Virus record (IMG/VR): IMGVR_UViG_3300042868_007959
Coordinates: 62,001-126,000 of that record
Strand: one strand, 5' to 3'
Length of the DNA: 64,000 nucleotides
The notes beneath the pieces are model-generated. The model was not told where the DNA came from. It saw only the letters and a list, made by a program, of their open reading frames with translations, and searched no databases. Within the stretch, counting starts at the first letter, position 1, and each line of letters begins with the position of its first letter. Both the position numbers and the translations under genes were made by a program. Shown one piece after another: positions 1 to 64,000 of the stretch.

Positions 1-850
1 CATCATCATTATCGTCATCATCACCTATAAATGGTGAATAACTATTACTATATGTTTCAGTAATTATTTTTTTCTTATGAATATATTTTATATTACCCAA
101 ATGAGAAATTAATTTTTCACCTGCAATGAGAGAATCTGATACTTCACTGATAACCACATATTCTTGATTAGTATGTTGTTTGTAATAACCACAACCCAAA
201 TTAAGACAGTTGAAGTCGTATTTAGTTGCCAATTGATTAACGTCAGTAAATGGATCATTACTAAATTTAGTATAACCAGATTCGTTTAAAGTCGCCTTAA
301 TTTTATCCTTAAAATCTAAATCGAAAAGATTAACTCCCCAACAAACTTCACTTATCCAATTATTAGATGGTGCATCAAACTGAATTGCGTACCCCACATT
401 ATCAAAGAAGGCATCATCAGATTCTTTAGAACCTTTCATACCTATCTCTTCTTCAACAAAGAAAGCCCCTTTTAAGTTATCGAATTTGTTGAAGAGTTCT
501 AAACAAACAAAGACACCACACTTATCATCCCCACCAATACCTGTTTGTATTTCTGTAGTGGGATGAAAGGCAATTAGATTATCGTCATTTTCTTTAATGA
601 TTAGACGTTCTTTATTTTCAATTAAGGTAATATGTGATCTATGAACTGTATCCATATGTGAAACGACACAAGGGAAATGTTCTTGCGGATAGGTTACCAT
701 ACCCTTAGTAAGATAGAGATTACCTTTTTTATCGGTGTAATACTCTATACCGTTAGTTTTTGCAAACTCTATTATGTAGTCTCTAACCATACTTTCATCA
801 CCAGATATTGATGGTAGGGACAAAACTTCTTTTAAAAAATCTAAATTCAT
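1..850 (-). CDS. Zinc peptidase, M20/M28/M42-like (3' end outside window)
   Basis: Not in the ORF track because it runs off the window. Manual translation from ATG at 850: MNLDFLKEVLSLPSISGDE...SHMDTVH...GIGGDDKCG...VEEEIGMKGS...QH, the typical two-zinc peptidase ligand set. Confidence 0.8.
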   Translation of the reverse strand, partial: MNLDFLKEVLSLPSISGDESMVRDYIIEFAKTNGIEYYTDKKGNLYLTKGMVTYPQEHFPCVVSHMDTVHRSHITLIENKERLIIKENDDNLIAFHPTTEIQTGIGGDDKCGVFVCLELFNKFDNLKGAFFVEEEIGMKGSKESDDAFFDNVGYAIQFDAPSNNWISEVCWGVNLFDLDFKDKIKATLNESGYTKFSNDPFTDVNQLATKYDFNCLNLGCGYYKQHTNQEYVVISEVSDSLIAGEKLISHLGNIKYIHKKKIITETYSNSYSPFIGDDDDNDD

Positions 851-974
851 ATCTTATTTTTAGACAAATATATGGAATAGATTCCGAATAACCAAATTTT
901 TATTGATTTATTATTTACAAAATAATATTAATACTGATATTTATAATAATAACATTTTAAAAAAACTTAATCAA

Positions 975-1076
975 ATGGGTTGCGGTTGTAAAAAGAAAAA
1001 ACCAGTGGTTACTACTCAAAGTAGTAATCAAAGTACTACTCAAAGTAGTAATCAGTCAAATAATAGTGGTAACTAA
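975..1076 (+). CDS. 33-aa micro-ORF MGCGCKKKKPVVTTQSSNQSTTQSSNQSNNSGN
   Basis: Manual translation; internal 20-nt direct repeat; preceded by GATATTTAT motif at 936-944. Confidence 0.55.
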   Translation: MGCGCKKKKPVVTTQSSNQSTTQSSNQSNNSGN

Positions 1077-1499
1077 TTAAGTTAATTGATTTGCGGGTCC
1101 TCTAGCAGGCTCAACCGACCACGGTGAGCTATCTATTGGATTCGCAACTCCCCTATTTACATCTTTAAGAGGCCAAACAGTAGAAGATCCACCAGCAGGT
1201 GCACCTTCATCCTCCTCGTCTAATATTTCTTCATCAGTATAATCATCAATACCGATACCATATTCAGTTACGACAAGTCCGTACCCACCTTCTTTATCAT
1301 AGTACCCTAAATAGATATCATTATCATCATACACTACTGTTTCGTATGCATTACTATCAAACCTAAGTCTTTTAGGTTCACCATTAACCCATTTAAGTAT
1401 TTTCTTATACCAACTTTTAGGATCTTTGATTGTTTCACCAAATTCCCTAATTAGTATTTTTTTATATTGACTTTCTGTAATTATTATTTTCATCACCAA
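1077..1499 (-). CDS. Hypothetical protein with N-terminal ITESQ motif
   Basis: ORF track; MKIIITESQYKKILIRE; C-terminal duplicated W-x-RG-x-AN motif. Confidence 0.8.
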   Translation of the reverse strand: MVMKIIITESQYKKILIREFGETIKDPKSWYKKILKWVNGEPKRLRFDSNAYETVVYDDNDIYLGYYDKEGGYGLVVTEYGIGIDDYTDEEILDEEDEGAPAGGSSTVWPLKDVNRGVANPIDSSPWSVEPARGPANQLT

Positions 1500-1843
1500 T
1501 TTCTTTCTTTATTGTTAATAACATTTAGCAATTTAACTTTTATGTTTTTATTTCCAGTCATATCCATTATTTCCCCTTTTATATCATAGAAAAAACTACC
1601 TACATCTGCACTATCAAAAATAGAATCAATATAAATTATTAAACCAATTTCATTATCAAAAGAAGTTGCAACTTCGACATTTTCTACTATATCCAATATT
1701 TCACAATCAACATCCTCATCAGCATAATCCCAATCCTCATCTTCTGTAGCGTGTTCACACTTATCCCTTAAATTATTTAATGAGATGTCCACTATTTTTT
1801 GATAAACAGTTTTAAGTTGGTTTTCAGTTATTAAAACTTTCAT
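1493..1843 (-). CDS. Hypothetical protein with ITE motif
   Basis: ORF track; MKVLITENQLK; overlaps neighbours, consistent with coupling. Confidence 0.8.
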   Translation of the reverse strand: MKVLITENQLKTVYQKIVDISLNNLRDKCEHATEDEDWDYADEDVDCEILDIVENVEVATSFDNEIGLIIYIDSIFDSADVGSFFYDIKGEIMDMTGNKNIKVKLLNVINNKERNW

Positions 1844-2421
1844 TCTATTAATTTTATATAGGATTTATATTGATCTGGCGTCCAATCAGTTGAAAAATCA
1901 AATAAAGTATCTCTAGCCATATCCCTCACAAGTTCTGCATCATCCAAATCCCAATCCAAATCAGGAAACTGATTGGGGTATGTGTCCACTAACTCTATAT
2001 CATTAAAATTTCGATCTCTAATTTTAGAAATGACATTTTTTAATGCCTCTTGACGTGATCCTGCCCTAACAGTAATTTCATAATCTAAAAATGATCTAGC
2101 AGTAATTACAGTTGGTAAGTTAGCCTTTATTACATAAGTACCTTGAAATTCCAACGGAGTATTTAAAAATGTTTCATATTCCCCATCAGGTAAATCTCTA
2201 AATGTTTTTTCATAGTTATGTACTATTGTAGTTGCATCAACATCACTCAAATCCCAATTAAACATTAAATCTTCAATAGTTTTATCGGCATTAGTATAGA
2301 TATTTTTTAATGCCCTCATAATTCTTAGGACTTTTGGAGTGATTAAATCTCCAACAGACGATGATTCAGTATCCTCTTTAAATAATTTTTTATATTGTTT
2401 TTCAGTTAATTTAATTTTCAT
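1840..2421 (-). CDS. Hypothetical protein with LTE motif
   Basis: ORF track; MKIKLTEKQYKKLFKE. Confidence 0.8.
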   Translation of the reverse strand: MKIKLTEKQYKKLFKEDTESSSVGDLITPKVLRIMRALKNIYTNADKTIEDLMFNWDLSDVDATTIVHNYEKTFRDLPDGEYETFLNTPLEFQGTYVIKANLPTVITARSFLDYEITVRAGSRQEALKNVISKIRDRNFNDIELVDTYPNQFPDLDWDLDDAELVRDMARDTLFDFSTDWTPDQYKSYIKLIE

Positions 2422-2422
2422 C

Positions 2423-2803
2423 TTAAACGGTTTTTGTTAAAGTTAAATCTACACTAGATGATTTAATTGTGAATGTATTTAATTGTTTTTTGACATGTGA
2501 AATTATATCATTCATTTGATTCGTGTCTATATTAAAAGTTTTACCTGTACTATCTTTTACACCATAACCATCTTCAGTCTCCCATATATTTTTGATTAAA
2601 ACTCCACCATCATAAAATAAAGTGTTTACCTTTAATTTATAATAGTAAACCATATCTTTATACATCACTTTAAGTTGTCCAGAGTATTTACCATATTTCG
2701 GATCATCCCAATTAATAGGTACTGCACTAACCTTAGTATTGGAAACTATAATAGTTTCTATAAGTAAATTATTAAATTGACTTTCTGTAATAACTATTCT
2801 CAT
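2423..2803 (-). CDS. Hypothetical protein with ITESQ motif
   Basis: ORF track; MRIVITESQFNNLLIE. Confidence 0.8.
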   Translation of the reverse strand: MRIVITESQFNNLLIETIIVSNTKVSAVPINWDDPKYGKYSGQLKVMYKDMVYYYKLKVNTLFYDGGVLIKNIWETEDGYGVKDSTGKTFNIDTNQMNDIISHVKKQLNTFTIKSSSVDLTLTKTV

Positions 2804-3114
2804 TAATTAGTCTTTTCCTCGTCTTTATTTTTATGTCTTAATGAACCAATTGTTTCGATTACATTTAAAAATTTACCACCAAAAGTATAACCCGCAAATA
2901 AAACCATTGCATATTCTAAGGCATCTATGATAATTTGGAACTTATTTAAATCCAATGTATTTTCTTTACTAACACCTTTAAACATTAACACACCTAGTGT
3001 AATATAATATGCGATGATTGCCCACAACAGATATACTCTACTTTGAGAGTACATACCTTTTTCTGTAAGCATGTCTTTAAATATTTTCATAATTAATTTA
3101 ATTTTATTACTCAT
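2803..3114 (-). CDS. Two-TM membrane protein (holin-like, unverified)
   Basis: Two hydrophobic segments and a basic C-terminus. Confidence 0.6.
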   Translation of the reverse strand: MSNKIKLIMKIFKDMLTEKGMYSQSRVYLLWAIIAYYITLGVLMFKGVSKENTLDLNKFQIIIDALEYAMVLFAGYTFGGKFLNVIETIGSLRHKNKDEEKTN

Positions 3115-3160
3115 AAAATAAAACGTTTAAATTGTTATTATAATAAATATCTTTAAAAAC

Positions 3161-3186
3161 AAAAAACCCAACTAATGTTGGGTTTT
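3161..3186 (-). terminator. Intrinsic terminator
   Basis: AAAACCCAAC-TAAT-GTTGGGTTTT hairpin with U-run, downstream of trxA. Confidence 0.7.
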
Positions 3187-3190
3187 GATA

Positions 3191-3481
3191 TTATAAAATT
3201 TCTTTTATTTTTTTATTTAAGACAGATTCACTGAGAACACCACTATTCCTCCAAATCTGTTTACCCTCTTTAACTAAGACTATGGTAGGTATAGTCCTTA
3301 TCTGAAATTGAGCGGCGACACTCCTATCCTCATCTATGTTAATTTTTACTACTTCAATATCACTATTATTTTTTTTAAAACTTTCTATAATAGGATTCAT
3401 CATCCTACAAGGTCCGCACCATTCTGCCCAAAAATCAATCAAAACAGGTTTTTCTGATTGTAATATAGTTTCTAATTCCAT
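3191..3481 (-). CDS. trxA: Thioredoxin
   Basis: DFWAEWCGPC active site; IRTIPT cis-Pro motif. Confidence 0.95.
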   Translation of the reverse strand: MELETILQSEKPVLIDFWAEWCGPCRMMNPIIESFKKNNSDIEVVKINIDEDRSVAAQFQIRTIPTIVLVKEGKQIWRNSGVLSESVLNKKIKEIL

Positions 3482-3554
3482 CTATAAATTTTATTTAATT
3501 ATTATTATATTATAAATATAAAAGGGGATTAAAAATCCCCCTCTGAAATAATAT

Positions 3555-3980
3555 TTATTTTACTTCTAATACCTCTACGTCAAAAATTAATTTTTTACCT
3601 GCCATAGGATGGTTGGCATCAATTTTAACACCTTCCTCATTAATTTCGGTAACAACTACGTTTATTGTACCCTTATCTCCAGTAGATTGTAAGAAATCAC
3701 CTACATTAACTCCTTCAGGTGCTCTGTCATTAGGGATAATTGTTACTAACCCATCAAGATACTCACCATAACCTTCTTCAGGATCAATCTCGATAGTTTT
3801 TTTATCTCCCTTATTTAAACCAACTAAACCTTTTTCAAATCCATTGATTAATGTACCCTGTCCTAAAACTATATTTAAAGGTTCTCTACCTTCCGCTAAA
3901 GAAGTGTCGAATACTGTACCGTCCTCAAATCTTCCTGTGTAGTGGACTACTACACCCTTACCATTTTCTACTGTCATCAT
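3555..3980 (-). CDS. FKBP-type peptidyl-prolyl isomerase, SlyD/SlpA-like (no His-rich tail)
   Basis: VHYTGRFEDGTVFDTS...GFEKGL...DANHPMAGKKLIFDVEV. Confidence 0.92.
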   Translation of the reverse strand: MMTVENGKGVVVHYTGRFEDGTVFDTSLAEGREPLNIVLGQGTLINGFEKGLVGLNKGDKKTIEIDPEEGYGEYLDGLVTIIPNDRAPEGVNVGDFLQSTGDKGTINVVVTEINEEGVKIDANHPMAGKKLIFDVEVLEVK

Positions 3981-4028
3981 TTTATTTTTTTTAAATTATA
4001 ATGATAAAAAAATAAATAGTAAAGTATT

Positions 4029-4451
4029 TTATAATTTTATTTCGAACCTATCTTTCATTATTTGAATTTTGTCTTCAGGAACACCATGTTCATTTATACC
4101 TTCGTGTCTATTTTCTACAATAATTGAGAACACTTTATAATCATACTGTTTTGCCAACTCATAATAACGTTCCATTTCCCATTCTTGTGTAAATGTATTA
4201 GAAACTGCAATCTCTCTGTAGAAGTTATCGTTAATCAGTGAATCCTTCATATATGTTTCAACTGTATCCTGACAGAATTTATGTGCGTCTTTGATTTTAC
4301 TAAAATCAAAATTATATTCTCCAGTCTCTTTATCGACAAAATATTTGTCCGCCTCACAAACTAAAAAATCGTGTTCCACTAATCTTTTGGCGAATGTAGA
4401 TTTACCTGAACCAGGTACTCCTCTTACTATATATAAAATTTTATCATCCAT
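4029..4451 (-). CDS. P-loop kinase (AAA_33 / polynucleotide-kinase-like)
   Basis: IVRGVPGSGKST Walker A; EAD; VSNTFTQEWEM; NEHGVP. Confidence 0.85.
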   Translation of the reverse strand: MDDKILYIVRGVPGSGKSTFAKRLVEHDFLVCEADKYFVDKETGEYNFDFSKIKDAHKFCQDTVETYMKDSLINDNFYREIAVSNTFTQEWEMERYYELAKQYDYKVFSIIVENRHEGINEHGVPEDKIQIMKDRFEIKL

Positions 4452-4469
4452 TTTATTCTGATTTAAAGG

Positions 4470-4685
4470 TTAACAACTTTCTTGATATTCTTTTCCTCCT
4501 TGTGTAATAGCATCTAATACTCTAAATAAAGGAACTAATATAGTACCATTGGTATAGACTTCTTCTTTATCTTTAAAACTATAATCAATTATAAAATCAA
4601 TAATCTTAAGCTGCTCATCTGTCAATGTTGTAGAATCTAATCTACTTTTTACAGATATATCATTTTTTATTTCTTCTTTGTCCAT
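4470..4685 (-). CDS. Hypothetical protein
   Basis: ORF track 4470-4760; more likely start MDKEEIK at 4685. Confidence 0.6.
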   Translation of the reverse strand: MDKEEIKNDISVKSRLDSTTLTDEQLKIIDFIIDYSFKDKEEVYTNGTILVPLFRVLDAITQGGKEYQESC

Positions 4686-4790
4686 CTTATTTTGATTTAG
4701 GTAGTTTTTATTAGGATACGGATATTGCAATAATAGCGATAAAAGTAAACCATATGACAACTACGATTATTGTTACTAAATTTGGGTTTT

Positions 4791-4973
4791 TCATCTTTTA
4801 TATATCAAATAAGTTACTACCAAAATAACGATTAAAAGTAATACTGGTATCCACAATGGTGCAGTTACCCACCACCAACTCCAATCAACGTGATTAGTTA
4901 GTTTTAGAACCATAAAAATAAGGAATAGAATCATACCTAATCCTATCCCACTTGATGAACTGTTTTCACTCAT
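4791..4973 (-). CDS. Small membrane protein (LKL..vdWSWWWV.aPLW family common in phages)
   Basis: Two TM segments with WSWWWVTAPLW motif. Confidence 0.75.
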   Translation of the reverse strand: MSENSSSSGIGLGMILFLIFMVLKLTNHVDWSWWWVTAPLWIPVLLLIVILVVTYLIYKR

Positions 4974-4987
4974 AATTTATTATTTAT

Positions 4988-5644
4988 TTATATTCTTTTT
5001 TCGTGATGATCTTTTGGTAAACATAATTTTTTAATTGGTTGATTTTTAACAATGGTTAAAATTTCATCCAAAGATAAGGGACATAAATTATTACCATCTA
5101 CACCCACATCCAATGATTTACCGTCACCCAATCTTAAATTAGTTGGTAGGTGTACGTGACCATGTAAATGTATTGTACCATCATTCATACTATCCCACGA
5201 TGCAATTGGGTAGTGCATACAGACAAAAGAGTATTTGTCCATCAACCCCTTACCCAAAATAGATGGTCTACGAACATCTAAAAACAAATAGTCGTGTGTT
5301 GAGGAAAAAATATCTTGTATATCTTCTTTGTTTTTGCGAATGTGGTGATCGTGATTCCCATAAGTTAAATGAACATTCTTACAGATTATTCTATTACGAA
5401 ATTCCTCTATTTTCTCAAATCCACCAAAACTCCAATCACCCAAATGAATCAATACATCATCTTCACCAACAACCTCATTAATATTATTCACTAATGTGTC
5501 ATTCATATGATTGAGTGAATTAAACTTACGTGTTAGCTTTTCTGCACCAACCCAACCAGTTGTTGCAGAACAAATATTTGCGTGATTATAATGTGTATCA
5601 CTCGTAAAAAATAACCGTTGCCCTTTTTCTAATACTAATTTCAT
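4988..5644 (-). CDS. Calcineurin-like metallophosphoesterase
   Basis: SDTH, LGDWS, GNHD, HYP, HGHVH, DVGVD motifs. Confidence 0.92.
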   Translation of the reverse strand: MKLVLEKGQRLFFTSDTHYNHANICSATTGWVGAEKLTRKFNSLNHMNDTLVNNINEVVGEDDVLIHLGDWSFGGFEKIEEFRNRIICKNVHLTYGNHDHHIRKNKEDIQDIFSSTHDYLFLDVRRPSILGKGLMDKYSFVCMHYPIASWDSMNDGTIHLHGHVHLPTNLRLGDGKSLDVGVDGNNLCPLSLDEILTIVKNQPIKKLCLPKDHHEKRI

Positions 5645-5667
5645 TTTACAAATATATTTATAATTTT

Positions 5668-6318
5668 TTAATATTCCAAACTTTTAGGTAAAAATAATAG
5701 GGTTGGGTTCTTCTTTTGAATATCTAAGTTTGGGTATTCCTCTTTAAATTTCATCACGTCAAACTTCTTAGTGATTAAATGGTACCCATTTTTAGTTGGG
5801 ATAATAGCTTCAATCTTTGGACCAACTTCATGTCCAATTGGTATTCCTACCTCGTCAAATTTAACTTTGGTAATTGGATTACATTTATATTCAATAAATG
5901 CCATCATTACTGGACTAGGTATATGACTATCATCGATATCTATAATCCACCTCTTCTCGTGAGTTTTAATTTGACCAACAACTGAGTCAAATAAACCTTG
6001 TTGTTTATCTACACCATCTCTAATACGTTCTGCCAGTATCGCCAACATATTAAGGGAAACATCCTTATGGTTTTGTTTCTGAACATGAATATATGCCCTC
6101 GCCTTAAACATTTCACAAAGTTGTTTAATCTCGTCATACCTCTTTTCAAGATGATCAATAGATTCTATACAGTAAGTTTTAATTGTTCTTACTGACTGAT
6201 GATTATCTCTTTCCCCTTCAGGTTGATCCTTTTTACGTTTAAAAACATATAACATATAAAAATCACCTTTATCAGTGAAATGTAATAGTGGTTTTATTAA
6301 TTCTAAGTTATCTATCAT
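5668..6318 (-). CDS. Conserved phage protein with AEP/primpol-like motifs
   Basis: WIIDIDD (hhhDhD) and TKNGYHL (sxH) resemble AEP motifs I and II. Confidence 0.6.
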   Translation of the reverse strand: MIDNLELIKPLLHFTDKGDFYMLYVFKRKKDQPEGERDNHQSVRTIKTYCIESIDHLEKRYDEIKQLCEMFKARAYIHVQKQNHKDVSLNMLAILAERIRDGVDKQQGLFDSVVGQIKTHEKRWIIDIDDSHIPSPVMMAFIEYKCNPITKVKFDEVGIPIGHEVGPKIEAIIPTKNGYHLITKKFDVMKFKEEYPNLDIQKKNPTLLFLPKSLEY

Positions 6319-7370
6319 AGTTTCCTAAATTTTGGTTTTAAAGCACTCCATATAATTTTATCATAATCTTTACCATCCCACATCGCAAACATAATTGCCT
6401 TTGCAATTGGATGGTGATTCTTAATATGTTCCGCAAATTCTTTCTTAGTTGGTTCTACTTCTATATCACCGTATTTACCAAATCTAAAATAATCATAAGT
6501 TTTACCTAGTTGGTTATAGTATTGGTACCAATGATACCCCAAACTACTGGCGTAAGTTTTAATCTTACCATAAAATTCATCAGGAACATCTTTAAGAAAA
6601 TCTTCTATTTTACCACCACTAGATAAAATTTCCCATACAGTTGTAGTTGATACATTTGTCATTATTTTATGTAATCTGAGATATTCTTCACCCTTTATCT
6701 TCATTCTGTCACCATTAGAAAATTTAACTACATAACCCTCTTCATCATCTTTTATTATATTTTTTAAGGTAGTAAAATCAGTTATGCCATCATATTTTTT
6801 AACTACTCTGAATCCTATATTTTGAATTAAATTTTTTAATCTTAAATCTACATCTTCACTATGTAAGACAACTTCATTTTCGGTTTTAGTATTTATCATA
6901 CCTAATAACACTAAATCCTCAAAATCATACTGTACCACTATTCGATTATCATCGTATATGATTTCAAATAAATAAGTATAATCTTTATGTAACTTATCGT
7001 AATCATATTTTTGTAATAAATCAAAACCCTTTATAGATTGTTCAGAAGTGAATGAACCTCTAGTTGCCAATACCCATTGATCACCATAATGAAATAGAAT
7101 TCCTAATGAACCATCCATTTTATCATAAACGTCAAATTCAGATGTGGTAGTATGTTTACCTTCTTCCATATTAAAGAATTTTTTAAATGGTCTACCAACA
7201 ATATCACCATCGGAATTTGTTACTAATCCCCTACACATCAGAGTTATATTATCCCATAATGATTCGTATTGTACTTTTTCACTATAATTCCAAATAGTTA
7301 GATCCAAAGTAGGGTGAACTTGTTTATGTAATAAACCCTTATCAAAATATTCATTTAAAATTTCATTCAT
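6315..7370 (-). CDS. T4 Rnl1-type RNA ligase
   Basis: CRGLV, PFKKFFN, motif I KMDGSLG, LFEII, EGYVV, KIKGEEY. Confidence 0.92.
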   Translation of the reverse strand: MNEILNEYFDKGLLHKQVHPTLDLTIWNYSEKVQYESLWDNITLMCRGLVTNSDGDIVGRPFKKFFNMEEGKHTTTSEFDVYDKMDGSLGILFHYGDQWVLATRGSFTSEQSIKGFDLLQKYDYDKLHKDYTYLFEIIYDDNRIVVQYDFEDLVLLGMINTKTENEVVLHSEDVDLRLKNLIQNIGFRVVKKYDGITDFTTLKNIIKDDEEGYVVKFSNGDRMKIKGEEYLRLHKIMTNVSTTTVWEILSSGGKIEDFLKDVPDEFYGKIKTYASSLGYHWYQYYNQLGKTYDYFRFGKYGDIEVEPTKKEFAEHIKNHHPIAKAIMFAMWDGKDYDKIIWSALKPKFRKL

Positions 7371-7398
7371 AATGCAAATATACTATTTTTTTTTATAT

Positions 7399-7424
7399 AA
7401 AAAAACCCACATATGTGGGTTTTT
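7399..7424 (-). terminator. Intrinsic terminator
   Basis: AAAAACCCAC-ATAT-GTGGGTTTTT hairpin after NAMPT. Confidence 0.7.
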
Positions 7425-7444
7425 CTAAATATATGTTATTTTTT

Positions 7445-8959
7445 TTAAACATTTTCTAAAACCTTAGTCAATCTTTCTCTAATTTGAGTAAGGGTTGTTT
7501 GGTTATAAAATACACCATCTTCATAGATTGCTTTTAAATCACCAGTATTTTCACCCGACCAAGTTTGTTGATCAACTAATTTATACCCACCTTCACCTGT
7601 TGTTACTCTAAGTAATCCAGTTGCAGATTTTTTGGTACCATCGTCAGTGATTGGATCTTTGAATATTTCACGACCCTCAATTGAGAATGATGGACTTCCT
7701 GACTCCGCCATATGTTTAACTTCAACATAGGTTGCTTTCATTGCGAATCCAAATGTATCACGTGTGTTGTATTGGTAAGTGAATGAACCGATACCCAAAA
7801 CAACATTTGTTGATGCAAATCCTTTTGCTTCTAATCTAGCGCAAATTTCATTTGCTCTATCGATTGTAATTGAGTCGCCATAGATTGCTCCGATATGTGG
7901 ATCAAGTACTTTATAACCTTGTTCGTTTATTGTTCCACCGAATACATCCCAAAGCAATTCAATAACACCTTTAAGTTCAGGCATTAATTCGGTTCCTTTT
8001 TCATTACCTAATTTAATTCCACAAATAATATCAACTGGATCACCAGAGTCAGGACGAATAACCAATTTACCATCACGACTCATAATTTCTTCTTTCAAAG
8101 TAACTACGTGTTCAGTACATACTTTCCACAAGTCCCATGTATCGGATACTACTGAAAGGATTCCAGTTGGGTATGTTTCTAATAATCTACGGAATGTTTC
8201 TATTTCATCTTCTTTACCACCAGCACACATTACTGAATGTTCTGTCGCATTTACTGAACCACCAACAAAACCTTCTTCACCGTAATATTTACGAGCCCCA
8301 TAAATTGCTGGAAGTGAATCTGTTCCTGAGAATGATGTTAGATGTCCAATACCTGATGAAATAGTTGCATCGATTGAGTCTAATCCTCTCATTGAGAAGT
8401 CGTGTCCTTGCCAATCAACAAACCAAGCTCTTTCAGTATCGGTTTTTTCTTGCCAAGATGTTAATACCTTTCTGTAGTTATGTGCAATGGTTGCTGAAGT
8501 CATTGGTTTCCAAAGTAAGTTAGAGATAATCGTCTCCAAATAATTAGTTACCCAATAAAAATCAGGATGTGTATTGTAGATTGTTAACACAGGAATCTTT
8601 TCCCCAATTACAGAACCCTCCTCAATTGACTTTACCTTAATAGGTAAGTATTGTAAATCCCAAAGAGCTTCAAAATGTGATACATCATAATCTGTGTTAA
8701 GATACATAGATAATTCTTTTTTCATTTCTCCACAAACATGTTCTTTTGGTTGGTGGAAGAAATCTTTCTCGAATGATTCATGAATTATTTTCATAACCAT
8801 TTGTTGACCAAAAGACACTATCTCTTTACAGTGTTTTGGTGCGTGTTTCAAACTTCTAGGTGTGAAATTTGAATAGACTAATGTTGTACCCTTTGGATAC
8901 TGCTGATGATGTCCTGTTTTGTAACCATCTGTTAAAAGTAACGGATTGATGTTTCTCAT
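7445..8959 (-). CDS. nadV: Nicotinamide phosphoribosyltransferase-like (NAMPT/Namat)
   Basis: LLTDGYKTGH, HDFSMRG, NATEHSVM, SVVSDTWD, IRPDSGDP, IYGDSIT, GIGS, KKSATG. Confidence 0.95.
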   Translation of the reverse strand: MRNINPLLLTDGYKTGHHQQYPKGTTLVYSNFTPRSLKHAPKHCKEIVSFGQQMVMKIIHESFEKDFFHQPKEHVCGEMKKELSMYLNTDYDVSHFEALWDLQYLPIKVKSIEEGSVIGEKIPVLTIYNTHPDFYWVTNYLETIISNLLWKPMTSATIAHNYRKVLTSWQEKTDTERAWFVDWQGHDFSMRGLDSIDATISSGIGHLTSFSGTDSLPAIYGARKYYGEEGFVGGSVNATEHSVMCAGGKEDEIETFRRLLETYPTGILSVVSDTWDLWKVCTEHVVTLKEEIMSRDGKLVIRPDSGDPVDIICGIKLGNEKGTELMPELKGVIELLWDVFGGTINEQGYKVLDPHIGAIYGDSITIDRANEICARLEAKGFASTNVVLGIGSFTYQYNTRDTFGFAMKATYVEVKHMAESGSPSFSIEGREIFKDPITDDGTKKSATGLLRVTTGEGGYKLVDQQTWSGENTGDLKAIYEDGVFYNQTTLTQIRERLTKVLENV

Positions 8960-8979
8960 TTTTTATTTTTATTTATTTA

Positions 8980-9456
8980 TTATTCAAAGTTAGTGATAAA
9001 AAAGTTATCAGTCAAAAGATTTTCAATATTTTCATATAAAGGTATATTATATCTTTCACAAACTATTTCAACATTACCCTTTCTCCAAAAACCTTCTGGA
9101 CAACAAACCAATAGTTTCCCACTAGACGCATATAATCCTAATTCCAATAAAGATATCGGTGATTTTGAATCAGGTAATAAGTAAAGGATTATAATATCCG
9201 ATTTATTAAGTGCGTCTAATTCCCAATTAACTTGTTGATAGAACTGTGGGTTTTCTATTTTTTGTTCCCAAGAAGAATCCCATTCGTCTCTGCGTGGGTT
9301 TAGAATAGTATAAGGTATGTCTTTTAAAATTACAGTTACTTTCGTTTGCCAATCTTCTGAATTACCCATTTCAATTGTACCCGCCAAAAATACTTTAGTA
9401 AACCCTTTTTTACTATTTTTAACTACTGACTGAGGTGCTTTAATTACATTTTTCAT
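8980..9456 (-). CDS. Nucleoside 2-deoxyribosyltransferase-like protein
   Basis: VFLAGTI...DWQ...LNPRR...QVNWELDAL...SPISLLELG. Confidence 0.85.
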   Translation of the reverse strand: MKNVIKAPQSVVKNSKKGFTKVFLAGTIEMGNSEDWQTKVTVILKDIPYTILNPRRDEWDSSWEQKIENPQFYQQVNWELDALNKSDIIILYLLPDSKSPISLLELGLYASSGKLLVCCPEGFWRKGNVEIVCERYNIPLYENIENLLTDNFFITNFE

Positions 9457-9618
9457 TATTGTTTTTTTATATAAAATTTTCTATTAGGTTCATCATAATC
9501 TAAAGACATATCTCTAATTAGTGCCGAATATACCCAATTACATAACATTTCATTAGGACATATACAGACTAACTGATCATTTATTATTTCTCCATTATCA
9601 GGATCAATATCATTATAT

Positions 9619-9873
9619 CTAATCTCTATCATTTAGTTCTGTGATTACTTTTATTCTTTGTGTAGGAACTTCTATTATTGATTTATCGCATGATTTGATA
9701 GTAGTAATACCACTATCACTACTACTTACTGAAGTACAATCCATTTCCGTTCCATCAGTGAAAACAACGTGTTGATCACATTTTTTATCATCTTCAATTA
9801 TTAGATATAAAATGATACCATAACCTAATGATATAGTTAATGCAATTAGTATAATTCTTGTTATTCTATTCAT
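9619..9873 (-). CDS. Hypothetical membrane-anchored protein
   Basis: N-terminal TM helix, Cys-containing beta domain. Confidence 0.65.
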   Translation of the reverse strand: MNRITRIILIALTISLGYGIILYLIIEDDKKCDQHVVFTDGTEMDCTSVSSSDSGITTIKSCDKSIIEVPTQRIKVITELNDRD

Positions 9874-9875
9874 AA

Positions 9876-10757
9876 TTAAAATACATTAATTTGTGTTAAA
9901 TAATCTTTGTTAACAGTATAGTCTGAATTATATTCTACATCATAATTTGATCTTGAATTAGTACAATATATGTGTTTAATATGCTGACTTAATTCATATA
10001 ATCCGTTTGAGAAAATACCGTGAGTTATTGCTAATGAAACATTTGCCAATGGTCTTTCTTTATGTATTGCCTTAGCGATTTCGATAAAGGTTCTTCCACC
10101 GTCACAAATATCATCAACAATTAAAAAGTCATTAATTTTAGAATCGATAAAATCTAATGGAACATGAGTACTTAAAATTTTACCACTTTTAATGTCTCTA
10201 TGTTTTGACGCAATTAAAATATCTCTATCGTATTCTAATTTTTCTGCCAAATTATAAACCTTTTTCAATGCTCCCGCATCTGGTGAAACCAAAGTAAATG
10301 AATCAACTGCATTCCTTAGACTAATTTTATTATATTCTGTTAATGCAACTTTGATGAACCAAGAATTATCTGAAACTATTAAGTTGTTAATACAGGCAGG
10401 CGCTACATCACTATGAACATCAATACATGTTACTGATTCATAATTTTGTGCATTTATAATAGGTGCAATAACATCTCTTAAATAAGATGTACCACCAGTT
10501 ACAAATTGTCTATCACTTCTCGCCCCTAATATGTATGGGATGTATAAATGTATTTTCTCCACTTTTAGATTTCTAAGTGCCTTAGTTGCACATAATATTA
10601 ATTCTAAATCTTTAAAAGAATTAAACCTAGACTTAATGGTTACTTCTTTTATAGGAAAAGTATGACTCCCAATAACGATATCTTGTTGTCCATCAGGAAA
10701 TTTAGATATCTTATATTTTATATTACTATTTTCTAAATTTTCTAAATTTAATTTCAT
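9876..10757 (-). CDS. prs: Ribose-phosphate pyrophosphokinase-like (Prs/Adps)
   Basis: FPDGQ, PYILGARSDR, DVHS, VSPDAGA, IVDDICDGGRTF, THGIFS. Confidence 0.92.
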   Translation of the reverse strand: MKLNLENLENSNIKYKISKFPDGQQDIVIGSHTFPIKEVTIKSRFNSFKDLELILCATKALRNLKVEKIHLYIPYILGARSDRQFVTGGTSYLRDVIAPIINAQNYESVTCIDVHSDVAPACINNLIVSDNSWFIKVALTEYNKISLRNAVDSFTLVSPDAGALKKVYNLAEKLEYDRDILIASKHRDIKSGKILSTHVPLDFIDSKINDFLIVDDICDGGRTFIEIAKAIHKERPLANVSLAITHGIFSNGLYELSQHIKHIYCTNSRSNYDVEYNSDYTVNKDYLTQINVF

Positions 10758-10769
10758 ATATGTTTTTTA

Positions 10770-12371
10770 TTAAAGTGGTAAAGTAGTAAAATCTATTTTA
10801 TTATTTTTATCTCTACTAAAGATGATATGTTGTGCCCTACCATCATTATGGATGATAACATGTGTCTGTAACCAACCACTAGGACCATTATTATACCCAA
10901 CTCTTAGTTTTGTACTCGTACCTACTGCCAATGCCCCATCTTTACGTCCTGGTGAGTGATAATGTCCAACAACAATTTTAGTATTCAATTTACGAAATTG
11001 TTGTAAAGAACCTCTACTACCATTAGATCCAACGTCACCATGTTGTCCTAGTTCCCAATTCTTCACTTTGTAAGAATCATTTCTACCTAATGTGATAAAT
11101 TTAGGGTATCTCTCATTGATGATGTCAGGTATTACACCTTTAACGTCACTAGGATTTTCACCGTATTGTTTTAAAAGTCTGGAACTTAAATCCATATACA
11201 ATGGTGCGTTTTTAAATGTAGGTTGTTTTTTCCAATCCTCATTTTTTAACCATCTATCTACAAAGTCATCATGATTTGATCTAACTATAACCACATTTTC
11301 AAAATCACTAAATCTATCTAGTTGATCCATCATAGTGAATATTTCTTTACCTAAATCATTAGTCCCATTCATTTCTTTACCATATTGTACAAATGGATCT
11401 TTCATCTGGTGGTGACTTATAGAGTCTCCATCAAATACATCATGTAGAATAACATGTTTAGGGACTAAATCTACCATTAAATCAAATGTAGATTCTAATA
11501 CATCTTCATCGTGATGTCCGTAGTGAAGGTCACCTAAAATTATCGCAGATACGGATGAATTTTTATTAACGACACCTTTTTCTACTCTATTATATAAGTC
11601 TGAAAAATTACCACTCTTATCATCGGCAGTTACTTGTCTGACAAAAAATGTATCTTCATCTTTAATTTCCACAATAACAAAACCAAAAGTATGATGAAAT
11701 TCACCTTTCTTACCTGATTTAGAATCAGTGTAATTCTTTTTAGTTATTGATCCTGTCGTTAACATCATCTTAGGTTTTTGTTTAACTAAAACAGGTATTG
11801 TCTCCATATGTACCTTTGGTGAACCAAAAATACAAGAATTAATTCCACTCAAACCTTGTAATCCTGTCATAGGATCAACTGCGGTTGGTTGTATTTTAAC
11901 ATCTGATAGAATAGAAACATATTTATGTATGTCATGTCTATTAGCATCTAAGTACTTAACTATCTTACTATCCCAAAATTCGTTATTTTCTTGATTACTA
12001 GTCCATACAGATGTTGGATTTTTGTATCTACCTGCAATAACATGTATATCAGCACCCAAATGATTTGCGTATGCCTCCATATTGGTGAGTAATCCGTTAT
12101 GGACAGGTGTATTATTTTGTGCCCAAGTAATTAAAAATATCTTTTTATCTTTATCATACTTTTTTAATTTGGCAGCCTCAAATTGTTCCGACTCTTTATC
12201 TACTTTCTCTTTGAAATTAAATTTCTCCGAACACCATTTTCTTATAGTCCTTTCCGATCTATCGAAATACTCAATTAGAATTGACATTCTCTCATCCCAC
12301 TTTAAGTTTTTGTCAGTGTAGATGGAATAAGCATGTTCTATGTCTTTTTCTGTTACATCTTTAAATTTCAT
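10770..12371 (-). CDS. Large metallophosphoesterase-family protein with HTH-like N-terminus
   Basis: GDLH, HDVFDG, SNHD, HGD, GHYH motifs in C-terminal half; SERTIRKW near N-terminus. Confidence 0.7.
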   Translation of the reverse strand: MKFKDVTEKDIEHAYSIYTDKNLKWDERMSILIEYFDRSERTIRKWCSEKFNFKEKVDKESEQFEAAKLKKYDKDKKIFLITWAQNNTPVHNGLLTNMEAYANHLGADIHVIAGRYKNPTSVWTSNQENNEFWDSKIVKYLDANRHDIHKYVSILSDVKIQPTAVDPMTGLQGLSGINSCIFGSPKVHMETIPVLVKQKPKMMLTTGSITKKNYTDSKSGKKGEFHHTFGFVIVEIKDEDTFFVRQVTADDKSGNFSDLYNRVEKGVVNKNSSVSAIILGDLHYGHHDEDVLESTFDLMVDLVPKHVILHDVFDGDSISHHQMKDPFVQYGKEMNGTNDLGKEIFTMMDQLDRFSDFENVVIVRSNHDDFVDRWLKNEDWKKQPTFKNAPLYMDLSSRLLKQYGENPSDVKGVIPDIINERYPKFITLGRNDSYKVKNWELGQHGDVGSNGSRGSLQQFRKLNTKIVVGHYHSPGRKDGALAVGTSTKLRVGYNNGPSGWLQTHVIIHNDGRAQHIIFSRDKNNKIDFTTLPL

Positions 12372-12425
12372 AATGTTTTTTTTTAAATTTAATTATAATT
12401 TTATTAAAAATCAATAGATTAGATT

Positions 12426-13160
12426 TTATAATTCAAATGTGGGTTTTAACCAAAGTCCTCTACTGAATATTAATTTAGTAAAACCTGGTATTCTTTGTTC
12501 CACCATACCAAATAAAGTTAATGTCGCCACAGTATCATGTTTCATCATTTTTAAAACTTCCTCTCTGATTCTTTCTGCAGATACAACATCTTTAAGTTTA
12601 TCCATTATTTCAGGTTGTTCCATAGCCCTAAAAATAGACTGGTGTATGAAGAATCCTTTAGTGATAGAAAATCTTAATGCCCTAAGAAATCTGAGTGGAT
12701 CATCCATCATTGTTTGTTCGGCAGGTAAAGGAGTTTTTAGTAGTCTCGCACTTAAATGACCTTTACCGCCAAATAAATCAATTAGATTCCCATTTTCATC
12801 TTCCGCCATCGAATTCAATGTGAAATCTCTTCTAATTAGATCATCTTCTAATGTCCCTAATTCTAAAATAGGTTGTCTAGTCCCTTCTTTGTAACCGACC
12901 TCTTTTCTTGCGAGAACAAAGTCCGCAACTAATCCTTCGTTAACATCACCTTTAGGAAATTTAGCTCTGATAGTGAACATCTCTGGAGTAGAAAGGAATA
13001 TAGTAAACTCTTTATGTTCCATCCATTGTTTCATTATTTCGAAACCTTCATCTACTGTTCTATCTATGTTGTCGAGTACAAATGTGAAGTCAATATCTTT
13101 AGATTCAACACCTAAGATACTATCTCTTACACAACCACCAACTTTATATATCTGAGGCAT
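12426..13160 (-). CDS. cca: CCA-adding tRNA nucleotidyltransferase (class II, short)
   Basis: VGGCVRD, KDIDF, RRDFTLN, DLFGG, DDPLRFLRA, SAERIREE; adjacent to CCA-less tRNAs. Confidence 0.88.
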   Translation of the reverse strand: MPQIYKVGGCVRDSILGVESKDIDFTFVLDNIDRTVDEGFEIMKQWMEHKEFTIFLSTPEMFTIRAKFPKGDVNEGLVADFVLARKEVGYKEGTRQPILELGTLEDDLIRRDFTLNSMAEDENGNLIDLFGGKGHLSARLLKTPLPAEQTMMDDPLRFLRALRFSITKGFFIHQSIFRAMEQPEIMDKLKDVVSAERIREEVLKMMKHDTVATLTLFGMVEQRIPGFTKLIFSRGLWLKPTFEL

Positions 13161-13162
13161 AA

Positions 13163-13399
13163 CTATTCAGGTAATAATCCAACTCTCTCAATGAGATTCC
13201 AAACTCTTTCTTTGTATTGATCAACTGTTTCATCACCAATTTCAGTTATTCCACGATCAGTCATTTCAGCTAGATAATCTAAAAGTTCTCTAGTAACTTT
13301 ATCGATATCTTCGATAGATAGTTCACCTCTCTTAACTCCGTTTTTTAGGATTTGGTACTTTACCATAACCATTTTAGAAACTTTTACACCCATAGTCAT
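13163..13399 (-). CDS. Hypothetical protein
   Basis: ORF track. Confidence 0.7.
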   Translation of the reverse strand: MTMGVKVSKMVMVKYQILKNGVKRGELSIEDIDKVTRELLDYLAEMTDRGITEIGDETVDQYKERVWNLIERVGLLPE

Positions 13400-13478
13400 T
13401 TGTTTTATTTTATCAAAGATATATATAATACTTCAATCTGCCAAATTTTTTGGTTATTTATATTGGTTATAAATAAGG

Positions 13479-13625
13479 TGATAGTGATGGAGTACCCGTC
13501 TCGCTCCAATCTTAAGTGCTTAATCGTAGTTTTACGAGGCCTCGGCACTGTCCTTTTCAGGGGGTGATGAATTCCTGATCCACTCTGGATTGTCGACATC
13601 CGTTGAGTGGGGAAAACCACTATCA
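13479..13625 (-). ncRNA. Unidentified ~147-nt multibranch structured RNA
   Basis: GC-rich island; closing helix TGATAGTGGT/ATCACTATCA enclosing four hairpins. Strand inferred from context. Confidence 0.55.
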
Positions 13626-13643
13626 GTATTTTAATTGTTTATG

Positions 13644-13717
13644 TGGTCCTTGTTGGAATCGAACCAACCACCTACTGATTATGAGTCAGTTGCTCTAACC
13701 GAATGAGCTAAAGGACC
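13644..13717 (-). tRNA. tRNA-Ile2/Met (CAT), Ile2-like body
   Basis: GGTCCTT/AAGGACC acceptor, CT-CAT-AA loop, TTCGATT T-loop; no CCA. Confidence 0.9.
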
Positions 13718-13878
13718 AATTAGCGGAGATTTCATCCCATCCATTGATCACCCAAGGACTCGTTTCTAATGTATTTGGCACTCCGCCATTGTAAGTTTTC
13801 TGTTGCTTACGCCCTCATTCGTGGACTTCCGACATCCCAATGAGTTTTACCGTCCTATCGGAGTCAGGTAACCGCTTG

Positions 13879-13970
13879 TAGTCAGGACAGGACTCGAACC
13901 TGTATGTACAGTTATACAGAACTGCACATCCCTGTATGGATATTTGCGTCTACCATTTCGCCACCTGACT
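13879..13970 (-). ncRNA. tRNA-scaffold element F (non-canonical anticodon arm)
   Basis: AGTCAGG/CCTGACT acceptor, Leu-type D arm, ACAGG-TTCGAGT-CCTGT T arm; 42-nt insert with two hairpins. Confidence 0.8.
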
Positions 13971-14080
13971 ATAAAAACACACTCTTCAGCTTTCTACTTC
14001 CAGCTCCGAGAAATTATATATAACTTAGCCCATCTCACCGCTGTATGGGAACTGAAGTTTATGTGTCTTAAGGTTGAGAG

Positions 14081-14157
14081 CCTCTGTGTTGTAATGTTAA
14101 TTCTACATTTACATTATTTATTACGTTTAATTCCTTTCTCAAGGGAACAACACAATA
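14081..14157 (-). repeat. Structured repeat copy 1 (GAGA-tetraloop three-way motif)
   Basis: Shares identical 12-nt and 25-nt blocks with 15604-15674. Confidence 0.75.
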
Positions 14158-14161
14158 ATTA

Positions 14162-14237
14162 TAGATAGGGTGGGATTCGAACCCACAATGAACAACCTTA
14201 AAAGGACTCGGCACCGTGCCTCATTACGCTCCTACCT
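14162..14237 (-). ncRNA. tRNA-scaffold element G
   Basis: AGGTAGG/CCTATCT acceptor, GTGGG-TTCGAAT-CCCAC T arm; no canonical anticodon arm. Confidence 0.7.
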
Positions 14238-14243
14238 ACACTG

Positions 14244-14320
14244 AACTACCCATAGGACTCGAACCTACAACCCTTCGGCCTTAGTGACCAATGTGCAAAC
14301 CAATTTACACCATAAGTAGT
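14244..14320 (-). tRNA. tRNA with CTA anticodon (amber-suppressor-like; non-canonical A33)
   Basis: ACTACTT/GGGTAGT acceptor; TTGGT-CA CTA AG-GCCGA anticodon arm; canonical T arm. Confidence 0.65.
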
Positions 14321-14416
14321 TAATCAAGAAAACATATCAGAAATTACTGGTACCAAATCTCACTGCGATATATGATACATCTTCTTGTTAGGATTGGTTA
14401 ATTACTCCTATCTTTG

Positions 14417-14488
14417 TACTCCCACGGAGAATCGAACTCCGATTTTCAGGATGAAAACCTGATGTCCTAACCGTTAGACGATGGGAGC
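14417..14488 (-). tRNA. tRNA-Glu(TTC)
   Basis: Full cloverleaf; TCAGG-TT TTC AT-CCTGA. Confidence 0.95.
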
Positions 14489-14707
14489 AAATTGTGACAA
14501 CCTTTGGGTTCGATTGTCACTTTTACGTGAAAGGAGTGATCAGACCCTCTAACATCACGAGTGTAAGTTTTTCACATTAAACTATCTCTACAAAACGTCA
14601 GTTTTTATCGCCCTTAAACTGAATAAACGGTTTGACACTTTGTATCCCCTTTTTTAAGTGCGTGATACATCTTCTCTCAAACTGAACTCTACTGAGAACA
14701 CTCCCTG

Positions 14708-14779
14708 CGGTCTATGAGAGAATCGAACTCTCGGCACATCCGTGACAGGGATGTATGTTAGCCACTACACTAATAAACC
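14708..14779 (-). tRNA. tRNA-Asp(GTC)
   Basis: CATCC-CT GTC AC-GGATG; G73. Confidence 0.95.
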
Positions 14780-15004
14780 AAGTTTCCCCACTCTGAGATT
14801 ACAAGTGAGTAGTCGTATCGGTTTTTTTTCTATTTGAAAAACCTGATGGGCATCCCCGTTGAAAAAGTCAGCTCTATACGTCAGCAGTGCAGAACCTCGC
14901 TACTGTTATTCTGAATCGATTGCCTTAGGGAGGCGTTTTTTAACCCTATCCATTGTTAAATGAGTCTTGGATAAAAGACTACTGAGTATCTCTTACTCAT
15001 TATG

Positions 15005-15161
15005 TAGTTGGGGTAGGACTCGAACCTACATAAACACTTTGAAATTTACCTACGCACCGTGAGGTAGTGTTCTTCATCATTTGCATTGCCTAACCATTGA
15101 TCGATTTTACGTTTCGGCTGCCGTGCGTGTCAATAAGCGTCTACCATTTCGCCACCCAACC
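15005..15161 (-). ncRNA. tRNA-scaffold element E (107-nt structured insert)
   Basis: GGTTGGG/CCCAACT acceptor, GCGAAATGGTAGACGC D arm, GTAGG-TTCGAGT-CCTAC T arm. Confidence 0.8.
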
Positions 15162-15209
15162 ATACTACATCTCCTTTCGATTCTATAAGGAATCTACTCC
15201 GTTCTGTTG

Positions 15210-15283
15210 TACACCCGCCAGGATTCGAACCTGGGACCTATTCATTAGAAGTGAATTGCTCTATCCAGCTGAGCTACGGGTGC
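15210..15283 (-). tRNA. tRNA-Arg(TCT)
   Basis: ATTCA-CT TCT AA-TGAAT. Confidence 0.95.
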
Positions 15284-15502
15284 AAATAAAAGATGATAAA
15301 TGGATTTATCAGGAATCTGGCTATAACCATAAACACTTCCTATAATTTCTATACTATTGTCATTAGCGTATATGAGCTTCACACACCATTAGAGAGTCGG
15401 GTTGTTACATCAATACAATTAAGATCGAATACCTTTCCTTAGTGTGTACCTTTGCGTCACGTCTCTCCACGCTTACCATTCTACGCTTTGTATCATCTTT
15501 TG

Positions 15503-15586
15503 TACTCGAATCGGGACTTGAACCCGAACGGGCAATTGCCCACAAGATTTTAAGTCTGGCGTGTCTACCGATTCCACCATCCGAGC
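15503..15586 (-). tRNA. tRNA-Leu(TAA)
   Basis: CCAGA-CT TAA AA-TCTTG; long variable arm. Confidence 0.95.
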
Positions 15587-15603
15587 TTATGAGGGTGAGA
15601 AGT

Positions 15604-15674
15604 CCTCTGTGTTGTGAGTTTTAGAACCAAAGGAACCGCACCCATCCATCCTTTCTCAAGGGAACAACACAATA
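15604..15674 (-). repeat. Structured repeat copy 2
   Basis: See copy 1 at 14081-14157. Confidence 0.75.
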
Positions 15675-15685
15675 TTCTTTATAAC

Positions 15686-15703
15686 CAATATGTCAATGAA
15701 CTT
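15686..15703 (-). promoter_or_regulatory. boxA-like antitermination element
   Basis: AAGTTCATTGACATATTG directly after the promoter, before tRNA cluster 1. Confidence 0.65.
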
Positions 15704-15714
15704 ATTTTCTTTTT

Positions 15715-15745
15715 CAAAGTTAAATATAAAAAACCAAATTGTCAA
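15715..15745 (-). promoter_or_regulatory. Bacteroidota-type sigma70 promoter
   Basis: TTGACA-17 nt-TAACTTTG (-33 TTG / -7 TAnnTTTG consensus). Confidence 0.75.
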
Positions 15746-15764
15746 TTATTTTTAAACTTTTTTT

Positions 15765-16025
15765 TTATTTCCTTTTTGATAATATGTCATCAATCTTCTG
15801 TAATGTTTCTGGATCTGTTATTGGTAAAAGAGAAATAATATCTAATCGTGTTTTCATTTCTTCTTTTAACCCCCAACCACTACCACAGGTTTTTGCTTGT
15901 TCACCAAACATATTAATAAACTGATCCTCAACAACACTTCTCAATGGATAATCACCACCAAAAGGTACTTTACTTCTGTCAATAGGACCTATTTTACAAA
16001 ACCAATATTCTAAATTATTTTCCAT
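15765..16025 (-). CDS. Hypothetical protein
   Basis: ORF track; starts 15 nt after tRNA-like element D. Confidence 0.75.
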   Translation of the reverse strand: MENNLEYWFCKIGPIDRSKVPFGGDYPLRSVVEDQFINMFGEQAKTCGSGWGLKEEMKTRLDIISLLPITDPETLQKIDDILSKRK

Positions 16026-16040
16026 TTATTTTATTTTTTG

Positions 16041-16112
16041 TAGTTAGAGTAGAACTCTAACCTACGACTTAGATATTATGAGGATCTAGATATACCACTG
16101 TTCTACCCCGAT
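16041..16112 (-). pseudogene. Degenerate tRNA-like element D (CAT loop, broken acceptor)
   Basis: TAGAT-CCTCATAAT-ATCTA; 3' end GTAGGTTAGAGTTCTACTCTAACTACA resembles the scaffold family. Confidence 0.6.
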
Positions 16113-16117
16113 ATATA

Positions 16118-16387
16118 TTATTTCAATAAACTTATAACATACGGTTTAAATATGGTTAATTTAGTTCCGTCTGAATTATAATACCAGACAGAATCCTTGT
16201 TCATACCGTATATCGTATCAGTATATGCAACTGCTGGTCGAAGTTCTTGTGTTACATTTACTTCATTCCAATCAACTTGTCTTTCGATCATGACTGGAAC
16301 TTGACCTTCAATTTTGTACTTATAAGTTTTACCTTTACAAGAAAGGAATAAAACCGTTAATACTGTTGTATAAAATACCTTTTTCAT
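16118..16387 (-). CDS. Putative lipoprotein
   Basis: MKKVFYTTVLTVLFLSC lipobox. Confidence 0.75.
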   Translation of the reverse strand: MKKVFYTTVLTVLFLSCKGKTYKYKIEGQVPVMIERQVDWNEVNVTQELRPAVAYTDTIYGMNKDSVWYYNSDGTKLTIFKPYVISLLK

Positions 16388-16401
16388 AACTATTTGTTTT
16401 G

Positions 16402-16518
16402 TAGTCAGAACAGGATTCGAACCTGTGTTTACACTTTACTTGTATTAGTTGTGTCCGATAGATTGGGTATCAATACATTTCCCGCACCACCTGCTCTTAA
16501 CCACTGAGCTACCTGACT
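16402..16518 (-). ncRNA. tRNA-scaffold element C
   Basis: AGTCAGG/TCTGACT acceptor, class-I D arm GCTCAGTGGTTAAGAGC, ~66-nt insert, ACAGG-TTCGAAT-CCTGT. Confidence 0.8.
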
Positions 16519-16525
16519 ATTTTAT

Positions 16526-16597
16526 TTAACGATTCGGAAACCAATATTCCCCTATATAGTAACCATTTTCATTACACCATTGTTCTAATTCATTCAT
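16526..16597 (-). CDS. 23-aa micro-ORF MNELEQWCNENGYYIGEYWFPNR
   Basis: Manual translation; exactly fills the gap between elements B and C, with an A-rich leader. Confidence 0.55.
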   Translation of the reverse strand: MNELEQWCNENGYYIGEYWFPNR

Positions 16598-16612
16598 AAT
16601 TTTTATTTTTTG

Positions 16613-16737
16613 TAGTCAGGACAGGATTCGAACCTGTATGATAACTTATGAGCAGTCTTAACGGGTCTTTCGAGGTTACTCGCGTTATCTTTACTATTAA
16701 CCTTTATTCATGCGTCTACCAATTCCGCCACCTGACT
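16613..16737 (-). ncRNA. tRNA-scaffold element B
   Basis: AGTCAGG/CCTGACT, GCGGAATTGGTAGACGC, 74-nt insert with GATAAC/GTTATC stem, canonical T arm. Confidence 0.82.
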
Positions 16738-16742
16738 ATTTG

Positions 16743-16937
16743 TTAATCTTGTCTTGAGTTAATATAACCAAATACATTTTCACCAAAAACAGATTTCATT
16801 GCCGTTTCAAAAATGTAATGGTTGTAATCATTGTCTTCATAGTATTCTTCATCATTATCAACGAAATCAAGGTATTCTTGACAGATTTTTTTTAATTCAT
16901 CTAAATTTGGTTTTTCTAATTGATGTGGTTTTTCCAT
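16743..16937 (-). CDS. Hypothetical protein
   Basis: ORF track; lies between elements A and B. Confidence 0.75.
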   Translation of the reverse strand: MEKPHQLEKPNLDELKKICQEYLDFVDNDEEYYEDNDYNHYIFETAMKSVFGENVFGYINSRQD

Positions 16938-16953
16938 GTTATTTTATTTTTTG

Positions 16954-17035
16954 TAGTCAGGACAGGATTCGAACCTGTAACATAACAATCGCTTTCAACC
17001 TTCTAGTTAGCGTCTACCAATTCCGCCACCTGACT
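16954..17035 (-). ncRNA. tRNA-scaffold element A
   Basis: Frame identical to B; 31-nt insert without a canonical 7-nt anticodon loop. Confidence 0.8.
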
Positions 17036-17079
17036 ATATTAAAAAGGGAGTGATGTTAACGACTCACCCCCATTATTTA

Positions 17080-18027
17080 TTACTTAATGTTTAGGAATGT
17101 TCCTGATCCACCTGCTACAGTAGTTGGTAATTTTCCATCCCATTTCTGAGCCTTTAAAAACTCAACGTATAAAGGTGTAATCTCTTTTTGTTTGAGTTTC
17201 ATTGTTAAGGCAGATGCTTGTGCATCAATCACTGATTTCGCAGAATCACCTCTAGCAATTGCAATTTTCTCAAACGCCTCTGCCTGTGCAACCAAAGTAC
17301 GTTGCTGAGCCGCCTGTGCCTCTTGTACCGCTTTAGTTTTACCTTCGATAGCTTTTTGTAGTGACTTAGGTGGGATAATATTAGTACGTAACTGAGATAC
17401 TGTAAACCACTTAGATACTCTTTTATTACACTCCACTATGATAGCTGATTCAAATTCTTCTCTTTTATTAAAGATTGCGTCAACTTCCCAACGATTGGCT
17501 ACATCATTAACAGATGATACGATAGCGTTCTTTAACCATCCCTGCTCAATCTCTTTAATGTCTAATCGAAGGTTGGTAAACATATCCCCAATCGCATCTT
17601 CTCTAAGTGAATAGTTAAAAGACGGTTTGATTGTTGCGGCAAACCCACCTTTTGTGATAACTTGTTGTGCATCGTACTCAATGTGTTGTTGAAACAGTGG
17701 GAATTCTTTTACTTGTTCCGTCCAATCGTTATAAACAACCCATCCTGTTTTGTACTGATACTTTGCAACACCTCTTTCAGAACCAGTTAAATTAACTTTA
17801 AGTCCTTTGTTACCCGCATCAATTCTCTCAATTGCGAATGGTTGTAATAATCCAACCAAAATCGATAAAAATAAAATTCCGATAGGTTTTACTAACCACT
17901 TTGAGTTAAAATTGTCACTATCATCACCCCATCGATCCTTTCCTGTAATATACATTACATCTTTTGTTGTAAACGCAGTAAATACTGCGACTAATAACCC
18001 AATAATAAAAATACTAAATCCAATCAT
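17080..18027 (-). CDS. SPFH/band-7/prohibitin domain membrane protein
   Basis: Two TM helices, RIDAGNKGLKV..., coiled-coil KTKAVQEAQAA, KWDGKLP tail. Confidence 0.88.
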   Translation of the reverse strand: MIGFSIFIIGLLVAVFTAFTTKDVMYITGKDRWGDDSDNFNSKWLVKPIGILFLSILVGLLQPFAIERIDAGNKGLKVNLTGSERGVAKYQYKTGWVVYNDWTEQVKEFPLFQQHIEYDAQQVITKGGFAATIKPSFNYSLREDAIGDMFTNLRLDIKEIEQGWLKNAIVSSVNDVANRWEVDAIFNKREEFESAIIVECNKRVSKWFTVSQLRTNIIPPKSLQKAIEGKTKAVQEAQAAQQRTLVAQAEAFEKIAIARGDSAKSVIDAQASALTMKLKQKEITPLYVEFLKAQKWDGKLPTTVAGGSGTFLNIK

Positions 18028-18218
18028 TTTTCTTTGTTTTTGTTTTTAAATAAAATACTTGCGGTTATGCCTACTAAATATATAAGGACTCCTACCAACC
18101 CGACAAACCCTAAAAGTTGGAGGTACCCGTTAACTTCTCTATTTACGATGTACTCACCGTAAAGTGATATGATTACTATAAAACCTAACCACATCAATAC
18201 TAATTTAAAATAATTCAT
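18024..18218 (-). CDS. Small membrane protein
   Basis: Two TM segments. Confidence 0.7.
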   Translation of the reverse strand: MNYFKLVLMWLGFIVIISLYGEYIVNREVNGYLQLLGFVGLVGVLIYLVGITASILFKNKNKEK

Positions 18219-18245
18219 TTTCTTTTTTTTACAAATATATGTTAT

Positions 18246-18581
18246 TTAATCCATAACTCCTAATTTATTTTCTAAAAAATAACATTCTTTTAAATCATAA
18301 AAAATTCCATTGGTTGATTCAATCTGAAATGTAGGCTGGAATGCCATATATTTTATCTCACCTTTAGACTCTGGTTTTTCCATTGTCCTAGTACCTTTAA
18401 CTGAATGATCCGCAATATATATTAATGACTTTTCTGTGTCTTCATCAAAAATAAAAGACTGTTGTACAGATATACGTTTGACTATACCTTTGGCTCTACC
18501 GTATTTACTTTTATAAACAAATTCTCTACCAACATACATCTCATTAAAGGTATCTCTTAATTTACTTAAATTTTCTTCCAT
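18246..18581 (-). CDS. Hypothetical protein
   Basis: ORF track. Confidence 0.7.
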   Translation of the reverse strand: MEENLSKLRDTFNEMYVGREFVYKSKYGRAKGIVKRISVQQSFIFDEDTEKSLIYIADHSVKGTRTMEKPESKGEIKYMAFQPTFQIESTNGIFYDLKECYFLENKLGVMD

Positions 18582-18584
18582 ATA

Positions 18585-18947
18585 TTATATTTTTTTTACT
18601 AATACTGATACTGTTCCGATATTTTTTTTAGATATCTTTTCAAAACAGGATAAACTCAAATCAATGTGTCTATTACCACCGTTACTAACATCAGTTATCT
18701 CAACGGTATCTATTTTATTATTTGTGGTGTTGGTTACTTTTAAAAGACTACCCTTTGTTATTCTGTCACCATATACCCTACCGACATTTAAATTCAGATC
18801 CCTTATTAAATCGTTACTTACTGCCGCAGTTGAGTGTTTTCGGTATACTTTTTTATGTTTAGTGGTATCATACCAAGTTGCCCTACATTTATATTCATTT
18901 GTAGTTAGTAACATTAATGTAGTACACATTATTAAAATTTTAATCAT
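18585..18947 (-). CDS. RlpA-like double-psi beta-barrel protein
   Basis: ATWY...TAA...GSLLKVTN...VEITD...RHIDLS; likely start MIKILI at 18947. Confidence 0.8.
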   Translation of the reverse strand: MIKILIMCTTLMLLTTNEYKCRATWYDTTKHKKVYRKHSTAAVSNDLIRDLNLNVGRVYGDRITKGSLLKVTNTTNNKIDTVEITDVSNGGNRHIDLSLSCFEKISKKNIGTVSVLVKKI

Positions 18948-19088
18948 ATATTTTTTTATGTTTAGATTTTCTATTATATAAATTTTTAGGTGTTTCTGAC
19001 CTAGATACAAAACGACCATCAAAAAATCCTGCCTCAATTTGTTGATAACGCATTTGAGTTCTTACCATTTTATGTTGATCATATTTTT

Positions 19089-19286
19089 TCATACTAATCT
19101 ATTATATATTTTAAATGACATAAAAAAAATATCTATGTAAAGAAAATTTTTACTAAAATTAATACCAAATAATGAATTATCCAAAGATCTATTAAAAATA
19201 TCCCCATCGTAATGGAATAAATGTAAAACAAAACCGTTCCAACTACTCCATTCACTACAAAATATTATAAAATTATTTATTTTCAT
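19089..19286 (-). CDS. Hypothetical protein
   Basis: ORF track. Confidence 0.55.
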   Translation of the reverse strand: MKINNFIIFCSEWSSWNGFVLHLFHYDGDIFNRSLDNSLFGINFSKNFLYIDIFFMSFKIYNRLV

Positions 19287-19878
19287 CCTTATCTATATTT
19301 AATTCACATCTAATTTTGTTTGAGGAGTTATCCTTTCTATGAGTGAAATGTGTATGAGAGTCAACTGTCATAGTATTTCTATCAGGATTATTCTTCCACT
19401 TTTCATGTCTTATAACTTGTACAATATCAAACGCCATTCTACAACTATCATCAACAGATGGGTGATGAATACCCCAAGAACCATTACTATTCATCGTTGT
19501 ATCATTTATTAATAAATTACGAGGTTGTACCAACATCATATCTACATTATCTCTAATTCTATGATACCTAGAATAATCGGTACTTAATTTAACATCCTTT
19601 AATTTCTTCCATTCTTTTTTATCACACCAACGATTCAATTTCTTATCAACTGAACCATTTATTAATGCCTTTCCGTTTTTGATTTCGAGAATTTCACCTT
19701 GTGGTGTTCTATCACCGACTTCAGGTTCTTTAGTAGGTCTACATACATCCTCCAAATATATTTCAAATGTAGGGTGTTCTTTTATAACGTTAAATTGTCC
19801 TATACCTACTCTAGAATAGAAATCTAACGCTTGTTGTACCAACCAAAGTTGTTCATCTGTTAATTCTAATTTATTCAT
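19273..19878 (-). CDS. Hypothetical protein
   Basis: ORF track; overlaps neighbours. Confidence 0.75.
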   Translation of the reverse strand: MNKLELTDEQLWLVQQALDFYSRVGIGQFNVIKEHPTFEIYLEDVCRPTKEPEVGDRTPQGEILEIKNGKALINGSVDKKLNRWCDKKEWKKLKDVKLSTDYSRYHRIRDNVDMMLVQPRNLLINDTTMNSNGSWGIHHPSVDDSCRMAFDIVQVIRHEKWKNNPDRNTMTVDSHTHFTHRKDNSSNKIRCELNIDKDENK

Positions 19879-20257
19879 CTTTTTTATATTTTAAATATTG
19901 TTTAACATATTCATATGTAGACTCAAATGAAAAACATATAGGGTTACCATTCTCATCGTGTGCACCATATGATTTTACAGGGTCTTTCTCAATTATTTTT
20001 CCAGTTTCTTTATCAAATGTAGGCATCGAAGACCAATCTTTAGTACCCCAATCATTCTCATATATAAACCAAGTAATCCAATCAATACCTTCATCTGTAT
20101 AATGAGAACTTAATGTTGCATTTAACATTCCTTCTACTTTGGTTTCCAATCGATATTTACCTTCAAAAAAATCAAAACCCATTCCGTATAACTCACTAAA
20201 ATCTTCACTTAGACTTTTATATGACATCAGTACCCCTAAAAATTCTTCGTATTTCAT
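19871..20257 (-). CDS. Hypothetical protein
   Basis: ORF track; WFIYENDWG motif. Confidence 0.75.
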   Translation of the reverse strand: MKYEEFLGVLMSYKSLSEDFSELYGMGFDFFEGKYRLETKVEGMLNATLSSHYTDEGIDWITWFIYENDWGTKDWSSMPTFDKETGKIIEKDPVKSYGAHDENGNPICFSFESTYEYVKQYLKYKKDE

Positions 20258-20538
20258 ATTAATTTTGTTTTTAACAATATTTTACCTTCACCTTCTTTAG
20301 ATCTTTCGATAGACTCAATCACTAAACCTTTTAAGTCTTCATGTATATATTCCATATCCATATCAACACTAATAAAAGGTCCACCAGATGGATCAATCGC
20401 ATGATAATTTAAAAAATTACCTTCTTCGTCCACATTGAATAGGTATCGGTAATAGTCACCACCCTTCATTTCAAACGTATCACCTTCTCTAATAAAAAGT
20501 ATTTCGTTTCTATATCTGTTTATAAATTTATATTCCAT
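20254..20538 (-). CDS. Hypothetical protein
   Basis: ORF track; DPSGGPFI motif. Confidence 0.75.
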   Translation of the reverse strand: MEYKFINRYRNEILFIREGDTFEMKGGDYYRYLFNVDEEGNFLNYHAIDPSGGPFISVDMDMEYIHEDLKGLVIESIERSKEGEGKILLKTKLI

Positions 20539-20557
20539 CTTTTTTATTTTTTATTAT

Positions 20558-21310
20558 TCATAAACCTCTTTCTTTCATTAAATCAACATATTCTTTTTGT
20601 TTCTCAATTAAAATATATTGTCTATTATTATTTTTTGCTGCTAGTCCTGTAGTCCCCGTTCCAGCAAAACAATCTAAAACAACCTCACCTTCTTTTGTTG
20701 TTAATAATAAACAAGTTTCAGGTAGGGCTATGGGAAATCCTCCGTGCCCATATTGTGATTTAGTTTCTTTTCTACCAAAATCATTTTTGGATACTTTATT
20801 ACCTTGATTAAATGGTATTTCCCAAACATTACCCACATTTTTTGTTTTGAAGATAGTAGGATTTTTATTATATGCTCCATCTTTATTTAAATCAACACCA
20901 GCCGATGTATGTCTTAACATAAACACATACTCAACCTGATTGGTTAATTGTCTATTAGAATTACAAGGTTGTTGATTAAATCTATACCATATTACCGTAT
21001 CGTGTAATTTATACATCAATTCTTCTGTTGCAATATTTAATATCTCAAATGCTCTAGTAGTTACTTCACTATCATTTATTACATTTAACCATAATGTTCC
21101 TGTTGGTTTAAGAACTCTCTTACATTCAATTAACCACTTCTTAGTCCATCTAATATATTGGGCATAAGAATTGAAATATGCTTCATAAGCAAATCCCTTC
21201 CAATAAGGAGGTGATGTGATAATACAATCAATACTACCATCCTTTAATTTTTTTAATTCTTCTATACAATCCCCTTCTATTATTGATTGGTGATTTACTT
21301 TTTTTTCCAT
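20558..21310 (-). CDS. N4-C/N6-A DNA methyltransferase (beta class)
   Basis: ITSPPY (motif IV) before VLDCFAGTGTT (motif I). Confidence 0.92.
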   Translation of the reverse strand: MEKKVNHQSIIEGDCIEELKKLKDGSIDCIITSPPYWKGFAYEAYFNSYAQYIRWTKKWLIECKRVLKPTGTLWLNVINDSEVTTRAFEILNIATEELMYKLHDTVIWYRFNQQPCNSNRQLTNQVEYVFMLRHTSAGVDLNKDGAYNKNPTIFKTKNVGNVWEIPFNQGNKVSKNDFGRKETKSQYGHGGFPIALPETCLLLTTKEGEVVLDCFAGTGTTGLAAKNNNRQYILIEKQKEYVDLMKERGL

Positions 21311-21480
21311 AATTACCTTTTATTTTTTAATTCTTCTTTTAATGATTCGTAAATATCAGTTAACAGATTTACATCATGTAATTTTTTTACAGTTTCCACT
21401 GTGTCTTGATTAACGGTTGAAGATATTAATACGTTATCTTCATCATCAAGTAGTTGTAGTTTAATTTTCATATTTTTTAA

Positions 21481-21861
21481 TTATCTATTTTTAAATTTTT
21501 CATATTCTTCATCACAAAGAGTTCTGTACCAACCAAGATCCTTTCTCAACTCACCTGGTTTTCCTGTTTCTTCACAAATTTCATAACTTTTTCTCTCTGC
21601 CTCAGTTATTTTTTTGAATATTTCATCACTACCTCCATTGATGTAGAATCTAAGTCCACCAAATTTTTCTTTTACTTGACAAGTTTGTTTATCCCAACCC
21701 AAAGTTATTAGATCTTCAATTAATTCCTTTATCAATTCAAACCAACCATTATTAACATCAAAAAAGTTACAATCTTTAATGGGTTCCCTATCTGAATAGA
21801 AACCGTTTTCTAATCCCCCAATGGAAACTAAAAATTCGTTCATTTGTTCATTAGTCATCAT
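21481..21861 (-). CDS. Conserved phage hypothetical protein
   Basis: GW...QVKEKFGGLRFY...CEETG motif. Confidence 0.8.
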   Translation of the reverse strand: MMTNEQMNEFLVSIGGLENGFYSDREPIKDCNFFDVNNGWFELIKELIEDLITLGWDKQTCQVKEKFGGLRFYINGGSDEIFKKITEAERKSYEICEETGKPGELRKDLGWYRTLCDEEYEKFKNR

Positions 21862-21876
21862 ATTTTTTATTTAAAG

Positions 21877-22167
21877 TTAAAGATTATTTTTGTCTTTGTC
21901 AAATTCATCTAGATTATCATACAATCCGTTTTCCTGATCCATTCTCATAATTTCGGATAGATGAAATTCTTGACATTTTTTCAAATCAATCCCATGATTT
22001 AATCCTGAAATAAAATCATCCTTTTCCCAACCAAAAGAACCCTCAGAGAAATATAACCCTAAAACTATACCTATCTCATTTCCTATATCAGAAGAATCCC
22101 CATTATCATATGGTAGGTTAGATAACCTTTCAGAAATTTCTTTACAAACTGTTAAAAAATCACTCAT
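21877..22167 (-). CDS. Hypothetical protein
   Basis: ORF track. Confidence 0.7.
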   Translation of the reverse strand: MSDFLTVCKEISERLSNLPYDNGDSSDIGNEIGIVLGLYFSEGSFGWEKDDFISGLNHGIDLKKCQEFHLSEIMRMDQENGLYDNLDEFDKDKNNL

Positions 22168-22264
22168 AACTTAATAAAAATTTCTACCACAATGAATCAT
22201 AGAATTAATTTTTTCTTTTTCTAAAAAATTAATGTAGTTAATTATCTTTTTTAGTATTTTCATA

Positions 22265-22525
22265 TCAAACAATTAATTTATCTATTACTATACCTTTTTC
22301 ATTTAATTCTTCGATTAAAAGTTCTAAGAATGAATCAACACCATCATATACGGTTGGTTTTTCATCTTTTTCCTCCATATCCTCAAATTTATAATATAAT
22401 TTTTTCTTTGTATTATAAACCATTTCCCACAATACCATCGCCATATCAGTTGATTTAGTCATCCTCTCAAATTCCATTCTATCATCGAAATCTGTTAAAT
22501 CAAATTCTAATTTTGCCTTACTCAT
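22265..22525 (-). CDS. Hypothetical protein
   Basis: ORF track. Confidence 0.75.
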   Translation of the reverse strand: MSKAKLEFDLTDFDDRMEFERMTKSTDMAMVLWEMVYNTKKKLYYKFEDMEEKDEKPTVYDGVDSFLELLIEELNEKGIVIDKLIV

Positions 22526-22536
22526 CGTTTTCCATT

Positions 22537-23085
22537 TTATATATTTAAAAATTTTATTATTCTTTCTTTAATCCCACTTTGTTTAATACCTTCTGTACTC
22601 TTAGGTGTCAACACAAAATTATCAAGTCCCCAATCTCTCCAATTCTCACCATTCTTACCCATATCCAAATCATCAACTGCAACCCAATGAGTTATTTCTG
22701 GATGATTATGTAGATATTGTTTTATTTCAATTGATCTAGTTTGTTCTAAATCCCATTGTGGTGACCACATAAAATTGTTTCCATGAACGGTACATTCACT
22801 TAACATCGGTGTTAAGTCTATTGGTGGTTTAATACCTCTAGTTATATACATTTCTTTCATTTGTTCTAATGTACCCCATCTTTTCCAGTCTGAAGAGATA
22901 ACTAATTCACATCCTGTTTCCTCAATAATTTTTTTGAGTACTTTAATTGCCTTATCGTCAAAATTATCCATTCTTACATCTAAAGGGGTTTCGGGATTAC
23001 TATCGTATCCTTTTTTCTTAAACCTACCTCCCCAGTTGTTTGCCAAACATATCACACCATCGTGATCTAAAAATATTACTTTCAT
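22537..23085 (-). CDS. HAD phosphatase, Swiss-Army-Knife RNA-repair type
   Basis: IFLDHDGV, VISSDW, R..EI..YL, WVAVDD. Confidence 0.85.
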   Translation of the reverse strand: MKVIFLDHDGVICLANNWGGRFKKKGYDSNPETPLDVRMDNFDDKAIKVLKKIIEETGCELVISSDWKRWGTLEQMKEMYITRGIKPPIDLTPMLSECTVHGNNFMWSPQWDLEQTRSIEIKQYLHNHPEITHWVAVDDLDMGKNGENWRDWGLDNFVLTPKSTEGIKQSGIKERIIKFLNI

Positions 23086-23086
23086 A

Positions 23087-23524
23087 TTAAACTGTGTGTT
23101 CTATTTGTACTCTTACACAATCTTGTGGTAGTCTATGTAAGTGTAAGTAATTATTTATATAACCCATAATATTTGCACTACCAACTGCGTTAGCGGAATG
23201 AGTTACTACTCTAACAACTGTCTTACCATCCAGCCATTGATTAACTAACCATTTGGCACAATCGTATCCAGTCTTTTCTGTAATGTTATCATAGTTGATT
23301 GTATAATTCTTAACTACACCATAATGCCATTCCTGCATTGCAGAATCACCCAAATCGTGATCTAATGAAATTAGATCAATGTTATCCAATCCTACCGTAT
23401 TTACTTTTTGGACGAACTCATCATAAGAACGAACAACTGTCCATTCCTCAATACCATCAACCCATTCATTATTAGGACTTAACGGTGTCCTAACGTCATC
23501 TAAATATATTCTATACTTTTCCAT
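23087..23524 (-). CDS. Cyclic-phosphate-processing receiver-like domain protein
   Basis: IYLDDVRTP, ISLDHDLG, TGYDCAKWL, HSAN.VG. Confidence 0.8.
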   Translation of the reverse strand: MEKYRIYLDDVRTPLSPNNEWVDGIEEWTVVRSYDEFVQKVNTVGLDNIDLISLDHDLGDSAMQEWHYGVVKNYTINYDNITEKTGYDCAKWLVNQWLDGKTVVRVVTHSANAVGSANIMGYINNYLHLHRLPQDCVRVQIEHTV

Positions 23525-23533
23525 ATTTTTTAT

Positions 23534-23842
23534 TTATAAATTTATTTTATTATCCAAACAATATTTTATTATGTATTCCCTCAAATTAACTATAGATTCT
23601 TTAAAATCAATTTTTTCGAAATCATTCGACCATCTTTCAGACTTTTTATCATCCTCTAATAATTCAAAACAACTTTTATTAATTTCAGAAATAAGTTGTT
23701 TTAATATAATAGTTTGATCACTTTTTTGTTTATTTTCAACAACCTCATCCTCCAATTCCCTACAATAATCGATCAAACTATCAACTGGTTCTAAATCCAT
23801 TAAATGTTCATTACCTTTGAATATCTGATTTATTGATCTCAT
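23534..23842 (-). CDS. Hypothetical protein
   Basis: ORF track. Confidence 0.7.
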   Translation of the reverse strand: MRSINQIFKGNEHLMDLEPVDSLIDYCRELEDEVVENKQKSDQTIILKQLISEINKSCFELLEDDKKSERWSNDFEKIDFKESIVNLREYIIKYCLDNKINL

Positions 23843-24531
23843 AGAAATACTATTTCATTAGTAAACATATCCCATTCTACATTAACGGGTTTATTTCTGA
23901 ATTCATATCTACCATTAAGAACTGCCGCATTTATATAGTGAGTATTACCATCGAATACATAACCATAACCTTCGTGAATATGTCCAAATATATGTATTTT
24001 AGGTTTCATATCCTCCACAACTTTTAATAGTTCTTCACAACCAACATTTACATTATCATAATAAACATAATCTAATTTACCGTATGGTGGACCATGTGTG
24101 ATAAGTATATCAGTATCTTTAGGAATCATATCCCATTTTTCTTTTATCTTTTCACCTCTAGGTAGATTAAATGCCCAATTATGGAACTCTGGTTGCCAAG
24201 GTGATCCATAAATAACTAATTGTTGATCTTCTTCATCATACAGATCCAATCTTTCGTCTTGAAGGTACTCAATAGTTTTATATCCTGTTAATAAACCTCT
24301 TATTTTTTCGTTATCATCTTGAAACCCAAAATCATGATTACCCGCAATAAATACTTTGGTATCATAATTATCTATTTCATCAAACCACTTCATAAAGTTT
24401 TCAATCTCTGTTATATATCCCCTACTAGTGATGTCACCACCACAAATAAGTAAATCACCACCAGGAAGAAAATCTTTTATCTGTAAATGTTTGGTGTGTG
24501 TATCACTAATAAATGTTATCTTTTTTTTCAT
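23839..24531 (-). CDS. Metallophosphoesterase (MPPED/239FB-like)
   Basis: SDTH, GGDIT, AGNHD, YGSPW, THGPP, FGHIHE. Confidence 0.92.
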   Translation of the reverse strand: MKKKITFISDTHTKHLQIKDFLPGGDLLICGGDITSRGYITEIENFMKWFDEIDNYDTKVFIAGNHDFGFQDDNEKIRGLLTGYKTIEYLQDERLDLYDEEDQQLVIYGSPWQPEFHNWAFNLPRGEKIKEKWDMIPKDTDILITHGPPYGKLDYVYYDNVNVGCEELLKVVEDMKPKIHIFGHIHEGYGYVFDGNTHYINAAVLNGRYEFRNKPVNVEWDMFTNEIVFL

Positions 24532-24533
24532 AC

Positions 24534-25277
24534 CTACTTCTTTTTAAATTGTTCAAACCATTCTTTAAATGCTCCAAAGTATTTGAATTCTTTTTCACCA
24601 AATGTATATGCAGCTCTTACCATTTTTTCAACTTCTTCCTCACTATACATTCTTTCAGCTTGCCATTTAGCACCTTCAATAAAACACTCTTTTGATGCAT
24701 CACATATATCAATACCATTTATAACATAAACTCCTTCAATATATCTTTTCTTAGCTGCTTCTTCAAGTGTTTCTTGTTTAGGTCCAGTATTACAAGTGCA
24801 AATATCCTTAATACAACCATACTCTTTTATATGTTCGCATTCTTGTTTAGGTTCTTCTTGTGGAATGATGATTTTGTATCCCACAAAAGGTTCAACCGTA
24901 AAATCAGAATATCTTTTCTGAACAGAAACGTGCTCACAACTCGGATTCTTAACAAACCATTGTAAAAAAGTATCATCAATAACTTGTACACCATCTTTGA
25001 TTAAGTCTTGGTCGGTTGTTAGGATGATTTTTTTAAAAGTAATATCTTCAAATTGAGTATCAATAAATGAATACTTTTGTACGTTACCACCCCCCTTATA
25101 AAGAGAACTAATCTTAACAACCCAATCATCTTCTTTAATTTCTTCATCAGAAGTGATATAGATGTTTTGATATTCTGAACCATTATAAAAATCAAAGTTC
25201 CTAGTAAGTTTTAATTCACCACTCACTTTAAATAACCTACTTGGTTTATCTGTTGGTACTAAATGTATGTTTTTCAT
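24534..25277 (-). CDS. Hypothetical modular phage protein
   Basis: KQETLEEAA...YSEEEV...WFEQFKKK tail paralogous to 33796-34017. Confidence 0.75.
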   Translation of the reverse strand: MKNIHLVPTDKPSRLFKVSGELKLTRNFDFYNGSEYQNIYITSDEEIKEDDWVVKISSLYKGGGNVQKYSFIDTQFEDITFKKIILTTDQDLIKDGVQVIDDTFLQWFVKNPSCEHVSVQKRYSDFTVEPFVGYKIIIPQEEPKQECEHIKEYGCIKDICTCNTGPKQETLEEAAKKRYIEGVYVINGIDICDASKECFIEGAKWQAERMYSEEEVEKMVRAAYTFGEKEFKYFGAFKEWFEQFKKK

Positions 25278-25278
25278 A

Positions 25279-25779
25279 TCAAATCTTTCTAAGTATTAAA
25301 CAACCATCTGAATCAAGTTTTGGATTACCTGTAGTTATACACTCACCTTTTCTGTTTACACCATCACAAGTAGGATCTAAACATTCTTCAACTATCTCAA
25401 CATCCCATTCAGTTTGTTGTAGTGATGTAATATATTCACCCAATGTTTCCTTATGATCTTGAAACTTTAATGCCTTGTTCCAACAATTCATCATATCTTC
25501 TAAAGTGAATAATTTATTTTTATTCAATTCGATTGATTTTTGGAATCCTTGTTTGAATGATCCGTAGTTATCTCCAACCTCATTATTATTGTTTGACCAT
25601 TTATGACTATTCACGTCAATCCATTCTTCAGCCAACTCATCCAAATCATAACCACGCTCAATTGATTCACAGTTTTTAACAGATAACCTAGCATAAGGTG
25701 CGTTCTCATCTGTAGCATACATAATGTTGTTTACTAATAGCATCCAACCATTATCTAATTTATTTAGTTTTGTTTTCAT
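25279..25779 (-). CDS. Hypothetical protein
   Basis: ORF track. Confidence 0.72.
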   Translation of the reverse strand: MKTKLNKLDNGWMLLVNNIMYATDENAPYARLSVKNCESIERGYDLDELAEEWIDVNSHKWSNNNNEVGDNYGSFKQGFQKSIELNKNKLFTLEDMMNCWNKALKFQDHKETLGEYITSLQQTEWDVEIVEECLDPTCDGVNRKGECITTGNPKLDSDGCLILRKI

Positions 25780-26155
25780 ACCTTTTAATTTTTTCTAACT
25801 CTTCCTTCAATACATCAACTTCGTATTCCCATTTTTCCATATCATAAAGATGATCATTATATTGACATCTTTTGACATTGAACTCCATAATATAGAGTTC
25901 TCTTTCTACGTCTTTTATAGTTCTTTTATTCATAATGTTTAACCAAAAAAACCACCAAAGTATAAAATAGAAGTATAAATTAAAACACTGATAAATGTCA
26001 CAAAAAAATCATGATCACCAGTTTTTGGTTTACCGTGCAAGTGTGCACCGAATAATAAGTTTGTCCCCAAAAGTATTATCATTAAAATTTGACTCATTCC
26101 CATATTAAAATTTTAGTTAATACAAAACTAATAATTATTTTCCAATAAAACAAAT

Positions 26156-26536
26156 TTATTTGAATTTACCAACTGGACATTCATCAATAAGTTGTTTTAG
26201 TTTGTCTTTTAACTTGTTGAACTCTTTTCTACCTTTTATCAATGTTTTACACTTTGGATAAAATCGTATTGTGTCTTCAAATTTTTCAGTTTCAATTTCA
26301 AAATCAAAAATAATATTTTCAATATTCTTATAATACCCAATATCAATATCAAACCAAGGAAAGTTTTCACCCCAATTTTTATGTCCCCAACAAGATTGTG
26401 TTGTCCCAATGTTGTTATAATTCAATAAAACAATTAATTCTCTAATACCCTCATCAATACCACAACCCAATCCATCGGTAATTATTTTTGATTTCTCATC
26501 TATTTTTTTATATCTATCATTCATAGGATAAAACAA
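26156..26536 (-). CDS. Hypothetical protein
   Basis: IDEGI...LN...TTQSCWGH motif. Confidence 0.72.
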   Translation of the reverse strand: MFYPMNDRYKKIDEKSKIITDGLGCGIDEGIRELIVLLNYNNIGTTQSCWGHKNWGENFPWFDIDIGYYKNIENIIFDFEIETEKFEDTIRFYPKCKTLIKGRKEFNKLKDKLKQLIDECPVGKFK

Positions 26537-26551
26537 ATTAATAACTAAAAA

Positions 26552-26603
26552 TATAACAAATGATAAACAACATTAAAACGATTGTTTATCATCGGACGTT
26601 ATA
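26552..26603. repeat. attC-like inverted-repeat element 1
   Basis: TATAAC-AA-ATGATAAACAA...TTGTTTATCAT-CGGAC-GTTATA; identical to 28580-28631. Confidence 0.7.
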
Positions 26604-26628
26604 ACCAATACTACGAAAGTGTTCCAAA

Positions 26629-26826
26629 TTAAGTTTTTTCAAGTAATGAATTATCCAATTCTATATCTAAACCAAATAGTGATTTTTCAATTACTTCACG
26701 TATTGTTAATGTTGGTTCATCTTTCATAATATTTAAACAAACTAACATTAACTCATTTGTTCTATCAGTTTGATTGGTGAATTTAATCACATAATCAATA
26801 AATTTTAAATCATCAAAATGTTTCAT
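26629..26826 (-). CDS. Hypothetical protein
   Basis: ORF track. Confidence 0.6.
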   Translation of the reverse strand: MKHFDDLKFIDYVIKFTNQTDRTNELMLVCLNIMKDEPTLTIREVIEKSLFGLDIELDNSLLEKT

Positions 26827-26828
26827 AA

Positions 26829-27197
26829 TTAATTAAGTATTATTTCACCACACATTCTTTCATTATTTATAAATTCCTCACCATCAAACAATTTATCACT
26901 GAATTTAACACCAGCACCAATAATTTCACCTTCTTTTCTTTGAATAAAATGTTTTAATTCAAAAATATCATTACGATAAATAAAGATTCTATCAATCTCA
27001 TTTTCAAAAATAACATCATATTTATCATCAAAAATACTTGTATCAACAATGTCTAATAAACTAGTTGGTATTTTTATAATATTTTGTCCATTCATTAAAC
27101 ACGCTTTACTGATTTGTGCCGAAATTTGATTTGATTTAGTTAGTAATAACTGTGATGTTATCTCACCAGTTAATTTAATTTTCCAAGATGTTTCCAT
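26829..27197 (-). CDS. Hypothetical protein
   Basis: ORF track; own TATATTTG promoter upstream. Confidence 0.7.
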   Translation of the reverse strand: METSWKIKLTGEITSQLLLTKSNQISAQISKACLMNGQNIIKIPTSLLDIVDTSIFDDKYDVIFENEIDRIFIYRNDIFELKHFIQRKEGEIIGAGVKFSDKLFDGEEFINNERMCGEIILN

Positions 27198-27297
27198 AAT
27201 TTTTCTTTTTTTTTTACAAATATACTAATTATTTTTCATTTAATCAAGTTTTATCTTAAAATCACCGTACTGGTTATAACCAATACTACTTTTGTTC

Positions 27298-27678
27298 TTA
27301 GATGTTAGTATCTGAGTTAAAACTTTTTAAAATTTCTTGACATTTCCTCCAAGAAAAACAATCTTCACCCTCATAAAACCAATCATCAGTTTTAAAATTT
27401 GGATGTTTCTTATCATTATCATACTCTTCACCAAAATCTCTGGTTAATGAATATACCTCATTGTTAATAATTAAAGTAACTGTCATAGTACCAATCCACG
27501 CACCTTTCATATATTCATCTTCAATGATCCTATTGGTTGATGTTACGTTAACTGAATCTGGTTCGTGTTTGAATATGACTTTAAAATCATCTTTTATCAT
27601 AGTTTCCAGTGATTGTGGGGAACCTTCCATTAACCCATATAATCTACTTACAATAAATTCTTTGTATTTGTTTTCCAT
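27298..27678 (-). CDS. Hypothetical protein
   Basis: ORF track. Confidence 0.7.
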   Translation of the reverse strand: MENKYKEFIVSRLYGLMEGSPQSLETMIKDDFKVIFKHEPDSVNVTSTNRIIEDEYMKGAWIGTMTVTLIINNEVYSLTRDFGEEYDNDKKHPNFKTDDWFYEGEDCFSWRKCQEILKSFNSDTNI

Positions 27679-27886
27679 TGTTTTAGTATTTCTTTAATAA
27701 CATCTTCCCATTGATTGGTTTCGGTTATATGTTTAATTTTGTTTTCTGAAAAAGAAGATACTTGTCTATGACCTTCTTTATCAGTAATAATAATCTCCAT
27801 TTTAGATTCCATAATCTATTTTTTTTTACAAATATACTAATTATTTCCCAATTAGTCAAGTTTTATCTTAAAATCACCGTACTGGT

Positions 27887-27978
27887 TATAACAACGTGTA
27901 TATTCAAGTTTGCATCAGCATTTGTGCATAATTCAAATTTAATCAAAGCAAACCTGAAATATACACGCATCCGTTATA
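27887..27978. repeat. attC-like inverted-repeat element 2
   Basis: TATAAC-AA-CGTGTATATT...AATATACACG-CATCC-GTTATA. Confidence 0.68.
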
Positions 27979-27990
27979 CACAATATTTTT

Positions 27991-28179
27991 TTACCCACCC
28001 AAAACCCATTTCATTAACGCATTCATTGAGTGTTGTTCATTTTCACCATTAATGTGTTCTTGTATATTTTCAATAGTTACATCATCGTATTTATTTGGAT
28101 TTCTAACCTTATCCATTAATAATTCAAGATGTCTTAACATTTCATCGTATTTTTCTCTAATTTCGGTTTCCGTTCTCAT
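27991..28179 (-). CDS. Hypothetical protein
   Basis: ORF track. Confidence 0.7.
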   Translation of the reverse strand: MRTETEIREKYDEMLRHLELLMDKVRNPNKYDDVTIENIQEHINGENEQHSMNALMKWVLGG

Positions 28180-28511
28180 AATTTTTCAACCCATTCTAAA
28201 TTTTTAGTTAATGTCCATAAACAATTAACATCATCTACATCTTTACTAACAAATCTTTCTGTTATATCTTCACCAGTGTCAACATTCTTTACAGATTTTA
28301 TTTTTAAAAATGGATTTTGACCAACAAGTTCAACTAATAAATCAGATGGTTTTGGTGTTGGTTCTTCTTTGAAGATGTTTTTGAAAAACTCTTTATGTTC
28401 ACCACTAATTTCAAGCGAATTTATTTTACTTTCACGTTCTTCTGTTAATGAATAATCTTTATCATTACCTTTTATTAAGTAAACACCATTCTTTAATTCT
28501 TCTTTTTCCAT
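28176..28511 (-). CDS. Hypothetical protein
   Basis: ORF track. Confidence 0.7.
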   Translation of the reverse strand: MEKEELKNGVYLIKGNDKDYSLTEERESKINSLEISGEHKEFFKNIFKEEPTPKPSDLLVELVGQNPFLKIKSVKNVDTGEDITERFVSKDVDDVNCLWTLTKNLEWVEKL

Positions 28512-28579
28512 AATTTATATTTTTTTTACAAATATACTAATTTATTTTTAATTTATCAACCCTCCCACAAAATACTGTG

Positions 28580-28631
28580 TATAACAAATGATAAACAACA
28601 TTAAAACGATTGTTTATCATCGGACGTTATA
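28580..28631. repeat. attC-like inverted-repeat element 3
   Basis: Exact copy of element 1. Confidence 0.7.
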
Positions 28632-28632
28632 T

Positions 28633-28788
28633 TCAATTAAAAATTACTAACATAAGTAGAAAAATTACTATAAAAAGTTGTATTGTGTAATTATTTGTTG
28701 TTATGTAGTCATAACCAAGATTGATTGTTACTTCCTCATTTTCCCAATCATCCCACTTTTTATATAATTTTTTTATAAATTTAATCAT
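28633..28788 (-). CDS. 51-aa membrane micro-ORF
   Basis: Manual translation MIKFIKKLYKKWDDWENEEVTINLGYDYITTNNYTIQLFIVIFLLMLVIFN; stop abuts element 3. Confidence 0.6.
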   Translation of the reverse strand: MIKFIKKLYKKWDDWENEEVTINLGYDYITTNNYTIQLFIVIFLLMLVIFN

Positions 28789-28802
28789 AATTTTTAACTA
28801 AA

Positions 28803-28893
28803 TATAACAAGGTATATGTGAAATACCTCATAAAGTTTCTACTAAATTTTAAAGTTCTGTGGTAAGGTACTTCACATATACCCGACCGTTATA
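28803..28893. repeat. attC-like inverted-repeat element 4
   Basis: TATAAC-AA-GGTATATGTGAA...TTCACATATACC-CGACC-GTTATA; contains the TAA stop of the upstream ORF. Confidence 0.68.
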
Positions 28894-29083
28894 AAACATT
28901 ATAGTTGTTTTTTATTTTACTCCATAATTTTCCAAAAGCATTACCCATATTTCTATCATTAAAATCAATTGCACCTTGAATATACGCATCATTTACAATT
29001 TTCTCTAGTTCATAGTATGTAAATGAATATTTTTTTGATTCTTGCTTTACTATTTCTTTCTTTCTAAATAATTTTCCTATCAT
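28889..29083 (-). CDS. Hypothetical protein
   Basis: ORF track 28889-29155 overlaps tRNA-Leu; likely start MIGKLF at 29083. Confidence 0.6.
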   Translation of the reverse strand: MIGKLFRKKEIVKQESKKYSFTYYELEKIVNDAYIQGAIDFNDRNMGNAFGKLWSKIKNNYNVL

Positions 29084-29149
29084 AATAAACGTTTTATAAC
29101 AACAAATATAGATATTAATTTCTATATAAACAAATTTTTTTAAAAATAG

Positions 29150-29224
29150 TACCAAAGGTGAGATTCGAACTCACAAACCTTTGTTTCTAAGACAAAGAGG
29201 TATACCGATTCCCGTCACTTTGGC
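29150..29224 (-). tRNA. tRNA-Leu(TAG), short variable loop
   Basis: TTTGT-CT TAG AA-ACAAA; 5-nt variable region. Confidence 0.88.
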
Positions 29225-29230
29225 ATTTTG

Positions 29231-29303
29231 AGCAGGTAGAGAGAATCGAACTCTCGTCCTCTGATTGGAAGTCAGACATAATAAGCCACTATACGATACC
29301 TGC
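29231..29303 (-). tRNA. tRNA-Gly(TCC)
   Basis: TCTGA-CT TCC AA-TCAGA; U73. Confidence 0.95.
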
Positions 29304-29473
29304 ATTAAGATTATTTTCTCTTAATCTTTTTTTTTAATTTAATAAATTTTATTAATCTTATTAAATTAATAGAATTTTTTCTAGACTCGATAATATTAAA
29401 ATTATCTTTCGATGATCTACCAGAACCCGTCATTACCTCTCTCATACTTATTTATTTTACTTTTTATTATTTG

Positions 29474-29547
29474 TGGATACATCTCGGCTTCGAACCGAGG
29501 ACTCCTGAGTGCAAATCAGGTGTGATAGCCAGCTTCACCAATGACCC
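29474..29547 (-). tRNA. tRNA-Ala(TGC), one-nt acceptor bulge
   Basis: CCTGA-TT TGC AC-TCAGG; G3:U70. Confidence 0.85.
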
Positions 29548-29550
29548 AAA

Positions 29551-29628
29551 TGGTTGCGGGACTGGGACTCGAACCCAGAACTTCGGCTTATGAGACCGAC
29601 GAGATAACCAATTTCTACATATCCCGCA
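29551..29628 (-). tRNA. tRNA-Met(CAT), initiator-like, CCA encoded
   Basis: TGCGGGA/TCCCGCA-A-CCA; TCGGT-CT CAT AA-GCCGA. Confidence 0.92.
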
Positions 29629-29661
29629 ATTTTTAATTACACCGAATTCGGTATAATTGAG

Positions 29662-29736
29662 TTCCCCCGACAGGATTCGAACCTGTGGCCCGTACATTAA
29701 AAGTGTAATGCTCTAAACCAACTGAGCTACGAGGGA
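29662..29736 (-). tRNA. tRNA-Lys(TTT)
   Basis: TTACA-CT TTT AA-TGTAC. Confidence 0.93.
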
Positions 29737-29742
29737 TTGTTG

Positions 29743-29814
29743 AGGTTTCGCTCAGATTCGAACTGAGGACACTTGATTACAAATCAAGAGTTTTACCGAC
29801 TAAACTACAAAACC
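29743..29814 (-). tRNA. tRNA-Thr(TGT)
   Basis: CTTGA-TT TGT AA-TCAAG. Confidence 0.93.
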
Positions 29815-29820
29815 TAATTG

Positions 29821-29894
29821 TCACCCGTATGGGATTTGAACCCATGATCTTTTCCGTGAAAGGGAAACGACTTAAACCGCTTGTCCAACGGGCG
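29821..29894 (-). tRNA. tRNA-Glu(TTC)
   Basis: TTTCC-CT TTC AC-GGAAA. Confidence 0.93.
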
Positions 29895-29902
29895 ATATTT
29901 AG

Positions 29903-29975
29903 TAGTCTCTGTAGGGTTCGAACCTACGACAACTTGCATGTAAAACAAGTGCTCTACCAACTGAGCTAAGAGACT
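29903..29975 (-). tRNA. tRNA-Val(TAC)
   Basis: CTTGT-TT TAC AT-GCAAG. Confidence 0.95.
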
Positions 29976-29976
29976 G

Positions 29977-30052
29977 TGGCGGTCCATGACGGTTACGATC
30001 CGTCTACTCTACCGTGACAGGGTAGGATGATAAGCCATTTCACCAATAGACC
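29977..30052 (-). tRNA. tRNA-Asp(GTC), atypical T-loop, CCA encoded
   Basis: CTACC-CT GTC AC-GGTAG; T-loop ATCGTAA. Confidence 0.88.
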
Positions 30053-30056
30053 ATTT

Positions 30057-30202
30057 AAATGATAATCAGGATTAGATTATATACGTGCTCTACCAACTGA
30101 GCTACCGCCGCCCCGAAGGACAACGGACAGGATTCGAACCTGCGACACCGAGCTTAAAAGGCTAATGTAATTGTTGCTGAAACAATCCTTTTATTATCAT
30201 TT
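30057..30202 (-). ncRNA. Y-RNA-like (YrlA-like) RNA with circularly permuted tRNA-Lys module
   Basis: Terminal stem AAATGATAAT/ATTATCATTT; order: CT-TTT-AA hairpin, T arm, acceptor CCGTTGTCC-TTCG-GGGCGGCGG, D arm GCTCAGTTGGTAGAGC. Confidence 0.78.
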
Positions 30203-30203
30203 G

Positions 30204-30289
30204 AGGAAGAGGTAGGATTCGAACCTACGGTACCTTTCAGTACGCTAGTTTTCAAGACTAGTACAATAAACCAACTCTGTCACTCTTCC
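30204..30289 (-). tRNA. tRNA-Ser(TGA)
   Basis: CTAGT-CT TGA AA-ACTAG; long variable arm. Confidence 0.95.
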
Positions 30290-30298
30290 AATTTTTAC

Positions 30299-30315
30299 CA
30301 ATACGTCAAAGAACT
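30299..30315 (-). promoter_or_regulatory. boxA-like element
   Basis: AGTTCTTTGACGTATTG between the terminator and first tRNA. Confidence 0.7.
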
Positions 30316-30321
30316 AAAAAC

Positions 30322-30350
30322 AAAAAACCCTAAGTTCTCACTTAGGGTTT
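30322..30350 (-). terminator. Attenuator terminator 1
   Basis: AAACCCTAAG-TGAGAA-CTTAGGGTTT-TTT upstream of the tRNA-Ser(TGA) operon. Confidence 0.8.
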
Positions 30351-30379
30351 CCATTATATAGTATTTAAATTTTTAAATG

Positions 30380-30478
30380 TTATCTATTACAATATACCCT
30401 AAGATCTGGTTGCAGCGAATCCGCTCCCTCCATTTTCGTCTTAACGACCTCTAATCTGTATGTCATTGTATTTTTCAT
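30380..30478 (-). CDS. Putative leader peptide 1 (32 aa) MKNTMTYRLEVVKTKMEGADSLQPDLRVYCNR
   Basis: Manual translation; lies between promoter and terminator; contains antiterminator copy CTTAGGGT at 30396-30403. Confidence 0.6.
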   Translation of the reverse strand: MKNTMTYRLEVVKTKMEGADSLQPDLRVYCNR

Positions 30479-30509
30479 TGAAATTTTTACCTTTTTAATT
30501 AAATATACA

Positions 30510-30541
30510 TAAAGTTACGAAAGTTTCTTCAAAAAGTCAAA
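30510..30541 (-). promoter_or_regulatory. Bacteroidota-type promoter
   Basis: TTTGAC...TAACTTTA. Confidence 0.65.
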
Positions 30542-30578
30542 TAATTTTTAATTTTTTTTAAAATTTATTTTATTTAAG

Positions 30579-30652
30579 AGGTCAGAGAGGGATTCGAACC
30601 CCCGAATAATGGATTTGCAGTCCACCCCTTTAAACCACTCAGGCATCTGACC
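30579..30652 (-). tRNA. tRNA-Cys(GCA)
   Basis: GTGGA-CT GCA AA-TCCAT; U73. Confidence 0.95.
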
Positions 30653-30721
30653 ATTAGTTCACTAAACTATAATTTGCTCGATAAACTATATCTGTTTATT
30701 GTAGCAAAAATAAGTTTATTG

Positions 30722-30794
30722 TACACTCTGAGAGATTCGAACTCCCATCTTATAGTCCGTAGCCATATGTTCTGATCCGTTGAACTAAGAGTGT
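30722..30794 (-). tRNA. tRNA-Arg(ACG)
   Basis: TATGG-CT ACG GA-CTATA. Confidence 0.93.
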
Positions 30795-30796
30795 AT

Positions 30797-30871
30797 TGGT
30801 AGGGATGGGTGGAGTCGAACCACCGAGACAACTGTATAAGAGTTGCATGTTCACCGTTACATCACATCCCC
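30797..30871 (-). tRNA. tRNA-Ile(TAT), CCA encoded
   Basis: CAACT-CT TAT AC-AGTTG; A73-CCA. Confidence 0.88.
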
Positions 30872-30878
30872 ATTTTTG

Positions 30879-30966
30879 CGGAAAGAATAGGATTCGAACC
30901 TATGGTACCCTTACGAGTACAACACCTTAGCAGGGTGCCTCAATAAACCAACTCTGACATCTTTCC
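30879..30966 (-). tRNA. tRNA-Ser(GCT)
   Basis: GCACC-CT GCT AA-GGTGT; long variable arm; G73. Confidence 0.95.
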
Positions 30967-30971
30967 ATTTG

Positions 30972-31045
30972 GGTGTATGACGGGAATTGAACCCGTGACC
31001 TTTTGATTCACAATCAAACACTCTAACCAACTGAGCTACATACAC
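30972..31045 (-). tRNA. tRNA-His(GTG), no encoded G-1
   Basis: TTTGA-TT GTG AA-TCAAA; C73; base at -1 is T. Confidence 0.92.
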
Positions 31046-31047
31046 AG

Positions 31048-31118
31048 TTGTCTCCCAAGGATTCGAACCTCGATTCAGTGGTCCAAAACCACTTGTCCTG
31101 CCTTTAGACGAGGAGACA
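31048..31118 (-). tRNA. tRNA-Gln(TTG)
   Basis: AGTGG-TT TTG GA-CCACT. Confidence 0.93.
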
Positions 31119-31181
31119 ATTTAAAATTATTCACTACCCAAATATCGAATTTTTTACTACTTTTGGGAAGTTAATAATTAG

Positions 31182-31256
31182 TCTGGGTAGCGAGACTCGA
31201 ACTCACATTATGTCCACATCCCAAATGTGGCGGCTTACCAATTAGCCAATACCCAG
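31182..31256 (-). tRNA. tRNA-Pro(TGG)
   Basis: CCACA-TT TGG GA-TGTGG. Confidence 0.93.
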
Positions 31257-31263
31257 TTAAAAG

Positions 31264-31337
31264 TGGTGATGGGTGGAATCGAACCACCGACAACCTAGAT
31301 CTTCAATCTAGTGCTCTACCAACTGAGCTACATCACC
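31264..31337 (-). tRNA. tRNA-Phe(GAA)
   Basis: CTAGA-TT GAA GA-TCTAG. Confidence 0.95.
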
Positions 31338-31342
31338 ATTTG

Positions 31343-31415
31343 CACATCTCCAAGGATTCGAACCCTGATCAAACGATTTGGAGTCGTTTATGCTAAACCA
31401 TTACACCAGAGATGT
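31343..31415 (-). tRNA. tRNA-Trp(CCA)
   Basis: AACGA-CT CCA AA-TCGTT; G73. Confidence 0.95.
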
Positions 31416-31419
31416 GTAT

Positions 31420-31498
31420 AAATGTTCAGGAAGACTTTTTGTTTTCAAATTTCCGATCTTGATTTTTTTATTTTGCTGAAATCTTCCTTTTAACATTT
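31420..31498 (-). ncRNA. Minimal Y-RNA-like stem (no tRNA module)
   Basis: AAATGTT-AAAAGGAAGA-TTTCAGCAA...GTCTTCC-TG-AACATTT; same architecture as the 30057-30202 terminal stem. Confidence 0.65.
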
Positions 31499-31499
31499 G

Positions 31500-31582
31500 T
31501 GAGGGTAGTAGGATTCGAACCTACTCAGTCATAGACAACAGATTTACAGTCTGCCCCAACTCTCCAACTTTGGCGTACCCCC
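31500..31582 (-). tRNA. tRNA-Tyr(GTA)
   Basis: GCAGA-CT GTA AA-TCTGT; long variable arm. Confidence 0.95.
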
Positions 31583-31598
31583 ATTATTAATTTAATCA

Positions 31599-32138
31599 CT
31601 AAACATTTATTAAACCCGCATGTATTTCTGAATGACAATTAGAACACACTAAAATACATTTATCTACTTCATATTTTAATTTTTCGAAGGATAAACTTTT
31701 ACCTGATATTGTAAAATCTTTACTATTAGGATTTAAATGGTGGAATTCTAACGCATTAAAACATTTGTTATATCCACAAATTTGACACTTACCACCTTTA
31801 TATTCTACTAATCTAATTTTCACTCTCTTTCTCCATAAAATAACAGATTCAGAAGATGTCATTGTTTTAATTCTATCTTTAGTTTTAATATATTTTTTTA
31901 AAGTATCAAAAGAACGTTTAGTTATTTTAGATACTTTTTTTATTGAACCTAGTTCATCATATAATTTTTGATATAATTCAATGTCCTCTTTAGTAGTTTT
32001 TTGATTATTATCACCTAAACCATTCATTTTACAATGATAAGAAACTGTAGACATTGCACACCCTAAAATCTTAGTTATCTCTTTATACGTTTTACCTTCT
32101 TTTCTTAATTCTAAAATTTTTTTCGAATACCTTTCCAT
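31599..32138 (-). CDS. HNH homing endonuclease with N-terminal HTH
   Basis: KTYKEITKILGCAMSTVSYH; GGKCQICGY...LEFHHLNP...KCILVCSNCHSEIH. Confidence 0.9.
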   Translation of the reverse strand: MERYSKKILELRKEGKTYKEITKILGCAMSTVSYHCKMNGLGDNNQKTTKEDIELYQKLYDELGSIKKVSKITKRSFDTLKKYIKTKDRIKTMTSSESVILWRKRVKIRLVEYKGGKCQICGYNKCFNALEFHHLNPNSKDFTISGKSLSFEKLKYEVDKCILVCSNCHSEIHAGLINV

Positions 32139-32215
32139 AAGATTAACATTTTTAATTAATAAATATGGTATAATACTAATAATTTAATTTTAAAAAATCA
32201 ATAGGTAAAAAATTG

Positions 32216-32302
32216 CTGACGGGGTGGGATTCGAACCCACGGTGGAGAAATTCTCGTCGGATTAACAGTCCGATGCGTTCGGCCTACTACGCGAACCCGT
32301 CA
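32216..32302 (-). tRNA. tRNA-Asn(GTT) with long variable arm
   Basis: TCGGA-CT GTT AA-TCCGA; 16-nt variable arm with GAGA/TCTC stem; G73. Confidence 0.88.
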
Positions 32303-32315
32303 TTTACTTTCATAA

Positions 32316-32333
32316 CAATATGTCAAAGAACTT
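32316..32333 (-). promoter_or_regulatory. boxA-like element
   Basis: AAGTTCTTTGACATATTG. Confidence 0.7.
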
Positions 32334-32341
32334 TTGTTCTG

Positions 32342-32417
32342 TCGGTATGGTAGGGATCGAACCTACGAATCTTCTCGATATCAGCGAGATGCCTTAAACC
32401 AACTTGGCCACATACCG
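32342..32417 (-). tRNA. tRNA-Ile(GAT)
   Basis: TCTCG-CT GAT AT-CGAGA. Confidence 0.95.
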
Positions 32418-32426
32418 TAATAAATT

Positions 32427-32458
32427 AAAAAACCCCAACTCATTTCTGAATTGGGGTT
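32427..32458 (-). terminator. Attenuator terminator 2
   Basis: AACCCCAATTCA-GAAA-TGAGTTGGGGTT-TTTT. Confidence 0.82.
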
Positions 32459-32484
32459 CCACTTTGGTTTTATTTAATATCTAC

Positions 32485-32571
32485 TTAAAATTTATCCATA
32501 ATATACCCCAATCCGCCGCTATACGGTTGACACCATTGACTAAAATTAATATGTATATTATTTGTTTTCAT
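32485..32571 (-). CDS. Putative leader peptide 2 (28 aa) MKTNNIHINFSQWCQPYSGGLGYIMDKF
   Basis: Manual translation; contains antiterminator copy ATTGGGGT at 32505-32512. Confidence 0.6.
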   Translation of the reverse strand: MKTNNIHINFSQWCQPYSGGLGYIMDKF

Positions 32572-32596
32572 TTTTACTGTTATAATTAAATATATA

Positions 32597-32628
32597 CAAA
32601 TATAGGAAAGTTTCATTTAAAAGTCAAA
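32597..32628 (-). promoter_or_regulatory. Bacteroidota-type promoter
   Basis: TTTGAC...TATATTTG. Confidence 0.72.
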
Positions 32629-32768
32629 TATATTTTAAAATTTTTTTTTATTGGTAATATGGTACGTATTTTGTTAAGGTTATTTTCTTAATAACTAACA
32701 CCGTAAAAATATAAAACCCCCTTACACTAATAAGGGGGTTTATTTTTAATAACCAACAAAGTTTATTA

Positions 32769-32939
32769 CTACTTAACTTCGTTTGAAGTTGCTTCTACTG
32801 AAGTACTATCACTAGTAGTTACATTAGAAGTTGCTTCTGAAGTTGCTTCTGTACTTGCGTTTTCAGATGCTTCTGTTGAGTTACCTCCGCAAGACACTAA
32901 CAATGACATTACGGTTAATACTAAAAAAATTTTTTTCAT
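32769..32939 (-). CDS. 56-aa Ser/Thr-rich lipoprotein
   Basis: MKKIFLVLTVMSLLVSC-GGNSTEASENASTEATSEATS...; lipobox; followed by terminator ~32714-32742. Confidence 0.8.
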   Translation of the reverse strand: MKKIFLVLTVMSLLVSCGGNSTEASENASTEATSEATSNVTTSDSTSVEATSNEVK

Positions 32940-33090
32940 TTTAAAAAATTTAATTTAATTGTTATTAAGGCTTTTCACCCATCGGAGATTATAAGTATCT
33001 CTAACTTCTTTTATGTTACAAATTTAACATAAATATATTAAATGTCAAAATATTATAACACTATTGTTAAATATTTTAACATATTTTAGG

Positions 33091-33393
33091 TTATTCCTTA
33101 CCATATTTTTTTCTTAAATATTCTCCCCAATCTGACTGTTTCCTTCCATTTACAAAGAACCATCCTAAATTTAGTTCAAACCATTTAATAAATTTATTTA
33201 CTAAAATCATAATTAAAAAATTTAAAGTTACTACAAAAAATACAACATATGGTAATAAAGGGATCCAACTGATAACTTTACCATACCATTTTAAACTATC
33301 CTTCATTACCCCTTCACAAACCAATATATACTGGATGAATAATAGAAAGAAAATAAATAAAAAAACAACTGTTATTCCAATAATCTCAAACAT
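33091..33393 (-). CDS. Membrane protein
   Basis: Two hydrophobic segments. Confidence 0.7.
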   Translation of the reverse strand: MFEIIGITVVFLFIFFLLFIQYILVCEGVMKDSLKWYGKVISWIPLLPYVVFFVVTLNFLIMILVNKFIKWFELNLGWFFVNGRKQSDWGEYLRKKYGKE

Positions 33394-33401
33394 AACTAAT
33401 C

Positions 33402-33635
33402 TTATTCTGATTTTTTAATAATTTCACAATCAACTAAATATTTAGAAGGTATTGTGACTCTGTGTTTTCCTCTAGGTGGTGAAAGTTTAATTAAATGACT
33501 ATCATCCGCTTCTAAAATTAAACAATCATTTGTTTTTTCAATTACAAACCAAATTTTAGTTTTATCATTATGACTGTAAAATCTTTTAGATGTAAAAGTT
33601 ACAACATCACCAACAATACATTCTTCTTCTGTCAT
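33402..33635 (-). CDS. Hypothetical protein
   Basis: ORF track. Confidence 0.6.
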   Translation of the reverse strand: MTEEECIVGDVVTFTSKRFYSHNDKTKIWFVIEKTNDCLILEADDSHLIKLSPPRGKHRVTIPSKYLVDCEIIKKSE

Positions 33636-33795
33636 ATCATTTCTTTTTTTGTGAGTTTAACACGTATTACTTCTCCACCTTCAAAATTTTCAAAAATATT
33701 TTGTGTAAAAACATTACCTATTTTTATAGATTTATCTTTTGTAAAAAATGATGTTATTTTACCTCGTTTACTTTTCATATATATGTAAGGCATAG

Positions 33796-34017
33796 TTATT
33801 TCTTTTTAAATTGTTCAAACCACTGTGTTAACGACATTCTTTCTCCACCACCTAAGAAATATTCTGTATGTTTAAATAAAATATCATATACTTCTTCCTC
33901 ACTATAACTATTTTCTTTACATTCTGTATAACCACGTTTGAATGCAATTCTTTCCATCAATTGATTTTCATCTGAGTAAAAATCTTTTGCAAGTTCTTCA
34001 AGTGTTTCTTGTTTCAT
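33796..34017 (-). CDS. Hypothetical protein, paralog of the 24534-25277 C-terminus
   Basis: KQETLEE...YSEEEV...WFEQFKKK. Confidence 0.75.
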   Translation of the reverse strand: MKQETLEELAKDFYSDENQLMERIAFKRGYTECKENSYSEEEVYDILFKHTEYFLGGGERMSLTQWFEQFKKK

Positions 34018-34478
34018 AACTTTTCTTTTACAAGTTCAATTAGTTTTGTTAGACAAGCAAGTTCTGCGTCTTCGTATGTTCTATATATGTCAGAATATTG
34101 ACCTATATTATTTTCCCAACCCCACTCTTGTTCAGTTAGATCTTTTGGGTTTCCATAAAATGTGTTATAGGTAAAAACAAATTTAGGTTCTGTGGTACAA
34201 TCGGTTAACACTTCGGGAAATATCAGGTACTTCTCTCTAAACCATCTAAATGCTTGTGAGTATGTTGGTGCTGCAACTCTAAGTGAATTAAAATCGTTGA
34301 CATAAAACTTGCTACTTTGTGTACCATTAATTCTAAATCCTGAAGAATACAATCTTACCGTATCTGTTATGCTAAAATTTTGTTCATCAAATCCTGACCA
34401 TATAGCAAAACATGATCCATCATATCTAAGTTGCTTCATTCTTAAAGCTAACTCATAAGGTACAAATTCTTTTTCCAT
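34014..34478 (-). CDS. Hypothetical protein, tandem paralog 1
   Basis: MEKEFVPYELAL...APTYSQAFRWFREK...AELACLTKLIE. Confidence 0.8.
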   Translation of the reverse strand: MEKEFVPYELALRMKQLRYDGSCFAIWSGFDEQNFSITDTVRLYSSGFRINGTQSSKFYVNDFNSLRVAAPTYSQAFRWFREKYLIFPEVLTDCTTEPKFVFTYNTFYGNPKDLTEQEWGWENNIGQYSDIYRTYEDAELACLTKLIELVKEKL

Positions 34479-34481
34479 AAC

Positions 34482-34910
34482 TTATTTATTTTCTACAATT
34501 TCAATTAGTTTTTCAAGACAAGCAAGTTCTGCTTCAGGATAAGTATCAAATGTTGGATGACCATTGTTTATAGTAGCAACTATATAACCACTAATTTCAG
34601 TTTCATTACTAATAGTAGATTTGATTACACACAACCACTTATCATTATAAATGTTGATTGAAGGATATAAATTATGCTTCTCTCTAAACCATCTAAATAC
34701 TTGTGAGAATGTTGGTGCTGAAATATAGTGTTCAGGTATCTCTGAATTTTTACAAGTTCTATATCCTGTTAACAAATATTGTTCATTATCATCAACCATA
34801 ATAGGTCTGATTTCGGCAGATTCTTTTTGATAAAAACCAAAACAAGGTTCATCAAATCTAATTGCTTTTAATCTTAATGCTCTATCATAAGGTACAAATT
34901 CTTTTTCCAT
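34482..34910 (-). CDS. Hypothetical protein, tandem paralog 2
   Basis: MEKEFVPYDRAL...APTFSQVFRWFREK...AELACLEKLIE. Confidence 0.8.
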   Translation of the reverse strand: MEKEFVPYDRALRLKAIRFDEPCFGFYQKESAEIRPIMVDDNEQYLLTGYRTCKNSEIPEHYISAPTFSQVFRWFREKHNLYPSINIYNDKWLCVIKSTISNETEISGYIVATINNGHPTFDTYPEAELACLEKLIEIVENK

Positions 34911-35150
34911 ACTTTTATATATTTAACGGTATTTTTCAGAAAATTCTTCATCTACTAATTCAGTAGGATATTCATCCACAATATGACGTTTCCACCAAGA
35001 TATGATATATAATTTAATTTTTTTTATCATAATTACTAATGTTGATTACTGTATAGATTTGCCAATATTAGTCTAACCATTCTGAATTCTCTAACTTTTT
35101 TCAAATTCAGATCGTACTTATCGGCAATATATTTTAAATGAGGATACGCC

Positions 35151-35333
35151 TCACTTATTGTCATTTCCCCTATTCGCATATTCTTCATAATCTTCTTTAT
35201 TTACACAAACATAAACATCCTGATACCAACCAAAAACACATTCATCATACATTTTATATGGTTTGAATTCATCCCAATTAAAGTTATCGATAGTGTCATA
35301 ATATGACTCATTAGGGAAACGTACTCTAGTCAT
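35151..35333 (-). CDS. Hypothetical protein
   Basis: ORF track. Confidence 0.6.
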   Translation of the reverse strand: MTRVRFPNESYYDTIDNFNWDEFKPYKMYDECVFGWYQDVYVCVNKEDYEEYANRGNDNK

Positions 35334-35571
35334 TTAATTAGGGTATTTTTTAACATACTCCACCATTAAATTAGATAGGTATTTCATATTTCTCGATAAT
35401 TCTATTTTTCTAACTTGTTCTTCTGCAGTTAGTCTTTTATGGTTACTTCTACCATTTCTGTTTAACCATTCTTCAAACATTCTTTCGTAATATCCTTCTG
35501 GTGGCATAGTCTTTTATTTTAAAACAAATATATAAATTATTTTTGAATAAACAAAGTAATTTAAAAAATAA

Positions 35572-36141
35572 TTAATCCCACCATCTTTCGATGTGATTAC
35601 TAATTATATTAAATAACAATTTATGACATCTTTCTTGATTCTCATGTGCAATTTCCATCGCAATTAATTTTTTATCCTTTTCCTCAATAGGACGGTTATA
35701 TCTATTTATTACTCCACTTAAAACTTTTTTATACTGTATCGGATACTTTTTGAAGTATTCGTCAAAATTTTCAGATATTAACTCATCTTCCATTGTATAA
35801 TATTCCTCAGTCTCGTCAGTAGGTACAAACTCAAATTTAGATTTATGATAATCCATATATTCCATACCATAAGTGTCATCCTGCTGAAGTTTTATTAGTC
35901 TAGATACTAACAACATACGTTCCGCATCACGTTTGGCTTCAGTATGGAAATTCCTATCACCTATATATTTCGCCTGATTCTCAATTTTAACTCTAAGAAT
36001 CTCATATATGAAAAAAGAATCCCAATCCCTATCTTTCCAAATAGTAGGGAACCATTTCCATAGGTTTTTTACACCTTTAATAAAGTCTTTATGGTAGTAT
36101 CTTGCTTCAAACCTCCACCAATATCTTATTTTATCTATCAT
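35572..36141 (-). CDS. Conserved phage hypothetical protein
   Basis: WFPTIWKDRDWD...IERWWD. Confidence 0.78.
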   Translation of the reverse strand: MIDKIRYWWRFEARYYHKDFIKGVKNLWKWFPTIWKDRDWDSFFIYEILRVKIENQAKYIGDRNFHTEAKRDAERMLLVSRLIKLQQDDTYGMEYMDYHKSKFEFVPTDETEEYYTMEDELISENFDEYFKKYPIQYKKVLSGVINRYNRPIEEKDKKLIAMEIAHENQERCHKLLFNIISNHIERWWD

Positions 36142-36314
36142 ATTAAAATTTATTAGGTTTTAAAAAACTAATTATAAATCCGTAAAAGTAAATGTATTTT
36201 ACATAACCTTGCATTTGACTAAATGTGAATTTATTTGAAATGGATAATCCATACCCAAATATTCTGAACCAAAAAAGTCCACTTCCTTTATACCAACTAA
36301 AAATTTTTTTCATA

Positions 36315-36809
36315 TTATACCATTAAAAATTGTTTCCATTCTTCTTTAATTATACCATTCATTCTTTCTATGAATTGGATGTATGTCGGAGTAAATGGTT
36401 TTCTTAAAAATACCATATCCGCTTCTTCAGGTGTTCTATCATCTTTTTTTAGATTGCATATTCCACAACAAGTAACTAAATTTTTCCAACTATTATCCCC
36501 ACCTCTAGACTTAGGAAGAACATGATCGATAGTTAAATTTTTATTTGTTCCACAGTATACACATTTATGTCCATCTCTCCTAAAAATATTAAATCTACTT
36601 AAAGGAACTTTTTTATATGGCATATAAATAAATCTATTTAATCTTATAACTGAAGGTCTATTAAAATTCTTAAAACTCGATATGATAGGGTTAGACTCGT
36701 CAGAATATACTATCTCCGCCTTTCCCTTGTAAACTAATTTAAACCCTCTATTAAGTGTGGTTACATTTAATGGGGTATAGTCATTATTTAAAACTAATAC
36801 CTTTTCCAT
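36315..36809 (-). CDS. HNH endonuclease (McrA-like/HNH_5 type)
   Basis: VLVLN..Y.PL, PSVIRL, RRDGHKCVYCG, TIDHVLPKSRGG, CCGICN.KK. Confidence 0.92.
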   Translation of the reverse strand: MEKVLVLNNDYTPLNVTTLNRGFKLVYKGKAEIVYSDESNPIISSFKNFNRPSVIRLNRFIYMPYKKVPLSRFNIFRRDGHKCVYCGTNKNLTIDHVLPKSRGGDNSWKNLVTCCGICNLKKDDRTPEEADMVFLRKPFTPTYIQFIERMNGIIKEEWKQFLMV

Positions 36810-36824
36810 AAAACTCTATTTTTT

Positions 36825-37445
36825 TTATAAATGGGATTGTAAAATATCCCTACAATACATTTCTAAATTTGGGTACTCATTTAACACTTCTTTATTTAAA
36901 ACCATACCCCCACTAAACTCTAATTCAGATTTGACAACATGTGTTTGGTTAAATTCATCATTCAATAGTTGGTTATATATTCTAACCCTCTTCGTGTTGA
37001 ATAAATCTGTTTCTTCCCCCAATTTATAATCTGGTGCCCCAAAATACCCAAAAGACGCATAAGGGTGATCCTTTAAAATATTTTTTATTTCACCTACTAA
37101 TAATGAGAATATTTTAAAGGGGATATTCTCTTTAGTTTGGTAACTATATTTATCATAAAACTTTTGTCCTTTATCTGCCAATCTTTGTTGTCTTACATAA
37201 AAATCAGTATTAAGTTTGGGGAAAAAAGAAATAAGGAAATAATCATATTCATACTCCTCTATATGTACAATGTATTTGTATTTAGGAGTATGAAAAGTAT
37301 ACACTCTTAATTTTTTATACTTATTATCAGTCTTAGGATTTTGTGTTTGAACATATCTCCAACCAAACTTATCCCTAAGTTCATCCGATTGTTCTTGTGA
37401 AAATTTAATTTCGTTTAATATCCTTTTAATTTTTTTCTGTAACAT
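36825..37445 (-). CDS. Hypothetical protein
   Basis: ORF track; KKIKRILNE N-terminus. Confidence 0.75.
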   Translation of the reverse strand: MLQKKIKRILNEIKFSQEQSDELRDKFGWRYVQTQNPKTDNKYKKLRVYTFHTPKYKYIVHIEEYEYDYFLISFFPKLNTDFYVRQQRLADKGQKFYDKYSYQTKENIPFKIFSLLVGEIKNILKDHPYASFGYFGAPDYKLGEETDLFNTKRVRIYNQLLNDEFNQTHVVKSELEFSGGMVLNKEVLNEYPNLEMYCRDILQSHL

Positions 37446-37623
37446 GATCTCTCTTCACCTTTAATTTCTCATTATATTCTGGCGAATCGAAAACTACCAA
37501 ATCCCAATTACCGTAAAACTTTGGGTTAGTCATAGGACATTCATTAGATTCCATAAGTTCTTTGTTAAACTTATCTGACATTTCTTTCGTATAATTTACA
37601 ACAAATGGAAGTTTTGAGTTCAT
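37426..37623 (-). CDS. Hypothetical protein
   Basis: ORF track. Confidence 0.6.
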   Translation of the reverse strand: MNSKLPFVVNYTKEMSDKFNKELMESNECPMTNPKFYGNWDLVVFDSPEYNEKLKVKRDHVTEKN

Positions 37624-37794
37624 AATCTTTTTATCTATAAAGTAAAATTAATAAAAAAATCCGAATCTGCCAAATTTTTTTATATAAATATTTGTTAAAA
37701 ATAAAAAAGTCCCGAATTAACGGGACTTTAAAGGGCCGATAGGATCACTATCAACTTCCACCACTTCGTTTTTAAGGAACAAAGAAACCTAATG

Positions 37795-38192
37795 TGGAGA
37801 TGGAGGGAGTCGAACCCTCGTCCAATCAAATTGCCATTAAAAATTCATTCACAAGCTTAGTTCATTTTTCTTAATGAACAAAATATTTGGTTTTATTTAT
37901 AACATGGTTACCAACAACCCTGTTTCGATAATTGTTTAGAGAGTTTTACCGTCAACTCTATTTTTTACACCTTTCTGTTTCTAGGTAAGTGTGACCCACC
38001 GATTAAACTAATTCCATTAATTCAATCTCTTCAACCACCGCTGAGCGAGTGATAGAAGTTGGGATACTCATCATATCCTCTGTGTTGTATGCGTTTGCAT
38101 TTATATTTTGATAGGTGTTTAAGGGTTTCCATCTAACCCTGCTTGCATCATTTCAAACTCAACCTTTGACTGTCAAATCCAAAACCATCCCC
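37795..38192 (-). ncRNA. ssrA: tmRNA
   Basis: 5' GGGGATGGTTTTGGATTTGAC; 3' GAGGGTTCGACTCCCTCCATCTCCA; G3:U70; resume context ATAAAT-GCA; tag ORF 38003-38098; no encoded CCA. Confidence 0.93.
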
Positions 38193-38194
38193 AG

Positions 38195-38208
38195 TTTTCA
38201 AAGAACTT
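38195..38208 (-). promoter_or_regulatory. boxA-like element
   Basis: AAGTTCTTTGAAAA, 2 nt upstream of tmRNA. Confidence 0.6.
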
Positions 38209-38386
38209 TTCTTTATTTTATCTTTAGTGTATAATATTCTATCCATCCATTCTCTATCATCATAACGATCTTTTTCTCTATATTTTTCGTCTTCGTATAT
38301 TTTTTTAGATGCTCCCATATTTAACACTTATTATATATATACAAATATATATACTTTTTTCCATAAAAACAAATATTTATAATAAA

Positions 38387-38719
38387 ATGTCATTAAAATT
38401 TTTAAATATAATAAACGAAGAAAAAGAAAGTTGCAAATATCAGATTCGTGATATAGGTGGTGACGTATATTATAAAAAATGTAAGGGTAATTCTAAATGG
38501 ATCTTTACTGATGAGGTGGACTTCTTAAAGAACTCTAAAAAATCTAATATAGAAAAATGGGAGAAACCTAAAGAAAAAAAATCCAAAATTAGACAATTAG
38601 ATGTCCCACAAAAAAAAGGGAATAAATTAGAAGATTTAAAAATCTATTATACTAATCTATCCCCAGATAATTATGAAATCAAAATAGAAGGTGGTAAAAT
38701 TATAATTCTTCCATCTTAA
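38387..38719 (+). CDS. Hypothetical protein
   Basis: ORF track 38309-38719; likely start MSLKFLNIINE at 38387 after ATATTTAT. Confidence 0.72.
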   Translation: MSLKFLNIINEEKESCKYQIRDIGGDVYYKKCKGNSKWIFTDEVDFLKNSKKSNIEKWEKPKEKKSKIRQLDVPQKKGNKLEDLKIYYTNLSPDNYEIKIEGGKIIILPS

Positions 38720-38978
38720 TTTCTAAATCTTTAAAAGAATCATAATCGAATAAATCACTTTTCAAAAGATCAAAAACATCTTTAATCATTTTACCTTGCG
38801 TTTTATGATCTAAACCCTCACAAGCAATTTTAGTAGTCATAACTAATCCACTAACCATAATTGATAATAACTCAAATTTTGTTGGTCCTGAATCACCTTC
38901 ATACATTTCAAAATTTAAATATAATCTACCGTCTTCTTTTACTTCAGAAACAATAGTAACTTTTTTTTTACCTTTCAT
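38700..38978 (-). CDS. Hypothetical protein
   Basis: ORF track. Confidence 0.68.
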   Translation of the reverse strand: MKGKKKVTIVSEVKEDGRLYLNFEMYEGDSGPTKFELLSIMVSGLVMTTKIACEGLDHKTQGKMIKDVFDLLKSDLFDYDSFKDLEIKMEEL

Positions 38979-38979
38979 C

Positions 38980-39468
38980 TTAAACGATTTCTTCGATTAT
39001 ACCAATTAATTCACTAACAACTAATAAAGTTGTTGCAACAATTAAGTTATATGGTATAAAACAATACCCAACTATCCTAACACCAGATTTAATAAAAGAT
39101 ATTATCTGATGCCACTTTTGATTTGGTATCTTATCAATGTCTTTATCACTTTTATAATATTCCACTTTTTGTATCATTTTATCCCTATAAGAATTTAATG
39201 GGTTCTTTTTACCCGTCAATTCCTCATAAAAAGGATTTAACTCACCAGTTTGTGGATCGTGTGTGGGAATCTCAAAATTAGTTTTCCAATTAGAAGATTC
39301 ATTATCATTTAAATTAGATGCGATTTCAATATTACTTAAAACTACCCCAACATTTTCATAGTTAGGTACTGGTGTATTAAGTATCTCTTCTGATAAGACA
39401 TCAAATAATCTTTTAACATCCTCACCAATAAATTCTAATCTTCTTTTATAATCATTTTCTCTTTTCAT
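38980..39468 (-). CDS. Hypothetical protein with C-terminal TM hairpin
   Basis: ORF track. Confidence 0.68.
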   Translation of the reverse strand: MKRENDYKRRLEFIGEDVKRLFDVLSEEILNTPVPNYENVGVVLSNIEIASNLNDNESSNWKTNFEIPTHDPQTGELNPFYEELTGKKNPLNSYRDKMIQKVEYYKSDKDIDKIPNQKWHQIISFIKSGVRIVGYCFIPYNLIVATTLLVVSELIGIIEEIV

Positions 39469-39847
39469 AAGGTTCTTTCATTTGAATTTTAATCATCAAA
39501 CTTGTTACTTCTTCAGGTGATAACCAACCCTCAACCTCTATACTATCATCAGAAAGAGGAAACCCTACCTCAAATGTTTTAACACCATCACCATATAAAC
39601 CTTGACCACCACCAATTACAGAAGCATAGTGTCCATTGTCGAAATTTAATACCGACTGAACTGCACCTTCCATCCATTCATTTCCGTGTTTCCCAAATTT
39701 TAAATCGGAAAACGTTTTAAGATCGTTAGGATATAATTCTTTAATGAAATTAAAATCATAACCCATTTCATTATGTAAAATACTAAATTTTTCGTAGTTA
39801 GGTTTACCACTCAAATAATCTAATAATTTTTGTGTCAGTTTTTCCAT
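39452..39847 (-). CDS. Hypothetical protein
   Basis: F.NG..ASVIGG...YGDG..TFEV motif. Confidence 0.72.
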   Translation of the reverse strand: MEKLTQKLLDYLSGKPNYEKFSILHNEMGYDFNFIKELYPNDLKTFSDLKFGKHGNEWMEGAVQSVLNFDNGHYASVIGGGQGLYGDGVKTFEVGFPLSDDSIEVEGWLSPEEVTSLMIKIQMKEPYEKRK

Positions 39848-39897
39848 AGTTTAAAATTATTGGTAAATATAAGTAAAATAGTTTAATAAAAAAAATT

Positions 39898-40323
39898 TTA
39901 TTGTAAATTATTAATCTTATCATAAATTTTATGGAGTGTATTATCTATCTGAGATTTAATCTGATTTTCATACATTATCCTTTCCTCATCCACTTTTTTA
40001 TCAAAATGGTTAACTAATTTAACTATATCTTTTTTGGGTAATGTAATTACATAATGATATACGTGATTAGTTATTTCAACTTTACTATCTTCCATTATCA
40101 CAAAAATATCAATAGTTTTATTCACTAGATATCTCTTATTAGATAATGGGGCAATTGTATATTTAGTATCTTTGTGATTTATAGTCTTTCTAACTATTGC
40201 AGTACATATAGCTTCATAACCTGTATATTCAAACTTATCTTTAAAAATAGATGCTTCAAATAATTTATAGTTAACAACTATTTTTTTAAGTTTTTTTCTT
40301 AAATAATTTTTAAACCAACCCAT
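39898..40323 (-). CDS. Hypothetical protein
   Basis: ORF track. Confidence 0.72.
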   Translation of the reverse strand: MGWFKNYLRKKLKKIVVNYKLFEASIFKDKFEYTGYEAICTAIVRKTINHKDTKYTIAPLSNKRYLVNKTIDIFVIMEDSKVEITNHVYHYVITLPKKDIVKLVNHFDKKVDEERIMYENQIKSQIDNTLHKIYDKINNLQ

Positions 40324-40324
40324 A

Positions 40325-41230
40325 TTATTTATTTTCTTTATAAAGTTTCAATAGTCTTTCTTTAGCGTAATCACAATAATCCTCAACTAAATCAATCCCT
40401 ATATACTGTCTTCCCATTTTAGATGACGCATACGGTGTAGTTCCTGTACCTGAAAAATTATCTAAAACAATATCATTCGGTTTAGAATATAAGTCAATAA
40501 AATAATTTGCGAACTCTGTTGAGAAAGTTGCTTCGTGTCCTTCTACTTTACCATCATTATTTTTAGCCTCTATAAAATTATAATAGGTATTAAAATATTT
40601 TTGTCCTGTTTTAGAAAGTGACGATACTATTTTATTGGTGGCAAAATTAGGTGTTTTCGCAAATATATAAACCATCTCAACAATTCTAGTTAACCTATTT
40701 GGTTGACCACTTAATGGTACACAAGATTTCTTTTTCCAAGCTGCGGTATCATATATCTCTAATGAAGTGTTTTCAAATACTTCGTTAATTAATAGATAGG
40801 GTAACGATGGATTAAATGTAGTGTAACTATAATTAAATACGATTACACCATCATCAGTTAATATCCTTTCATATTGTTTAAAAACATCTATTAACCAACT
40901 AATGTATTCTTTAACAGGTTGGTTATCCTTTATAAGGTCTTTCGCACCTGGATATTTATGATTATCTTTTCTTATAGATGCTAAATAGGGTGGAGATGTT
41001 AAAATTAAATTAATACTCTTATCTTTAATTTTTTTCATTGTCTCAACAGTATCTCCACAGTATATCTGATTGGTTATTAATCCAACATCTACAGAATTAA
41101 CAACATTAGTTACTTCTTCAGTAGTGTCAACAATAACGTCATTTTGTTTATCGATAATAATTTTTTCCATAGTAATTTCATCAAACAAACTTAATTGTTC
41201 ATTTTTTCTTTTTTTAGGTATTCTTCCCAT
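40325..41230 (-). CDS. N4-C/N6-A DNA methyltransferase (beta class)
   Basis: LTSPPY ... VLDNFSGTGTT. Confidence 0.92.
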   Translation of the reverse strand: MGRIPKKRKNEQLSLFDEITMEKIIIDKQNDVIVDTTEEVTNVVNSVDVGLITNQIYCGDTVETMKKIKDKSINLILTSPPYLASIRKDNHKYPGAKDLIKDNQPVKEYISWLIDVFKQYERILTDDGVIVFNYSYTTFNPSLPYLLINEVFENTSLEIYDTAAWKKKSCVPLSGQPNRLTRIVEMVYIFAKTPNFATNKIVSSLSKTGQKYFNTYYNFIEAKNNDGKVEGHEATFSTEFANYFIDLYSKPNDIVLDNFSGTGTTPYASSKMGRQYIGIDLVEDYCDYAKERLLKLYKENK

Positions 41231-41235
41231 AATAA

Positions 41236-42144
41236 TTAAAATATATGTTTAAATAAATCTAACTGAGTCCCATATGGTGGTAATATATATTTGTTTTCAC
41301 CATAATTCATAATGAGGATTTCTTGACCCATATTTTGTTTAACCCCACTTTTAGCGGCTGCCGCCTTTGCAAACTCTTTTGTTTCCCAAACATAATCGTT
41401 TTTAGGGAACCATTCCCTAAGTAATGGGAAATCATAATAACTTAAAGAGAATTTACCCTTTATAGATTTTAACGAAATTGCTAACCTTTCGTGATCACTT
41501 CTATCAAAATCATGATTAGAATAATAATTTTCTGTTTTCCAATAAGGTGGATCCACATAAAAATAAGTTGTTTCTGAATCATACTTCTGTATTACATCAT
41601 TAAAATCTAAATTTTCAACAAATGAAATCCTATCAAAGTGTTCTCTATATTTTGGATCTTTTAATTTGTCCATAAAAATTAAAATCTTACATCTATATTT
41701 ACCTTTATAATCCATATAATTAGATGTTTCAGGTTTAGATCCAGAAAATATTTGTGTTAAGACATACACATATTTTGCAGCAATTTCATATTTATTTTCT
41801 TCAGTAATTGGAATACCAAAGGAACCGAATAATTCCTTTTGGTATTCCGCAAACATTTCTGAATAAATTTGAGGTGTTTCTGATATACCTAATTGTTGGC
41901 AAGGATAGTTTGAAAGTTCATCCCATAACCTATCATAGTCTTTACAACAATTTAATAGATTCGCATTTAACCCATTAAAATCATTATAGACAACTGTTTT
42001 AAGATTTGGGTACTTTTTCAAATCCATCTTAAAGAATACCCAAAACATACCACTAAATGGTTCAACATATGTTTCTATGTCTTCTGAAATAAATGGAACG
42101 ATCCATTTAGATATTCTCGCCTTACCTCCAATATAACTTATCAT
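41236..42144 (-). CDS. dam: Dam-family (D12) adenine methyltransferase
   Basis: YIGGK, YVEPFSG, VYNDFN, FYVDPPY. Confidence 0.9.
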   Translation of the reverse strand: MISYIGGKARISKWIVPFISEDIETYVEPFSGMFWVFFKMDLKKYPNLKTVVYNDFNGLNANLLNCCKDYDRLWDELSNYPCQQLGISETPQIYSEMFAEYQKELFGSFGIPITEENKYEIAAKYVYVLTQIFSGSKPETSNYMDYKGKYRCKILIFMDKLKDPKYREHFDRISFVENLDFNDVIQKYDSETTYFYVDPPYWKTENYYSNHDFDRSDHERLAISLKSIKGKFSLSYYDFPLLREWFPKNDYVWETKEFAKAAAAKSGVKQNMGQEILIMNYGENKYILPPYGTQLDLFKHIF

Positions 42145-42353
42145 TAGTCTCTTCTACTTTTTTCGATATGCATTTTTATTCTCTCAACTTTTTGAAGTAG
42201 GAATTCTCTATCTTCACTACTGAGTTCAATGGTTTCTGACCATTTCATTCCTAACACACTCATCAACTCCCAATTCTTTTCTTGTATCGATAAAGTGGGA
42301 TCTGTAGCGAGTTTATTTATCGTATTTTCATTATTTGACTGCATCTTCTTCAA
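42144..42353 (-). CDS. Hypothetical protein
   Basis: ORF track. Confidence 0.6.
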   Translation of the reverse strand: MKKMQSNNENTINKLATDPTLSIQEKNWELMSVLGMKWSETIELSSEDREFLLQKVERIKMHIEKSRRD

Positions 42354-42756
42354 TTTGTTTTTGTTCTAAAAGTACTGAGATACTTTCTTTTATTGACTGG
42401 TACGTATCTATACCGTATTTTCTTAATACCCCACTAAATGTACTTACATCAGGATTGATAATTGTAATTTTATCTTTATCCATATCATATACAATCTTAG
42501 CTAAAAGATCATTTACGACATATTCTTTTTGGGTGTCCTCCAACTGATCAAATATTGGTTCGTTAACTTGAATTATGATATCATAATCAGTCATATATTT
42601 TACAATATCTTGTGATTTATTTACCAAACCAAAATCTTTCTTTATTTTGTTATTAGATAAGATTTTAATTTTAATAAATTTAGGAATGGAACTTTCATTA
42701 ATGTGTTTTTGAAACAATTCCAAAGTGTCTTCAAAAACTTCTTCAAATTTTGACAT
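42331..42756 (-). CDS. Phage metallopeptidase-like protein lacking HExxH
   Basis: G.V.K....KY.T.YD.II...DV..F..VL.KYG frame; VNDLLAK where HELxH is expected. Confidence 0.5.
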   Translation of the reverse strand: MSKFEEVFEDTLELFQKHINESSIPKFIKIKILSNNKIKKDFGLVNKSQDIVKYMTDYDIIIQVNEPIFDQLEDTQKEYVVNDLLAKIVYDMDKDKITIINPDVSTFSGVLRKYGIDTYQSIKESISVLLEQKQIEEDAVK

Positions 42757-42811
42757 ATTTTTTTATTTTTTAATTATTAATGGACAATATTAATCATTTA
42801 TTTTCATAATA

Positions 42812-43807
42812 TCAAATTTTTAATGATTTTATTTTTTCTTTTTCTTCTTTATCTATATTTGAAGGTATGTCAACCCATATTTCTAATAACATATCCCCTG
42901 TCATATTATCCCTTACAAACCCTTTATTAGGAACTCTTAACATTGTACCTACTTTAGTACCTGAAGATATTTTAAATCTTATTTTTTTATCCATAGTATC
43001 TACCTCAATAGAATCATTACCTAATACTAAATCCTTATAGGAAAGATTTACTTTCTGGTATATGTCTAATCCCACCCTTTTAAATTTTTCATGTAGAATT
43101 TGTACTACATTAATTAATAAGTCACCTTCTAAACCATTCCTAATTGCGTTACCCATATTATAAACTCTCAATGTTTCACCATCCATAATTCCTTTAGGTG
43201 TATCAAATTCAAATGTCTTATCTTCTTTAATTACACCATTACCTACACAGGTACCACATTTTTTTGTAATTATATTCCCTTCACCATTACACTTAGGACA
43301 GTGAACAGTACTCTGCATTTTACCAAATGGGGTATTCTGAACTTGATTAACCATACCAATCCCATTACAAGTGTCACAACTAATACTATCACCACCAGTC
43401 CCACCACAAGGTGTACATTTTACAAATTTTTTATATATAATTTTTTTATTCGACCCATTATATATTTCTTCTAAAGTGAGTTTAAGATTTATCCTTATGT
43501 CCCCGCCTTTGGATCTCCTATTCTTAATACTACCGTAAAAAGAGGATAATATGTCTTCCATATTATCACCAGCAAATGGATTAGTCCTACCATCTGCAGT
43601 ACCAAACCTATCATAATTTAATTTTTTTTCTTTATCGGACAATACCGAATACGCTTCCGCAATAGATTTAAATTTTTCTTCTGACTCTTTATTATCTGGA
43701 TTTAGATCTGGATGATGTTCTTTAGATAGTTTCCTATACGCCTTTTTTATTTCAGTTTCATCGGCATTTTTACCCACACCTAAAATATTATAATAATCTT
43801 TACTCAT
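42812..43807 (-). CDS. dnaJ: DnaJ chaperone
   Basis: [11 protein letters not shown], four CxxCxGxG repeats, C-terminal domain. Confidence 0.96.
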
Positions 43808-43861
43808 TCTTTATATTTATTTTTTATAAATTATAAGTATTTTTAATTAAAAAATAAAGGT

Positions 43862-44512
43862 ATGGTGTATAGAATTATTATTACCCAGAATGGTAAGAAA
43901 AGAAAAATACTTTATGAGGGGAGAAATGAGAATACTGCAAAGGAAAAATACTTTTCCTCAAAAGATGAAAATATAGTTTTATTACCTAAAAAAAACAATA
44001 CATATAAGAAAATTAAACCAGTGAGTTTTGAAATTCTTTTATTGAAAGAAAAGGAATGGAATGATGTGGATTACTTTGATAGGGATGACTTAGGTAGAAC
44101 TATACCTGTAACATTAAATAGTGATAAATGGAACTTAATACATAAATCAGAATATTTTTATGAGGAGAAATTTAGTGTGTTTGGTTATAAAGAAAGGATG
44201 GACACTAAAAAAATATTAAAACTTTTTTTACTTAATAGAACTAAAGAAGATAAAATTAAACAAGTTAATTACATTAACAATAAATTATTAATATATCAGA
44301 ATTATGATTTTGATATAATTATCTGTAAAAATTCTTATGATACTAAAAGACTATACAATGTCCTTATTGAATTTTGTGAAACGAATAATGTGGATAACAT
44401 TTTATTTACGGGATCAGTAAATAAAAAAAATAGGACTAAAACTTATAAAAGAATTGTAGAAAAAACTGGGTGGACAATTAATAAAACTTATAGATCATCC
44501 ACCCGTCCTTAA
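43862..44512 (+). CDS. Hypothetical protein
   Basis: ORF track; convergent with 44513-44986. Confidence 0.75.
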   Translation: MVYRIIITQNGKKRKILYEGRNENTAKEKYFSSKDENIVLLPKKNNTYKKIKPVSFEILLLKEKEWNDVDYFDRDDLGRTIPVTLNSDKWNLIHKSEYFYEEKFSVFGYKERMDTKKILKLFLLNRTKEDKIKQVNYINNKLLIYQNYDFDIIICKNSYDTKRLYNVLIEFCETNNVDNILFTGSVNKKNRTKTYKRIVEKTGWTINKTYRSSTRP

Positions 44513-44986
44513 TTATTCTACTCCCACTTGAAATTTATTTGATATATCCTCAATTAAATCATTAAGTCTATCAAACTCACTCTCATCTTTAATGTGGACA
44601 GGGTTAATACACTTAATTTCTTCCTTATCATCGGTAGGTAAAAAGAATAGTCTAACTTCATCCCCTTTATTTTCCAAATAGGTTCTCACACTCTCACCAT
44701 AAGTTTCTATCATCTCCCTATTGGCAAATAAATCTCTCTGTAAGTAAAAAACTAAAATTAAAGGTGTGTAACTACTATTTTGTGTTTTAAATTTCTCTAA
44801 CGTAACGTATTCGATATCCTTAGTCGATACATCATATGTTTCACTTAACATATTTTCTTTTTGAGTTCTATCTTCTTCACCAACCGCATCTTTACATTCG
44901 ATAGGATTTCCGTTATCATCATTTACATAAATTAAATAATGTCTAATCCCTTTTTCTAATCTGTTATTTTTAGTAACAATTTTCAT
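44513..44986 (-). CDS. Hypothetical protein
   Basis: ORF track. Confidence 0.75.
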   Translation of the reverse strand: MKIVTKNNRLEKGIRHYLIYVNDDNGNPIECKDAVGEEDRTQKENMLSETYDVSTKDIEYVTLEKFKTQNSSYTPLILVFYLQRDLFANREMIETYGESVRTYLENKGDEVRLFFLPTDDKEEIKCINPVHIKDESEFDRLNDLIEDISNKFQVGVE

Positions 44987-45060
44987 AAATTATATTTTGT
45001 CAATTTTATTATTTTAAATAATTTTAATAAAAATATTTTAAACTGTAAATGTTATAAAAT

Positions 45061-45092
45061 AAAAAAGGGAAAGTATTTCTACTCTCCCTTTT
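45061..45092 (-). terminator. Intrinsic terminator
   Basis: AAAAGGGAGAGT-AGAAAT-ACTTTCCCTTTTTT. Confidence 0.75.
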
Positions 45093-45097
45093 AAATT

Positions 45098-45590
45098 TTG
45101 GTGTCGGAATGGTGATCCTTCTTTTATTTTCGGTGGTAGAGTACCCACCCTAAGTATTTTAATCCGTTCTAGTTCGGATGTCTTATTATTTAGTTGAGAC
45201 AAAACCAACTACTATTTTTTACTTGTAGTAAACAAGAGGTATGTTTTACGACCTAAAGTGTAGGGGTTTCCTACGTTTAAACTCTCCTATGGTCGCCACT
45301 TTATATTTTTTTTCGAGTAAAGTGGTAAAACTCTGATCTATCTGCTTTTTTTCTAGTAAGTGTTTGCAGAAACCATTCGTTTATCGGACTTAAAGGGAAT
45401 TCGTATATTCCCAATCCATTACACCTAATAACATTGTGGTATCGGAATTGTCTGACACTTTACATAACTCTGAGTGGTCCCCCGCTTTCACGGTTTACAC
45501 CCTTATGGTTATATGGGTTATCAAAGCCCCTCTTTCTTAGCTGAATTGTAGTTTTTTAATTTTGCTGCAATTATTCCTTAGCTACCACAA
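45098..45590 (-). ncRNA. Unidentified ~490-nt multi-hairpin RNA region
   Basis: No ORF; more than 10 hairpins; long-range TTGTGGTA/TACCACAA pairing; bounded by boxA and a terminator; 5' part carries the AAGGA..TT.CAGCAA Y-like motif. Confidence 0.6.
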
Positions 45591-45607
45591 ATATTTTCAA
45601 AGAACTT
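45590..45607 (-). promoter_or_regulatory. boxA-like element
   Basis: AAGTTCTTTGAAAATATT immediately after the DUF2828 stop codon. Confidence 0.6.
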
Positions 45608-45608
45608 A

Positions 45609-47024
45609 TTATACAGTTATTACACTATATCTTTTATCATTAACAGTATCCATCATTATGGATTCTGGTGTCATATTTTTACCCCCTAATAGAGACTTTA
45701 GTATTGATGGACTAAATCCCGAAACTAATGCAGTTCCGTTTTTATCAAACTCAACTGGAAAGTTACCACCACTAGAATTTAAATTCCAATATACTACATT
45801 AGGCATTTTATATCCTGCCTCTTTATACATTTCCTCAATCATCGATTGTGCACCCAAACTATTTCTTCTAGTTGCCTGATTGAATTGCATATCAGATAAA
45901 ATTAATATCTTAGTCGGCATAAATTCCTCACTAATATTATTGTTTTTTGCCTGAGTTAGAATTAAGTTAAATACTTTTTCTAAATTAGTACTCATACCCC
46001 AATCTGAACTTATTAATTGTGATAGTCTTTGTTCTAAACTACCTTTTAAATACTGTAATTCAGGACTTTCGGAAAATGTAATAAATGCATCTTTGAAGTT
46101 ACCTTCACTTCTTTCAGAAATATACATACCTAATGATACTGCAATATCCATACAAGTTAGGTTTGGGTTACCTCCCGCTGGACATTCCATAGACCCTGAA
46201 ACGTCAACAACTGGTAAAATTCTTTCTTCAGATCCCTCCATCCAATTAGGTAGTGACTCCCACTGTTTACTATTTACTACTTCATCACCACCCATCTTCA
46301 TAGATTTTATAATGTCGTATGGGTAAACCGCACCTGCATTAACTTTTGCAGTTCCTTCAATTAGAGAATTTTTATACTCCTCATATCTTTCAATATCATT
46401 TCTTTTAAATGATTTTTGGTATCTTGATGATGCCAATGAAGGAATTTTTGAGTAGTCGATTGATTCCCAATCTTTTGAACACATCTTAGTTTCTACAACA
46501 TTAGTTAAATCAACTAACATTTTTCTATATTGTTTAGGAGTAGTTTTAAATAATCTTCTAAGTTTATTTGCCACTTCACCTTTTCTAGGCATCCATTTTG
46601 CACAAAGTCCATCACCGTTAGTTAATGCGGTTTTGATAATTTCAAACATTTCATCCTCTAATTCGGTACCCATAAGGACTAATATATCATCCCATCTACC
46701 AAACTCTGAAATAAAATTTATATTTTTTCTAAGTGTTATAGGTGAGTTGACAGATAGATACTCAATAACGTCTCTAAATACTTTTCTTTCACCCGCACCA
46801 CTTCTAATATCTCTAACCCAAAAAAGTATTTTTGTTGCCACTAAAGGATTTTCTAAAAAGGCTTGATTAAAAAGTTTATTAACCAATTCTTTAGATTTTC
46901 CTCTCATCGCCCCAATAGCGAAAAATAAATCCACACACTTATTAAGTGTCGTAGGATTGGTAACCATACCATTATCGGTTAATGTTACATTTTGTTCTTC
47001 CGTATTAGTTAACTGAGTGTCCAT
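45609..47024 (-). CDS. DUF2828-family protein (helical N-terminus + vWA; TROVE/Ro60-like architecture)
   Basis: RDIRSGAGER, GRWDD, AKWMPR, NAGAVYPYDI, VDVSGSM MIDAS, ILSDMQFN, YWNL, VSGFSP. Confidence 0.85.
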   Translation of the reverse strand: MDTQLTNTEEQNVTLTDNGMVTNPTTLNKCVDLFFAIGAMRGKSKELVNKLFNQAFLENPLVATKILFWVRDIRSGAGERKVFRDVIEYLSVNSPITLRKNINFISEFGRWDDILVLMGTELEDEMFEIIKTALTNGDGLCAKWMPRKGEVANKLRRLFKTTPKQYRKMLVDLTNVVETKMCSKDWESIDYSKIPSLASSRYQKSFKRNDIERYEEYKNSLIEGTAKVNAGAVYPYDIIKSMKMGGDEVVNSKQWESLPNWMEGSEERILPVVDVSGSMECPAGGNPNLTCMDIAVSLGMYISERSEGNFKDAFITFSESPELQYLKGSLEQRLSQLISSDWGMSTNLEKVFNLILTQAKNNNISEEFMPTKILILSDMQFNQATRRNSLGAQSMIEEMYKEAGYKMPNVVYWNLNSSGGNFPVEFDKNGTALVSGFSPSILKSLLGGKNMTPESIMMDTVNDKRYSVITV

Positions 47025-47107
47025 AATCTTTTTTTATCGTTTGTGAATGTAAATATATATACTATTTTTTAAAAAGTCAAATATTTTTTTAAAAAAATTT
47101 AAATTTT

Positions 47108-47734
47108 TTAATTGTCGAACCAAAAAACTATTCTAATATCCTTAGGATCACCTAATTCCAAAAGAGTGTCTACAACTGTCCTAAAAAAATAAGTTCCTAT
47201 CCCTATCTGATCTAATTCATTATCTGTCATATTATAATAATGACTTTCTATAATTTCATCTAAGTATAAAAAATTATGTGAATGTCCATCCATATCCCAT
47301 TGATCACTTAAGTTACAAATTTCTTCAGATACATCATCAGGTAAACCTCTATCCATATCAGCTATCAAATCCATAGAACTATCTCTAACACCTGCTAACG
47401 CACCAAACAAACTATAATTTCTACCATTATACGGTTGATCGGTTCTGGGATCAGATAATTTACCGTATACATGTATTTCTTTTGAGTCATCAGAAAATAA
47501 ATCTACTAAAAATTTATTAAAAACAAATTCTTCTATTTTATTAGAAGGTTGACCACCTTTAAAATATTTTTTTATCATACGATTAGATTCTTCCTTAGTC
47601 AAACCTAAATTATGTTCCATATACTCTTCAGCTTTCTCTAAACTGTAGTCATAGAAAAATTCATTACCGACCTTTTCCCATTTATTAGTTTTAGTATTTC
47701 TTTTTTCTGCAAACATATGTACATCACAACCCAT
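47108..47734 (-). CDS. Conserved phage hypothetical protein
   Basis: MGCDVH...RNYSLFGALAGVR...RGLPDD...HSHNFL...RIVFWFDN. Confidence 0.8.
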   Translation of the reverse strand: MGCDVHMFAEKRNTKTNKWEKVGNEFFYDYSLEKAEEYMEHNLGLTKEESNRMIKKYFKGGQPSNKIEEFVFNKFLVDLFSDDSKEIHVYGKLSDPRTDQPYNGRNYSLFGALAGVRDSSMDLIADMDRGLPDDVSEEICNLSDQWDMDGHSHNFLYLDEIIESHYYNMTDNELDQIGIGTYFFRTVVDTLLELGDPKDIRIVFWFDN

Positions 47735-47780
47735 AATATTTTTTTTTACAAATATAATAAAAATTTTATTATAAACAAAT

Positions 47781-48791
47781 TTATTTATATAATTCTTTCA
47801 GATAATCCATATTCTTTTTAAGAACATTTTTACCCATAAATTTTTCAGTAAACTTTTCGTGTCTATTATATAACATAATACCGTTATAATCTGGAGATTC
47901 ACCTGAAAATATATCTATATACCTATATTTAGGATTCGATGTACTTTGTTTAGCGACATACGCTCTTCTTTTAACTTGAACTAAATAAATTTCACCTTCT
48001 TTTTCCATAATAAGATCGATACCATATATCATATCAATAAAATTACCATTACAACCTTCATAGAGTAAAACGTACCCATCTTCTTGTAAAAGTTCTTTAG
48101 TTAAGTTTTCCACATAATCACCTATCTTAGTATTATTTTTAGTGTTGTATGTGAAATCTTCATATTCGTCTAAAGTAAAATATTTTTCCAATAATTTAGT
48201 TAAGGTTTTACCTTTTATAGTTAATAAGAAATTTTTGATTTCAGTACTATTCATTTTAGATAATTTTTCTATTTGACCACCCTTAATGAACAATGTAGTT
48301 AAAAGTTCTGCTAAATCACTATAATTTGTATTTAATTTATTAACATAACTCCAATCACCATTTTGATCTTTAACTAAACAACAATTATTTAATTTCTGTG
48401 TGTAATATGTTCCATCAGATTTTTTTATGATATCTCCAATTATACCAGTCCTATGTAAATATTCTAATGGTTTCTGGTACATACCATTTAAATTTTCACA
48501 TTCGAATGCATCTCTCAAAACTGTATAGATATTATCTTTCATATCTAGTCCATCCTTATCACATACCCAACTACTCAGTTTTTTTATATTGTCACAAACT
48601 AATTTTTCATTACCATAAAATCTTTCACAACAATAGTATTCTATCATTCTATTTTCAATGATAATATCAGCTTCCTTACGTTCCTTGTCCTCAAATTCAA
48701 CACTTGGGTGACTCAATCCATTATCAAATGTTTCTTTATCATCATTTAAAAGGTAATCCATAAAATCTTTGTGGGTACTATTTTCTTCCAT
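47781..48791 (-). CDS. Hypothetical protein with C-terminal PD-(D/E)xK-like motif
   Basis: E..T..LL...D...GIDLI...LVQVK. Confidence 0.6.
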   Translation of the reverse strand: MEENSTHKDFMDYLLNDDKETFDNGLSHPSVEFEDKERKEADIIIENRMIEYYCCERFYGNEKLVCDNIKKLSSWVCDKDGLDMKDNIYTVLRDAFECENLNGMYQKPLEYLHRTGIIGDIIKKSDGTYYTQKLNNCCLVKDQNGDWSYVNKLNTNYSDLAELLTTLFIKGGQIEKLSKMNSTEIKNFLLTIKGKTLTKLLEKYFTLDEYEDFTYNTKNNTKIGDYVENLTKELLQEDGYVLLYEGCNGNFIDMIYGIDLIMEKEGEIYLVQVKRRAYVAKQSTSNPKYRYIDIFSGESPDYNGIMLYNRHEKFTEKFMGKNVLKKNMDYLKELYK

Positions 48792-48843
48792 ATTATATTT
48801 TTTTATATGTATAATGATATGGAATTTTTAAGTAATTGTCAAA

Positions 48844-49065
48844 TTACTTGATTTCGAAAACAAATGTGATTCCTGCTATGTTAATTTCTATCACATTATT
48901 GTGGATGAAGTTGGTGAGGTTATTATTTGTATTATAAAATAATTCCTCATCTAACTTTTTATGTATTTCCGCATCTAACTTATATTGGATTGTTAATCCT
49001 TCCGTTGGAATTGACTCATTTTCCACACATTCATTTGCTATTTGTAAAACTTTGTCTAAATTCAT
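48844..49065 (-). CDS. Hypothetical protein
   Basis: ORF track. Confidence 0.7.
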   Translation of the reverse strand: MNLDKVLQIANECVENESIPTEGLTIQYKLDAEIHKKLDEELFYNTNNNLTNFIHNNVIEINIAGITFVFEIK

Positions 49066-49066
49066 A

Positions 49067-49258
49067 TTAAAATATTTTCAAAAACTTTTCCCAAGTTCGT
49101 TTAAAAAACGACTTTTTTATTTTTTTTACTTTACCACCATTAAATTTAATGTGGTTACCTAATCCATTTTTTATTTCTTTGATAAAGTTTTCTTTTTTGA
49201 GTTCTGTCTTTAAGTTGTCCAACCTAATGTCAGATTCCACCTTTTTTAATTCGTTCAT
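49067..49258 (-). CDS. Hypothetical protein
   Basis: ORF track. Confidence 0.65.
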   Translation of the reverse strand: MNELKKVESDIRLDNLKTELKKENFIKEIKNGLGNHIKFNGGKVKKIKKSFFKRTWEKFLKIF

Positions 49259-49270
49259 ATTTAATAATAG

Positions 49271-49672
49271 TTAAAATATTCTAACAAGTGAAGAAAATAA
49301 GGTAGGAAATAATGGTTTTGGTAAATCATTTATATCAAACCAACCCCAATCTTGATTTTCTTCGTTTAAATCGCAATCATATTCTTGATCACAAAACCCA
49401 ATAAAAAAATGATAAGGGTACCCCATTTCCCATTGAGTTTCGAATAATATATATTTAATATTATCAGATTTTATATTAGTCTCTTCGTATAACTCTCTTT
49501 TAACCCCATCTAATTCTGTTTCACCATTTTCTATTTTACCACCAAATAAACTCCAAGTATTAGGAAAACTTCCATTTTTTCTTCTTTGCCCTAATAAAAA
49601 TCTATTTGTTGTGGTACATATTAATAAAACTCCACCATATATTTTTCTTTTCATTATAAACTTTCTTGCCAA
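49271..49672 (-). CDS. NUDIX hydrolase
   Basis: GGKIENGETELDGVKRELYEET NUDIX box. Confidence 0.93.
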   Translation of the reverse strand: MARKFIMKRKIYGGVLLICTTTNRFLLGQRRKNGSFPNTWSLFGGKIENGETELDGVKRELYEETNIKSDNIKYILFETQWEMGYPYHFFIGFCDQEYDCDLNEENQDWGWFDINDLPKPLFPTLFSSLVRIF

Positions 49673-51909
49673 TAATAATATTTATCCATTGCGGTTGCAG
49701 GTCTTATTGTACCCCACCCATAAACTTCATTATAGGGTGATCCACCACCACACCTAGGTTTCAAATTTTTAGGTTTAGTAACTCTTTCCTCAAAGTGTAA
49801 ATGAGCACCATGAGATTTACCAGTATTACCCATTAACCCTATCGGATCACCTACTTTTATTTCCTGCCCATTTTTTACATATATCTTAGCTAAATGACCA
49901 TATGCGGAATATATTCCCCCACCATGATTTATAGATACGAAATTACCGTAACCACCACAAACAGATGCGTAATCCACAACACCTGATTTATTACAAACTA
50001 TAACATTTTTACCATAACCATATGGTCCAACAACATCATAACCGTGATGTGGTTTTCCCCACCTATTTGCAGTTGGTAATGAAGTCTTTTTACCTGATGA
50101 GGCACTCGCAACTTTTTTACCTAATACAGGTTTTGGTAGAGTTTTTTTATCAGGTTCAGTTTTTTTATCAGGTTCAGTTTTTTTACTATTACCACTTTTT
50201 ATTTCTCCCGTTTCCATATCGATGAACGAACTTAATTTCTGTAGTATCGGTTTATCTGGCAATCCAACATGTACATGATGGTATGTACCACTATCCCATC
50301 TTGATATTTCCCCAATCGGTGTCCCTAAATCAACTTTTTGTCCTTTAGATATTTTTAAATTCTGTAAATGCGTATAAAATATATCAGGATACCCATTTTC
50401 ACCTGTAACAGTTACTTGTGCACCATAAACTTTACCATCATGATCGTTTTGGTTTCCACCTATTTTACTAACAGTACCCTTTGTTATCGAATAAACAACA
50501 CTTCCAGGTTTTCCAGGTATATCCGTAGCGTTATCCGATTGCCAATTACCTAATTTTCTACTACCATGATTTGCAGGACCATTTTTATCAATTTTTACAC
50601 TTTTACCTATAATATATTTACCACTTCCAACAAATTCATCGTCTTCTGTTTGTGCGTCATAACCTGGTTTACCCTCTCTAACCCATTCTTTACCTTTATG
50701 TTTAAACGCAATTTCAACATAATCGTTTAATGATCCTGTTTTATCTAAACCTGTATTTTTATCACAATCAGATAACATTCTATTAACATAATTTAATCTA
50801 TAACTATCCTGATTAACCCAATTTCTAAATGCGTTACCATCTGCAGTACTTTTTATGTGTTGATTATACAATTTTCGTTCATCCACAGTTAATGTACAAT
50901 TATCATCTTCTATTGAACCCCCTCCATATTTTTCAATATGTTTAGGGTTAAGTGTACCATTATATTTAAGGATTTCTATTACCAGACCACCCGTACCCCA
51001 AGTTTTTAATTCACCAACTTCAGAAGCAATTGACATTGCAGTTATATCATTATTTTTTAATTTTGATACCACATTATTATATCTCCCATTAGTCAAAGTT
51101 TTAACAGTAGCATTTAATCCTGAATTATATGTCTTATAATTTCTTACACCTGGACTAGATCCTGAAGGACATGTTCTACAACCTGTAGGTGTATAACCAA
51201 CACCATTTTTTAAACAATTATAATAACAACCTTCATTTGCCTGATCTCTATATGTTGTAGCAAATGGATTATACGTTGATTCTGATGATTCTCCACTTCT
51301 CCATGCAAAGAAGAACATCATTTTTTCACATGTGACTTTTGTTCCAATAGATTTTAATATATCTTGATAAAATTTAATATCCATAGATGGTGGTAAAATA
51401 ACTTTTCGTCTATTACCTTTATTATTTTTACCAAAATTACACGCCTCTAATGTTTTAAACACTTCTTCTTCTGAATCATCTATTACCGCCACATCACTGT
51501 TATCCTCAACTTCTGCTACGTCACTATTTTCATTATCTACTACTGCGATATCACCACTAACAAAATCACTGTCAATACCACTATCGAATCCAAAAACATT
51601 AGGTAATACTTTATCCCTAGGGTTAATTTTAAAATCTACATAATCCTCTATGATTTTTTCTATCTGTTTCCTTTCCTCAGATGAATATTTAGTGGAATCT
51701 AAATAAACTACCCCATGTTCAATTTTATCGACATAAACATCTTTTGTGATTTTATTCATTGCGAAATAACCTGTTAAATGGGTTAGAGTGTCTAAAATAT
51801 CATGACTAACATCTTTTTCATCTTCAGGATTATTAAATATAAAAAATTGTTCATTTAATAATTTAACTAATTTACTATATTGACTTTCTGTGACTAAAAT
51901 TCTTTTCAT
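49654..51909 (-). CDS. Multi-domain peptidoglycan hydrolase (lysozyme-like + two M23 domains), ITE N-terminus
   Basis: W..GE...NPFAT...YKTYNSGL; M23-1 ATDIP...YTHL...HHVHVG; M23-2 HHGYDV...YGHL...HGAHLHFE; KKTEPD repeat linker. Confidence 0.85.
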   Translation of the reverse strand: MKRILVTESQYSKLVKLLNEQFFIFNNPEDEKDVSHDILDTLTHLTGYFAMNKITKDVYVDKIEHGVVYLDSTKYSSEERKQIEKIIEDYVDFKINPRDKVLPNVFGFDSGIDSDFVSGDIAVVDNENSDVAEVEDNSDVAVIDDSEEEVFKTLEACNFGKNNKGNRRKVILPPSMDIKFYQDILKSIGTKVTCEKMMFFFAWRSGESSESTYNPFATTYRDQANEGCYYNCLKNGVGYTPTGCRTCPSGSSPGVRNYKTYNSGLNATVKTLTNGRYNNVVSKLKNNDITAMSIASEVGELKTWGTGGLVIEILKYNGTLNPKHIEKYGGGSIEDDNCTLTVDERKLYNQHIKSTADGNAFRNWVNQDSYRLNYVNRMLSDCDKNTGLDKTGSLNDYVEIAFKHKGKEWVREGKPGYDAQTEDDEFVGSGKYIIGKSVKIDKNGPANHGSRKLGNWQSDNATDIPGKPGSVVYSITKGTVSKIGGNQNDHDGKVYGAQVTVTGENGYPDIFYTHLQNLKISKGQKVDLGTPIGEISRWDSGTYHHVHVGLPDKPILQKLSSFIDMETGEIKSGNSKKTEPDKKTEPDKKTLPKPVLGKKVASASSGKKTSLPTANRWGKPHHGYDVVGPYGYGKNVIVCNKSGVVDYASVCGGYGNFVSINHGGGIYSAYGHLAKIYVKNGQEIKVGDPIGLMGNTGKSHGAHLHFEERVTKPKNLKPRCGGGSPYNEVYGWGTIRPATAMDKYYYWQESL

Positions 51910-52817
51910 ATTACTGTTATTAATCTTAATAATTTTCTTTTAAATGATTCACCTAAAATATTAAATTTTCTTTCTAAATCAATTAAGAATCTATCGGTTG
52001 ATTTTATCTTTGGTAAATTACCTTCTGTATAATAGAAACACATTATTATTTTGTAAAGTTCACTTTTTCTATCATCTGTGAGATTAGTTATCTCTTTTAA
52101 ATATTCATCTGATTTAAAATTTATCATAGTTTCTGCAAATATATACATTGGTAACCCCTTTAAGATGTCAATAAAATCATTGTAGTCTTTAGGTTCCGCT
52201 TTTGATATCATACTTCCAGCTTGTTGTATAAATGCATTTATTTCAAATGATTGCGAAATATATAACATATATGCGATCCTATCAACTGCGTCCCCATTAA
52301 TATCTCCATTTTTGTAGACTTCTTCACACCCTTTAATTTCTTTTGGTGTTTCTAAATTCCTATTTACCCATTCATATACATGCATAAACTCATGTGATAA
52401 AAAAGATGAAAAATAATAATGTAGTGTACCATAATCAATCTCATCTCTATTTTTAGGTAATTTCATTATAACGTCAAATTCAACATCTAAAATATTATAC
52501 GTATCATCATCATTTTCTATTATTTGAGTATAGAAAGGATTATACCCCATACTAACATCTGCAAAATCGTCATCTATATCATCAATAATCACTGTCATTA
52601 TTATACTATCAATTGGTACATCTTTATAAAAATCTTTCCCCTTAAGTTTTAATGATAATTTTTTTAATGTGTAGACATCCTCTTCCACATCTTGTTTCAT
52701 AATAGTGGGTAGTAATTCGTCAGTTACATAATCCGCCCAATTTTCAACAGTTTTAGAATAACCTCTATTTTCTTTGAGTATTTTTTTATATTGACTTCTA
52801 TTTACAATTACCTTCAT
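51906..52817 (-). CDS. Hypothetical protein with HExxH motif
   Basis: MKVIVNRSQYKKILKE; SHEFMH...FEINA. Confidence 0.7.
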   Translation of the reverse strand: MKVIVNRSQYKKILKENRGYSKTVENWADYVTDELLPTIMKQDVEEDVYTLKKLSLKLKGKDFYKDVPIDSIIMTVIIDDIDDDFADVSMGYNPFYTQIIENDDDTYNILDVEFDVIMKLPKNRDEIDYGTLHYYFSSFLSHEFMHVYEWVNRNLETPKEIKGCEEVYKNGDINGDAVDRIAYMLYISQSFEINAFIQQAGSMISKAEPKDYNDFIDILKGLPMYIFAETMINFKSDEYLKEITNLTDDRKSELYKIIMCFYYTEGNLPKIKSTDRFLIDLERKFNILGESFKRKLLRLITVI

Positions 52818-52871
52818 ATTTAGTATACTTTATAAATAAATATCAATTTTTTTAATAAAAAAGTAAGCATT

Positions 52872-53192
52872 ATGGAATTATTATTATTAATTTTAGTTAG
52901 TTACGGGATTTCTAACATCATTGTATACGGTACAATATTCGAAAGTTTAAGAGAGACTGCCGAAGTATATAACCCTAGTTTTTTTGGTAAACTCTTAGGT
53001 TGTATGATGTGTACCCCTTGGTGGGTTGGATTTTTCTTATCTTTAGGTTCACAATTAAGTGGATTCACCCAATTTTCACCGTTCTACCATTATGGTTTAG
53101 AATTTGCACCTGTATCGATTTTCTTAGATGCCTGTTTAATATCAGGAACTTCTTGGTTAATCCATACAGTACAAGAAAAATTAGAGGTATAA
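52872..53192 (+). CDS. DUF1360-like membrane protein
   Basis: LLGCMMCTPWWVG CxxC within TM helices. Confidence 0.7.
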   Translation: MELLLLILVSYGISNIIVYGTIFESLRETAEVYNPSFFGKLLGCMMCTPWWVGFFLSLGSQLSGFTQFSPFYHYGLEFAPVSIFLDACLISGTSWLIHTVQEKLEV

Positions 53193-53222
53193 AAAAAGAG
53201 GGTTTTAAACCCTCTTTTTTTT
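53191..53222. terminator. Bidirectional terminator
   Basis: A7-GAGGGTT-TT-AAACCCTC-T7 between convergent genes. Confidence 0.78.
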
Positions 53223-53667
53223 ATTCTTCAATTAAGACATTTTCTTTTGTAGGTGGTAGTTCAACACCATTATGTATTTTTGGTGTATTACTAATATCTT
53301 TTAAAGTTGGTTCATCAACTGTTTCCATAACAAACCTTAGTTTTTCTAATTCGTGTAAGGGTTTTTCACTAAATAAAAATTTAAGTTCTTCTATCTTAGC
53401 CTTTAGTAATGTCAATTTATTTTCTTTTTCAATATTGAAATCTATTACAAATTGTACATGTTCTATAACTCTATCAATAGTCCCACTATTTTCTTGTGAG
53501 AAAACCATAAAATAATTTTTATTATTGTTACTTGGTTTATAAGAAACAGTATCGGACTCAAACATATCCCATCCATCTAATAAAACGACATCTACAACAG
53601 GTAGATCTTTTACAAATCTAATACCTGTCACATAAGGTCTCATCTCATTTAATTTTTCGTGAAACAT
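53221..53667 (-). CDS. Hypothetical protein
   Basis: ORF track. Confidence 0.75.
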   Translation of the reverse strand: MFHEKLNEMRPYVTGIRFVKDLPVVDVVLLDGWDMFESDTVSYKPSNNNKNYFMVFSQENSGTIDRVIEHVQFVIDFNIEKENKLTLLKAKIEELKFLFSEKPLHELEKLRFVMETVDEPTLKDISNTPKIHNGVELPPTKENVLIEE

Positions 53668-53862
53668 TTATAAGTTTATTAATACTGTTATTATTGTCGT
53701 AATAAAATAAGAAATAGATATACCTAAAACTAAAAGGGGTAACTTTTCCATTATAAACCTTTCTTCGGTTCTTACATTACGCATCAAAAAGAATGTATTT
53801 CTTACTATATTTAATGTAGATAGTACGAATAAAAATAAATATATGTTATTAAGTATATCCAT
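53668..53862 (-). CDS. Small membrane protein
   Basis: Two TM segments. Confidence 0.7.
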   Translation of the reverse strand: MDILNNIYLFLFVLSTLNIVRNTFFLMRNVRTEERFIMEKLPLLVLGISISYFITTIITVLINL

Positions 53863-53868
53863 ATCTAA

Positions 53869-54051
53869 TTAATCGTTAGCTTCAGTTTTTTTACTGGATA
53901 CATCAACTCTGATGTCTTGACAAAGATTTTTAATGTCTTGACAAGTTTTTCTTACTCTAGTTCCTGCCGCCTTATTTTTTTTGTCATAAAATTTAGTTAC
54001 GTCCTCATTAAGTTCAGAAACTAATTTAGTTAATTGTTCATACAATTCCAT
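53869..54051 (-). CDS. Histone H1-like (Hc1-type, Bacteroidota) protein
   Basis: KF..K.NKAAGTRVRK...IK.L..D.R signature. Confidence 0.82.
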   Translation of the reverse strand: MELYEQLTKLVSELNEDVTKFYDKKNKAAGTRVRKTCQDIKNLCQDIRVDVSSKKTEAND

Positions 54052-54062
54052 TTTAATTTATT

Positions 54063-54305
54063 TTAAACATTGTTATTATTTTCAGTTTTATCATCCAAAT
54101 TAGCCAAAGTACCTAAATAATCACTTAACATCTGTATTTTATTATTTGTTACTGTGATAAATGATAATACAGAATCAAACTCGTTCTTTTTTGAAAGAAA
54201 ATTTTCTTCTTTATTAAGAATTCTATTTAATTCTAGTTCGTAAGTGTCTCTTTGGGATACTAAGTCAGATAAAACTATTTCCAAAAATTTTATTTTTGTA
54301 TTCAT
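54063..54305 (-). CDS. Hypothetical protein
   Basis: ORF track. Confidence 0.7.
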   Translation of the reverse strand: MNTKIKFLEIVLSDLVSQRDTYELELNRILNKEENFLSKKNEFDSVLSFITVTNNKIQMLSDYLGTLANLDDKTENNNNV

Positions 54306-54345
54306 ATATATACCAATATAGTTAAAAGAAGATTAAAAATCAATA

Positions 54346-54813
54346 CTAAATCACATTTTTTAATTTTTTATTCAAACTTTTTTCAAATAATTTATACAAT
54401 TCAATCATTATATCCATATCAGATCTTGATTTTAGTCTATAATAGTTAAAAGATAAGTTAGGTAAGTTATCTATCTTTTCTAGATTTTTATCTTTGTCTT
54501 TATAAAATAATTCATCGTAAAAGAAAAAAAAGTAATTTTTTAAATCATCAGTATCATTAAAAACTATTTTTTCTTTTTTAAAATTATCCATTACTTTTTT
54601 GAAACACCAGTTGTAATGTTCTATCTTTTGGGTATCGTTACCGATATATTCGTCACCCATATATGTGTCGGAAATTAATTTATTTAATGTTTTAATGACA
54701 TCATAATATAAATTACATTTTTCATATTTAACATCATTCGCCTTATACAATAGATTCATTTGTTCGTATGTTAACGGATCTATCATATAACTCATAAATT
54801 CAGAACTATTCAT
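54346..54813 (-). CDS. Hypothetical protein
   Basis: ORF track; ATATTTAT 3 nt upstream. Confidence 0.75.
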   Translation of the reverse strand: MNSSEFMSYMIDPLTYEQMNLLYKANDVKYEKCNLYYDVIKTLNKLISDTYMGDEYIGNDTQKIEHYNWCFKKVMDNFKKEKIVFNDTDDLKNYFFFFYDELFYKDKDKNLEKIDNLPNLSFNYYRLKSRSDMDIMIELYKLFEKSLNKKLKNVI

Positions 54814-54902
54814 AAGATAAATATAATATAATTTATAGAATTATAAAGATAATAACATATCAATTAATTATTGTTGGGGAAACGTATCTTTTTTTTATTT
54901 TG

Positions 54903-55655
54903 TTATTTATTTTGAACCCATTTCATATATTCTTCTATTACCCACATATCTTCTAAAACAGTGTCTTGTATACTATTGAACAGTTGAGAGAAGTGTTTAT
55001 TTAAACTTTCGTTGGATAAATTTTTAAACGTAGGAATGTTCATATATCCACTATCTATTATTTCTTCATATTCACCTCTTTTCAATATTTGTTTGGCATT
55101 AAATTCAGCTAAATCATCATCATGTGTAATAAAATCCCAACCTATACCTTTTCCTGTATCATTAAAAACACCACAATAAAAAATTACATGTGGTAAAGTA
55201 TTCGATTCAAAATACCCTATTATTGAGTAGGATTCTTCCGCAAGTGACTCACTTAAATCCATCATTAACCCTACTTTAAATTCTCCATCACCAACTTTAA
55301 ATAATATTTTACCATTAAAATTATCATTAAAATATTTTAATAATAATGCTGATAACATATCTTTATCGTTAATGTCTAAAGTACCGTATTCAATATTTGA
55401 TACGTCATCTTTAAATAATATATCTTTATATTTTATAAAAAATTTATATAGTGAGTATATCTTATCTAAATCATTTACTCCTGTCATTTCAGAAACTTTA
55501 ATCATCTTTTCGCCATCACTTAAATCAAATTCCTTTGTAGAATATGTACTCTTATCATCATCTACAATATTAAAAGTTTTAAGGATTGCCTTTTCTTGTT
55601 TAGAAATATCTAAATTGTCTATAACGGATTCAGTAATTAATTTTTTAAACTTCAT
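54903..55655 (-). CDS. Hypothetical protein with ITES motif
   Basis: MKFKKLITES. Confidence 0.75.
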   Translation of the reverse strand: MKFKKLITESVIDNLDISKQEKAILKTFNIVDDDKSTYSTKEFDLSDGEKMIKVSEMTGVNDLDKIYSLYKFFIKYKDILFKDDVSNIEYGTLDINDKDMLSALLLKYFNDNFNGKILFKVGDGEFKVGLMMDLSESLAEESYSIIGYFESNTLPHVIFYCGVFNDTGKGIGWDFITHDDDLAEFNAKQILKRGEYEEIIDSGYMNIPTFKNLSNESLNKHFSQLFNSIQDTVLEDMWVIEEYMKWVQNK

Positions 55656-55760
55656 ATTAATAAATATTACTTAAATTAAAAAACCGTCAGACAATAAAGG
55701 TTGATTTAAAAAAGTCATTAAAAATTTGGTGGATTCAATTTAAATTAGTAATTTAGTTCT

Positions 55761-56177
55761 ATGAAAACTATCCTTTTAACCCTATCGTTATTTTTTGTGA
55801 ATTTAGTTAGTTCACAAGTTATTAAAATTCAAGTGTCTGAGGTTATGGATACCTATGGTTACGACACAAGTGTGACAAATTTTTTAAAAGACACAACCCT
55901 TATCTTTGAGACAAGAAAAGTTAATGGTGTTTATAATATCGATTTAACACATAAAACTTTTATCCACATAAAAGATAATGTAGTTGAGAGTGAGGGTGAG
56001 ATATCCTTTGAATGTAAAAATGGGGTTATATCGGTTAATTTTTTATTTGATGGATATAATATTTGGATGGTTATTAATACCGATATATATAATGAACAAG
56101 TAACTTGGTTCTCAGTATCCAATAATTTTATTGACTTAACTAAATTTACAGGATTTATAATTGTGAAAGGTTCTTAA
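55761..56177 (+). CDS. Secreted hypothetical protein
   Basis: Signal peptide MKTILLTLSLFFVNLVSS-Q (Q at +1, common in Bacteroidota). Confidence 0.72.
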   Translation: MKTILLTLSLFFVNLVSSQVIKIQVSEVMDTYGYDTSVTNFLKDTTLIFETRKVNGVYNIDLTHKTFIHIKDNVVESEGEISFECKNGVISVNFLFDGYNIWMVINTDIYNEQVTWFSVSNNFIDLTKFTGFIIVKGS

Positions 56178-56180
56178 AAT

Positions 56181-56209
56181 AAAAAACCCATCTTTTGATG
56201 GGTTTTTTT
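56181..56209. terminator. Bidirectional terminator
   Basis: A6-CCCATC-TTTT-GATGGG-T7. Confidence 0.78.
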
Positions 56210-56210
56210 A

Positions 56211-57584
56211 TTAAGATTTAGATGGTATTTTAGGAGTAGTAGTTAAAGCTGCCCTTGTCTGAATATCAGGTTTAATATACGTATCGTAAAACCAATTCCA
56301 TATAGTGTATTTTGGGTTTTTAGAATCGACAGGTTGATTCCATATTTTAAGTTTTTCATCCGTAACAAATTGTTGAGACTCAATAAATCCTTTTAAAGAC
56401 TTTAATCCGACAGATGCTTCAGAAAATAGACTTTGTATCATCTTAGAATTACCCCAAGAAAACTGTAATGGACTTCTTCCTATGAAAGCTAATGAATGCC
56501 ATATGTTCACAACAAATAGTACCATACCGTTATTGTCTCCCCCTCCCGCATAGAAACCTAATTTTTTTGCGTATGGGTTTTCAGTGGACGGATTAGAAGG
56601 TACACCTACAAATTTACTAAAAGTATCACTGTCTTTAAAATCTAATTTATATGTAATACCATCTGGAGTTTTATATACTTCCTTTAAATATTGTCTCGCA
56701 GTTACCGATTGGTTATTACCTAATACTCTACTTTTTTCTTCTTCCGTAATTAATAATTTATTCATATTCTTAGATGACTCATATAACCTTTTAAAATTAT
56801 TAGTTTCTTCACCATAGTTATTAGTTTTACCCATAGAATCTTCATATGAATAATTGAATAATTTTTTCATTTTATCCATATCTTCATTAATCATACTCTT
56901 ATTTTTATGGGATATTACAGTACCTTCGTTAATAGAATCGTCCCATCTTACTTTATATGTTTGGTTACCATCTGTCATTAAGAATACATTACCGTCTGTT
57001 TTATAACTTTCTGGAATCAATACTTTCATATCATACTCAGATTCAAATTCATTTTTAAAGTTTAATCTTTTCATTTTTTTTGTTTTTGATTCGTTTGTTA
57101 CTCTAACTTTAGGAGTTAAGTGATACTCTTCTGGTTTTCCGTATTTATGTTTAATATATTTTTTACTATTATCTTTTAATGTTTCATAGGTTTCATCTTC
57201 TTCATCAGTTTCACCAAAACCATCATGTGTCCCAAATTCTTTATCGTATTCAGAAGTATCATTTAATTTATCCATTCTTTCTGAAAAAGATTTAAATACT
57301 TCAGTATCCTCATTATCATACTTCAAACCTAACATTTTACCAGCACCAAGATCTTCTATTTCATATGCTTCTTCGTATTCTGATCTATTATATTTAGGTG
57401 ATTTAAAATCATCCTCATTATCAAATTTATAATAATCTGACAATTTTTTATCGAAATTCTTAAGGGCATCAGAATTAAATTCCCCACTTTTAGATCTAGC
57501 ATCCATTGCCTTAGCCAATCCCGCAGGTTGTTTATCTTCCCTTATAGTAATTTTACTTTTTTTAGTTAAGAATCTTCTTTCCAT
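56211..57584 (-). CDS. Hypothetical, probable virion/head protein
   Basis: ORF track to 57608; likely start MERR at 57584; internal INE/LYE/LLITEEEK motifs. Confidence 0.72.
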   Translation of the reverse strand: MERRFLTKKSKITIREDKQPAGLAKAMDARSKSGEFNSDALKNFDKKLSDYYKFDNEDDFKSPKYNRSEYEEAYEIEDLGAGKMLGLKYDNEDTEVFKSFSERMDKLNDTSEYDKEFGTHDGFGETDEEDETYETLKDNSKKYIKHKYGKPEEYHLTPKVRVTNESKTKKMKRLNFKNEFESEYDMKVLIPESYKTDGNVFLMTDGNQTYKVRWDDSINEGTVISHKNKSMINEDMDKMKKLFNYSYEDSMGKTNNYGEETNNFKRLYESSKNMNKLLITEEEKSRVLGNNQSVTARQYLKEVYKTPDGITYKLDFKDSDTFSKFVGVPSNPSTENPYAKKLGFYAGGGDNNGMVLFVVNIWHSLAFIGRSPLQFSWGNSKMIQSLFSEASVGLKSLKGFIESQQFVTDEKLKIWNQPVDSKNPKYTIWNWFYDTYIKPDIQTRAALTTTPKIPSKS

Positions 57585-57675
57585 TTTTCTTTTATTTATA
57601 AATATCACTTTTTTATAAAAAATTTTGGTAGATTAAAATATTTATACTATATTTGTTCTTATAAAATCAAACATT

Positions 57676-57951
57676 ATGAAAAAGTCAATTTTAATTATCG
57701 CAATGATTACCCTTTCTAATTTAGGGTTTAGTCAAACTATCAGTAATCAAAATAATACTGATGTAAATACAAAAAATTTAGTTGTAAATGATTTAGGTTA
57801 TGACCCTAAAGTTTTAGGTGATAAAACTGTAGAATCACTTAACGGTAAAAGTCAAGAAGAAAAAGAATGGTTTAAAAATACTTTTGTTCATAAAAGAGGT
57901 CAATTTAAAATCCCCTCTACACCAATAGTAGACCCATACTCTGAAAGATAA
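57676..57951 (+). CDS. Secreted hypothetical protein
   Basis: Signal peptide MKKSILIIAMITLSNLGFS-Q. Confidence 0.72.
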   Translation: MKKSILIIAMITLSNLGFSQTISNQNNTDVNTKNLVVNDLGYDPKVLGDKTVESLNGKSQEEKEWFKNTFVHKRGQFKIPSTPIVDPYSER

Positions 57952-57970
57952 TATCTAAGTCTTGGGTGGA

Positions 57971-58402
57971 TTAAAGACTATTAAAATAATCTTCCCAAGC
58001 TTTATCTGTACCACTATCCATAGTACAAAAATAAGGAAGACTTTTCATTGGTCCACTATATGATATTAATGCAATACTATCAACAGTTGCATCAATTTCA
58101 TTACTAAATCTATCACCTAAAGATTCGATAGGTACTATATCTAACATAAATTGTCCTTCATCACCTGCATTTCCTGCCACATTATCCATAGCACCAGCAA
58201 CACTTCTAGTTAAAAGAAGTCTTTTTATTCCTTTAGGTAAATTATATTGTTGATTATATGTTAAACCATTTTCTCTAAAAGATGTATTCCTTTCAGTGTT
58301 TTTACAAAAAATATTTAATTCGGCACCAACTGGTTGTTCATTTAATAATCTTTTATTCGCCTCCATTATCATTTCTCTCTTTATTTTATCAATTCTACCC
58401 AT
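57971..58402 (-). CDS. Hypothetical protein (IME/LNE motif)
   Basis: KREMIMEANKRLLNE. Confidence 0.72.
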   Translation of the reverse strand: MGRIDKIKREMIMEANKRLLNEQPVGAELNIFCKNTERNTSFRENGLTYNQQYNLPKGIKRLLLTRSVAGAMDNVAGNAGDEGQFMLDIVPIESLGDRFSNEIDATVDSIALISYSGPMKSLPYFCTMDSGTDKAWEDYFNSL

Positions 58403-58403
58403 T

Positions 58404-59693
58404 TTACTTCAATTTTAAATTACCTTTTTTTATTATTTTACTCTCACTATAAAATTCTATAGCTTCGGGACTTTGGTTACAATAAGGGAAAGTTTTACAT
58501 TTTTCTTTTACCCTCACTTTTTGATATCCTAAATTAGTCATATCTGGTTGTGTTTTTTTAACGGGTACTTTACCAGGACCCTTATCTGTTAACATAAATT
58601 TACTTTTTCCCCAACCTGATGTCGCATAAGTAGCGTTTGACGAAGCTCCAGTTGCTTCTTCAACTGAATTATCATCACACACACAATTTTCTTTAAGACT
58701 ATCACACTCATCACAGTAATTAACTACCTCATCCTCAGAAATCATTTTAGATTTATTTGGTTTATTAAATCTATTACTAAATAATCTATTAATTGGTCCA
58801 CCAGCTCTACCTACAAAAGATCCTGAAGATGATGCACCTGTGCCCTCATCAACCTCACCTTCTTCTGAATCAAAATCCTCTACCTCATTTTCGTCTTTAT
58901 ATCTTTGGAAGTCCTCTATTTCCTTTTTTCTTCTTTCTTGCTCTTCTTCTTTTCTTTTTCTAATTACATTAAAAATATCATCTTTACTAAATCTCTTTTC
59001 AGATTTCTGTTTTAATTGATCCCTAAGACTTTTAGTTATTTCATTATAATCTAAATCTTCGTTCATACCACCTTTAAATGATATTTCAACCCCATCTACA
59101 GTAATCTTACCTTTATTATGTAAATCTTTCATTTCTTTTTTAGAAAGTCGTAACGATTTTTTATTCTTTTGGTTTTTATCACCTATCGATATTATCCCAT
59201 ATTCAGAGTCACTATAAAAATTAGGTGTTTCTGATATATGATCCATAGCTATTTTTTTAGCTTCTTTTTTATCATCACTGTGTTCCATCTCTATCTTAGT
59301 ACCAATAAAGATTTCTTTCCTTATATCTTCTATATCTAAATTATGTTTCTCAGCAATTTCTTTCTCAGTTAAATTATTTTTAGATTCACTAAATCTTATC
59401 TTTTTTAAATCTGGTGTTCCTGATGATGATGCCGCAGCTTTAAATTGTTTACCAATTTCTGACATACCCTCCTCTAAATTTTCTTCACCAAGTTTAATTC
59501 TCATTAAACCAATAAGATTTTCTAATTTATCTAATTTGTCATCTGGTAACGAATGCATTTTATTTAATTGGTTATACATTTTAACTGCCACTTTTAATTG
59601 ACCAGAATTTTTACATGAAAGAATAACATCCTTAGTTCTTTCATAATCACCCATCATTTTATTAGTATCCATCATTTTATTGAGTTTATCCAA
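58404..59693 (-). CDS. Hypothetical, probable head protein with DUF5661-like segment
   Basis: GTKIEMEHS....AKKIAMDHI.E...FY; duplicated E-(G/A)TGASS motifs. Confidence 0.72.
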   Translation of the reverse strand: MDKLNKMMDTNKMMGDYERTKDVILSCKNSGQLKVAVKMYNQLNKMHSLPDDKLDKLENLIGLMRIKLGEENLEEGMSEIGKQFKAAASSSGTPDLKKIRFSESKNNLTEKEIAEKHNLDIEDIRKEIFIGTKIEMEHSDDKKEAKKIAMDHISETPNFYSDSEYGIISIGDKNQKNKKSLRLSKKEMKDLHNKGKITVDGVEISFKGGMNEDLDYNEITKSLRDQLKQKSEKRFSKDDIFNVIRKRKEEEQERRKKEIEDFQRYKDENEVEDFDSEEGEVDEGTGASSSGSFVGRAGGPINRLFSNRFNKPNKSKMISEDEVVNYCDECDSLKENCVCDDNSVEEATGASSNATYATSGWGKSKFMLTDKGPGKVPVKKTQPDMTNLGYQKVRVKEKCKTFPYCNQSPEAIEFYSESKIIKKGNLKLK

Positions 59694-59932
59694 AATTGTC
59701 TTTTAATCCACAATTCTTTATATAATTGTACTAAAACGTCTTTATTAATATCTAAGATATCTTTTCTTAAATTTTTACCTTTTAGTTCTTTTTGTATTAT
59801 TTTTAATACTTTTTTTTCTAAATCATCACCAAAAGCGTTTTTTATTTCTTTTCGTATCATAACCCCAATTTGATTTTCATCAGTTTGAGTTAAAGATTCT
59901 TTAATAGTATGCCTTAAGTGATTTTTATCCAT
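59672..59932 (-). CDS. Hypothetical protein
   Basis: ORF track. Confidence 0.72.
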   Translation of the reverse strand: MDKNHLRHTIKESLTQTDENQIGVMIRKEIKNAFGDDLEKKVLKIIQKELKGKNLRKDILDINKDVLVQLYKELWIKRQFWINSIK

Positions 59933-59977
59933 ATAAAATATTTCTATATAAATATTAAGAAAAAGTAAAAGATGTAA

Positions 59978-60763
59978 TTATTTATTTTTAAAATTCGATA
60001 AACGATAAAGATATTTCAACCCAACTTGTCTATTTGTATTACCATCTATCATCAACATATGTTTTTTATATTGAACTGCAAATGCTAAAGATACTGCATT
60101 TGGGATATCTTGATTGAAACTACTTTGGAATCCTCCACCCAATAACAATCCCCATTTACTTTGTTTCTCTGGTGTTGGTAAAGGTAAACTATTTATGTCC
60201 ATTGAGTCGACAATTAACCATTCAGGGCCAATAAGTCTAGATTTCCATATACCTCTATCTGTTTCTGTCATAACAATCTGTAGAGGTAATTTACCAAAAG
60301 TAAATTCACCTTTATAGAATGCAGTTTTTCTATTGACAAAACCATTCCATGTGATAAAACTATTCTTTTCATCAGGATAGTTTAATTTTAAGTCTATTCT
60401 ATTGGTGTCATTTTTATTAACTGACCCAAAACCTTCTGTCACTTTACCTTCTAACGTAACTATAGTATTGTTTATCATTAAAAGTCTCTCATCTTGTTTT
60501 TTAATCAATCTAAATAAATCTTCATTCTGTTCTTTTAACTGATTATTTAAATCTTTTTCACTATTAAAATAATTAACTAATTTTGCGTATTGACCGTCTG
60601 ATTCTTTAGTGGTTTTATCCATACTTAAAATCACCTTATTACCGTTATTGATTTCATCATATAATTTTTTTTGCATCTGGTTGTATTTAACCCAACCAAA
60701 TAGCATTAAAATTATTATCACAACAGATAATACTATCAATAATATATCTTTAATATTTTTCAT
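59978..60763 (-). CDS. Membrane-anchored coiled-coil protein
   Basis: N-terminal TM, coiled coil, beta-rich C-terminus. Confidence 0.75.
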   Translation of the reverse strand: MKNIKDILLIVLSVVIIILMLFGWVKYNQMQKKLYDEINNGNKVILSMDKTTKESDGQYAKLVNYFNSEKDLNNQLKEQNEDLFRLIKKQDERLLMINNTIVTLEGKVTEGFGSVNKNDTNRIDLKLNYPDEKNSFITWNGFVNRKTAFYKGEFTFGKLPLQIVMTETDRGIWKSRLIGPEWLIVDSMDINSLPLPTPEKQSKWGLLLGGGFQSSFNQDIPNAVSLAFAVQYKKHMLMIDGNTNRQVGLKYLYRLSNFKNK

Positions 60764-61290
60764 TACATTGCACCACTTTCTTCTTCTTCACCAGTTTCAG
60801 CGTTTTCTAATGGTTCAGGACCAGTCTCTTCATTTTCTTCGTCCCTTGTATCGTTTTTATATTCTTCTGCAATTTTAGTAGCCCATTCATTTGCCCAAGA
60901 TTCATAATAAGCAACTAACTTTTGAATTTGTGTAAGTGTTTGATCATTTAATTGTAACAAATCTGCAGTAATATAAACACCTCTTGTGTCATCTAAAGAA
61001 TAAAACCATTCAATACTACTATCAGTAAACTTACCACTGAACTCAACATTTTGTGCCTTAGGATATAATCTAAATCTATTAAATTTAACTCTAGGTGTTA
61101 CAGTATCTCTGAATTTCTTTTCTTCTTCAGAAAGTTCTGATGGATCCAAATCCTTATCTTCTTTAGATTCGTCAGCCTCTCTAAGGAGTCTACTTTTTTG
61201 TTTATTTTCTCTGATAAGTATATTTTTTCTATTTCTATCAGATTCTCTAATTAACTCTAACATTTTTTTAGTTACATCGTGTTCACTCAT
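60763..61290 (-). CDS. Hypothetical protein (IRE/LRE motifs)
   Basis: ORF track. Confidence 0.75.
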   Translation of the reverse strand: MSEHDVTKKMLELIRESDRNRKNILIRENKQKSRLLREADESKEDKDLDPSELSEEEKKFRDTVTPRVKFNRFRLYPKAQNVEFSGKFTDSSIEWFYSLDDTRGVYITADLLQLNDQTLTQIQKLVAYYESWANEWATKIAEEYKNDTRDEENEETGPEPLENAETGEEEESGAM

Positions 61291-61300
61291 ATCTTTTTTT

Positions 61301-61909
61301 TTAATTTTCTATTAATTCTTTAAAATTTTTAAATTCCCAACTAGGATTTAAATCTGTACTATCTTTATAATAGTTGCTTCTGTACGTTATTCCTTCAAAA
61401 TACTCCACACCATCTATAAATGTATTATGTCCAACACAATTTTTAGGTATTTCATATTTTTCGCAAAGATATTTAACTAAATTTGCGCAAGAGATAATTT
61501 GTTTTTTAGTGTATGAGTCCCAATACGTAAACCCACGCCACCTTTTTTCAAATACATTCTTACTTTTATTATAAATATTGCCAACCCAATTAAAATACTC
61601 ATTGTTGAGTAAATCTTTTTGTAACCAACCTTGATTTTCTATCAAAATAGATATTATTTTCTTATCCATAGATTTATTCTCTAAAAAATCTGAGTACATC
61701 GATGGGTTAAAGTGTTGAACTATTTCACCATTCTTAAAAATAGTAAAGGTGGAGGTTTTTTTATAATCTCCACCCATTCTAGTTTTCCAACCTTTTATAT
61801 GATAATCTTTTTCAGAAAAACTGTTACCTATAACAATTTGTCTTTTATTAAACTCAGTCTTATAGAAATTTTTTTCATCTAACTCATATTTTTCTAAGTT
61901 AATATCCAT
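61301..61909 (-). CDS. N-acetylmuramoyl-L-alanine amidase (Amidase_2) fold, degenerate Zn site
   Basis: RQIVIGNS, F.I...GEI.Q, ISI..EN, Q..S...L...L..KY.IP, VGHN, D..P. Confidence 0.65.
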   Translation of the reverse strand: MDINLEKYELDEKNFYKTEFNKRQIVIGNSFSEKDYHIKGWKTRMGGDYKKTSTFTIFKNGEIVQHFNPSMYSDFLENKSMDKKIISILIENQGWLQKDLLNNEYFNWVGNIYNKSKNVFEKRWRGFTYWDSYTKKQIISCANLVKYLCEKYEIPKNCVGHNTFIDGVEYFEGITYRSNYYKDSTDLNPSWEFKNFKELIEN

Positions 61910-62883
61910 TAATCTATTCTTTTAATATCACTTCTTTTATTTTTAGTCCCAACTGGAGGAGAATTTTTTTGTTCTTTATATTTTTTTAAGGCGTTTTGTA
62001 ATAACTCATTAGGACTTTGTTCTTCTTTAATTAGTGCATTAAAAAAAACTTCAGCATCTTTTTCACTTAATTCTTTATCAATACTCTCCATATCGGTAAT
62101 TAACTTTTCTTCATCATCTAACCCATCGTTTAATGTATTGTCCCAAACGCTCATATCGTCTTCGTCATCTTCGTCTTCAATTGGATCTACATAGTAAGGT
62201 GTAAATGCTAATGCGGAAGGTTCATCTTCAATATCCTCTTTTGTTGGTATGGGTAATTTACCTTCTTCCCTCAATCTATTAACTCTACCCCAAACTTCCT
62301 TTTGTATGTCATAATATTTACTTACTACATCGTCACCTACCACCTCTTCCATTTTAGTAGTGGTATCATCTATTGTTTCTTTTATTTCTTTAGTATCGAC
62401 TGTATCCTCATTCGTTGAATCTACTTTTTCGTATTTAACAAAAAAGTGTAGTGATGTTAATGATATTATTGGTAATAAACCACCTTCTAAAAATGCCAAC
62501 CATCTTTTCATAGAAGGTATGTCTGTTGGATCAGATCCTACCAATTCCCACATAGGACCAGTTAACTCAACCCAAGATTTAAATAGCTCACCATTGGGGT
62601 CTATTTCTTTATATGAAAAGAATATATTACCTATCATTTGGATTAATGTCACAATACCAAACATAAACCAAACACCACCCTTAATTTTATTAGTTGCCGC
62701 AACTAATGCAGTCATAGCACCAACCTCAATCGCAACTGATAAATAAATTGCCCAATTTAATGGGTTTGCGATATTATACCAAGTAACTACGTGCGAAATA
62801 GAAATTGCCGCAACTAGTAAAATCGGTACTAAAAACATTGCCCTATTAGGATTATTTTTAATCCATTCCCAGATTTTTTTCAT
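61909..62883 (-). CDS. Membrane protein with acidic C-terminus
   Basis: Four N-terminal TM segments. Confidence 0.75.
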   Translation of the reverse strand: MKKIWEWIKNNPNRAMFLVPILLVAAISISHVVTWYNIANPLNWAIYLSVAIEVGAMTALVAATNKIKGGVWFMFGIVTLIQMIGNIFFSYKEIDPNGELFKSWVELTGPMWELVGSDPTDIPSMKRWLAFLEGGLLPIISLTSLHFFVKYEKVDSTNEDTVDTKEIKETIDDTTTKMEEVVGDDVVSKYYDIQKEVWGRVNRLREEGKLPIPTKEDIEDEPSALAFTPYYVDPIEDEDDEDDMSVWDNTLNDGLDDEEKLITDMESIDKELSEKDAEVFFNALIKEEQSPNELLQNALKKYKEQKNSPPVGTKNKRSDIKRID

Positions 62884-62908
62884 TATAATTGATGTTATTA
62901 GTTTACTA

Positions 62909-63238
62909 TTATTTTTGGAGTTTTTTGATATTTTCCTTTACAACCATGTGTAACTCCATTAACTGTTCACTTCTGTTTTTTTCAGATATATAATCATCAT
63001 ATTCAGAATGTACTTTTAATTTCTCAACTCTGATTACTTCCGAAATATCTTTGATGGTGTCTTTTTGTCCATTAATGACAAAATTTAAACTATCAATAAC
63101 TTTAGAGTTATGTATTTCCTCTTTTTGTAATTTTTTTACTTCACTAGATTTAATACAAGACCTAAAGAAGAAAATAAATAACAATGTTGACAAGATGTGA
63201 ATCTTATACTTTTTCAAAAATTCGATAAAATTTTTCAT
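62909..63238 (-). CDS. Membrane-anchored/lipoprotein-like protein
   Basis: LFIFFFRSC followed by coiled coil. Confidence 0.7.
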   Translation of the reverse strand: MKNFIEFLKKYKIHILSTLLFIFFFRSCIKSSEVKKLQKEEIHNSKVIDSLNFVINGQKDTIKDISEVIRVEKLKVHSEYDDYISEKNRSEQLMELHMVVKENIKKLQK

Positions 63239-63313
63239 ACTTTTTTTTTAATAAATATAATATTTTTTACTTTTAAAGTAAATAGAAAAAAAATGGGGGA
63301 TAATCCCCCAAAT

Positions 63314-64000
63314 TTATATGTTAAATATTCCACCCATATTATTCCTAATTTTTCTGATGGCACCCTCTTTTATTTGTCTGACTCTTTCTTTTGTAAGTCC
63401 TACCTCATCTCCTATCATTTCCAGTGTCATAGGTTCACCATTAATACCGTAATAACAATTAATTATCTCAATCTCTCTAGCGGATAAACCTCTAATTATT
63501 CGATTCATTTCTTTAGCTTTAAGATATTCTTCTTCCTCAGTGAAAATGTCTGGTCTTTTAAAGAAATTATCTTCTAATAGATTAATCATTTCTTCACCAT
63601 CCTCATTAATAGTCATATTATATGATATACAAATAGGTGTAGATATTTGTTCTACTTCATCATTTTGAGGATTTCTTTGGTTTTCTTTTTCAAAAGATTC
63701 TATTTGTTTCTTTATTTTAGATAGTTTATTTATAATATTACCTGGTAATCTAACAGTTCTAGAATTATCATTCAAAGATTGTAATATAGATTGTTTAATC
63801 CACCATATCGCATATGATATAAATCTGAAACCTTTAGTATGATCAAATCTTTTTGCTGCCGTAATTAATCCATAATTACCTTCAGAAATTAAATCTGCAA
63901 TTGGTAATCCTTGATTTTGGTATTCCTTAGCCACTTTAATAACAAATCTTAAATTTGCCTTAACTAATTGGTTTAGGGCATTTTGATCCCCATCTTTAAT
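63314..64000 (-). CDS. RNA polymerase sigma-70 factor, RpoD-like (5' end outside window)
   Basis: Extends upstream of the track start: ALNQLVKANLRFVIKVAKEYQNQG...DLISEGN...FISYAIWWIKQ...VRLP...TLEMIG..LTKERVRQI. Confidence 0.93.
   Translation of the reverse strand: MKDGDQNALNQLVKANLRFVIKVAKEYQNQGLPIADLISEGNYGLITAAKRFDHTKGFRFISYAIWWIKQSILQSLNDNSRTVRLPGNIINKLSKIKKQIESFEKENQRNPQNDEVEQISTPICISYNMTINEDGEEMINLLEDNFFKRPDIFTEEEEYLKAKEMNRIIRGLSAREIEIINCYYGINGEPMTLEMIGDEVGLTKERVRQIKEGAIRKIRNNMGGIFNI

What the first reader, a model, noticed from the sequence alone, without database searches (positions are those of the whole stretch)
7445..10757. NAMPT-like + Prs-like pair: NARP1-type NAD+ reconstitution anti-defence
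Both genes lie in one operon and no NMNAT is seen in the window. This matches the phage NARP1 pathway (Prs-like Adps makes ADPR-PP, NAMPT-like Namat joins nicotinamide), which rebuilds NAD+ destroyed by Thoeris/DSR/SIR2/TIR defences. Assignment to NARP1 rather than ordinary salvage is inference.
Basis: partly seen in the sequence, partly recalled or inferred. Interest (0 to 1): 0.6.

Follow-up and report, generated by a model that had tools for sequence, protein, structure and literature searches.

The report
Phage NAD+ rebuilding operon, extra enzyme
An uncultured freshwater jumbo phage carries the known two-enzyme NARP1 pathway that rebuilds NAD+ destroyed by bacterial defences, and a nucleoside-deoxyribosyltransferase-like gene sits inside the operon that turns out to travel with such pathways in many phages and has not been linked to them before.

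Summary
Window 7445-8959(-) encodes a 504-aa NAMPT-family protein. Window 9876-10757(-) encodes a 293-aa Prs-like protein. They lie on the same strand with three short ORFs packed tightly between them.

The NARP1 reading is supported by published diagnostics:
- The NAMPT-like protein carries the Namat adenine-clamp motif GSFTYQYNTRD.
- It scores 511 bits to the SPbetaL1 Namat crystal structure, against 207 bits or less to true NAMPTs.
- It sits inside the Adps-linked Namat clade, apart from the KVP40-type Nampt.
- The Prs-like protein has the Adps donor loop DDICDGGRTF, the Lys185 equivalent and the acceptor residues.
- It groups with ICP1 Adps, away from nine gammaproteobacterial Prs.
- The 254-kb contig has no NMNAT, PnuC, Macro or RyR gene.

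So this is an ordinary new member of NARP1.

The new part is the 158-aa PF15891 "NDT-like" gene between the two:
- In 60 dereplicated metagenomic loci its commonest neighbours are Namat/Nampt (33) and Adps (28), in at least 20 gene orders. Some of these loci are NARP2-type.
- All 10 cultured phage groups that carry it also encode a Nampt/Namat homologue.

It is probably an unreported NARP accessory enzyme. Its substrate is unknown.

The parts
7445..8959 (-). namat: nicotinamide ADP-ribose transferase (NAMPT family), 504 aa
   Evidence: Pfam NAPRTase plus NAMPT_N; phrog_448 at E 4e-187. Best PDB matches are 9W5X/9W5W, the SPbetaL1 Namat, at E 2.5e-152 and 511 bits, against 207 bits or less for NAMPTs. 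The SCH motif GSFTYQYNTRD lies at residues 391-401. Residues D11, Y13, F188, R191, D214, H241, R302, D304, G361 and D362 are conserved. The protein lies inside the Namat clade.
8980..9456 (-). NDT-like gene (Pfam PF15891, Nuc_deoxyri_tr2), 158 aa; candidate NARP accessory N-glycosidase or N-ribosyltransferase
   Evidence: PF15891 at E 8e-37; phrog_30579. The AF2 model has pLDDT 87; its nearest fold is the uncharacterised 4mcj, followed by YtoQ, NDTs, MilB/BcmB and RCL. Family invariants are F23-L-A-G, R55, R56, E79 and E105. Co-location with Namat/Nampt and Adps is shown. Genome-level co-occurrence is 10 of 10.
9456..9632 (-). 58-aa acidic ORF of unknown function
   Evidence: It has no family hit. 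It is conserved at 75-86% identity between adps and the NDT-like gene in relatives L011/L103, L012 and L092.
9619..9873 (-). 84-aa ORF with a hydrophobic N-terminus (probable membrane anchor), unknown function
   Evidence: Translation. The only hit is a sub-threshold Pfam match. It has a 58% identical copy in the same position in L092 and weaker copies elsewhere in relatives.
9876..10757 (-). adps: ADP-ribose pyrophosphokinase (Prs-like), 293 aa
   Evidence: Pfam Pribosyltran; phrog_619. It scores below every NCBIfam Prs cut-off (89 bits against 113). The PP loop DDICDGGRTF and the equivalents of ICP1 F18, R87, F92, H121, D161, K185 and I194 are present; identity is 32% to ICP1 Adps and 21% to E. 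coli Prs. It clusters with phage Adps against nine Prs at 100% SH-aLRT.

Best explanation
This is a NARP1 NAD+ reconstitution module of an uncultured freshwater jumbo phage.

When a host NADase defence (Thoeris, DSR, SIR2-HerA, Sir2-Argonaute and the like) splits NAD+ into ADP-ribose and nicotinamide, two enzymes rebuild it:
- The Prs-like enzyme (Adps, 9876-10757) transfers the beta,gamma-pyrophosphate of ATP onto the terminal ribose of ADP-ribose, giving ADPR-PP and AMP.
- The NAMPT-like enzyme (Namat, 7445-8959) binds the adenine of ADPR-PP with its selectivity clamp and joins nicotinamide to it, releasing PPi and NAD+.

What is shown here is sequence membership of both enzymes, their linkage, and the absence of the NARP2/NARP3 components. 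The chemistry and the anti-defence effect are inferred from characterised homologues.

The 158-aa NDT-like protein encoded between them is most likely a third, accessory enzyme of the module. It looks like a glutamate-nucleophile N-glycosidase or N-ribosyltransferase acting on a ribo-nucleotide-type substrate. This rests on gene association and conserved residues; its substrate is not known.
For: Namat:
- It scores E 2.5e-152 (511 bits) to the SPbetaL1 Namat structures 9W5X/9W5W, against 207 bits or less for NAMPT structures.
- It matches exactly the Namat-only motif GSXphiXphiXphiTRD defined in PMC12774641.
- Among 101 phage homologues this motif separates cleanly from the KVP40-type GGGLLQ..(D/N/T)RD and tracks the presence of adps.
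- In the IQ-TREE tree the Namat clade has 100% SH-aLRT on a branch of length 3.7, and the window protein sits inside it.

Adps:
- The PP loop DDICDGGRTF is identical over 12 residues to that of a Felixounavirus (the genus of Bas63).
- It shares D-D-I-C-D-G with ICP1 Adps, where E. coli Prs has DDMIDTGGTL.
- K185, F18, R87, F92, H121 and D161 are conserved.
- It is below the NCBIfam Prs cut-offs.
- It clusters with ICP1 Adps.

Context:
- The genes are on the same strand and tightly packed.
- The 254-kb contig has no NMNAT, PnuC, Macro or RyR gene.
- 66 of 80 related Namat loci also carry adps nearby.

NDT-like gene:
- In 60 dereplicated loci its most frequent co-oriented neighbours are Namat/Nampt (33) and Adps (28); the next family reaches 13.
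- 22 of 33 gaps are under 500 bp, and there are at least 20 gene orders.
- It also lies next to a Nampt-type gene in a NARP2-like locus that has an NMNAT-Nudix gene.
- It shares the slot with Macro-like genes, the known Adpp class.
- 10 of 10 cultured phage groups with it encode a Nampt/Namat homologue, against 4% of all phage records.
- It is fused to an ADP-ribosyltransferase domain in Tunturi_5 gp225.
Against: - No enzyme assay or phage phenotype exists for this locus.
- Namat enzymes also use PRPP in vitro (PMC12774641), so some NMN-type salvage cannot be excluded.
- SPbetaL1 R40 is replaced by K38 (followed by H39) and A362 by S363.
- The Adps tree has only gammaproteobacterial Prs as the outgroup.
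- The window Adps keeps a short C-terminal tail, so loss of the Prs alpha11-alpha12 module is only partly evident from the alignment.
- The contig is about 78% complete, so an NMNAT could lie in the missing part.
- For the NDT-like gene: in cultured phages it is in the same genome but not adjacent (7-107 kb away).
- Homologues 63-71% identical are stand-alone genes in Bacteroidota with uninformative neighbours.
- The loci sampled were those most similar to the window's gene, so lineage effects are not fully removed.
Confidence: 0.85

Rival explanations
1. Ordinary PRPP-based nicotinamide salvage. The Prs-like enzyme makes PRPP from ribose-5-phosphate, the NAMPT-like enzyme makes NMN, and a host NMN adenylyltransferase finishes NAD+. 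This would be NARP2-like chemistry using host help.
For: Both proteins belong to the Prs and NAMPT superfamilies. Namat enzymes retain PRPP-to-NMN activity in vitro (PMC12774641). The contig is only about 78% complete.
Against: - The protein has the Namat motif rather than the KVP40-type GGGLLQ motif.
- It lies in the Namat clade.
- The Prs-like protein has the Adps-type PP loop and falls below the Prs family cut-offs.
- No NMNAT is present.
- Published surveys found no phage encoding both NARP1 and NARP2, and found Prs-like genes next to Namat to be Adps in 97% of cases.
Confidence: 0.07
2. The locus is core NARP1 only. The NDT-like gene and the two small ORFs are unrelated passengers, for example a nucleotide-pool enzyme like DNPH1 or MilB that happens to sit in a metabolic gene island.
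For: - The gene is not adjacent to Nampt/Namat in cultured phages.
- Close stand-alone homologues exist in Bacteroidota chromosomes.
- 25 of 60 NDT loci show no Namat/Nampt within 10 kb.
- The sampled loci are related to one another.
Against: - Namat/Nampt and Adps are by far the commonest neighbours (33 and 28 of 60, against 13 for the next family). They occur in at least 20 arrangements and with both Namat-type and Nampt-type partners.
- Genome co-occurrence is 10 of 10.
- There is a fusion to an ADP-ribosyltransferase domain.
- Phe occupies the MilB F17 position, which argues for a ribo-substrate rather than a 2'-deoxy substrate.
Confidence: 0.35
3. The genes are decayed or inactive relics without function.
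For: None found.
Against: The ORFs are full length and align end to end with solved or validated homologues. All catalytic residues are intact. Relatives 67-91% identical are widespread in metagenomes.
Confidence: 0.02

Closest known systems
NARP1 of Bacillus phage SPbetaL1, Escherichia phage Bas63 and Vibrio phage ICP1 (Adps + Namat)
   Same: - It has the same two enzyme families on one strand.
- The Namat clamp motif is identical to that of SPbetaL1.
- The Adps PP loop, catalytic Lys and adenine-anchoring residues are conserved.
- No NMNAT is present.
   Different: - Identity is only about 32% to ICP1 Adps and under 60% to any Namat in cultured phages.
- R40 is replaced by K38/H39.
- Three ORFs are inserted between the two genes.
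- The host is unknown; the phage is a freshwater jumbo phage with about 30% GC.
Extended NARP1 operons: NARP1-AP (Macro-domain Adpp, Vibrio phage Gary) and NARP1 + RyDEP (mycobacteriophage DyoEdafos)
   Same: An extra small enzyme gene is inserted between or beside adps and namat. In relatives of this phage the NDT-like gene shares that slot with Macro-like genes.
   Different: The inserted gene here belongs to PF15891 (NDT-like), not Macro or RyR. The genome has no Macro or RyR gene. Its substrate is unknown and it also accompanies NARP2-type loci.
NARP2 of Vibrio phage KVP40 (Nampt + NMNAT-Nudix)
   Same: It has a NAMPT-family enzyme that uses nicotinamide. The NDT-like gene family also accompanies such loci (L130).
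   Different: The window protein has the Namat motif, not GGGLLQQLDRD. It is only about 31% identical to KVP40 Nampt and lies across a 100%-supported branch from it. No NMNAT is present.
NDT superfamily N-glycosidases and transferases (nucleoside 2-deoxyribosyltransferase, MilB/BcmB CMP N-glycosidase, RCL/DNPH1; PDB 4mcj and YtoQ)
   Same: It shares the fold (TM 0.81 to 4mcj; 0.5-0.6 to NDT/MilB). It has the N-terminal F-L-A-G motif, a conserved acidic residue (E79) and a Glu in S-x5-E that matches the nucleophile position.
   Different: The nearest structures, 4mcj and YtoQ, have no assigned function. Sequence identity to characterised members is 13-19%. No member of the family has been tied to NAD+ reconstitution in the searchable literature.

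Membership tests
NARP1 - Namat | Nampt-like catalytic core: nicotinamide- and ribose-phosphate-binding residues and the catalytic His | tested here: met
   D11, Y13, F188, R191, D214, H241, R302, D304, G361, D362, G391, S392 and R400 align with SPbetaL1 D13, Y15, F189, R192, D215, the catalytic His, R306, D308, G360, D361, G390, S391 and R399.
NARP1 - Namat | Selectivity-clamp helix motif GSXphi1Xphi2Xphi3TRD, with aromatics at positions 3 and 7 | tested here: met
   GSFTYQYNTRD lies at 391-401 and is identical to SPbetaL1. KVP40-type proteins have GGGLLQQLDRD instead.
NARP1 - Namat | Selectivity-clamp loop providing an adenine-stacking residue (Arg, or Lys/Tyr followed by the stacking residue) | tested here: inconclusive
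   K38 aligns with SPbetaL1 R40 and is followed by H39. This fits the Lys-type pattern described in PMC12774641, but stacking was not modelled.
NARP1 - Namat | Placement in the Adps-associated Namat clade, separate from Nampt of NMNAT-encoding phages | tested here: met
   In the IQ-TREE quick tree of 46 sequences the Namat clade has 100% SH-aLRT and contains ICP1-like, Felixounavirus, mycobacteriophage and Bacillus phage Namats. The window protein is inside it. KVP40 and the T4-like phage are outside.
NARP1 - Adps | Conserved remodelled PP loop (ICP1 Cys215-Ser220 region) and catalytic Lys185 | tested here: met
   The window has D-D-I-C-D-G-G-R-T-F; ICP1 has D-D-I-C-D-G-A-A-S-F; E. coli Prs has D-D-M-I-D-T-G-G-T-L. 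The Lys185 equivalent is present.
NARP1 - Adps | ADPR adenine anchors (Phe18, Arg87, Phe92) and acceptor residues (His121, Asp161, Asp212, Asp213) | tested here: met
   All are identical in the alignment. E. coli Prs has Val at the Phe92 position.
NARP1 - Adps | Loss of the C-terminal alpha11-alpha12 module of Prs | tested here: inconclusive
   The window protein is 293 aa against 315 aa for Prs and lacks the last ~15 aligned Prs residues. It keeps a short tail that aligns with part of the region. No structure was compared.
NARP1 - Adps | Clade separate from cellular Prs | tested here: met
   The split between 27 phage Prs-like proteins (including ICP1 Adps) and 9 Prs has 100% SH-aLRT. The outgroup is limited to Gammaproteobacteria. 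The protein is also below all NCBIfam Prs cut-offs.
NARP1 - system | adps and namat within ten genes of each other | tested here: met
   They are 917 bp and three ORFs apart on the same strand.
NARP1 - system | ADPR + ATP gives ADPR-PP; ADPR-PP + nicotinamide gives NAD+; rescue from NADase defences | not testable with these tools
   This needs LC-MS and plating assays.
NARP2 | Nampt-type enzyme plus NMN adenylyltransferase in the same genome | tested here: not met
   The protein has the Namat-type motif. PF01467 is absent from the 254-kb contig, with controls ringing in 14 of 14 genomes. The only NUDIX gene is a stand-alone 133-aa one about 40 kb away.
NARP3 | PnuC-like transporter plus NadR-like enzyme | tested here: not met
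   PF04973 gives no match. No cytidylyltransferase-like domain is present.
NARP1-AP / RyDEP extensions | Macro-domain Adpp or RyR-domain glycosidase in the operon | tested here: not met
   PF01661 and PF02026 give no match in the genome. tblastn with the Macro-like and HAD-like genes of relatives finds nothing.
NDT superfamily (PF15891) | Family profile match, flavodoxin-like NDT fold and a conserved Glu nucleophile | tested here: met
   PF15891 scores E 8e-37. TM is 0.81 to 4mcj, with NDT/MilB/RCL among the matches. E105 and E79 are invariant in 41 homologues. Assignment of E105 as the nucleophile rests on motif spacing only.

The most novel reading that the evidence does not exclude
PF15891 NDT-like proteins are a third, so far unreported class of accessory enzyme of phage NAD+ reconstitution, alongside Macro-domain Adpp and RyR-domain RyDEP. 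They serve both NARP1 and NARP2.

There are two concrete readings:
(a) The protein is an N-glycosidase that opens or trims N-linked ADP-ribose derivatives made by TIR or other defences (for example N-linked cyclic ADPR isomers or base-ADPR conjugates). This would give plain ADPR, which Adps (NARP1) or the Nudix domain (NARP2) can use.
(b) The protein is an AMP (ribonucleotide) N-glycosidase. It would remove AMP, which is a product of Adps and inhibits it (about 35% residual activity at 0.5 mM; PMC13586617), and would yield ribose-5-phosphate for PRPP.

The evidence shows the association. It does not choose between (a) and (b).
Probability: 0.5. Interest if true: 0.75.

Novelty: new variant of a known kind. 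Interest (0 to 1): 0.55.

Why it matters
The core result extends NARP1 to uncultured jumbo phages of lakes, which are probably Bacteroidota phages. It also shows that the published sequence rules (Namat clamp motif, Adps PP loop) separate NARP1 from NARP2 cleanly in metagenomic data. That part is expected.

The useful lead is the NDT-like gene. Known NARP1 add-ons each answer a specific host trick: Adpp answers aRES-made ADPR-1''-phosphate, and RyDEP answers Thoeris cyclic ADPR signals. A third add-on class that also accompanies NARP2 would point either to another host way of diverting NAD+ breakdown products or to a bottleneck in the pathway itself. It would also give a first function to a large uncharacterised protein family: more than 4,700 homologues, including PDB 4mcj.

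Tried and rejected
- Megablast of the locus against cultured phages found only short 75-77% matches inside NAMPT genes, so there is no close cultured relative.
- The PDB copy held no Adps structure; the best hits were canonical Prs at E 3e-11. ICP1 Adps was therefore taken from a phage record.
- The neighbourhood of the NDT-like gene in nine cultured phages showed no adjacent NAD genes.
- Bacterial neighbourhoods of close homologues in three Bacteroidota contigs were uninformative.
- A profile search of the NDT-like family against the PDB found only 4mcj. No residue-level alignment to MilB or NDT could be made, so the catalytic assignments rest on motif spacing.
- The sigma-70 promoter scan matched the shuffle expectation (54 found, 54.2 expected) and is uninformative.
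The one genome-contig scan returned only gammaproteobacterial Prs, so the outgroup is narrow.
- Literature searches for PF15891, 4MCJ, YtoQ function, ART-PolyVal with deoxyribosyltransferase, and NARP with deoxyribosyltransferase found nothing relevant.
- No RNA run holds the locus, so expression could not be checked.
- Complex prediction was not used because no physical binding is claimed.
- The two small ORFs gave no family matches.
Full report
WHAT IS THERE

The window is bases 62,001-126,000 of a single 253,879-bp virus contig. The record is an IMG/VR entry that CheckV rates about 78% complete. GC content is about 30% and almost all genes lie on the - strand.

The finding's coordinates are exact.
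- 7445-8959(-) encodes a 504-aa protein. It matches Pfam NAPRTase plus NAMPT_N and phrog_448 'nicotinamide phosphoribosyl transferase' at E 4e-187.
- 9876-10757(-) encodes a 293-aa protein. It matches Pfam Pribosyltran and phrog_619 'ribose-phosphate pyrophosphokinase' at E 6e-64.

The two genes are not neighbours. Three co-oriented ORFs lie between them:
- a 158-aa PF15891 'nucleoside 2-deoxyribosyltransferase-like' protein at 8980-9456;
- a 58-aa ORF at 9456-9632;
- an 84-aa ORF with a hydrophobic N-terminus at 9619-9873.

All gaps are 20 nt or less, or the ORFs overlap. The only terminator-like hairpin on this strand between 13.7 kb and 4.5 kb lies at 4949-4922. A shared transcript is therefore plausible but not demonstrated.

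IS THE NAMPT-LIKE PROTEIN A NAMAT?

The structural paper on SPbetaL1 Namat (PMC12774641) separates two parts of the enzyme. The catalytic core is shared with Nampt. The adenine 'selectivity clamp' is specific to Namat, and its helix carries the consensus GSXphi1Xphi2Xphi3TRD with aromatic X.

- The window protein reads GSFTYQYNTRD at 391-401.
- Its best solved relatives are the two SPbetaL1 Namat entries 9W5X/9W5W at E 2.5e-152 and 511 bits. A third entry, deposited as a nicotinamide phosphoribosyltransferase, scores 431 bits. True NAMPTs score 207 bits or less.
- From that alignment and a residue check, the SPbetaL1 contact residues checked here — D13, Y15, F189, R192, D215, R306, D308, G360, D361, G390, S391, F392, Y396, T398, R399 and D400 — and the catalytic His are identical in the window protein; two further contact positions differ, conservatively: R40 becomes K38 followed by H39, a pattern the paper describes for Bas63-type Namats, and A362, a backbone contact, becomes S363.
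- I aligned 101 non-identical phage homologues from IMG/VR loci and cultured phages. The motif falls into two classes. GS[FY]T[YM]Q.[NVM]TRD almost always has a Prs-like gene in the locus. GGGLLQ..[DNT]RD, as in KVP40, has none.
- In an IQ-TREE tree of 46 of these sequences, the first class forms a clade with 100% SH-aLRT on a branch of 3.7 substitutions per site. That clade contains ICP1-like, Felixounavirus, mycobacteriophage and Bacillus phage proteins. The window protein sits well inside it, sister to a relative with 84% identity.

IS THE PRS-LIKE PROTEIN AN ADPS?

The structural paper on ICP1 Adps (PMC13586617) names the following features:
- the acceptor residues Phe18, Arg87, Phe92, His121, Asp161, Asp212 and Asp213;
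- the catalytic Lys185;
- a remodelled, family-wide PP loop (Cys215-Ser220);
- loss of the C-terminal alpha11-alpha12 module.

I aligned the window protein with ICP1 Adps taken from a phage record, with other phage homologues and with E. coli K-12 Prs.
- All the named acceptor residues and Lys185 are identical in the window protein.
- The PP loop is DDICDGGRTF. ICP1 has DDICDGAASF, a Felixounavirus has DDICDGGRTF and E. coli Prs has DDMIDTGGTL.
- Identity is 32% to ICP1 Adps and 21% to E. coli Prs.
- The window protein is shorter than Prs at the C-terminus but keeps a short tail, so I score that feature as inconclusive.

It also falls below the curated cut-off of every NCBIfam ribose-phosphate diphosphokinase model: 89 bits against 113 for the subfamily model. 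In a tree with nine gammaproteobacterial Prs, the 27 phage proteins, including ICP1 Adps and the window protein, form one side of a 100%-supported split. The outgroup is narrow, which limits this test.

EXCLUSION OF THE OTHER PATHWAYS

- The whole contig has no cytidylyltransferase-like (NMNAT/NadR) domain, although the same search finds one in all 14 control genomes.
- It has no PnuC, no Macro domain and no RyR domain.
- The single NUDIX gene is a stand-alone 133-aa protein 40 kb away.
- The original survey found no phage with both NARP1 and NARP2. It found Namat next to 97% of Adps-clade genes.

I therefore file the pair as NARP1 with confidence about 0.85. Membership, linkage and absence of alternatives are shown. 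Chemistry and anti-defence function are inferred from characterised relatives.

THE GENE IN THE MIDDLE

Two published extensions of NARP1 put a small enzyme gene into the operon.
- The Macro-domain phosphatase Adpp converts aRES-made ADPR-1''-phosphate to ADPR.
- The RyR-domain glycosidase RyDEP opens Thoeris 2'/3' cADPR to ADPR.

I therefore asked whether the NDT-like gene is a passenger or a partner.

Metagenomic loci.
- Among the 80 IMG/VR loci most similar to the window Namat (67-91% identity), an NDT-like gene lies within about 8 kb in roughly 55 and adps in 66. The other window neighbours (CCA enzyme, the 216-aa protein, the phosphoesterase) recur in 17-18.
- Starting from the NDT-like gene instead, 47 of 80 loci have a Namat/Nampt homologue within 10 kb.
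- I dereplicated these to 60 loci at 90% NDT identity and clustered all co-oriented ORFs without prior labels. The commonest companions are Namat/Nampt (33 loci) and Adps (28). The next families reach 13 (a weak HAD-like hydrolase, and the phosphoesterase) and 11 (a weak Macro-domain match, probably Adpp).
- In 22 of the 33 loci the gap is under 500 bp, and at least 20 different gene orders occur.
- The partner is not always a Namat. In loci L127, L130, L134, L155 and L156 it is a Nampt-type protein (GGALLQ motif), and no adps was detected in those loci. L130 also carries an NMNAT-Nudix fusion, which makes it a NARP2-type locus.

Cultured phages.
- The gene is never adjacent to Nampt/Namat there.
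- Even so, all ten distinct groups tested encode a Nampt/Namat homologue somewhere in the genome: Tunturi_5, BUDD, Marchewka, Slickus01, Lak-B2, CcrColossus, RsoM2USA, DLP_6, Erythrobacter L02 and BL47.
- By comparison, 2,044 of 50,697 phage records have one. Even a generous 40% base rate for large genomes would give about 1e-4 for ten of ten. That base rate is my assumption and was not computed.
- In Tunturi_5 the domain is fused to an 'ART-PolyVal' ADP-ribosyltransferase domain in a 1,262-aa protein next to the portal gene.

No paper in the searchable library mentions a deoxyribosyltransferase-like protein together with NARP.

WHAT THE NDT-LIKE PROTEIN MAY DO

- The AlphaFold model is confident (pLDDT 87). 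It matches the uncharacterised Parabacteroides protein 4mcj (TM 0.81). After that come YtoQ, nucleoside 2-deoxyribosyltransferases, the CMP N-glycosidases MilB/BcmB, RCL and the retron Ec86 effector.
- Across 41 homologues the invariant residues include F23-L-A-G, R55, R56, E79, E105 and R125.
- The N-terminal F-L-A-G corresponds to the MilB motif F-L-(G/A)-(G/A). In MilB, F17Y reverses specificity from CMP to dCMP. The S99-x5-E105 spacing matches MilB S97...E103, where E103 is the nucleophile (PMC4081090).
- By inference from motif spacing only, the enzyme is an active Glu-nucleophile N-glycosidase or transferase that takes a ribose (not 2'-deoxyribose) phosphate-bearing substrate.

Two readings fit association with both NARP1 and NARP2.
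- It could trim N-linked ADPR derivatives to ADPR.
- It could hydrolyse AMP. AMP is a product of Adps and inhibits it, leaving about 35% activity at 0.5 mM. Hydrolysis would yield ribose-5-phosphate.

The stand-alone Bacteroidota homologues at 63-71% identity favour a general nucleotide role. The fusion to an ADP-ribosyltransferase favours an NAD/ADPR role. I cannot decide between the two readings. I put about 0.5 on the gene being a true functional accessory.

CONTEXT

- The NARP1 genes are flanked by an RNA-repair-like set: an AAA_33 kinase, a metallophosphoesterase, an Rnl1-type RNA ligase and a CCA-adding enzyme.
- A T5 A1-like gene lies upstream, and there are two tRNA clusters totalling 28 genes.
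- The locus occurs in lake-water metagenomes from many studies. No RNA data were found.
- The close Bacteroidota homologues of the NDT-like gene and the low GC content suggest a Bacteroidota host. This is only a hint.

VERDICT

The Adps-Namat pair is a regular new member of NARP1, which is already known. The embedded NDT-like gene makes the locus a probable new variant and is the part worth following up.

Noticed in passing
window 13643-15586 and 29149-32417: There are 28 tRNA genes in two clusters on the - strand, covering nearly all amino acids. One 93-nt call at 13878-13970 has a four-base anticodon (taca) and no assigned amino acid.
   Followed up: no
window 37794-38192: ARAGORN calls a tmRNA-like gene with a 30-residue tag peptide inside the phage contig. 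It was not checked against Rfam.
   Followed up: no
window 4029-7370 and 12426-13160: An RNA-repair-like set flanks the NARP1 genes: an AAA_33 kinase (4029-4451), a metallophosphoesterase (4988-5644), an Rnl1-type RNA ligase (6315-7370) and a CCA-adding enzyme (12426-13160). This suggests a counter-defence island against tRNA-cleaving systems.
   Followed up: partly
window 10770-12371: A 533-aa protein matches phrog_1745 'DNA transfer protein' (T5 A1-like) and has a metallophosphoesterase-like stretch. It ends 12 nt upstream of adps. Homologues also lie near NDT-like genes in L114-L117, L128 and L138.
   Followed up: no
L030:6225-6659 and L100:11923-12396 (relatives): Related NARP loci carry two more recurrent small genes between or beside adps, the NDT-like gene and namat. 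One is a weak HAD-like hydrolase (13 of 60 loci). The other is a weak Macro-domain match (11 of 60), probably Adpp. Neither is present in this genome.
   Followed up: partly
L003:5001-8789 (Tunturiibacter phage Tunturi_5 gp225): A 1,262-aa protein annotated 'MutT/NUDIX hydrolase' shows an N-terminal PF15891 NDT-like domain fused to an ART-PolyVal ADP-ribosyltransferase domain. It lies next to the portal gene.
   Followed up: partly
L165:2974-4467 and L164:4685-6178 (Vibrio phages JSF14 and ICP1): The Namat reading frame is annotated as a 37-aa ORF plus a 439-aa ORF. The N-terminal ~50 residues that match other Namats lie in a separate short ORF.
   Followed up: no
Ralstonia phage RsoM2USA 10771-12156: The Nampt/Namat homologue of this phage is matched through two in-frame stops (one TAG, one TAA), so it may be broken or misassembled.
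   Followed up: no
window 20558-21310, 40325-41230, 41236-42144: There are three DNA methyltransferase genes. There is also an SPFH/Band 7 gene at 17080-18027, and a Band 7 gene recurs near the NARP locus in relative L030.
   Followed up: no
window 8980-9456 versus Bacteroidota genomes: The phage NDT-like protein is 63-71% identical to stand-alone chromosomal genes of Chitinophagales, Saprospiraceae and Neolewinella. This hints at a Bacteroidota host or at recent gene exchange. The locus is found in lake-water metagenomes.
   Followed up: partly

Follow-up and report, generated by a model that had tools for sequence, protein, structure and literature searches.

A tRNA-Leu-type frame with variable inserts as a candidate chassis for non-decoding RNAs in uncultivated freshwater phages

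The 64,000-nt stretch of jumbo phage DNA analysed here (hereafter the window) contains a set of tRNA-like elements that are best read, from their sequence, as genes for non-decoding RNAs built on a tRNA-Leu-derived chassis. Across the family, what is kept is the tRNA elbow and the acceptor/T minihelix, formed by acceptor stem, T arm and, in most cases, D arm, and an unrelated folded RNA of about 20 to >130 nt occupies the anticodon/variable-arm position or, in some members, the D loop. The reading draws on the anatomy of the elements, their loss of decoding, the conservation and covariation of the frame and its tRNA-like flanks; for the inserts (the cargo), it draws on the autonomy and conservation of two cargos and on one cassette swap.

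The elements lie on the minus strand (Table 1), and the seven intervals given in a preliminary description of this DNA all hold. Four core members (A, E, F and G) have the shared acceptor AGUCAGG/CCUGACU and canonical T arm ACAGG-UUCGA(A/G)U-CCUGU that had been attributed to four copies, together with A73 and with one G-U pair in the frame of E, and 31-74 nt of unrelated sequence replaces their anticodon and variable arms. Two divergent members covary: the GGUUGGG/CCCAACU acceptor reported earlier is genuine and is carried by C (T stem GUAGG/CCUAC), and B has acceptor AGGUAGG/CCUAUCU and T stem GUGGG/CCCAC. The D arms differ as described, being Leu-type in A, C, F and G and class I in E; B is without a Leu-type D arm. 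Acceptor pair 3:70 of the elements is U-A, none of the window's elements has a conserved anticodon, and their middles (25-106 nt) are, as claimed, without mutual similarity. The original count of seven becomes four core members, two divergent members, one decayed element (D) and an additional one that had been missed (X). The 3' part of D resembles a T arm (T loop UUAGAGU), its trailer is identical to that of F and G, and D matches neither Rfam, nor ARAGORN, nor R1, a covariance model specific to the frame family. It has no 5' acceptor partner and retains a CAU anticodon-arm remnant; D is a decayed tRNA-like remnant; its decay had been recognised correctly, and its listing among the cargo carriers is withdrawn. 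X belongs to another frame family: its arm stem covaries with contig L129, its loop is not conserved, and it is missing from the close relative L145.

Table 1. Elements and neighbouring features of the window.
Feature	Coordinates	Strand	Length	Evidence and remarks
G, core member	16954..17035	minus	82 nt	Leu-type frame, 31-nt cargo; RF00005 43.8 bits, R1 78.8 bits
F, core member	16613..16737	minus	125 nt	74-nt cargo with GAUAAC/GUUAUC helix; RF00005 39.1 bits, R1 62.9 bits
E, core member	16402..16518	minus	117 nt	Class I D arm, 66-nt cargo; RF00005 43.7 bits, R1 45.2 bits
A, core member	13879..13970	minus	92 nt	Leu-type frame; RF00005 40.3 bits, R1 69.3 bits
C, divergent member	15005..15161	minus	157 nt	Covarying frame; frame scan; R1 31.3 bits, partial match
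B, divergent member	14162..14237	minus	76 nt	Acceptor and T stem both covary; RF00005 22.7 bits (under the gathering score), R1 32.9 bits
D, decayed tRNA-like remnant	16041..16112	minus		Sequence reading
X, extra tRNA-like element, other frame family	14244..14320	minus		Frame scan; R1 15.6 bits
Partial tRNA-like element	30127-30186			R1 search
Small ORF between G and F	16743..16937	minus	64 aa	Part of cassette swapped in relatives
Mini-ORF between F and E	16526..16597	minus	23 aa	
Small ORF after E	16118..16387	minus	89 aa	N-terminus resembles lipoprotein signal
Small ORF after D	15765..16025	minus	86 aa	
Phage tRNA nucleotidyltransferase (CCA-adding enzyme)	12426..13160	minus	244 aa	PF01743 E 4.7e-18; phrog_24229 E 5.6e-59
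Five true tRNAs (Met, Glu, Asp, Arg, Leu-UAA)	13643..15586	minus		Interspersed among A, B, X and C; RNA array devoid of ORFs
True tmRNA of the window's phage	37792-38192			

Under the Rfam tRNA model RF00005 (gathering score 29), A, E, F and G score above gathering, all four with a large local insertion where the anticodon would be, and C and D are without a match. R1 ranks the same four above every true tRNA of the window (those ≤36.9 bits). Among the window's elements, A alone was called by ARAGORN, as tRNA-??? with an ‘anticodon’ of 4 nt; of the 165 family members, the program called 19 without introns and 104 with introns allowed, the latter with 56 different ‘anticodons’. In the shortest members (54-72 nt), just a small hairpin stands in the place of the anticodon arm. 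Roughly one member in three has no recognisable Leu-type D arm, and 96% carry A73 as discriminator. In both D arm and A73 the family agrees with the tRNA-Leu genes that the phages themselves encode, and the 5' part of G can be aligned to tRNA-Leu genes annotated in GenBank phages. The inconsistent or absent ARAGORN calls, the hairpin-only members and the covarying frame helices bear out the initial view of a scaffold that retains elbow and acceptor, no longer decodes and holds variable cargo.

Frame pairing in relatives, on which the preliminary description had based its distinction from decaying pseudogenes, is conserved. In the alignment of F, pairing holds in 99.5% of cells (slid controls reach at most 41.5%), and both partners have changed in seven pairs (shuffles 2.2 ± 0.8; 0/500 reach seven). 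Acceptor pair 4:69 occurs as CG (17 sequences), GC (5) and AU (1), T-stem pair 52:62 as GC (17) and AU (7). Compensatory substitutions in the acceptor, D and T stems preserve RNA pairing, and the tertiary nucleotides of the T and D loops are retained. The flanks resemble those of true tRNAs, with U at -1 (83% of the family, 72% of true tRNAs), C at +1 after the discriminator (97% and 100%) and a rarely encoded CCA (3/164 and 13/183). The acceptor AGUCAGG/CCUGACU is far stricter than pairing demands, even where the T stem covaries. This strictness is not explained by a plain chassis model and suggests either a partner that recognises the sequence or concerted evolution through recombination. 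A search for partner proteins found none, the commonest protein family occurring in just 15/121 loci. The gene for the CCA-adding enzyme lies 0.7 kb from the elements, just downstream of the RNA array; with Rnl1 and a TROVE-like protein, it is one of the RNA-repair-type genes of the window.

The cargo of F was found in 47 viral contigs and that of E in 16. The F cargo has an identity of 0.81-0.97 in 187/210 pairs in which neither flank exceeds the shuffled level, and across contigs with unrelated flanks it is better conserved than F's own frame. Its GAUAAC/GUUAUC helix, cited earlier as a case of self-structure, is kept in 24/24 distinct homologues. The helices of this cargo are invariant and thus yield no covariation, and its conservation could come partly from recent horizontal spread and not from purifying selection. 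C carries a pseudoknotted RNA module of ∼105 nt that is present in 82 contigs, free-standing in 48, immediately behind a tRNA or tRNA-like 3' end in 8 and mounted in a frame in 11. With 11/18 predicted pairs covarying, the C cargo is, on this comparative evidence, an independent RNA that is usually free-standing. In the cargo of A, an arm-like hairpin (loop of 6-8 nt) is kept and accompanied by another hairpin; A has homologues in contigs L102 and L145, and a homologue of B in L053 combines an AGUCAGG frame with a covarying hairpin. Overall, the cargo has a slight folding advantage over shuffled sequence (mean z -0.66, p 5e-11), and its GC content is 40%, versus roughly 30% in the genomes. Antisense matches of the inserts to the window's own transcripts are at chance level, and the pairing of inserts to transcripts raised in the preliminary description finds no support there.

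Cargo diversity is high, with 137 unrelated types (clusters) among 164 distinct frame copies, and there are several family copies per genome. The 3' 25-mer of the frame occurs in at least 120 viral contigs, which is not chance, versus 18 MAG contigs among 185,579 species genomes; these are mostly freshwater Bacteroidota, and none of the 18 is an isolate. Judged by this distribution, the frame is phage-specific and not a host tRNA. F has zero matches in 50,697 GenBank phage records, and no cultured phage with the frame family was found.

Comparison with near-identical relatives supports directly the role as recombination frames proposed at the outset. Three contigs (L145, L180 and L161) match the window at 92-99% identity on either side of a swapped cargo-plus-ORF cassette; they retain the 5' half-frame of G, differ in cargo, 3' half-frame and ORF, and resume homology at the 5' end of F, which places the breakpoints inside the frames. 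T5orf172-type putative endonuclease genes occur in nine loci. PeSL elements, each an early promoter plus stem-loop, flank small accessory ORFs in plastic regions and are crossover points for modular shuffling. Arbiol et al. 2010 reportedly presented them as mobile regulatory cassettes of T4-type phages. The cassette swap seen here is of that type, but the repeat is a tRNA-like RNA gene. An ORF starts ≤45 nt downstream of 61/153 family members (44/185 true tRNAs) and stops ≤20 nt upstream of 54/153 (30/185), and a homologue of the 86-aa ORF in L062 likewise lies 3' of a family member. About 60% of members have no ORF next to them, and mRNA punctuation is therefore not their sole role.

The closest parallels are partial. 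The T4 stable RNAs species 1 and 2 (rnaC and rnaD) likewise lie within a phage tRNA cluster, are non-decoding and presumably mature via the tRNA pathway; phage T5 has similar stable RNAs. Like the window's elements, the 139-nt rnaC terminates in a canonical T arm (CCGGG-UUCGAAU-CCCGG), and its termini pair as an imperfect acceptor-like stem around a non-tRNA middle of ∼95 nt. However, R1 matches neither T4 RNA, with no sequence or model homology, rnaC is without the Leu-type D arm of A, C, F and G, and T4 has two single-copy RNAs where here one conserved chassis is re-used with many cargos. tmRNA has the same topology, its ends forming an acceptor stem beside a T arm and a large structured insert replacing the anticodon arm. 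Unlike tmRNA, the elements have no conserved reading frame or tag and lack the G3-U70 alanine identity; their inserts are much smaller and share no homology among themselves, and the Rfam tmRNA model does not match them. Plant mitochondrial t-elements are non-decoding tRNA-like structures at mRNA boundaries, where RNase P and RNase Z set transcript ends (PMC1920247). Such tRNA-like punctuation, mascRNA-type signals included, is akin to the frame in that 35-40% of frame members abut ORFs, but the latter are bacterial-virus elements with large, individually conserved inserts, in multi-copy arrays alongside true tRNAs. In engineered tRNA scaffolds (the Ponchon and Dardel approach), an RNA of interest replaces the anticodon arm and the cell processes and stabilises the product (PMC3401473, PMC3753655); the design is shared, but those scaffolds are man-made, whereas the phage chassis is natural and tRNA-Leu-based. 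Bacterial Y RNAs (YrlA) have a tRNA-like domain and are bound by Ro60/TROVE (PMC4201824). Like the window's elements, they are non-coding mimics of the tRNA elbow, and a TROVE-like protein is encoded in the window; however, the topology of YrlA is reversed, its ends forming the Ro-binding stem and its tRNA-like part being internal, no Rfam Y RNA match was found, and the frame elements show no linkage to the TROVE-like gene (1 match in 17 loci).

That the elements are only tRNA-like processing signals, on the pattern of plant t-elements or of the tRNA punctuation model for mitochondria, with a neutral, freely drifting filler in the middle, is unlikely. RNase P and RNase Z require only the acceptor/T minihelix and the elbow, and the enrichment at ORF boundaries, the flanking signature common to true tRNAs, the hypervariable cargo and its weak average structure all fit; yet the F cargo outconserves its own frame, the C cargo is mostly frameless, cargo GC exceeds genome GC, and most members adjoin no ORF. 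A similarly low probability attaches to tRNA mimics acting through the frame, as decoys or sinks for tRNA-cutting or -modifying defence enzymes, LeuRS, EF-Tu or RelA. By analogy with E. coli LeuRS, which ignores the anticodon and recognises A73 and the D/T elbow, the elements may be leucylated. The Leu-type D arm, the prevalent A73, an acceptor whose strictness fits a sequence-specific protein partner, the several copies per genome and the RNA-repair-type genes of the window favour such mimics. A decoy, however, has no need of long, diverse and individually conserved cargos, a third or so of members show no recognisable Leu-type D arm, and the TROVE-like gene is unlinked.

Less probable still is an element acting only at the DNA level, its halves being homing-endonuclease or recombinase targets or homology arms and its RNA fold incidental. 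Breakpoints inside frames, strict acceptor conservation, the putative endonuclease genes and the T4 SegB precedent for homing in phage tRNA clusters (PMC2330249) favour it, but the compensatory changes in all three stems, the retained tertiary nucleotides and the -1/+1 signature do not. Very improbably, the inserts are introns whose removal from interrupted tRNA-Leu genes yields a decoding tRNA. The frame is indeed Leu-type, the inserts sit at or close to the anticodon arm, and a few members have Leu-like loop remnants (e.g. the CAA loop of L030 5644-5731); against this, intron-tolerant calls scatter over dozens of anticodons, the shortest members contain a short hairpin only, some inserts sit in the D loop, insert size is far under that of group I, and no group I or other intron family match was found in the window or 17 loci. 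Functionless, decaying tRNA pseudogenes are the most remote of these readings: remnants accumulate in the tRNA arrays of large phages and D has clearly decayed, but hundreds of copies with intact frames and compensatory changes, cargo families conserved between unrelated contexts and the retained processing signature contradict this for A, C, E, F and G, and it stands for D only.

The preferred reading, to which we give a somewhat better than even chance, is that the tRNA-derived chassis provides tRNA-type maturation and stability for cargo RNAs and also serves as transcript punctuation and recombination arm. The elements would be transcribed within long polycistronic RNAs, cut at the 5' end by RNase P and trimmed at the 3' end as far as the encoded C74, after which CCA would be completed, perhaps by the nucleotidyltransferase that the phage itself encodes; the insert would thereby be delivered as a stable, defined, L-shaped small RNA. 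For such RNase P/Z/CCA-matured carriers, which the preliminary description had proposed, the -1/+1 flanks, the adjoining CCA-adding enzyme gene and the free-standing occurrence of one cargo offer indirect support. The core scaffold reading of that description stands, and of its proposed functions, these carriers and the recombination frames are backed; neither decoys nor RelA modulation gained support. The cuts at the element ends would double as punctuation, freeing neighbouring small-ORF mRNAs and free-standing RNA modules. In the DNA, near-identical half-frames of 25-29 bp would be crossover points at which cargo or cargo-plus-ORF cassettes are exchanged between phages. A chassis with many different inserts in uncultivated freshwater phages appears to be undescribed.

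All seven tRNA-scaffold elements that the preliminary description had recognized (A to G) are present, and all lie on the minus strand (see table). Apart from D, each is built as a frame, namely a tRNA-Leu-type acceptor and T arm, usually with a D arm, around a cargo inserted at the position of the anticodon or variable arm. The Rfam tRNA model (RF00005, gathering threshold 29 bits) scores A, E, F, and G at 39 to 44 bits only by way of a local insert of 19 to 65 nt at the anticodon position, its alignments covering the acceptor, D arm, and T arm. ARAGORN calls A alone among the seven, as a tRNA-??? with a four-base anticodon. A family-specific covariance model, R1, was built from 27 short family members and gives none of the window's true tRNAs more than 36.9 bits. 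A strict scan for a 7-bp acceptor and a canonical T arm picks up A, B, C, E, F, and G, each with the discriminator and a 5-bp T stem closed by a UUCRANY loop. The same scan finds an eighth element, X, that the original count of seven had missed. Element D had rightly been called decayed, because its 5' acceptor strand is gone, but it is a remnant and not a cargo carrier: all that is left is a T arm with mutations, a remnant of a CAU-type anticodon arm, and the A-rich trailer that F and G also have. The loop of X, CACUAAG, holds CUA; X probably does not decode and so is unlikely to act as an amber suppressor, because the loop differs in another viral locus (L129, CUACUUCG) while the stem covaries. 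The second tRNA array of the window contains a partial family-like element, in which the T arm is near that of the family (GCAGG-UUCGAAU-CCUGU) and only five of the seven acceptor pairs are formed.

Positions and model scores of the tRNA-scaffold elements and positions of other features within the window
Feature	Position	Strand	Rfam tRNA (bits)	R1 (bits)	Description
A	13879-13970	-	40.3	69.3	core element
B	14162-14237	-	22.7	32.9	divergent element
X	14244-14320	-			tRNA-like; class I D arm; three nt between acceptor and D stem
C	15005-15161	-	no match	31.3 (partial)	divergent element
D	16041-16112	-	no match	no match	decayed element
E	16402-16518	-	43.7	45.2	core element
F	16613-16737	-	39.1	62.9	core element
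G	16954-17035	-	43.8	78.8	core element
Partial family-like element	30127-30186	-		21	second tRNA array
Hairpin RNA, two copies	14080-14157; 15603-15676	-			~78 nt
tRNA-Leu(UAG)	29150-29224	-			75 nt
tmRNA	37792-38192	-			phage-encoded
Metallophosphoesterase	4988-5644	-			RNA-repair/NAD-salvage type cluster (4988-13160)
T4 Rnl1-type RNA ligase	6315-7370	-			same cluster
Nicotinamide phosphoribosyltransferase	7445-8959	-			same cluster
Nucleoside deoxyribosyltransferase-like	8980-9456	-			same cluster
Phosphoribosyltransferase	9876-10757	-			same cluster
T5 A1-like 'DNA transfer protein'	10770-12371	-			same cluster
tRNA nucleotidyltransferase (CCA-adding enzyme)	12426-13160	-			244 aa; same cluster; just downstream of array
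ORF-poor stretch	44987-45608				620 nt long; downstream of TROVE-like gene; without long ORF
TROVE-like protein	45609-47024	-			471 aa; DUF2828 + DUF7788; PHROG 'RNA-binding protein'

To judge from its sequence, the frame is derived from tRNA-Leu. Its 5' part (U8 followed by a GGCGGAAUUGGUAGACGC-type D arm), taken together with A73, is closer to the tRNA-Leu (UAA, UAG) of the same phage group than to any other real isotype; A73 is found in 96% of family members, and the best GenBank-phage matches of the 5' part of G are annotated tRNA-Leu genes. The Leu-type D arm (GGYGRAAUUGGUAGAC-type) is absent from E and B. The elements carry no Leu anticodon with a regular long variable arm, nor do they or the family at large show an anticodon that is conserved among homologues and set in a 7-nt loop on a 5-bp stem. 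ARAGORN without introns calls only 19 of 165 family sequences, with mostly undefined anticodons; allowing introns raises this to 104 of 165, scattered over 56 different anticodons. Inserts measure 20 to 130 nt, and the shortest family members (54 to 72 nt) hold just a small hairpin between the D and T arms. These observations bear out the proposed loss of decoding. The possibility that the elements are tRNA-Leu genes interrupted in the anticodon loop by a group I intron was rejected, as no intron family matches the window or 17 further loci. A role in stop-codon recoding or suppression was likewise rejected: the window uses the standard code, its genes end in TAA (52), TGA (13), or TAG (3), and readthrough yields no meaningful gain for any stop codon. 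Since tRNA finders miss family genes or assign them arbitrary anticodons, phage tRNA counts and suppressor-tRNA calls are inflated or distorted.

The frame is under selection at the RNA level. Across 24 distinct homologues of F, 99.5% of the pair cells of frame and cargo hold standard pairs, against at most 41.5% when the partners are slid. Seven pairs changed on both sides, against 2.2 ± 0.8 in shuffled alignments, and none of 500 shuffles reached seven. In this alignment, acceptor pair 4:69 is CG in 17, GC in five, and AU in one; at T-stem pair 52:62, 17 sequences have GC and seven have AU. The T stems of other copies read GCGGG/CCCGC, GUGGG/CCCAC, AGAGG/CCUCU, and GAAGG/CCUUC around an unchanged acceptor. 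The acceptor sequence is conserved far beyond what pairing needs, and this points either to a partner that recognizes the sequence or to concerted evolution driven by recombination.

The acceptor/T minihelix and the elbow, exactly the parts kept in the frame, are what RNase P, RNase Z, CCA-adding enzymes, and EF-Tu recognize; we infer that family members would be processed in a tRNA-like manner. U occupies position -1 in 83% of the family and in 72% of the true tRNAs of the same loci. C directly follows the discriminator in 97% of the family and in all 183 true tRNAs sampled (L001-L120 and the window), whereas a full CCA is encoded in only 3 of 164 and 13 of 183, respectively. A partial CCA (C74 only) seems to be the norm among these phages, and such 3' ends fit completion by an enzyme that adds CC or CCA. 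In 88 metagenome contigs the frame is followed by CCA, each time internally; a reading of these as mature RNAs was rejected, the CCA never standing at a contig end and so being genomic rather than a cDNA end. Immediately 5' of many family members lies a short recurrent hairpin, GAC(A/G)GCUCGGAAAGACGAGC followed by AACAU (L001, L020, L024, L049, L052, L062, L069, and others). Its stem covaries (GCUGG..CAGC, GCCUCG..CGAGG), and it may serve as a signal for processing or termination or be associated with a promoter.

Two of the cargos, those of F and C, recur independently of their surroundings. The F cargo is found in 47 viral contigs, and in 187 of 210 pairs it is 81 to 97% identical (median 89%) while both 150-nt flanks align no better than shuffled sequence; the E cargo is found in 16 contigs. 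The C cargo is a module of ~105 nt (15035-15140, minus strand) that begins ACACGCACGG, includes UACCUCACNGUGCGUAGGUAA, has no Rfam entry, and occurs in 82 viral contigs. Its predicted fold is of pseudoknot type, with a 5' ACGCAC pairing to GUGCGU inside a UACCU/AGGUA hairpin. Three more helices covary, as do 11 of the 18 predicted pairs overall, and single positions of the outer helix have as many as four pair types. Among 75 scorable instances, this module is free-standing in 48, frame-mounted like the copy of the window in 11, placed directly after a tRNA or tRNA-like 3' end in eight, and partial or unclear in eight. That it mostly stands alone and is sometimes frame-mounted argues that the frame is a portable chassis for independent RNA modules. 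C-type modules were also seen in L020, L038, L050, L073, and L289-L363.

On this comparative evidence, the cargos are real RNAs and not filler. Averaged over cargos, which have a GC content of ~40%, folding is slightly better than that of shuffled sequences (z -0.66, p 5e-11). In some members the D loop holds a further insert (L056, L086, L120 at 3296-3439, L042, L169, and L102 at 5150-5266), and D-loop inserts of GGGGUGUCC type occur together with differing cargos at the anticodon position, F-type in L169 and A-type in L102, which suggests a combinatorial modularity. K-mer enrichment revealed no motif common to all cargos; the enriched k-mers are displaced D-arm halves due to the D-loop inserts. 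Rfam searches, of 13.5-17.5 kb with E values up to 10 and of 17 loci with the gathering threshold, detected only the tRNA and tmRNA families, and no known family within a cargo. The pairing of inserts with phage transcripts, which the preliminary description had offered as a check, stayed at chance level for the window's own transcripts: the longest complementarity is 10 to 14 nt per cargo, about that expected for 64 kb, and an antisense function was rejected on this count.

Family members border on ORFs more frequently than the true tRNAs. An ORF starts within 45 nt downstream of 61 of 153 family members, against 44 of 185 true tRNAs, and an ORF stops within 20 nt upstream of 54 of 153, against 30 of 185. 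In the window, a CAAAA-type leader and a small ORF come after each of G, F, E, and D (64, 23, 89, and 86 aa, respectively). Four loci (L145, L180, L161, and L182) are 91 to 99% identical to the window across 12 to 19 kb. At the site of G, close relatives retain the 5' half-frame of G, followed by a different 117-nt cargo, a slightly altered 3' half-frame, and a different small ORF, and homology picks up again exactly at the 5' end of F. A cassette has therefore been exchanged relative to L145, L180, and L161, with breakpoints inside the frames that flank the small ORF, which supports the earlier idea of recombination frames. X with its spacer (14242-14412) is missing from the near-identical L145, another difference by a whole module. 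The shuffling logic is like that of the PeSL cassettes of T4-type phages, and here too the breakpoints lie inside a repeated element beside small ORFs.

Among known systems, the nearest natural analogues are the T4 species 1 and 2 RNAs (rnaC and rnaD). Like the family, rnaC lies in a tRNA cluster of a phage and does not decode; its T arm is canonical, and an imperfect, acceptor-like terminal stem encloses a middle of ~95 nt; unlike family members, rnaC and rnaD give no R1 match (L121), and by the family model they are not homologous. tmRNA has the same topology, but none of its defining features is otherwise shared: it has G3-U70, a tag reading frame, and pseudoknots, whereas pair 3:70 here is U-A, and RF00023 matches none of the elements and only one site in the window. 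That site, the phage-encoded tmRNA (113 bits), has an unusually long predicted tag of 31 residues. With plant mitochondrial t-elements the family shares the punctuation logic (PMC1920247), its tRNA-like structures abutting ORFs upstream or downstream in the proportions counted here, and with engineered tRNA scaffolds it shares the design (PMC3401473). Y RNAs have the reverse topology (PMC4201824): in Y RNA/YrlA the termini form the Ro-binding stem and the tRNA-like domain is internal, whereas the termini of the family form the acceptor stem.

The window also encodes a TROVE-like protein that is probably Ro-like because of a weak match to PDB TROVE proteins (E 0.0024). Linkage of the family to this gene was rejected, since 17 homologous loci contain a single family match within ±10 kb, and Rfam matched no Y RNA. 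The ORF-poor stretch downstream of the gene could encode a partner RNA for the protein. A wider partner search, in which 1,685 ORFs from 121 loci (stretches of at most 15 kb) were clustered, returned no protein family present in more than 15 of the 121 loci; the top families were DUF932, terminase, T5orf172, and metallophosphatase.

The source contig (3300042868_007959) measures 253,879 bp and is thus jumbo-phage sized. The window has a GC content of ~29%, nearly all its genes on the minus strand, 28 tRNA genes, and one tmRNA. Between 13.6 and 15.7 kb it is ORF-free, with a GC content of ~39% and five true tRNAs (Met, Glu, Asp, Arg, and Leu) alternating with other structured RNA; from 15.77 to 17.04 kb, tRNA-like elements and small ORFs alternate. 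The two copies of the hairpin RNA have conserved ends (5' UAUUGUGUUGUUCCCUUGAGAAAGG, 3' ACAACACAGAGG) and a variable middle, one directly after B and the other after a Bacteroidota-type promoter-like site near 15722, with related copies in further phage contigs (L015, L145). The tRNA-Leu(UAG) has a short variable loop, which gives this leucine tRNA a class I shape; L038, L039, and L049 have Leu(UAG) genes of similar shortness.

The exact 25-nt 3' half-frame is found in at least 120 IMG/VR contigs. Among the matches listed, the AGUCAGG 5' strand lies 54 to 279 nt upstream in 126 of 145, and 164 distinct family sequences, including extra copies with variant frames, have middles that fall into 137 unrelated clusters. 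In a collection that represents 185,579 bacterial and archaeal species by a single genome each, a 22-nt version of the frame occurs in only 18 contigs, all MAG; the frame is therefore not a host tRNA. These carriers are mostly freshwater Bacteroidota (Chitinophagia, Sediminibacterium, Flavobacterium, and Saprospirales). We weakly infer that such Bacteroidota are the likely hosts, which the A-rich leaders, lacking Shine-Dalgarno sequences, and TAnnTTTG motifs in modest excess help to suggest. The viral loci themselves derive from freshwater sampling, for example of Lake Mendota, the Experimental Lakes Area, and Lake Erie-type sites. No cultured phage with the family was found among 50,697 GenBank records, and full-text searching found no description of the family, which is real, widespread, mechanistically suggestive, and apparently undescribed.

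The family is likely a tRNA-Leu-derived chassis with three roles: it would lend its cargo RNAs tRNA-type maturation, defined ends, and stability, it would punctuate polycistronic transcripts, and it would supply short homology arms for the exchange of cassettes. A more far-reaching reading, which we consider possible but rather doubtful, is that freshwater Bacteroidota phages possess a natural tRNA-scaffold expression platform. Recombination would shuffle a library of RNA effectors that act in trans (such as aptamers, protein sponges, or anti-defence RNAs), each carried on a host-matured leucine-tRNA chassis, CCA-tailed and perhaps leucylated; a dedicated partner would recognize the strictly conserved acceptor stem of the chassis. 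The tRNA scaffold is a biotechnologists' invention for stabilizing foreign RNAs in bacteria; the family suggests that phages arrived at the same solution themselves and exploit it on a large scale. More than 130 cargo types share the one conserved chassis in this sample, and copies may number in the thousands by rough extrapolation from the 88 CCA-encoding metagenome matches. The family thereby offers a ready list of candidate small RNAs of phages whose ends are defined, a fresh view of the long-unexplained T4 species 1 and 2 RNAs, and a second case, after the PeSLs, of a repeated functional element driving cassette shuffling in phage accessory regions.

What the first reader, a model, noticed from the sequence alone, without database searches (positions are those of the whole stretch)
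26156..29083. attC-like cassette array without an integrase
Four elements share TATAAC-AA-[inverted repeat]-5 nt-GTTATA (26552, 27887, 28580, 28803). Two are identical 52-mers; the others have unrelated stems. Each follows a minus-strand ORF stop closely (overlapping in element 4, 2 nt in element 3, 13 and 25 nt in elements 2 and 1), as attC R'' sites do. Several cassettes carry their own duplicated TATATTTG promoter block (~27205-27283, ~27820-27892). No tyrosine recombinase is in the window. This would be a CALIN-like array in a phage, possibly using a host or distant integrase (inference).
Basis: partly seen in the sequence, partly recalled or inferred. Interest (0 to 1): 0.65.

Follow-up and report, generated by a model that had tools for sequence, protein, structure and literature searches.

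The report
Phage integron-like gene cassette array
Four hairpin-forming sites in this large phage genome mark the borders of small mobile gene cassettes; they belong to an integron-like gene-swapping system whose recombinase gene sits beside the same kind of array in related phages but is missing here.

Summary
Four elements of the form TATAAC-AA-[hairpin]-CNNNC-GTTATA lie at 26552, 27887, 28580 and 28803, all on one strand, and nowhere else in the 254-kb record.

- The same architecture occurs in over 500 copies on about 150 uncultured phage contigs. It has invariant TAACA and CGTTA ends, a 3-4 nt bulge, covarying stems and one better-folding strand.
- Thirty-four loci were fetched only by homology to a 265-aa Xer/IntI-clade tyrosine recombinase found in two relatives. 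They hold 108 such hairpins upstream of that gene in one orientation, against 1 downstream.
- A conserved attI-like site lies 55-75 nt before the recombinase start. Neighbouring cassettes switch exactly there.
- Whole cassettes (median 405 nt) are 98-100% identical in unrelated flanks, with borders at CGTTA. This includes window cassette 27973-28628.

This genome holds no recombinase, so its array resembles a CALIN (an attC cluster lacking an integrase).

It is not a canonical integron. The recombinase lacks the IntI-specific insertion, the cassette ORFs are inverted, and several cassettes carry their own promoter.

No recombination was observed directly. I found no published description.

The parts
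26552..26603 (+). attC-like site e1 (short H1 family, 52 nt). On the + strand it reads R''-like TATAAC, AA, 11-bp stem, conserved loop, stem, CGGAC, R'-like GTTATA. The minus strand is the better-folding 'bottom' strand.
   Evidence: (minus -16.4 against plus -11.9 kcal/mol). It is the right border of a 94.5%-identical shared block that ends at CGTTAT.
27887..27978 (+). attC-like site e2 (long H2 family, 92 nt).
   Evidence: (-33.7 against -23.4). Compensatory stem changes relative to copies in G001 and G002. The block shared with L122 starts exactly at GTTA, position 27973.
28580..28631 (+). attC-like site e3, identical to e1.
   Evidence: The 97.8%-identical block shared with L061 ends at its GTTATA.
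28803..28893 (+). attC-like site e4 (diverged H2 family, 91 nt). Its GTTA holds the TAA stop of ORF 28889-29083.
   Evidence: (-32.4 against -26.5). Copies 90-93% identical in L056 and L103.
27267..27286 (.). Hairpin-less site: a 20-bp near-palindrome with overlapping R''/R' motifs (GGTTATAACC). It is a cassette junction without a variable hairpin.
   Evidence: (I22-I24, D13). G001 has TATAAC-AAAT-GTTATA at the equivalent junction.
27207..27280 (-). Promoter block P, copy 1 (TTG, about 20 nt, TATATTTG), in front of ORFs 26829-27197 and 26629-26826.
   Evidence: (D2). It is 92-97% identical in G001 and G002, although the core genes share only about 42% amino-acid identity.
27819..27892 (-). Promoter block P, copy 2, in front of ORFs 27648-27812 and 27298-27678.
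28519..28559 (-). Promoter block, partial third copy, in front of ORFs 28176-28511 and 27991-28179.
26156..26597 (-). Cassette c0: ORF A (126 aa) plus e1.
   Evidence: 26180-26607 is 94-95% identical to L091 and L101, with unrelated flanks. The same ORF is the recombinase-proximal cassette in L098.
26598..27272 (-). Cassette c1: ORF B (65 aa), ORF C (122 aa) and promoter block.
   Evidence: ORF B is 93.5% identical in nucleotides to G001 283570-283755.
27273..27972 (-). Cassette c2: ORF D (126 aa), ORF E (54 aa), promoter block and e2.
   Evidence: ORF E plus the promoter block is 94.4% identical to G001 284598-284812.
27973..28625 (-). Cassette c3: ORF F (62 aa), ORF G (111 aa), promoter and e3.
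   Evidence: 638 nt are 97.8% identical to L061. The match to L122 begins exactly at 27973.
28626..28887 (-). Cassette c4: ORF H (51 aa) plus e4.
28888..29110 (-). Cassette c5 or distal end of the array: ORF I (64 aa from the ATG at 29083), its own TATATTTG box, and a degenerate TTGTTATAAAACG motif next to the tRNA cluster.
   Evidence: The assignment as the array end is inferred.

Best explanation
**What it is.** The four elements are recombination sites of an integron-like cassette system of uncultured phages, probably of Bacteroidota. In this window they bound five or six small cassettes. The cassettes encode ORFan proteins, and several have their own promoter.

**Site anatomy.**
- Read on the window's + strand, each site is R''(TAAC)-A-N-[L'' ... 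variable loop ... L']-C-N3-4-C-R'(GTTA).
- The minus strand, which is also the mRNA-sense strand, is the one that folds.
- The fold has a lower stem (AACG paired with UGUU, extendable to about 12 bp), a 3-4 nt bulge flanked by G.T wobbles, and an upper stem with a conserved TA.

**Layout in related phages.** Recombinase gene, then an attI-like site (TAAC|TAT-N-ATATAT on the sense strand, 55-75 nt before the start codon), then an array of cassettes each ending in such a hairpin. This is the canonical integron geometry, but the cassette ORFs are inverted so that they are co-oriented with the recombinase gene.

**Shown.**
- The site architecture and its covariation.
- The exclusive one-sided association with the recombinase gene.
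- Identical cassettes in unrelated flanks, with borders at CGTTA.
- Different cassettes abutting identical attI-like sites.

**Inferred.**
- A Xer-like tyrosine recombinase binds the folded strand and exchanges strands in or next to C|GTTA, as IntI does on attC and as XerCD does on folded CTX-phage DNA.
- In this genome, which has no recombinase in 254 kb (78% complete), the array is either a fossil, or is served in trans during co-infection, or is served by a gene in the missing 22%.
- The cargo serves host take-over and counter-defence.
For: **Site architecture.**
- 378 unique elements have non-imposed conservation: A after TAAC in 98%, A after CGTT in 96%, T at +10 in 98%, and A at +11 of the right flank in 96%.
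- Thirty H1 variants give 8 of 14 pairs with compensatory double changes, plus invariant AACG and TGTTA.
- There are 55 distinct stem arms with about 95% Watson-Crick pairs.

**Strand specificity.**
- The minus/bottom strand folds better in 113 of 117 viral copies.
- Wobbles fall 65 to 23 in its favour.

**Recombinase link.**
- G001 and G002 encode a PF00589 recombinase (E 1e-39) at the array end.
- About 17 of 119 hairpin-centred loci encode a homologue, always on the same side and in the same orientation.
- In 34 loci fetched by recombinase homology alone, 108 hairpins lie upstream in the same orientation, 1 lies downstream and 2 are inverted.
- The genes downstream of the recombinase fall into 18 unrelated groups among 29 loci.

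**attI-like site.** It has a conserved motif. Near-identical site-plus-recombinase sequences abut different cassettes, switching at TAAC| (L261/L262/L265, L266/L267, L251/L252, L042/L098).

**Discrete cassettes.**
- Of the ends of HSPs (aligned segments) at least 200 nt long and at least 88% identical, 48 of 103 left ends and 58 of 103 right ends lie within 60 nt of a site border. Random positions do so in 9% of cases. The peak is on CGTT.
- G002:61477-61791 equals L047:2999-3313 at 100%, and L258 equals L271 at 99.4%, with unrelated flanks on both sides sharing only CGTTA.
- In the window, 27973-28628 and 26180-26607 behave the same way.

**Genome-wide contrast.** Between G000 and the 362-kb G001, every HSP of at least 85% identity lies within window 26549-28629. 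Meanwhile a conserved flanking gene (a metallophosphatase-like ORF) shows about 42% amino-acid identity.

**Dimensions.**
- Sites are about 48, 88 or 124 nt long.
- Median cassette length is 405 nt.
- The ORF lies on the recombinase strand in 342 of 358 cassettes.
Against: - No recombination event, circular cassette or protein-DNA contact has been observed. Reads could not be examined.
- G000 has no recombinase.
- The recombinase lacks the roughly 47-aa IntI-specific region. It scores below the curated cut-offs of the integron-integrase and XerA models.
- Some exchange is clearly not site-specific. Hybrid hairpins with arms of two types exist. The G000/G001 homologies of ORF B and ORF E end at gene borders rather than at sites. 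About half of the HSP ends are not near a site.
- Window cassettes hold two ORFs and their own promoter, unlike typical integron cassettes.
- The recombinase could be a lysogeny or dimer-resolution enzyme whose neighbourhood is simply hypervariable.
- The hairpins may also, or instead, act on RNA, because they lie in the mRNA-sense strand between genes.
Confidence: 0.72

Rival explanations
1. PeSL-type regulatory cassettes, as described for T4-type phages. In this reading the hairpins are terminators or RNA-stabilising stem-loops that, together with the promoter block, punctuate transcription units. Their conservation merely makes them patches for general homologous recombination, which shuffles neighbouring ORFans. 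No dedicated recombinase is involved.
For: - The order stop codon, hairpin, promoter, next ATG is exactly that of PeSLs (PMC2839356).
- The 74-nt promoter block is repeated and conserved across phages.
- The hairpin is in the mRNA-sense strand, and G.U pairs favour that strand.
- Hybrid hairpins indicate crossovers inside the loop.
- Some homology ends at gene borders.
Against: - Cassette borders fall on a 5-nt core shared by otherwise unrelated hairpin families. That is too short for homologous recombination.
- TAACA, CGTTA, the bulge and positions +10 and +11 are conserved across three hairpin families. A terminator has no need for this.
- None of the four hairpins scores as an intrinsic terminator.
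- Most cassettes elsewhere show no enrichment of the promoter motif: 130 sense against 125 antisense.
- The strict one-sided association with one recombinase family is left unexplained.
Confidence: 0.15
2. Selfish miniature hairpin elements (MITE, REP or PATE-like). In this reading they insert into a TAAC/GTTA-containing palindromic target, moved by a transposase encoded elsewhere. The cassette appearance is a by-product.
For: - A hairpin-less 'empty' palindrome lies at 27267-27286, and a mini version occurs in G001.
- The same flank occurs with different hairpin cores.
- Solitary copies lie in Flavobacteriaceae chromosomes.
Against: - No Y1/HUH transposase is present in G000.
- The elements are strictly co-oriented and confined to arrays beside the recombinase, not dispersed.
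- The unit that is identical between contexts is ORF plus hairpin, not the hairpin alone.
- There are no target-site duplications.
Confidence: 0.06
3. Purely RNA-level elements on polycistronic phage mRNA, such as RNase III-type processing sites or binding sites for a regulatory protein. They would have no role in DNA rearrangement.
For: - A long interrupted helix with a conserved 3-nt bulge flanked by G.U pairs resembles T7 RNase III sites (my own knowledge).
- The loop is invariant across H1 variants.
Against: - It explains neither the cassette borders, nor the attI-like junctions, nor the link to the recombinase.
- In Flavobacteriaceae chromosomes the same strand folds better although the flanking genes run the other way.
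Confidence: 0.05

Closest known systems
Integrons (IntI, attI, attC cassette arrays) and CALINs
   Same: - A tyrosine recombinase of the Xer/IntI clade next to an attI-like site, followed by co-oriented cassettes that each end in an imperfect hairpin site.
- AAC...GTT core ends, unpaired or extrahelical bases, a variable terminal structure of 48-124 nt, and one preferred folding strand.
- Cassette borders at (C)G|TTA.
- Arrays without a recombinase also occur, as in this window.
- The stop codon often lies inside the TAAC box.
   Different: - The recombinase is 265 aa and lacks the IntI-specific insertion. Its best solved relative is archaeal XerA.
- The core is TAAC/GTTA rather than RYYYAAC/GTTRRRY.
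- Cassette ORFs are inverted (co-oriented with the recombinase gene), so no Pc-type expression applies.
- Several cassettes carry their own Bacteroidota-type promoter.
- The system is carried by phages, including 250-360 kb ones.
CALINs reported in phage genomes (Qi et al. 2023, PMC9892861)
   Same: [quoted passage not shown] Methyltransferase cargo is also reported there.
   Different: - Those were 2-3 sites per phage, predicted with integron models and tested with bacterial IntI1.
- No dedicated phage recombinase, attI-like site or large arrays were described.
- I could not test whether their sites belong to this family.
PeSL promoter/stem-loop cassettes of T4-type phages (PMC2839356, PMC4122927)
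   Same: Repeated stem-loop plus promoter units between small ORFan genes in a hyperplastic region next to tRNA genes. They are associated with modular shuffling, and in T4-type phages with mini-circles.
   Different: PeSL exchange is by homology within the motif, and no recombinase is known. Here the borders sit on a 5-nt core, and a recombinase gene is tightly linked in relatives.
XerCD-mediated integration of folded single-stranded CTX phage DNA (IMEX elements); my own knowledge
   Same: A Xer-type recombinase acting on a hairpin folded from one DNA strand that mimics a duplex core site.
   Different: CTX uses host XerCD and the chromosomal dif site to integrate a whole phage. Here the recombinase is phage-encoded, and the units are small cassettes in arrays.
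Polaribacter phage Freya and Cellulophaga phage Ingeline (cultured; integrase 39-40% identical to P0002)
   Same: - Freya_10 differs from Freya_1 by a 4.9-kb block of 12 small ORFs inserted about 60 nt upstream of the integrase start.
- Both junctions end in TTGTT-N3-AAC|.
- Ingeline shares the motif TTGTTGCTAACACCC in front of its integrase.
   Different: The units are larger and have long structured intergenic regions. The TAAC-hairpin-CGTTA architecture was not found as such. The relationship is inferred.

Membership tests
Integron (sensu IntegronFinder: IntI + attC array) | Integrase of the IntI family, carrying the IntI-specific additional domain. | tested here: not met
   - No recombinase is present in G000.
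- In relatives the linked recombinase scores 159 bits on TIGR02249 (cut-off 265), in two stretches.
- Against IntI4 (2a3v) it has 34 residues where IntI4 has 81.
Integron (sensu IntegronFinder: IntI + attC array) | attC sites: R''-L''...L'-R' imperfect palindromes with AAC/GTT cores and unpaired bases, conserved in structure rather than sequence. | tested here: inconclusive
   The architecture, covariation, bulge and strand bias are met. The 7-mer consensus RYYYAAC/GTTRRRY is only partly matched. The attC covariance model was not available.
Integron (sensu IntegronFinder: IntI + attC array) | Cassettes are discrete mobile units bounded at the G|TT of R'. | tested here: met
   Identical cassettes occur in unrelated flanks with borders at CGTTA. 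The exact cleavage position within the conserved core cannot be resolved.
Integron (sensu IntegronFinder: IntI + attC array) | An attI site between the integrase gene and the first cassette. | tested here: met
   Met in relatives only: a conserved TAAC|TAT-N-ATATAT motif lies 55-75 nt before the recombinase start, with cassette switching at that point. No convincing copy is present in the window.
Integron (sensu IntegronFinder: IntI + attC array) | Promoterless cassettes co-oriented with a Pc promoter that reads away from intI. | tested here: not met
   ORFs lie on the recombinase strand in 342 of 358 cassettes. Window cassettes carry their own promoter blocks.
CALIN (cluster of attC sites lacking an integrase) | At least two attC sites close together, with no integrase nearby. 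| tested here: met
   Four sites lie within 2.3 kb and there is no recombinase in 254 kb. This holds with the proviso that the sites are attC-like rather than shown to be attC.
PeSL regulatory cassettes | Composite terminator stem-loop plus early promoter between ORFan genes. Exchange is by homology within the motif. | tested here: inconclusive
   The layout is met for three window cassettes. The hairpins do not score as terminators. Borders sit on a 5-nt core, which argues against homology alone. Promoter and terminator activity were not testable.
REP/RAYT or IS200/IS605-derived hairpin elements | An associated Y1 (HUH) transposase, and dispersed copies. | tested here: not met
   No PF01797 is present in G000. 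Copies are confined to co-oriented arrays.
Xer/dif-type recombination | A Xer-family recombinase acting on a duplex site of about 28 bp with two inverted arms. | tested here: inconclusive
   The recombinase is Xer-like: best model NF040815 at 186-194 bits against a cut-off of 220, and best solved relative XerA 4a8e. The 20-bp palindrome 27267-27286 has a 7-6-7 layout, but no binding data exist.

The most novel reading that the evidence does not exclude
A previously undescribed counterpart of the integron, carried by phages. A short Xer-type tyrosine recombinase without the IntI domain captures and reshuffles hairpin-tagged mini-cassettes at an attI-like site. This gives large Bacteroidota phages an exchangeable bank of host-takeover and counter-defence genes. 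The system is either an independent invention of folded-strand cassette recombination or a relative of the Xer-to-IntI transition.
Probability: 0.55. Interest if true: 0.92.

Novelty: new variant of a known kind. Interest (0 to 1): 0.85.

Why it matters
Integrons are the textbook device for capturing and shuffling genes in bacteria. They are defined by a specialised integrase.

If confirmed, this system would matter for four reasons.
- It would show that phages run a parallel cassette economy of their own, with a simpler Xer-like enzyme.
- It would explain how ORFan genes and counter-defence genes move between phages that share almost no nucleotide similarity. Examples in the sampled cargo are DNA methyltransferases and a Tad6-family Thoeris inhibitor.
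- It would provide a natural comparison for how recognition of folded single-stranded sites evolved.
- It would give a compact recombinase and site pair of possible use as a tool.

It also warns that annotating such hairpins as terminators, and the recombinase as a 'lysogeny integrase', may be wrong for large lytic phages.

Tried and rejected
**Steps that led nowhere.**
- A megablast of the region against cultured phages found nothing.
- Rfam gives no family for the hairpins, only sub-threshold miRNA-like noise.
- Pfam and PHROGs leave all nine window ORFs unassigned.
- One viral-contig scan used a mis-specified H2 pattern and returned chance hits only.
No read-level evidence on circles, alternative junctions or RNA ends could be obtained, and read laying was not used.
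- The genome search 'relatives' and 'of' are not available for virus records or loci.
- Literature searches for the loop 15-mer, and for phage integron-like systems with Xer-type recombinases, found no description.

**Ideas considered and rejected.**
- K-turn motif: there are no G.A pairs after the bulge.
- The conserved TAACAA as a -33 promoter element: the spacing is wrong in the promoter block.
- Target-site duplication of GTTATAAC: no copy has it perfect on both sides.
- Two further detector hits in G000, at record positions 168495 and 202364: they lie in coding sequence and look spurious.
- A remnant attI-like site at 26105-26125: the resemblance is too weak.

**Left open.**
- Host recombinases 36-45% identical exist in Flavobacteriaceae genomes. 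They are longer, and no link to the solitary chromosomal hairpins was shown.


Full report
**1. Setting**

The window is positions 62001-126000 of a single 253,879-bp IMG/VR virus record (G000). The record has 29% G+C and is estimated 78% complete. Genes run almost entirely on the minus strand. The window holds 28 tRNA genes and a tmRNA.

A Bacteroidota host is an inference. It rests on three points:
- minus-strand promoters of the TAnnTTTG type;
- copies of the hairpin in Flavobacteriaceae chromosomes;
- the nearest cultured recombinase homologues lie in Cellulophaga and Polaribacter phages.

**2. The observation**

- 26552-26603 and 28580-28631 are identical 52-mers;
- 27887-27978 is 92 nt;
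- 28803-28893 is 91 nt.

The loose pattern is not beyond chance on its own. The stricter TATAACAA...CGTTATA pattern gives 4 forward, 0 reverse and 0 control matches in the whole record.

All four fold much better than shuffled sequence. All fold better as the minus strand: -16.4 against -11.9, -33.7 against -23.4, and -32.4 against -26.5 kcal/mol. The cause is that A.C mismatches on the plus strand are G.U or G.T wobbles on the minus strand.

On the minus strand the fold is:
- a 7-bp lower stem (UAUAACG paired with UGUUAUA);
- a 3-nt bulge;
- a long upper stem.

The promoter block is a 74-nt repeat at 27207-27280 and 27819-27892, with a partial copy at 28519-28559.

A hairpin-less 20-bp near-palindrome at 27267-27286 joins the left flank seen at element 2 to the right flank seen at element 1.

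Elements 2 and 4 are diverged homologues that share the central loop.

The nine ORFs between the sites have no Pfam or PHROG assignment.

No tyrosine recombinase, serine recombinase or Y1 transposase is present in the record.

**3. Relatives and the first surprise**

An exact 18-mer from the promoter block/site junction led to two contigs. G001 is 362 kb and complete. G002 is a 64-kb fragment.

These phages are distant from G000. The one flanking protein with a match, a metallophosphatase-like ORF, is about 42% identical. Yet in a whole-genome comparison, every HSP (aligned segment) of at least 85% identity between G000 and G001 lies within window 26549-28629. These HSPs cover the hairpins, the promoter blocks and two tiny ORFs at 93-94% identity. 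The 52-mer is 100% identical in G002.

Alignment showed two hairpin families with the same invariant ends, TAAC-A and C-CGTTA:
- H1 is short. Its loop is invariant and its stems covary.
- H2 is long.

**4. The element is widespread and structure-defined**

It also hit 61 stretches in prokaryotic assemblies.

In 139 viral copies:
- none lies inside a long ORF;
- 133 lie among co-oriented genes;
- the preceding ORF stops 0-20 nt away;
- in more than 20 cases the stop codon is the TAA of the site's own TAAC;
- the next ATG follows after 23-72 nt.

Other structural evidence:
- Stem arms come in 55 versions, with about 95% Watson-Crick pairs at positions 1-9.
- Wobbles favour one strand 65 to 23.
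- That strand folds better in 113 of 117 copies.
- RNAalifold on 30 variants gives 8 of 14 pairs with compensatory double changes, plus invariant AACG and TGTTA.

A generic detector (TAAC, hairpin, CGTT) found 506 elements. Their lengths cluster near 48, 88 and 124 nt.

Positions the detector did not impose are still conserved across 378 unique copies:
- A after TAAC (98%);
- A after CGTT (96%);
- T at +10 (98%);
- A at +11 of the right flank (96%).

A conserved C.A on the top strand, which is G.T on the bottom strand, extends the lower stem to about 12 bp.

**5. The recombinase**

G001 and G002 each encode a tyrosine recombinase of 265-268 aa (P0002 and P0001; PF00589 E about 1e-39) at the end of their hairpin arrays.

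Family assignment:
- The best curated model is NF040815, 'XerA / integron integrase', at 186-194 bits against a cut-off of 220. XerC, XerD and the integron-integrase model follow. The last matches in two stretches.
- The best solved relative is Pyrococcus XerA (4a8e).
- Against IntI4 (2a3v) the protein has 34 residues where IntI4 has 81. It therefore lacks the IntI-specific domain.

Association with the hairpins:
- Homologues at 45-75% identity occur in about 17 of the 119 hairpin-centred loci. They are always on the same side and in the same orientation.
- The reverse test is independent of the hairpins. In 34 loci fetched by recombinase homology alone, the detector found 108 elements upstream of the gene in the same orientation, 1 downstream and 2 inverted. 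The sequence searched was 173 kb upstream and 294 kb downstream.
- The genes downstream of the recombinase fall into 18 unrelated groups among 29 loci. What is conserved is the module of array, site and recombinase, not a genomic neighbourhood.

**6. Geometry**

Read on the strand that shows TAAC...CGTTA (the window's + strand), the layout is:
- recombinase gene pointing left;
- an attI-like site;
- then repeated units of GTTA, ORF (antisense), TAAC-A, hairpin, C-N3-4-C.

This is the canonical integron arrangement. It includes the fact that the better-folding strand is the 'bottom' one. The difference is that the ORFs are inverted.

On the sense strand the attI-like site reads TAAC|TAT-N-ATATAT and lies 55-75 nt before the recombinase start.

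Several sets of loci have near-identical site-plus-recombinase sequences but unrelated sequence beyond TAAC|. They are L261/L262/L265, L266/L267, L251/L252 and L042/L098.

**7. Cassettes are discrete units**

I compared about 1.55 Mb of array-bearing sequence all against all. I kept HSPs of at least 200 nt and at least 88% identity whose ends were not contig ends.
- 48 of 103 left ends and 58 of 103 right ends lie within 60 nt of a site border.
- Random positions do so in 9% of cases.
- The mode is on CGTT itself.

Individual cases are clean:
- G002:61477-61791 equals L047:2999-3313 at 100% over 315 nt.
- L258 equals L271 at 99.4% over 495 nt.
- In both, similarity starts at CGTTA and stops at the next CGTTA(T). 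Both flanks are unrelated, and the left-hand hairpins belong to different families.
- A shared core of 5 nt is too short for homologous recombination.

The unit is therefore GTTA, ORF, TAAC, hairpin. On the sense strand, each hairpin belongs to the cassette whose ORF it precedes.

Summary figures:
- median cassette length is 405 nt (quartiles 325-600);
- median protein length is 84 aa;
- the ORF lies on the recombinase strand in 342 of 358 cassettes.

**8. The window's array read in this light**

Six cassettes are proposed:

| Cassette | Coordinates | Content |
|---|---|---|
| c0 | up to 26597 | ORF A plus e1 |
| c1 | 26598-27272 | ORFs B and C, promoter block, hairpin-less site |
| c2 | 27273-27972 | ORFs D and E, promoter block, e2 |
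| c3 | 27973-28625 | ORFs F and G, promoter, e3 |
| c4 | 28626-28887 | ORF H, e4 |
| c5 | 28888 to about 29110 | ORF I, own promoter; then the tRNA cluster |

Evidence within the window:
- c3 is 97.8% identical over 638 nt to L061, ending at the GTTATA of e3.
- The match of c3 to L122 begins exactly at the GTTA at 27973.
- c0 is 94-95% identical to L091 and L101, ending at CGTTAT. Its ORF is the recombinase-proximal cassette in L098.

Not everything is site-bounded. The ORF B and ORF E homologies with G001 end at gene borders. A few hybrid hairpins show crossovers inside the loop. General recombination therefore acts on these repeats too, as in PeSLs.

**9. Cargo**

I sampled 148 cassette proteins from the arrays. 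Most have no family. The named ones are:
- eight DNA methyltransferases;
- a Tad6-family Thoeris inhibitor (E 5e-41);
- a PARP-like domain;
- YopX;
- GIY-YIG;
- phosphatases.

A host-takeover and counter-defence role is an inference from this cargo.

**10. Mechanism**

Shown:
- the site architecture and its covariation;
- the strand bias;
- the linkage to the recombinase;
- the attI-like junctions;
- the discrete cassettes.

Inferred by analogy with IntI on attC, and with XerCD on folded CTX-phage DNA (my own knowledge):
- The bottom strand folds when single-stranded.
- Recombinase monomers bind the lower (R) and upper (L) duplexes on either side of the bulge.
- One strand is exchanged in or next to C|GTTA.
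- Replication resolves the product.

G000 has no recombinase in the 254 kb recovered. Its array is therefore CALIN-like. It could be served in trans, be a fossil, or be a secondary cluster. G002 shows such secondary clusters 15-29 kb away from its recombinase.

**11. Rivals**

- A PeSL-like regulatory role is compatible with the layout and may coexist. It does not explain the 5-nt borders, the conserved non-stem positions or the linkage to the recombinase. None of the four hairpins scores as an intrinsic terminator.
- The MITE/REP reading fails on distribution, on the absence of a transposase and on what the mobile unit is.
- An RNA-only reading does not explain the DNA-level facts.

**12. What is known**

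- Integrons and CALINs are well known.
- CALINs of 2-3 predicted attC sites have been reported in phage genomes, some recombined by bacterial IntI1 (PMC9892861).
- PeSLs are described for T4-type phages (PMC2839356, PMC4122927).
- I found no description of hairpin arrays linked to a Xer-type recombinase in phages. The library covers open-access papers only.

A cultured cousin may exist. Polaribacter phage Freya isolates differ by up to 4.9 kb (12 ORFs), inserted about 60 nt upstream of a 39%-identical integrase. Both junctions end in TTGTT-N3-AAC|. The isolation paper does not comment on this.

**13. Verdict**

- Confidence is about 0.7 that these are recombination sites bounding mobile cassettes.
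- Direct evidence of recombination is missing.

Noticed in passing
L185, L192, L207, L215, L219, L220, L226, L230, L237, L242, L245 (Algibacter, Winogradskyella, Hwangdonia and other Flavobacteriaceae chromosomes): Solitary H1-type hairpins sit inside a conserved block of about 85 nt that begins with CTTGACTTTGTAAAAA. They lie in unrelated intergenic regions. The flanking genes run opposite to the phage arrangement, and an ORF starts 48-112 nt after the hairpin. No recombinase is nearby. Whether these are captured cassettes, secondary integration sites or a host-side element is unexplained.
   Followed up: partly
L282, L284-L286 (Polaribacter phages Freya_1 and Freya_10); L283 (Cellulophaga phage Ingeline_1): Freya isolates differ by a 4.9-kb, 12-ORF insertion placed exactly about 60 nt upstream of the integrase start. 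Both junctions end in TTGTT-N3-AAC. Ingeline carries the same TTGTTGCTAACACCC motif in front of its integrase. This is a possible cultured model of a related system.
   Followed up: partly
window 13878-13970: ARAGORN calls a tRNA with a four-base anticodon (taca) among a first cluster of six tRNA genes. It may be a frameshift-suppressor-like or intron-bearing tRNA, or a miscall.
   Followed up: no
window 29149-32417 and 37794-38192: A block of 22 tRNA genes begins 40 nt beyond the distal end of the cassette array. A phage-encoded tmRNA lies 5 kb further on.
   Followed up: no
L051, L098 (near 3454 on the reverse strand), L139 (near 1163 on the reverse strand), L224: Hybrid H1 hairpins have a left arm of one stem type and a right arm of another. 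They are evidence of crossovers or template switches within the invariant loop.
   Followed up: partly
cassette ORFs in L042-L281 (alignment A2): Array cargo includes eight orphan DNA methyltransferases, a Tad6-family Thoeris inhibitor, a PARP-like ADP-ribosyltransferase domain, YopX and a GIY-YIG nuclease. About 85% have no Pfam family.
   Followed up: partly
phage records LR756500.1 (404149-404205) and LR745206.1 (590403-590452): H1-like hairpins (80-83% identical) occur in two published uncultured megaphage genomes of 462 and 635 kb. The family therefore reaches into the largest phages.
   Followed up: no
window 26099-26121 and 28190-28212: A 23-nt direct repeat (87% identical, containing TTTTAGTTAAT) lies at the proximal end of the array and again at the ORF F/ORF G junction. 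Its meaning is unknown. Its resemblance to the attI-like motif is weak.
   Followed up: partly
G002 (record positions 25695-29136 and 38974-39596): Secondary clusters of the same hairpins lie 15-29 kb away from the recombinase-linked main array in the same contig. Complete and recombinase-less arrays therefore coexist in one phage.
   Followed up: partly
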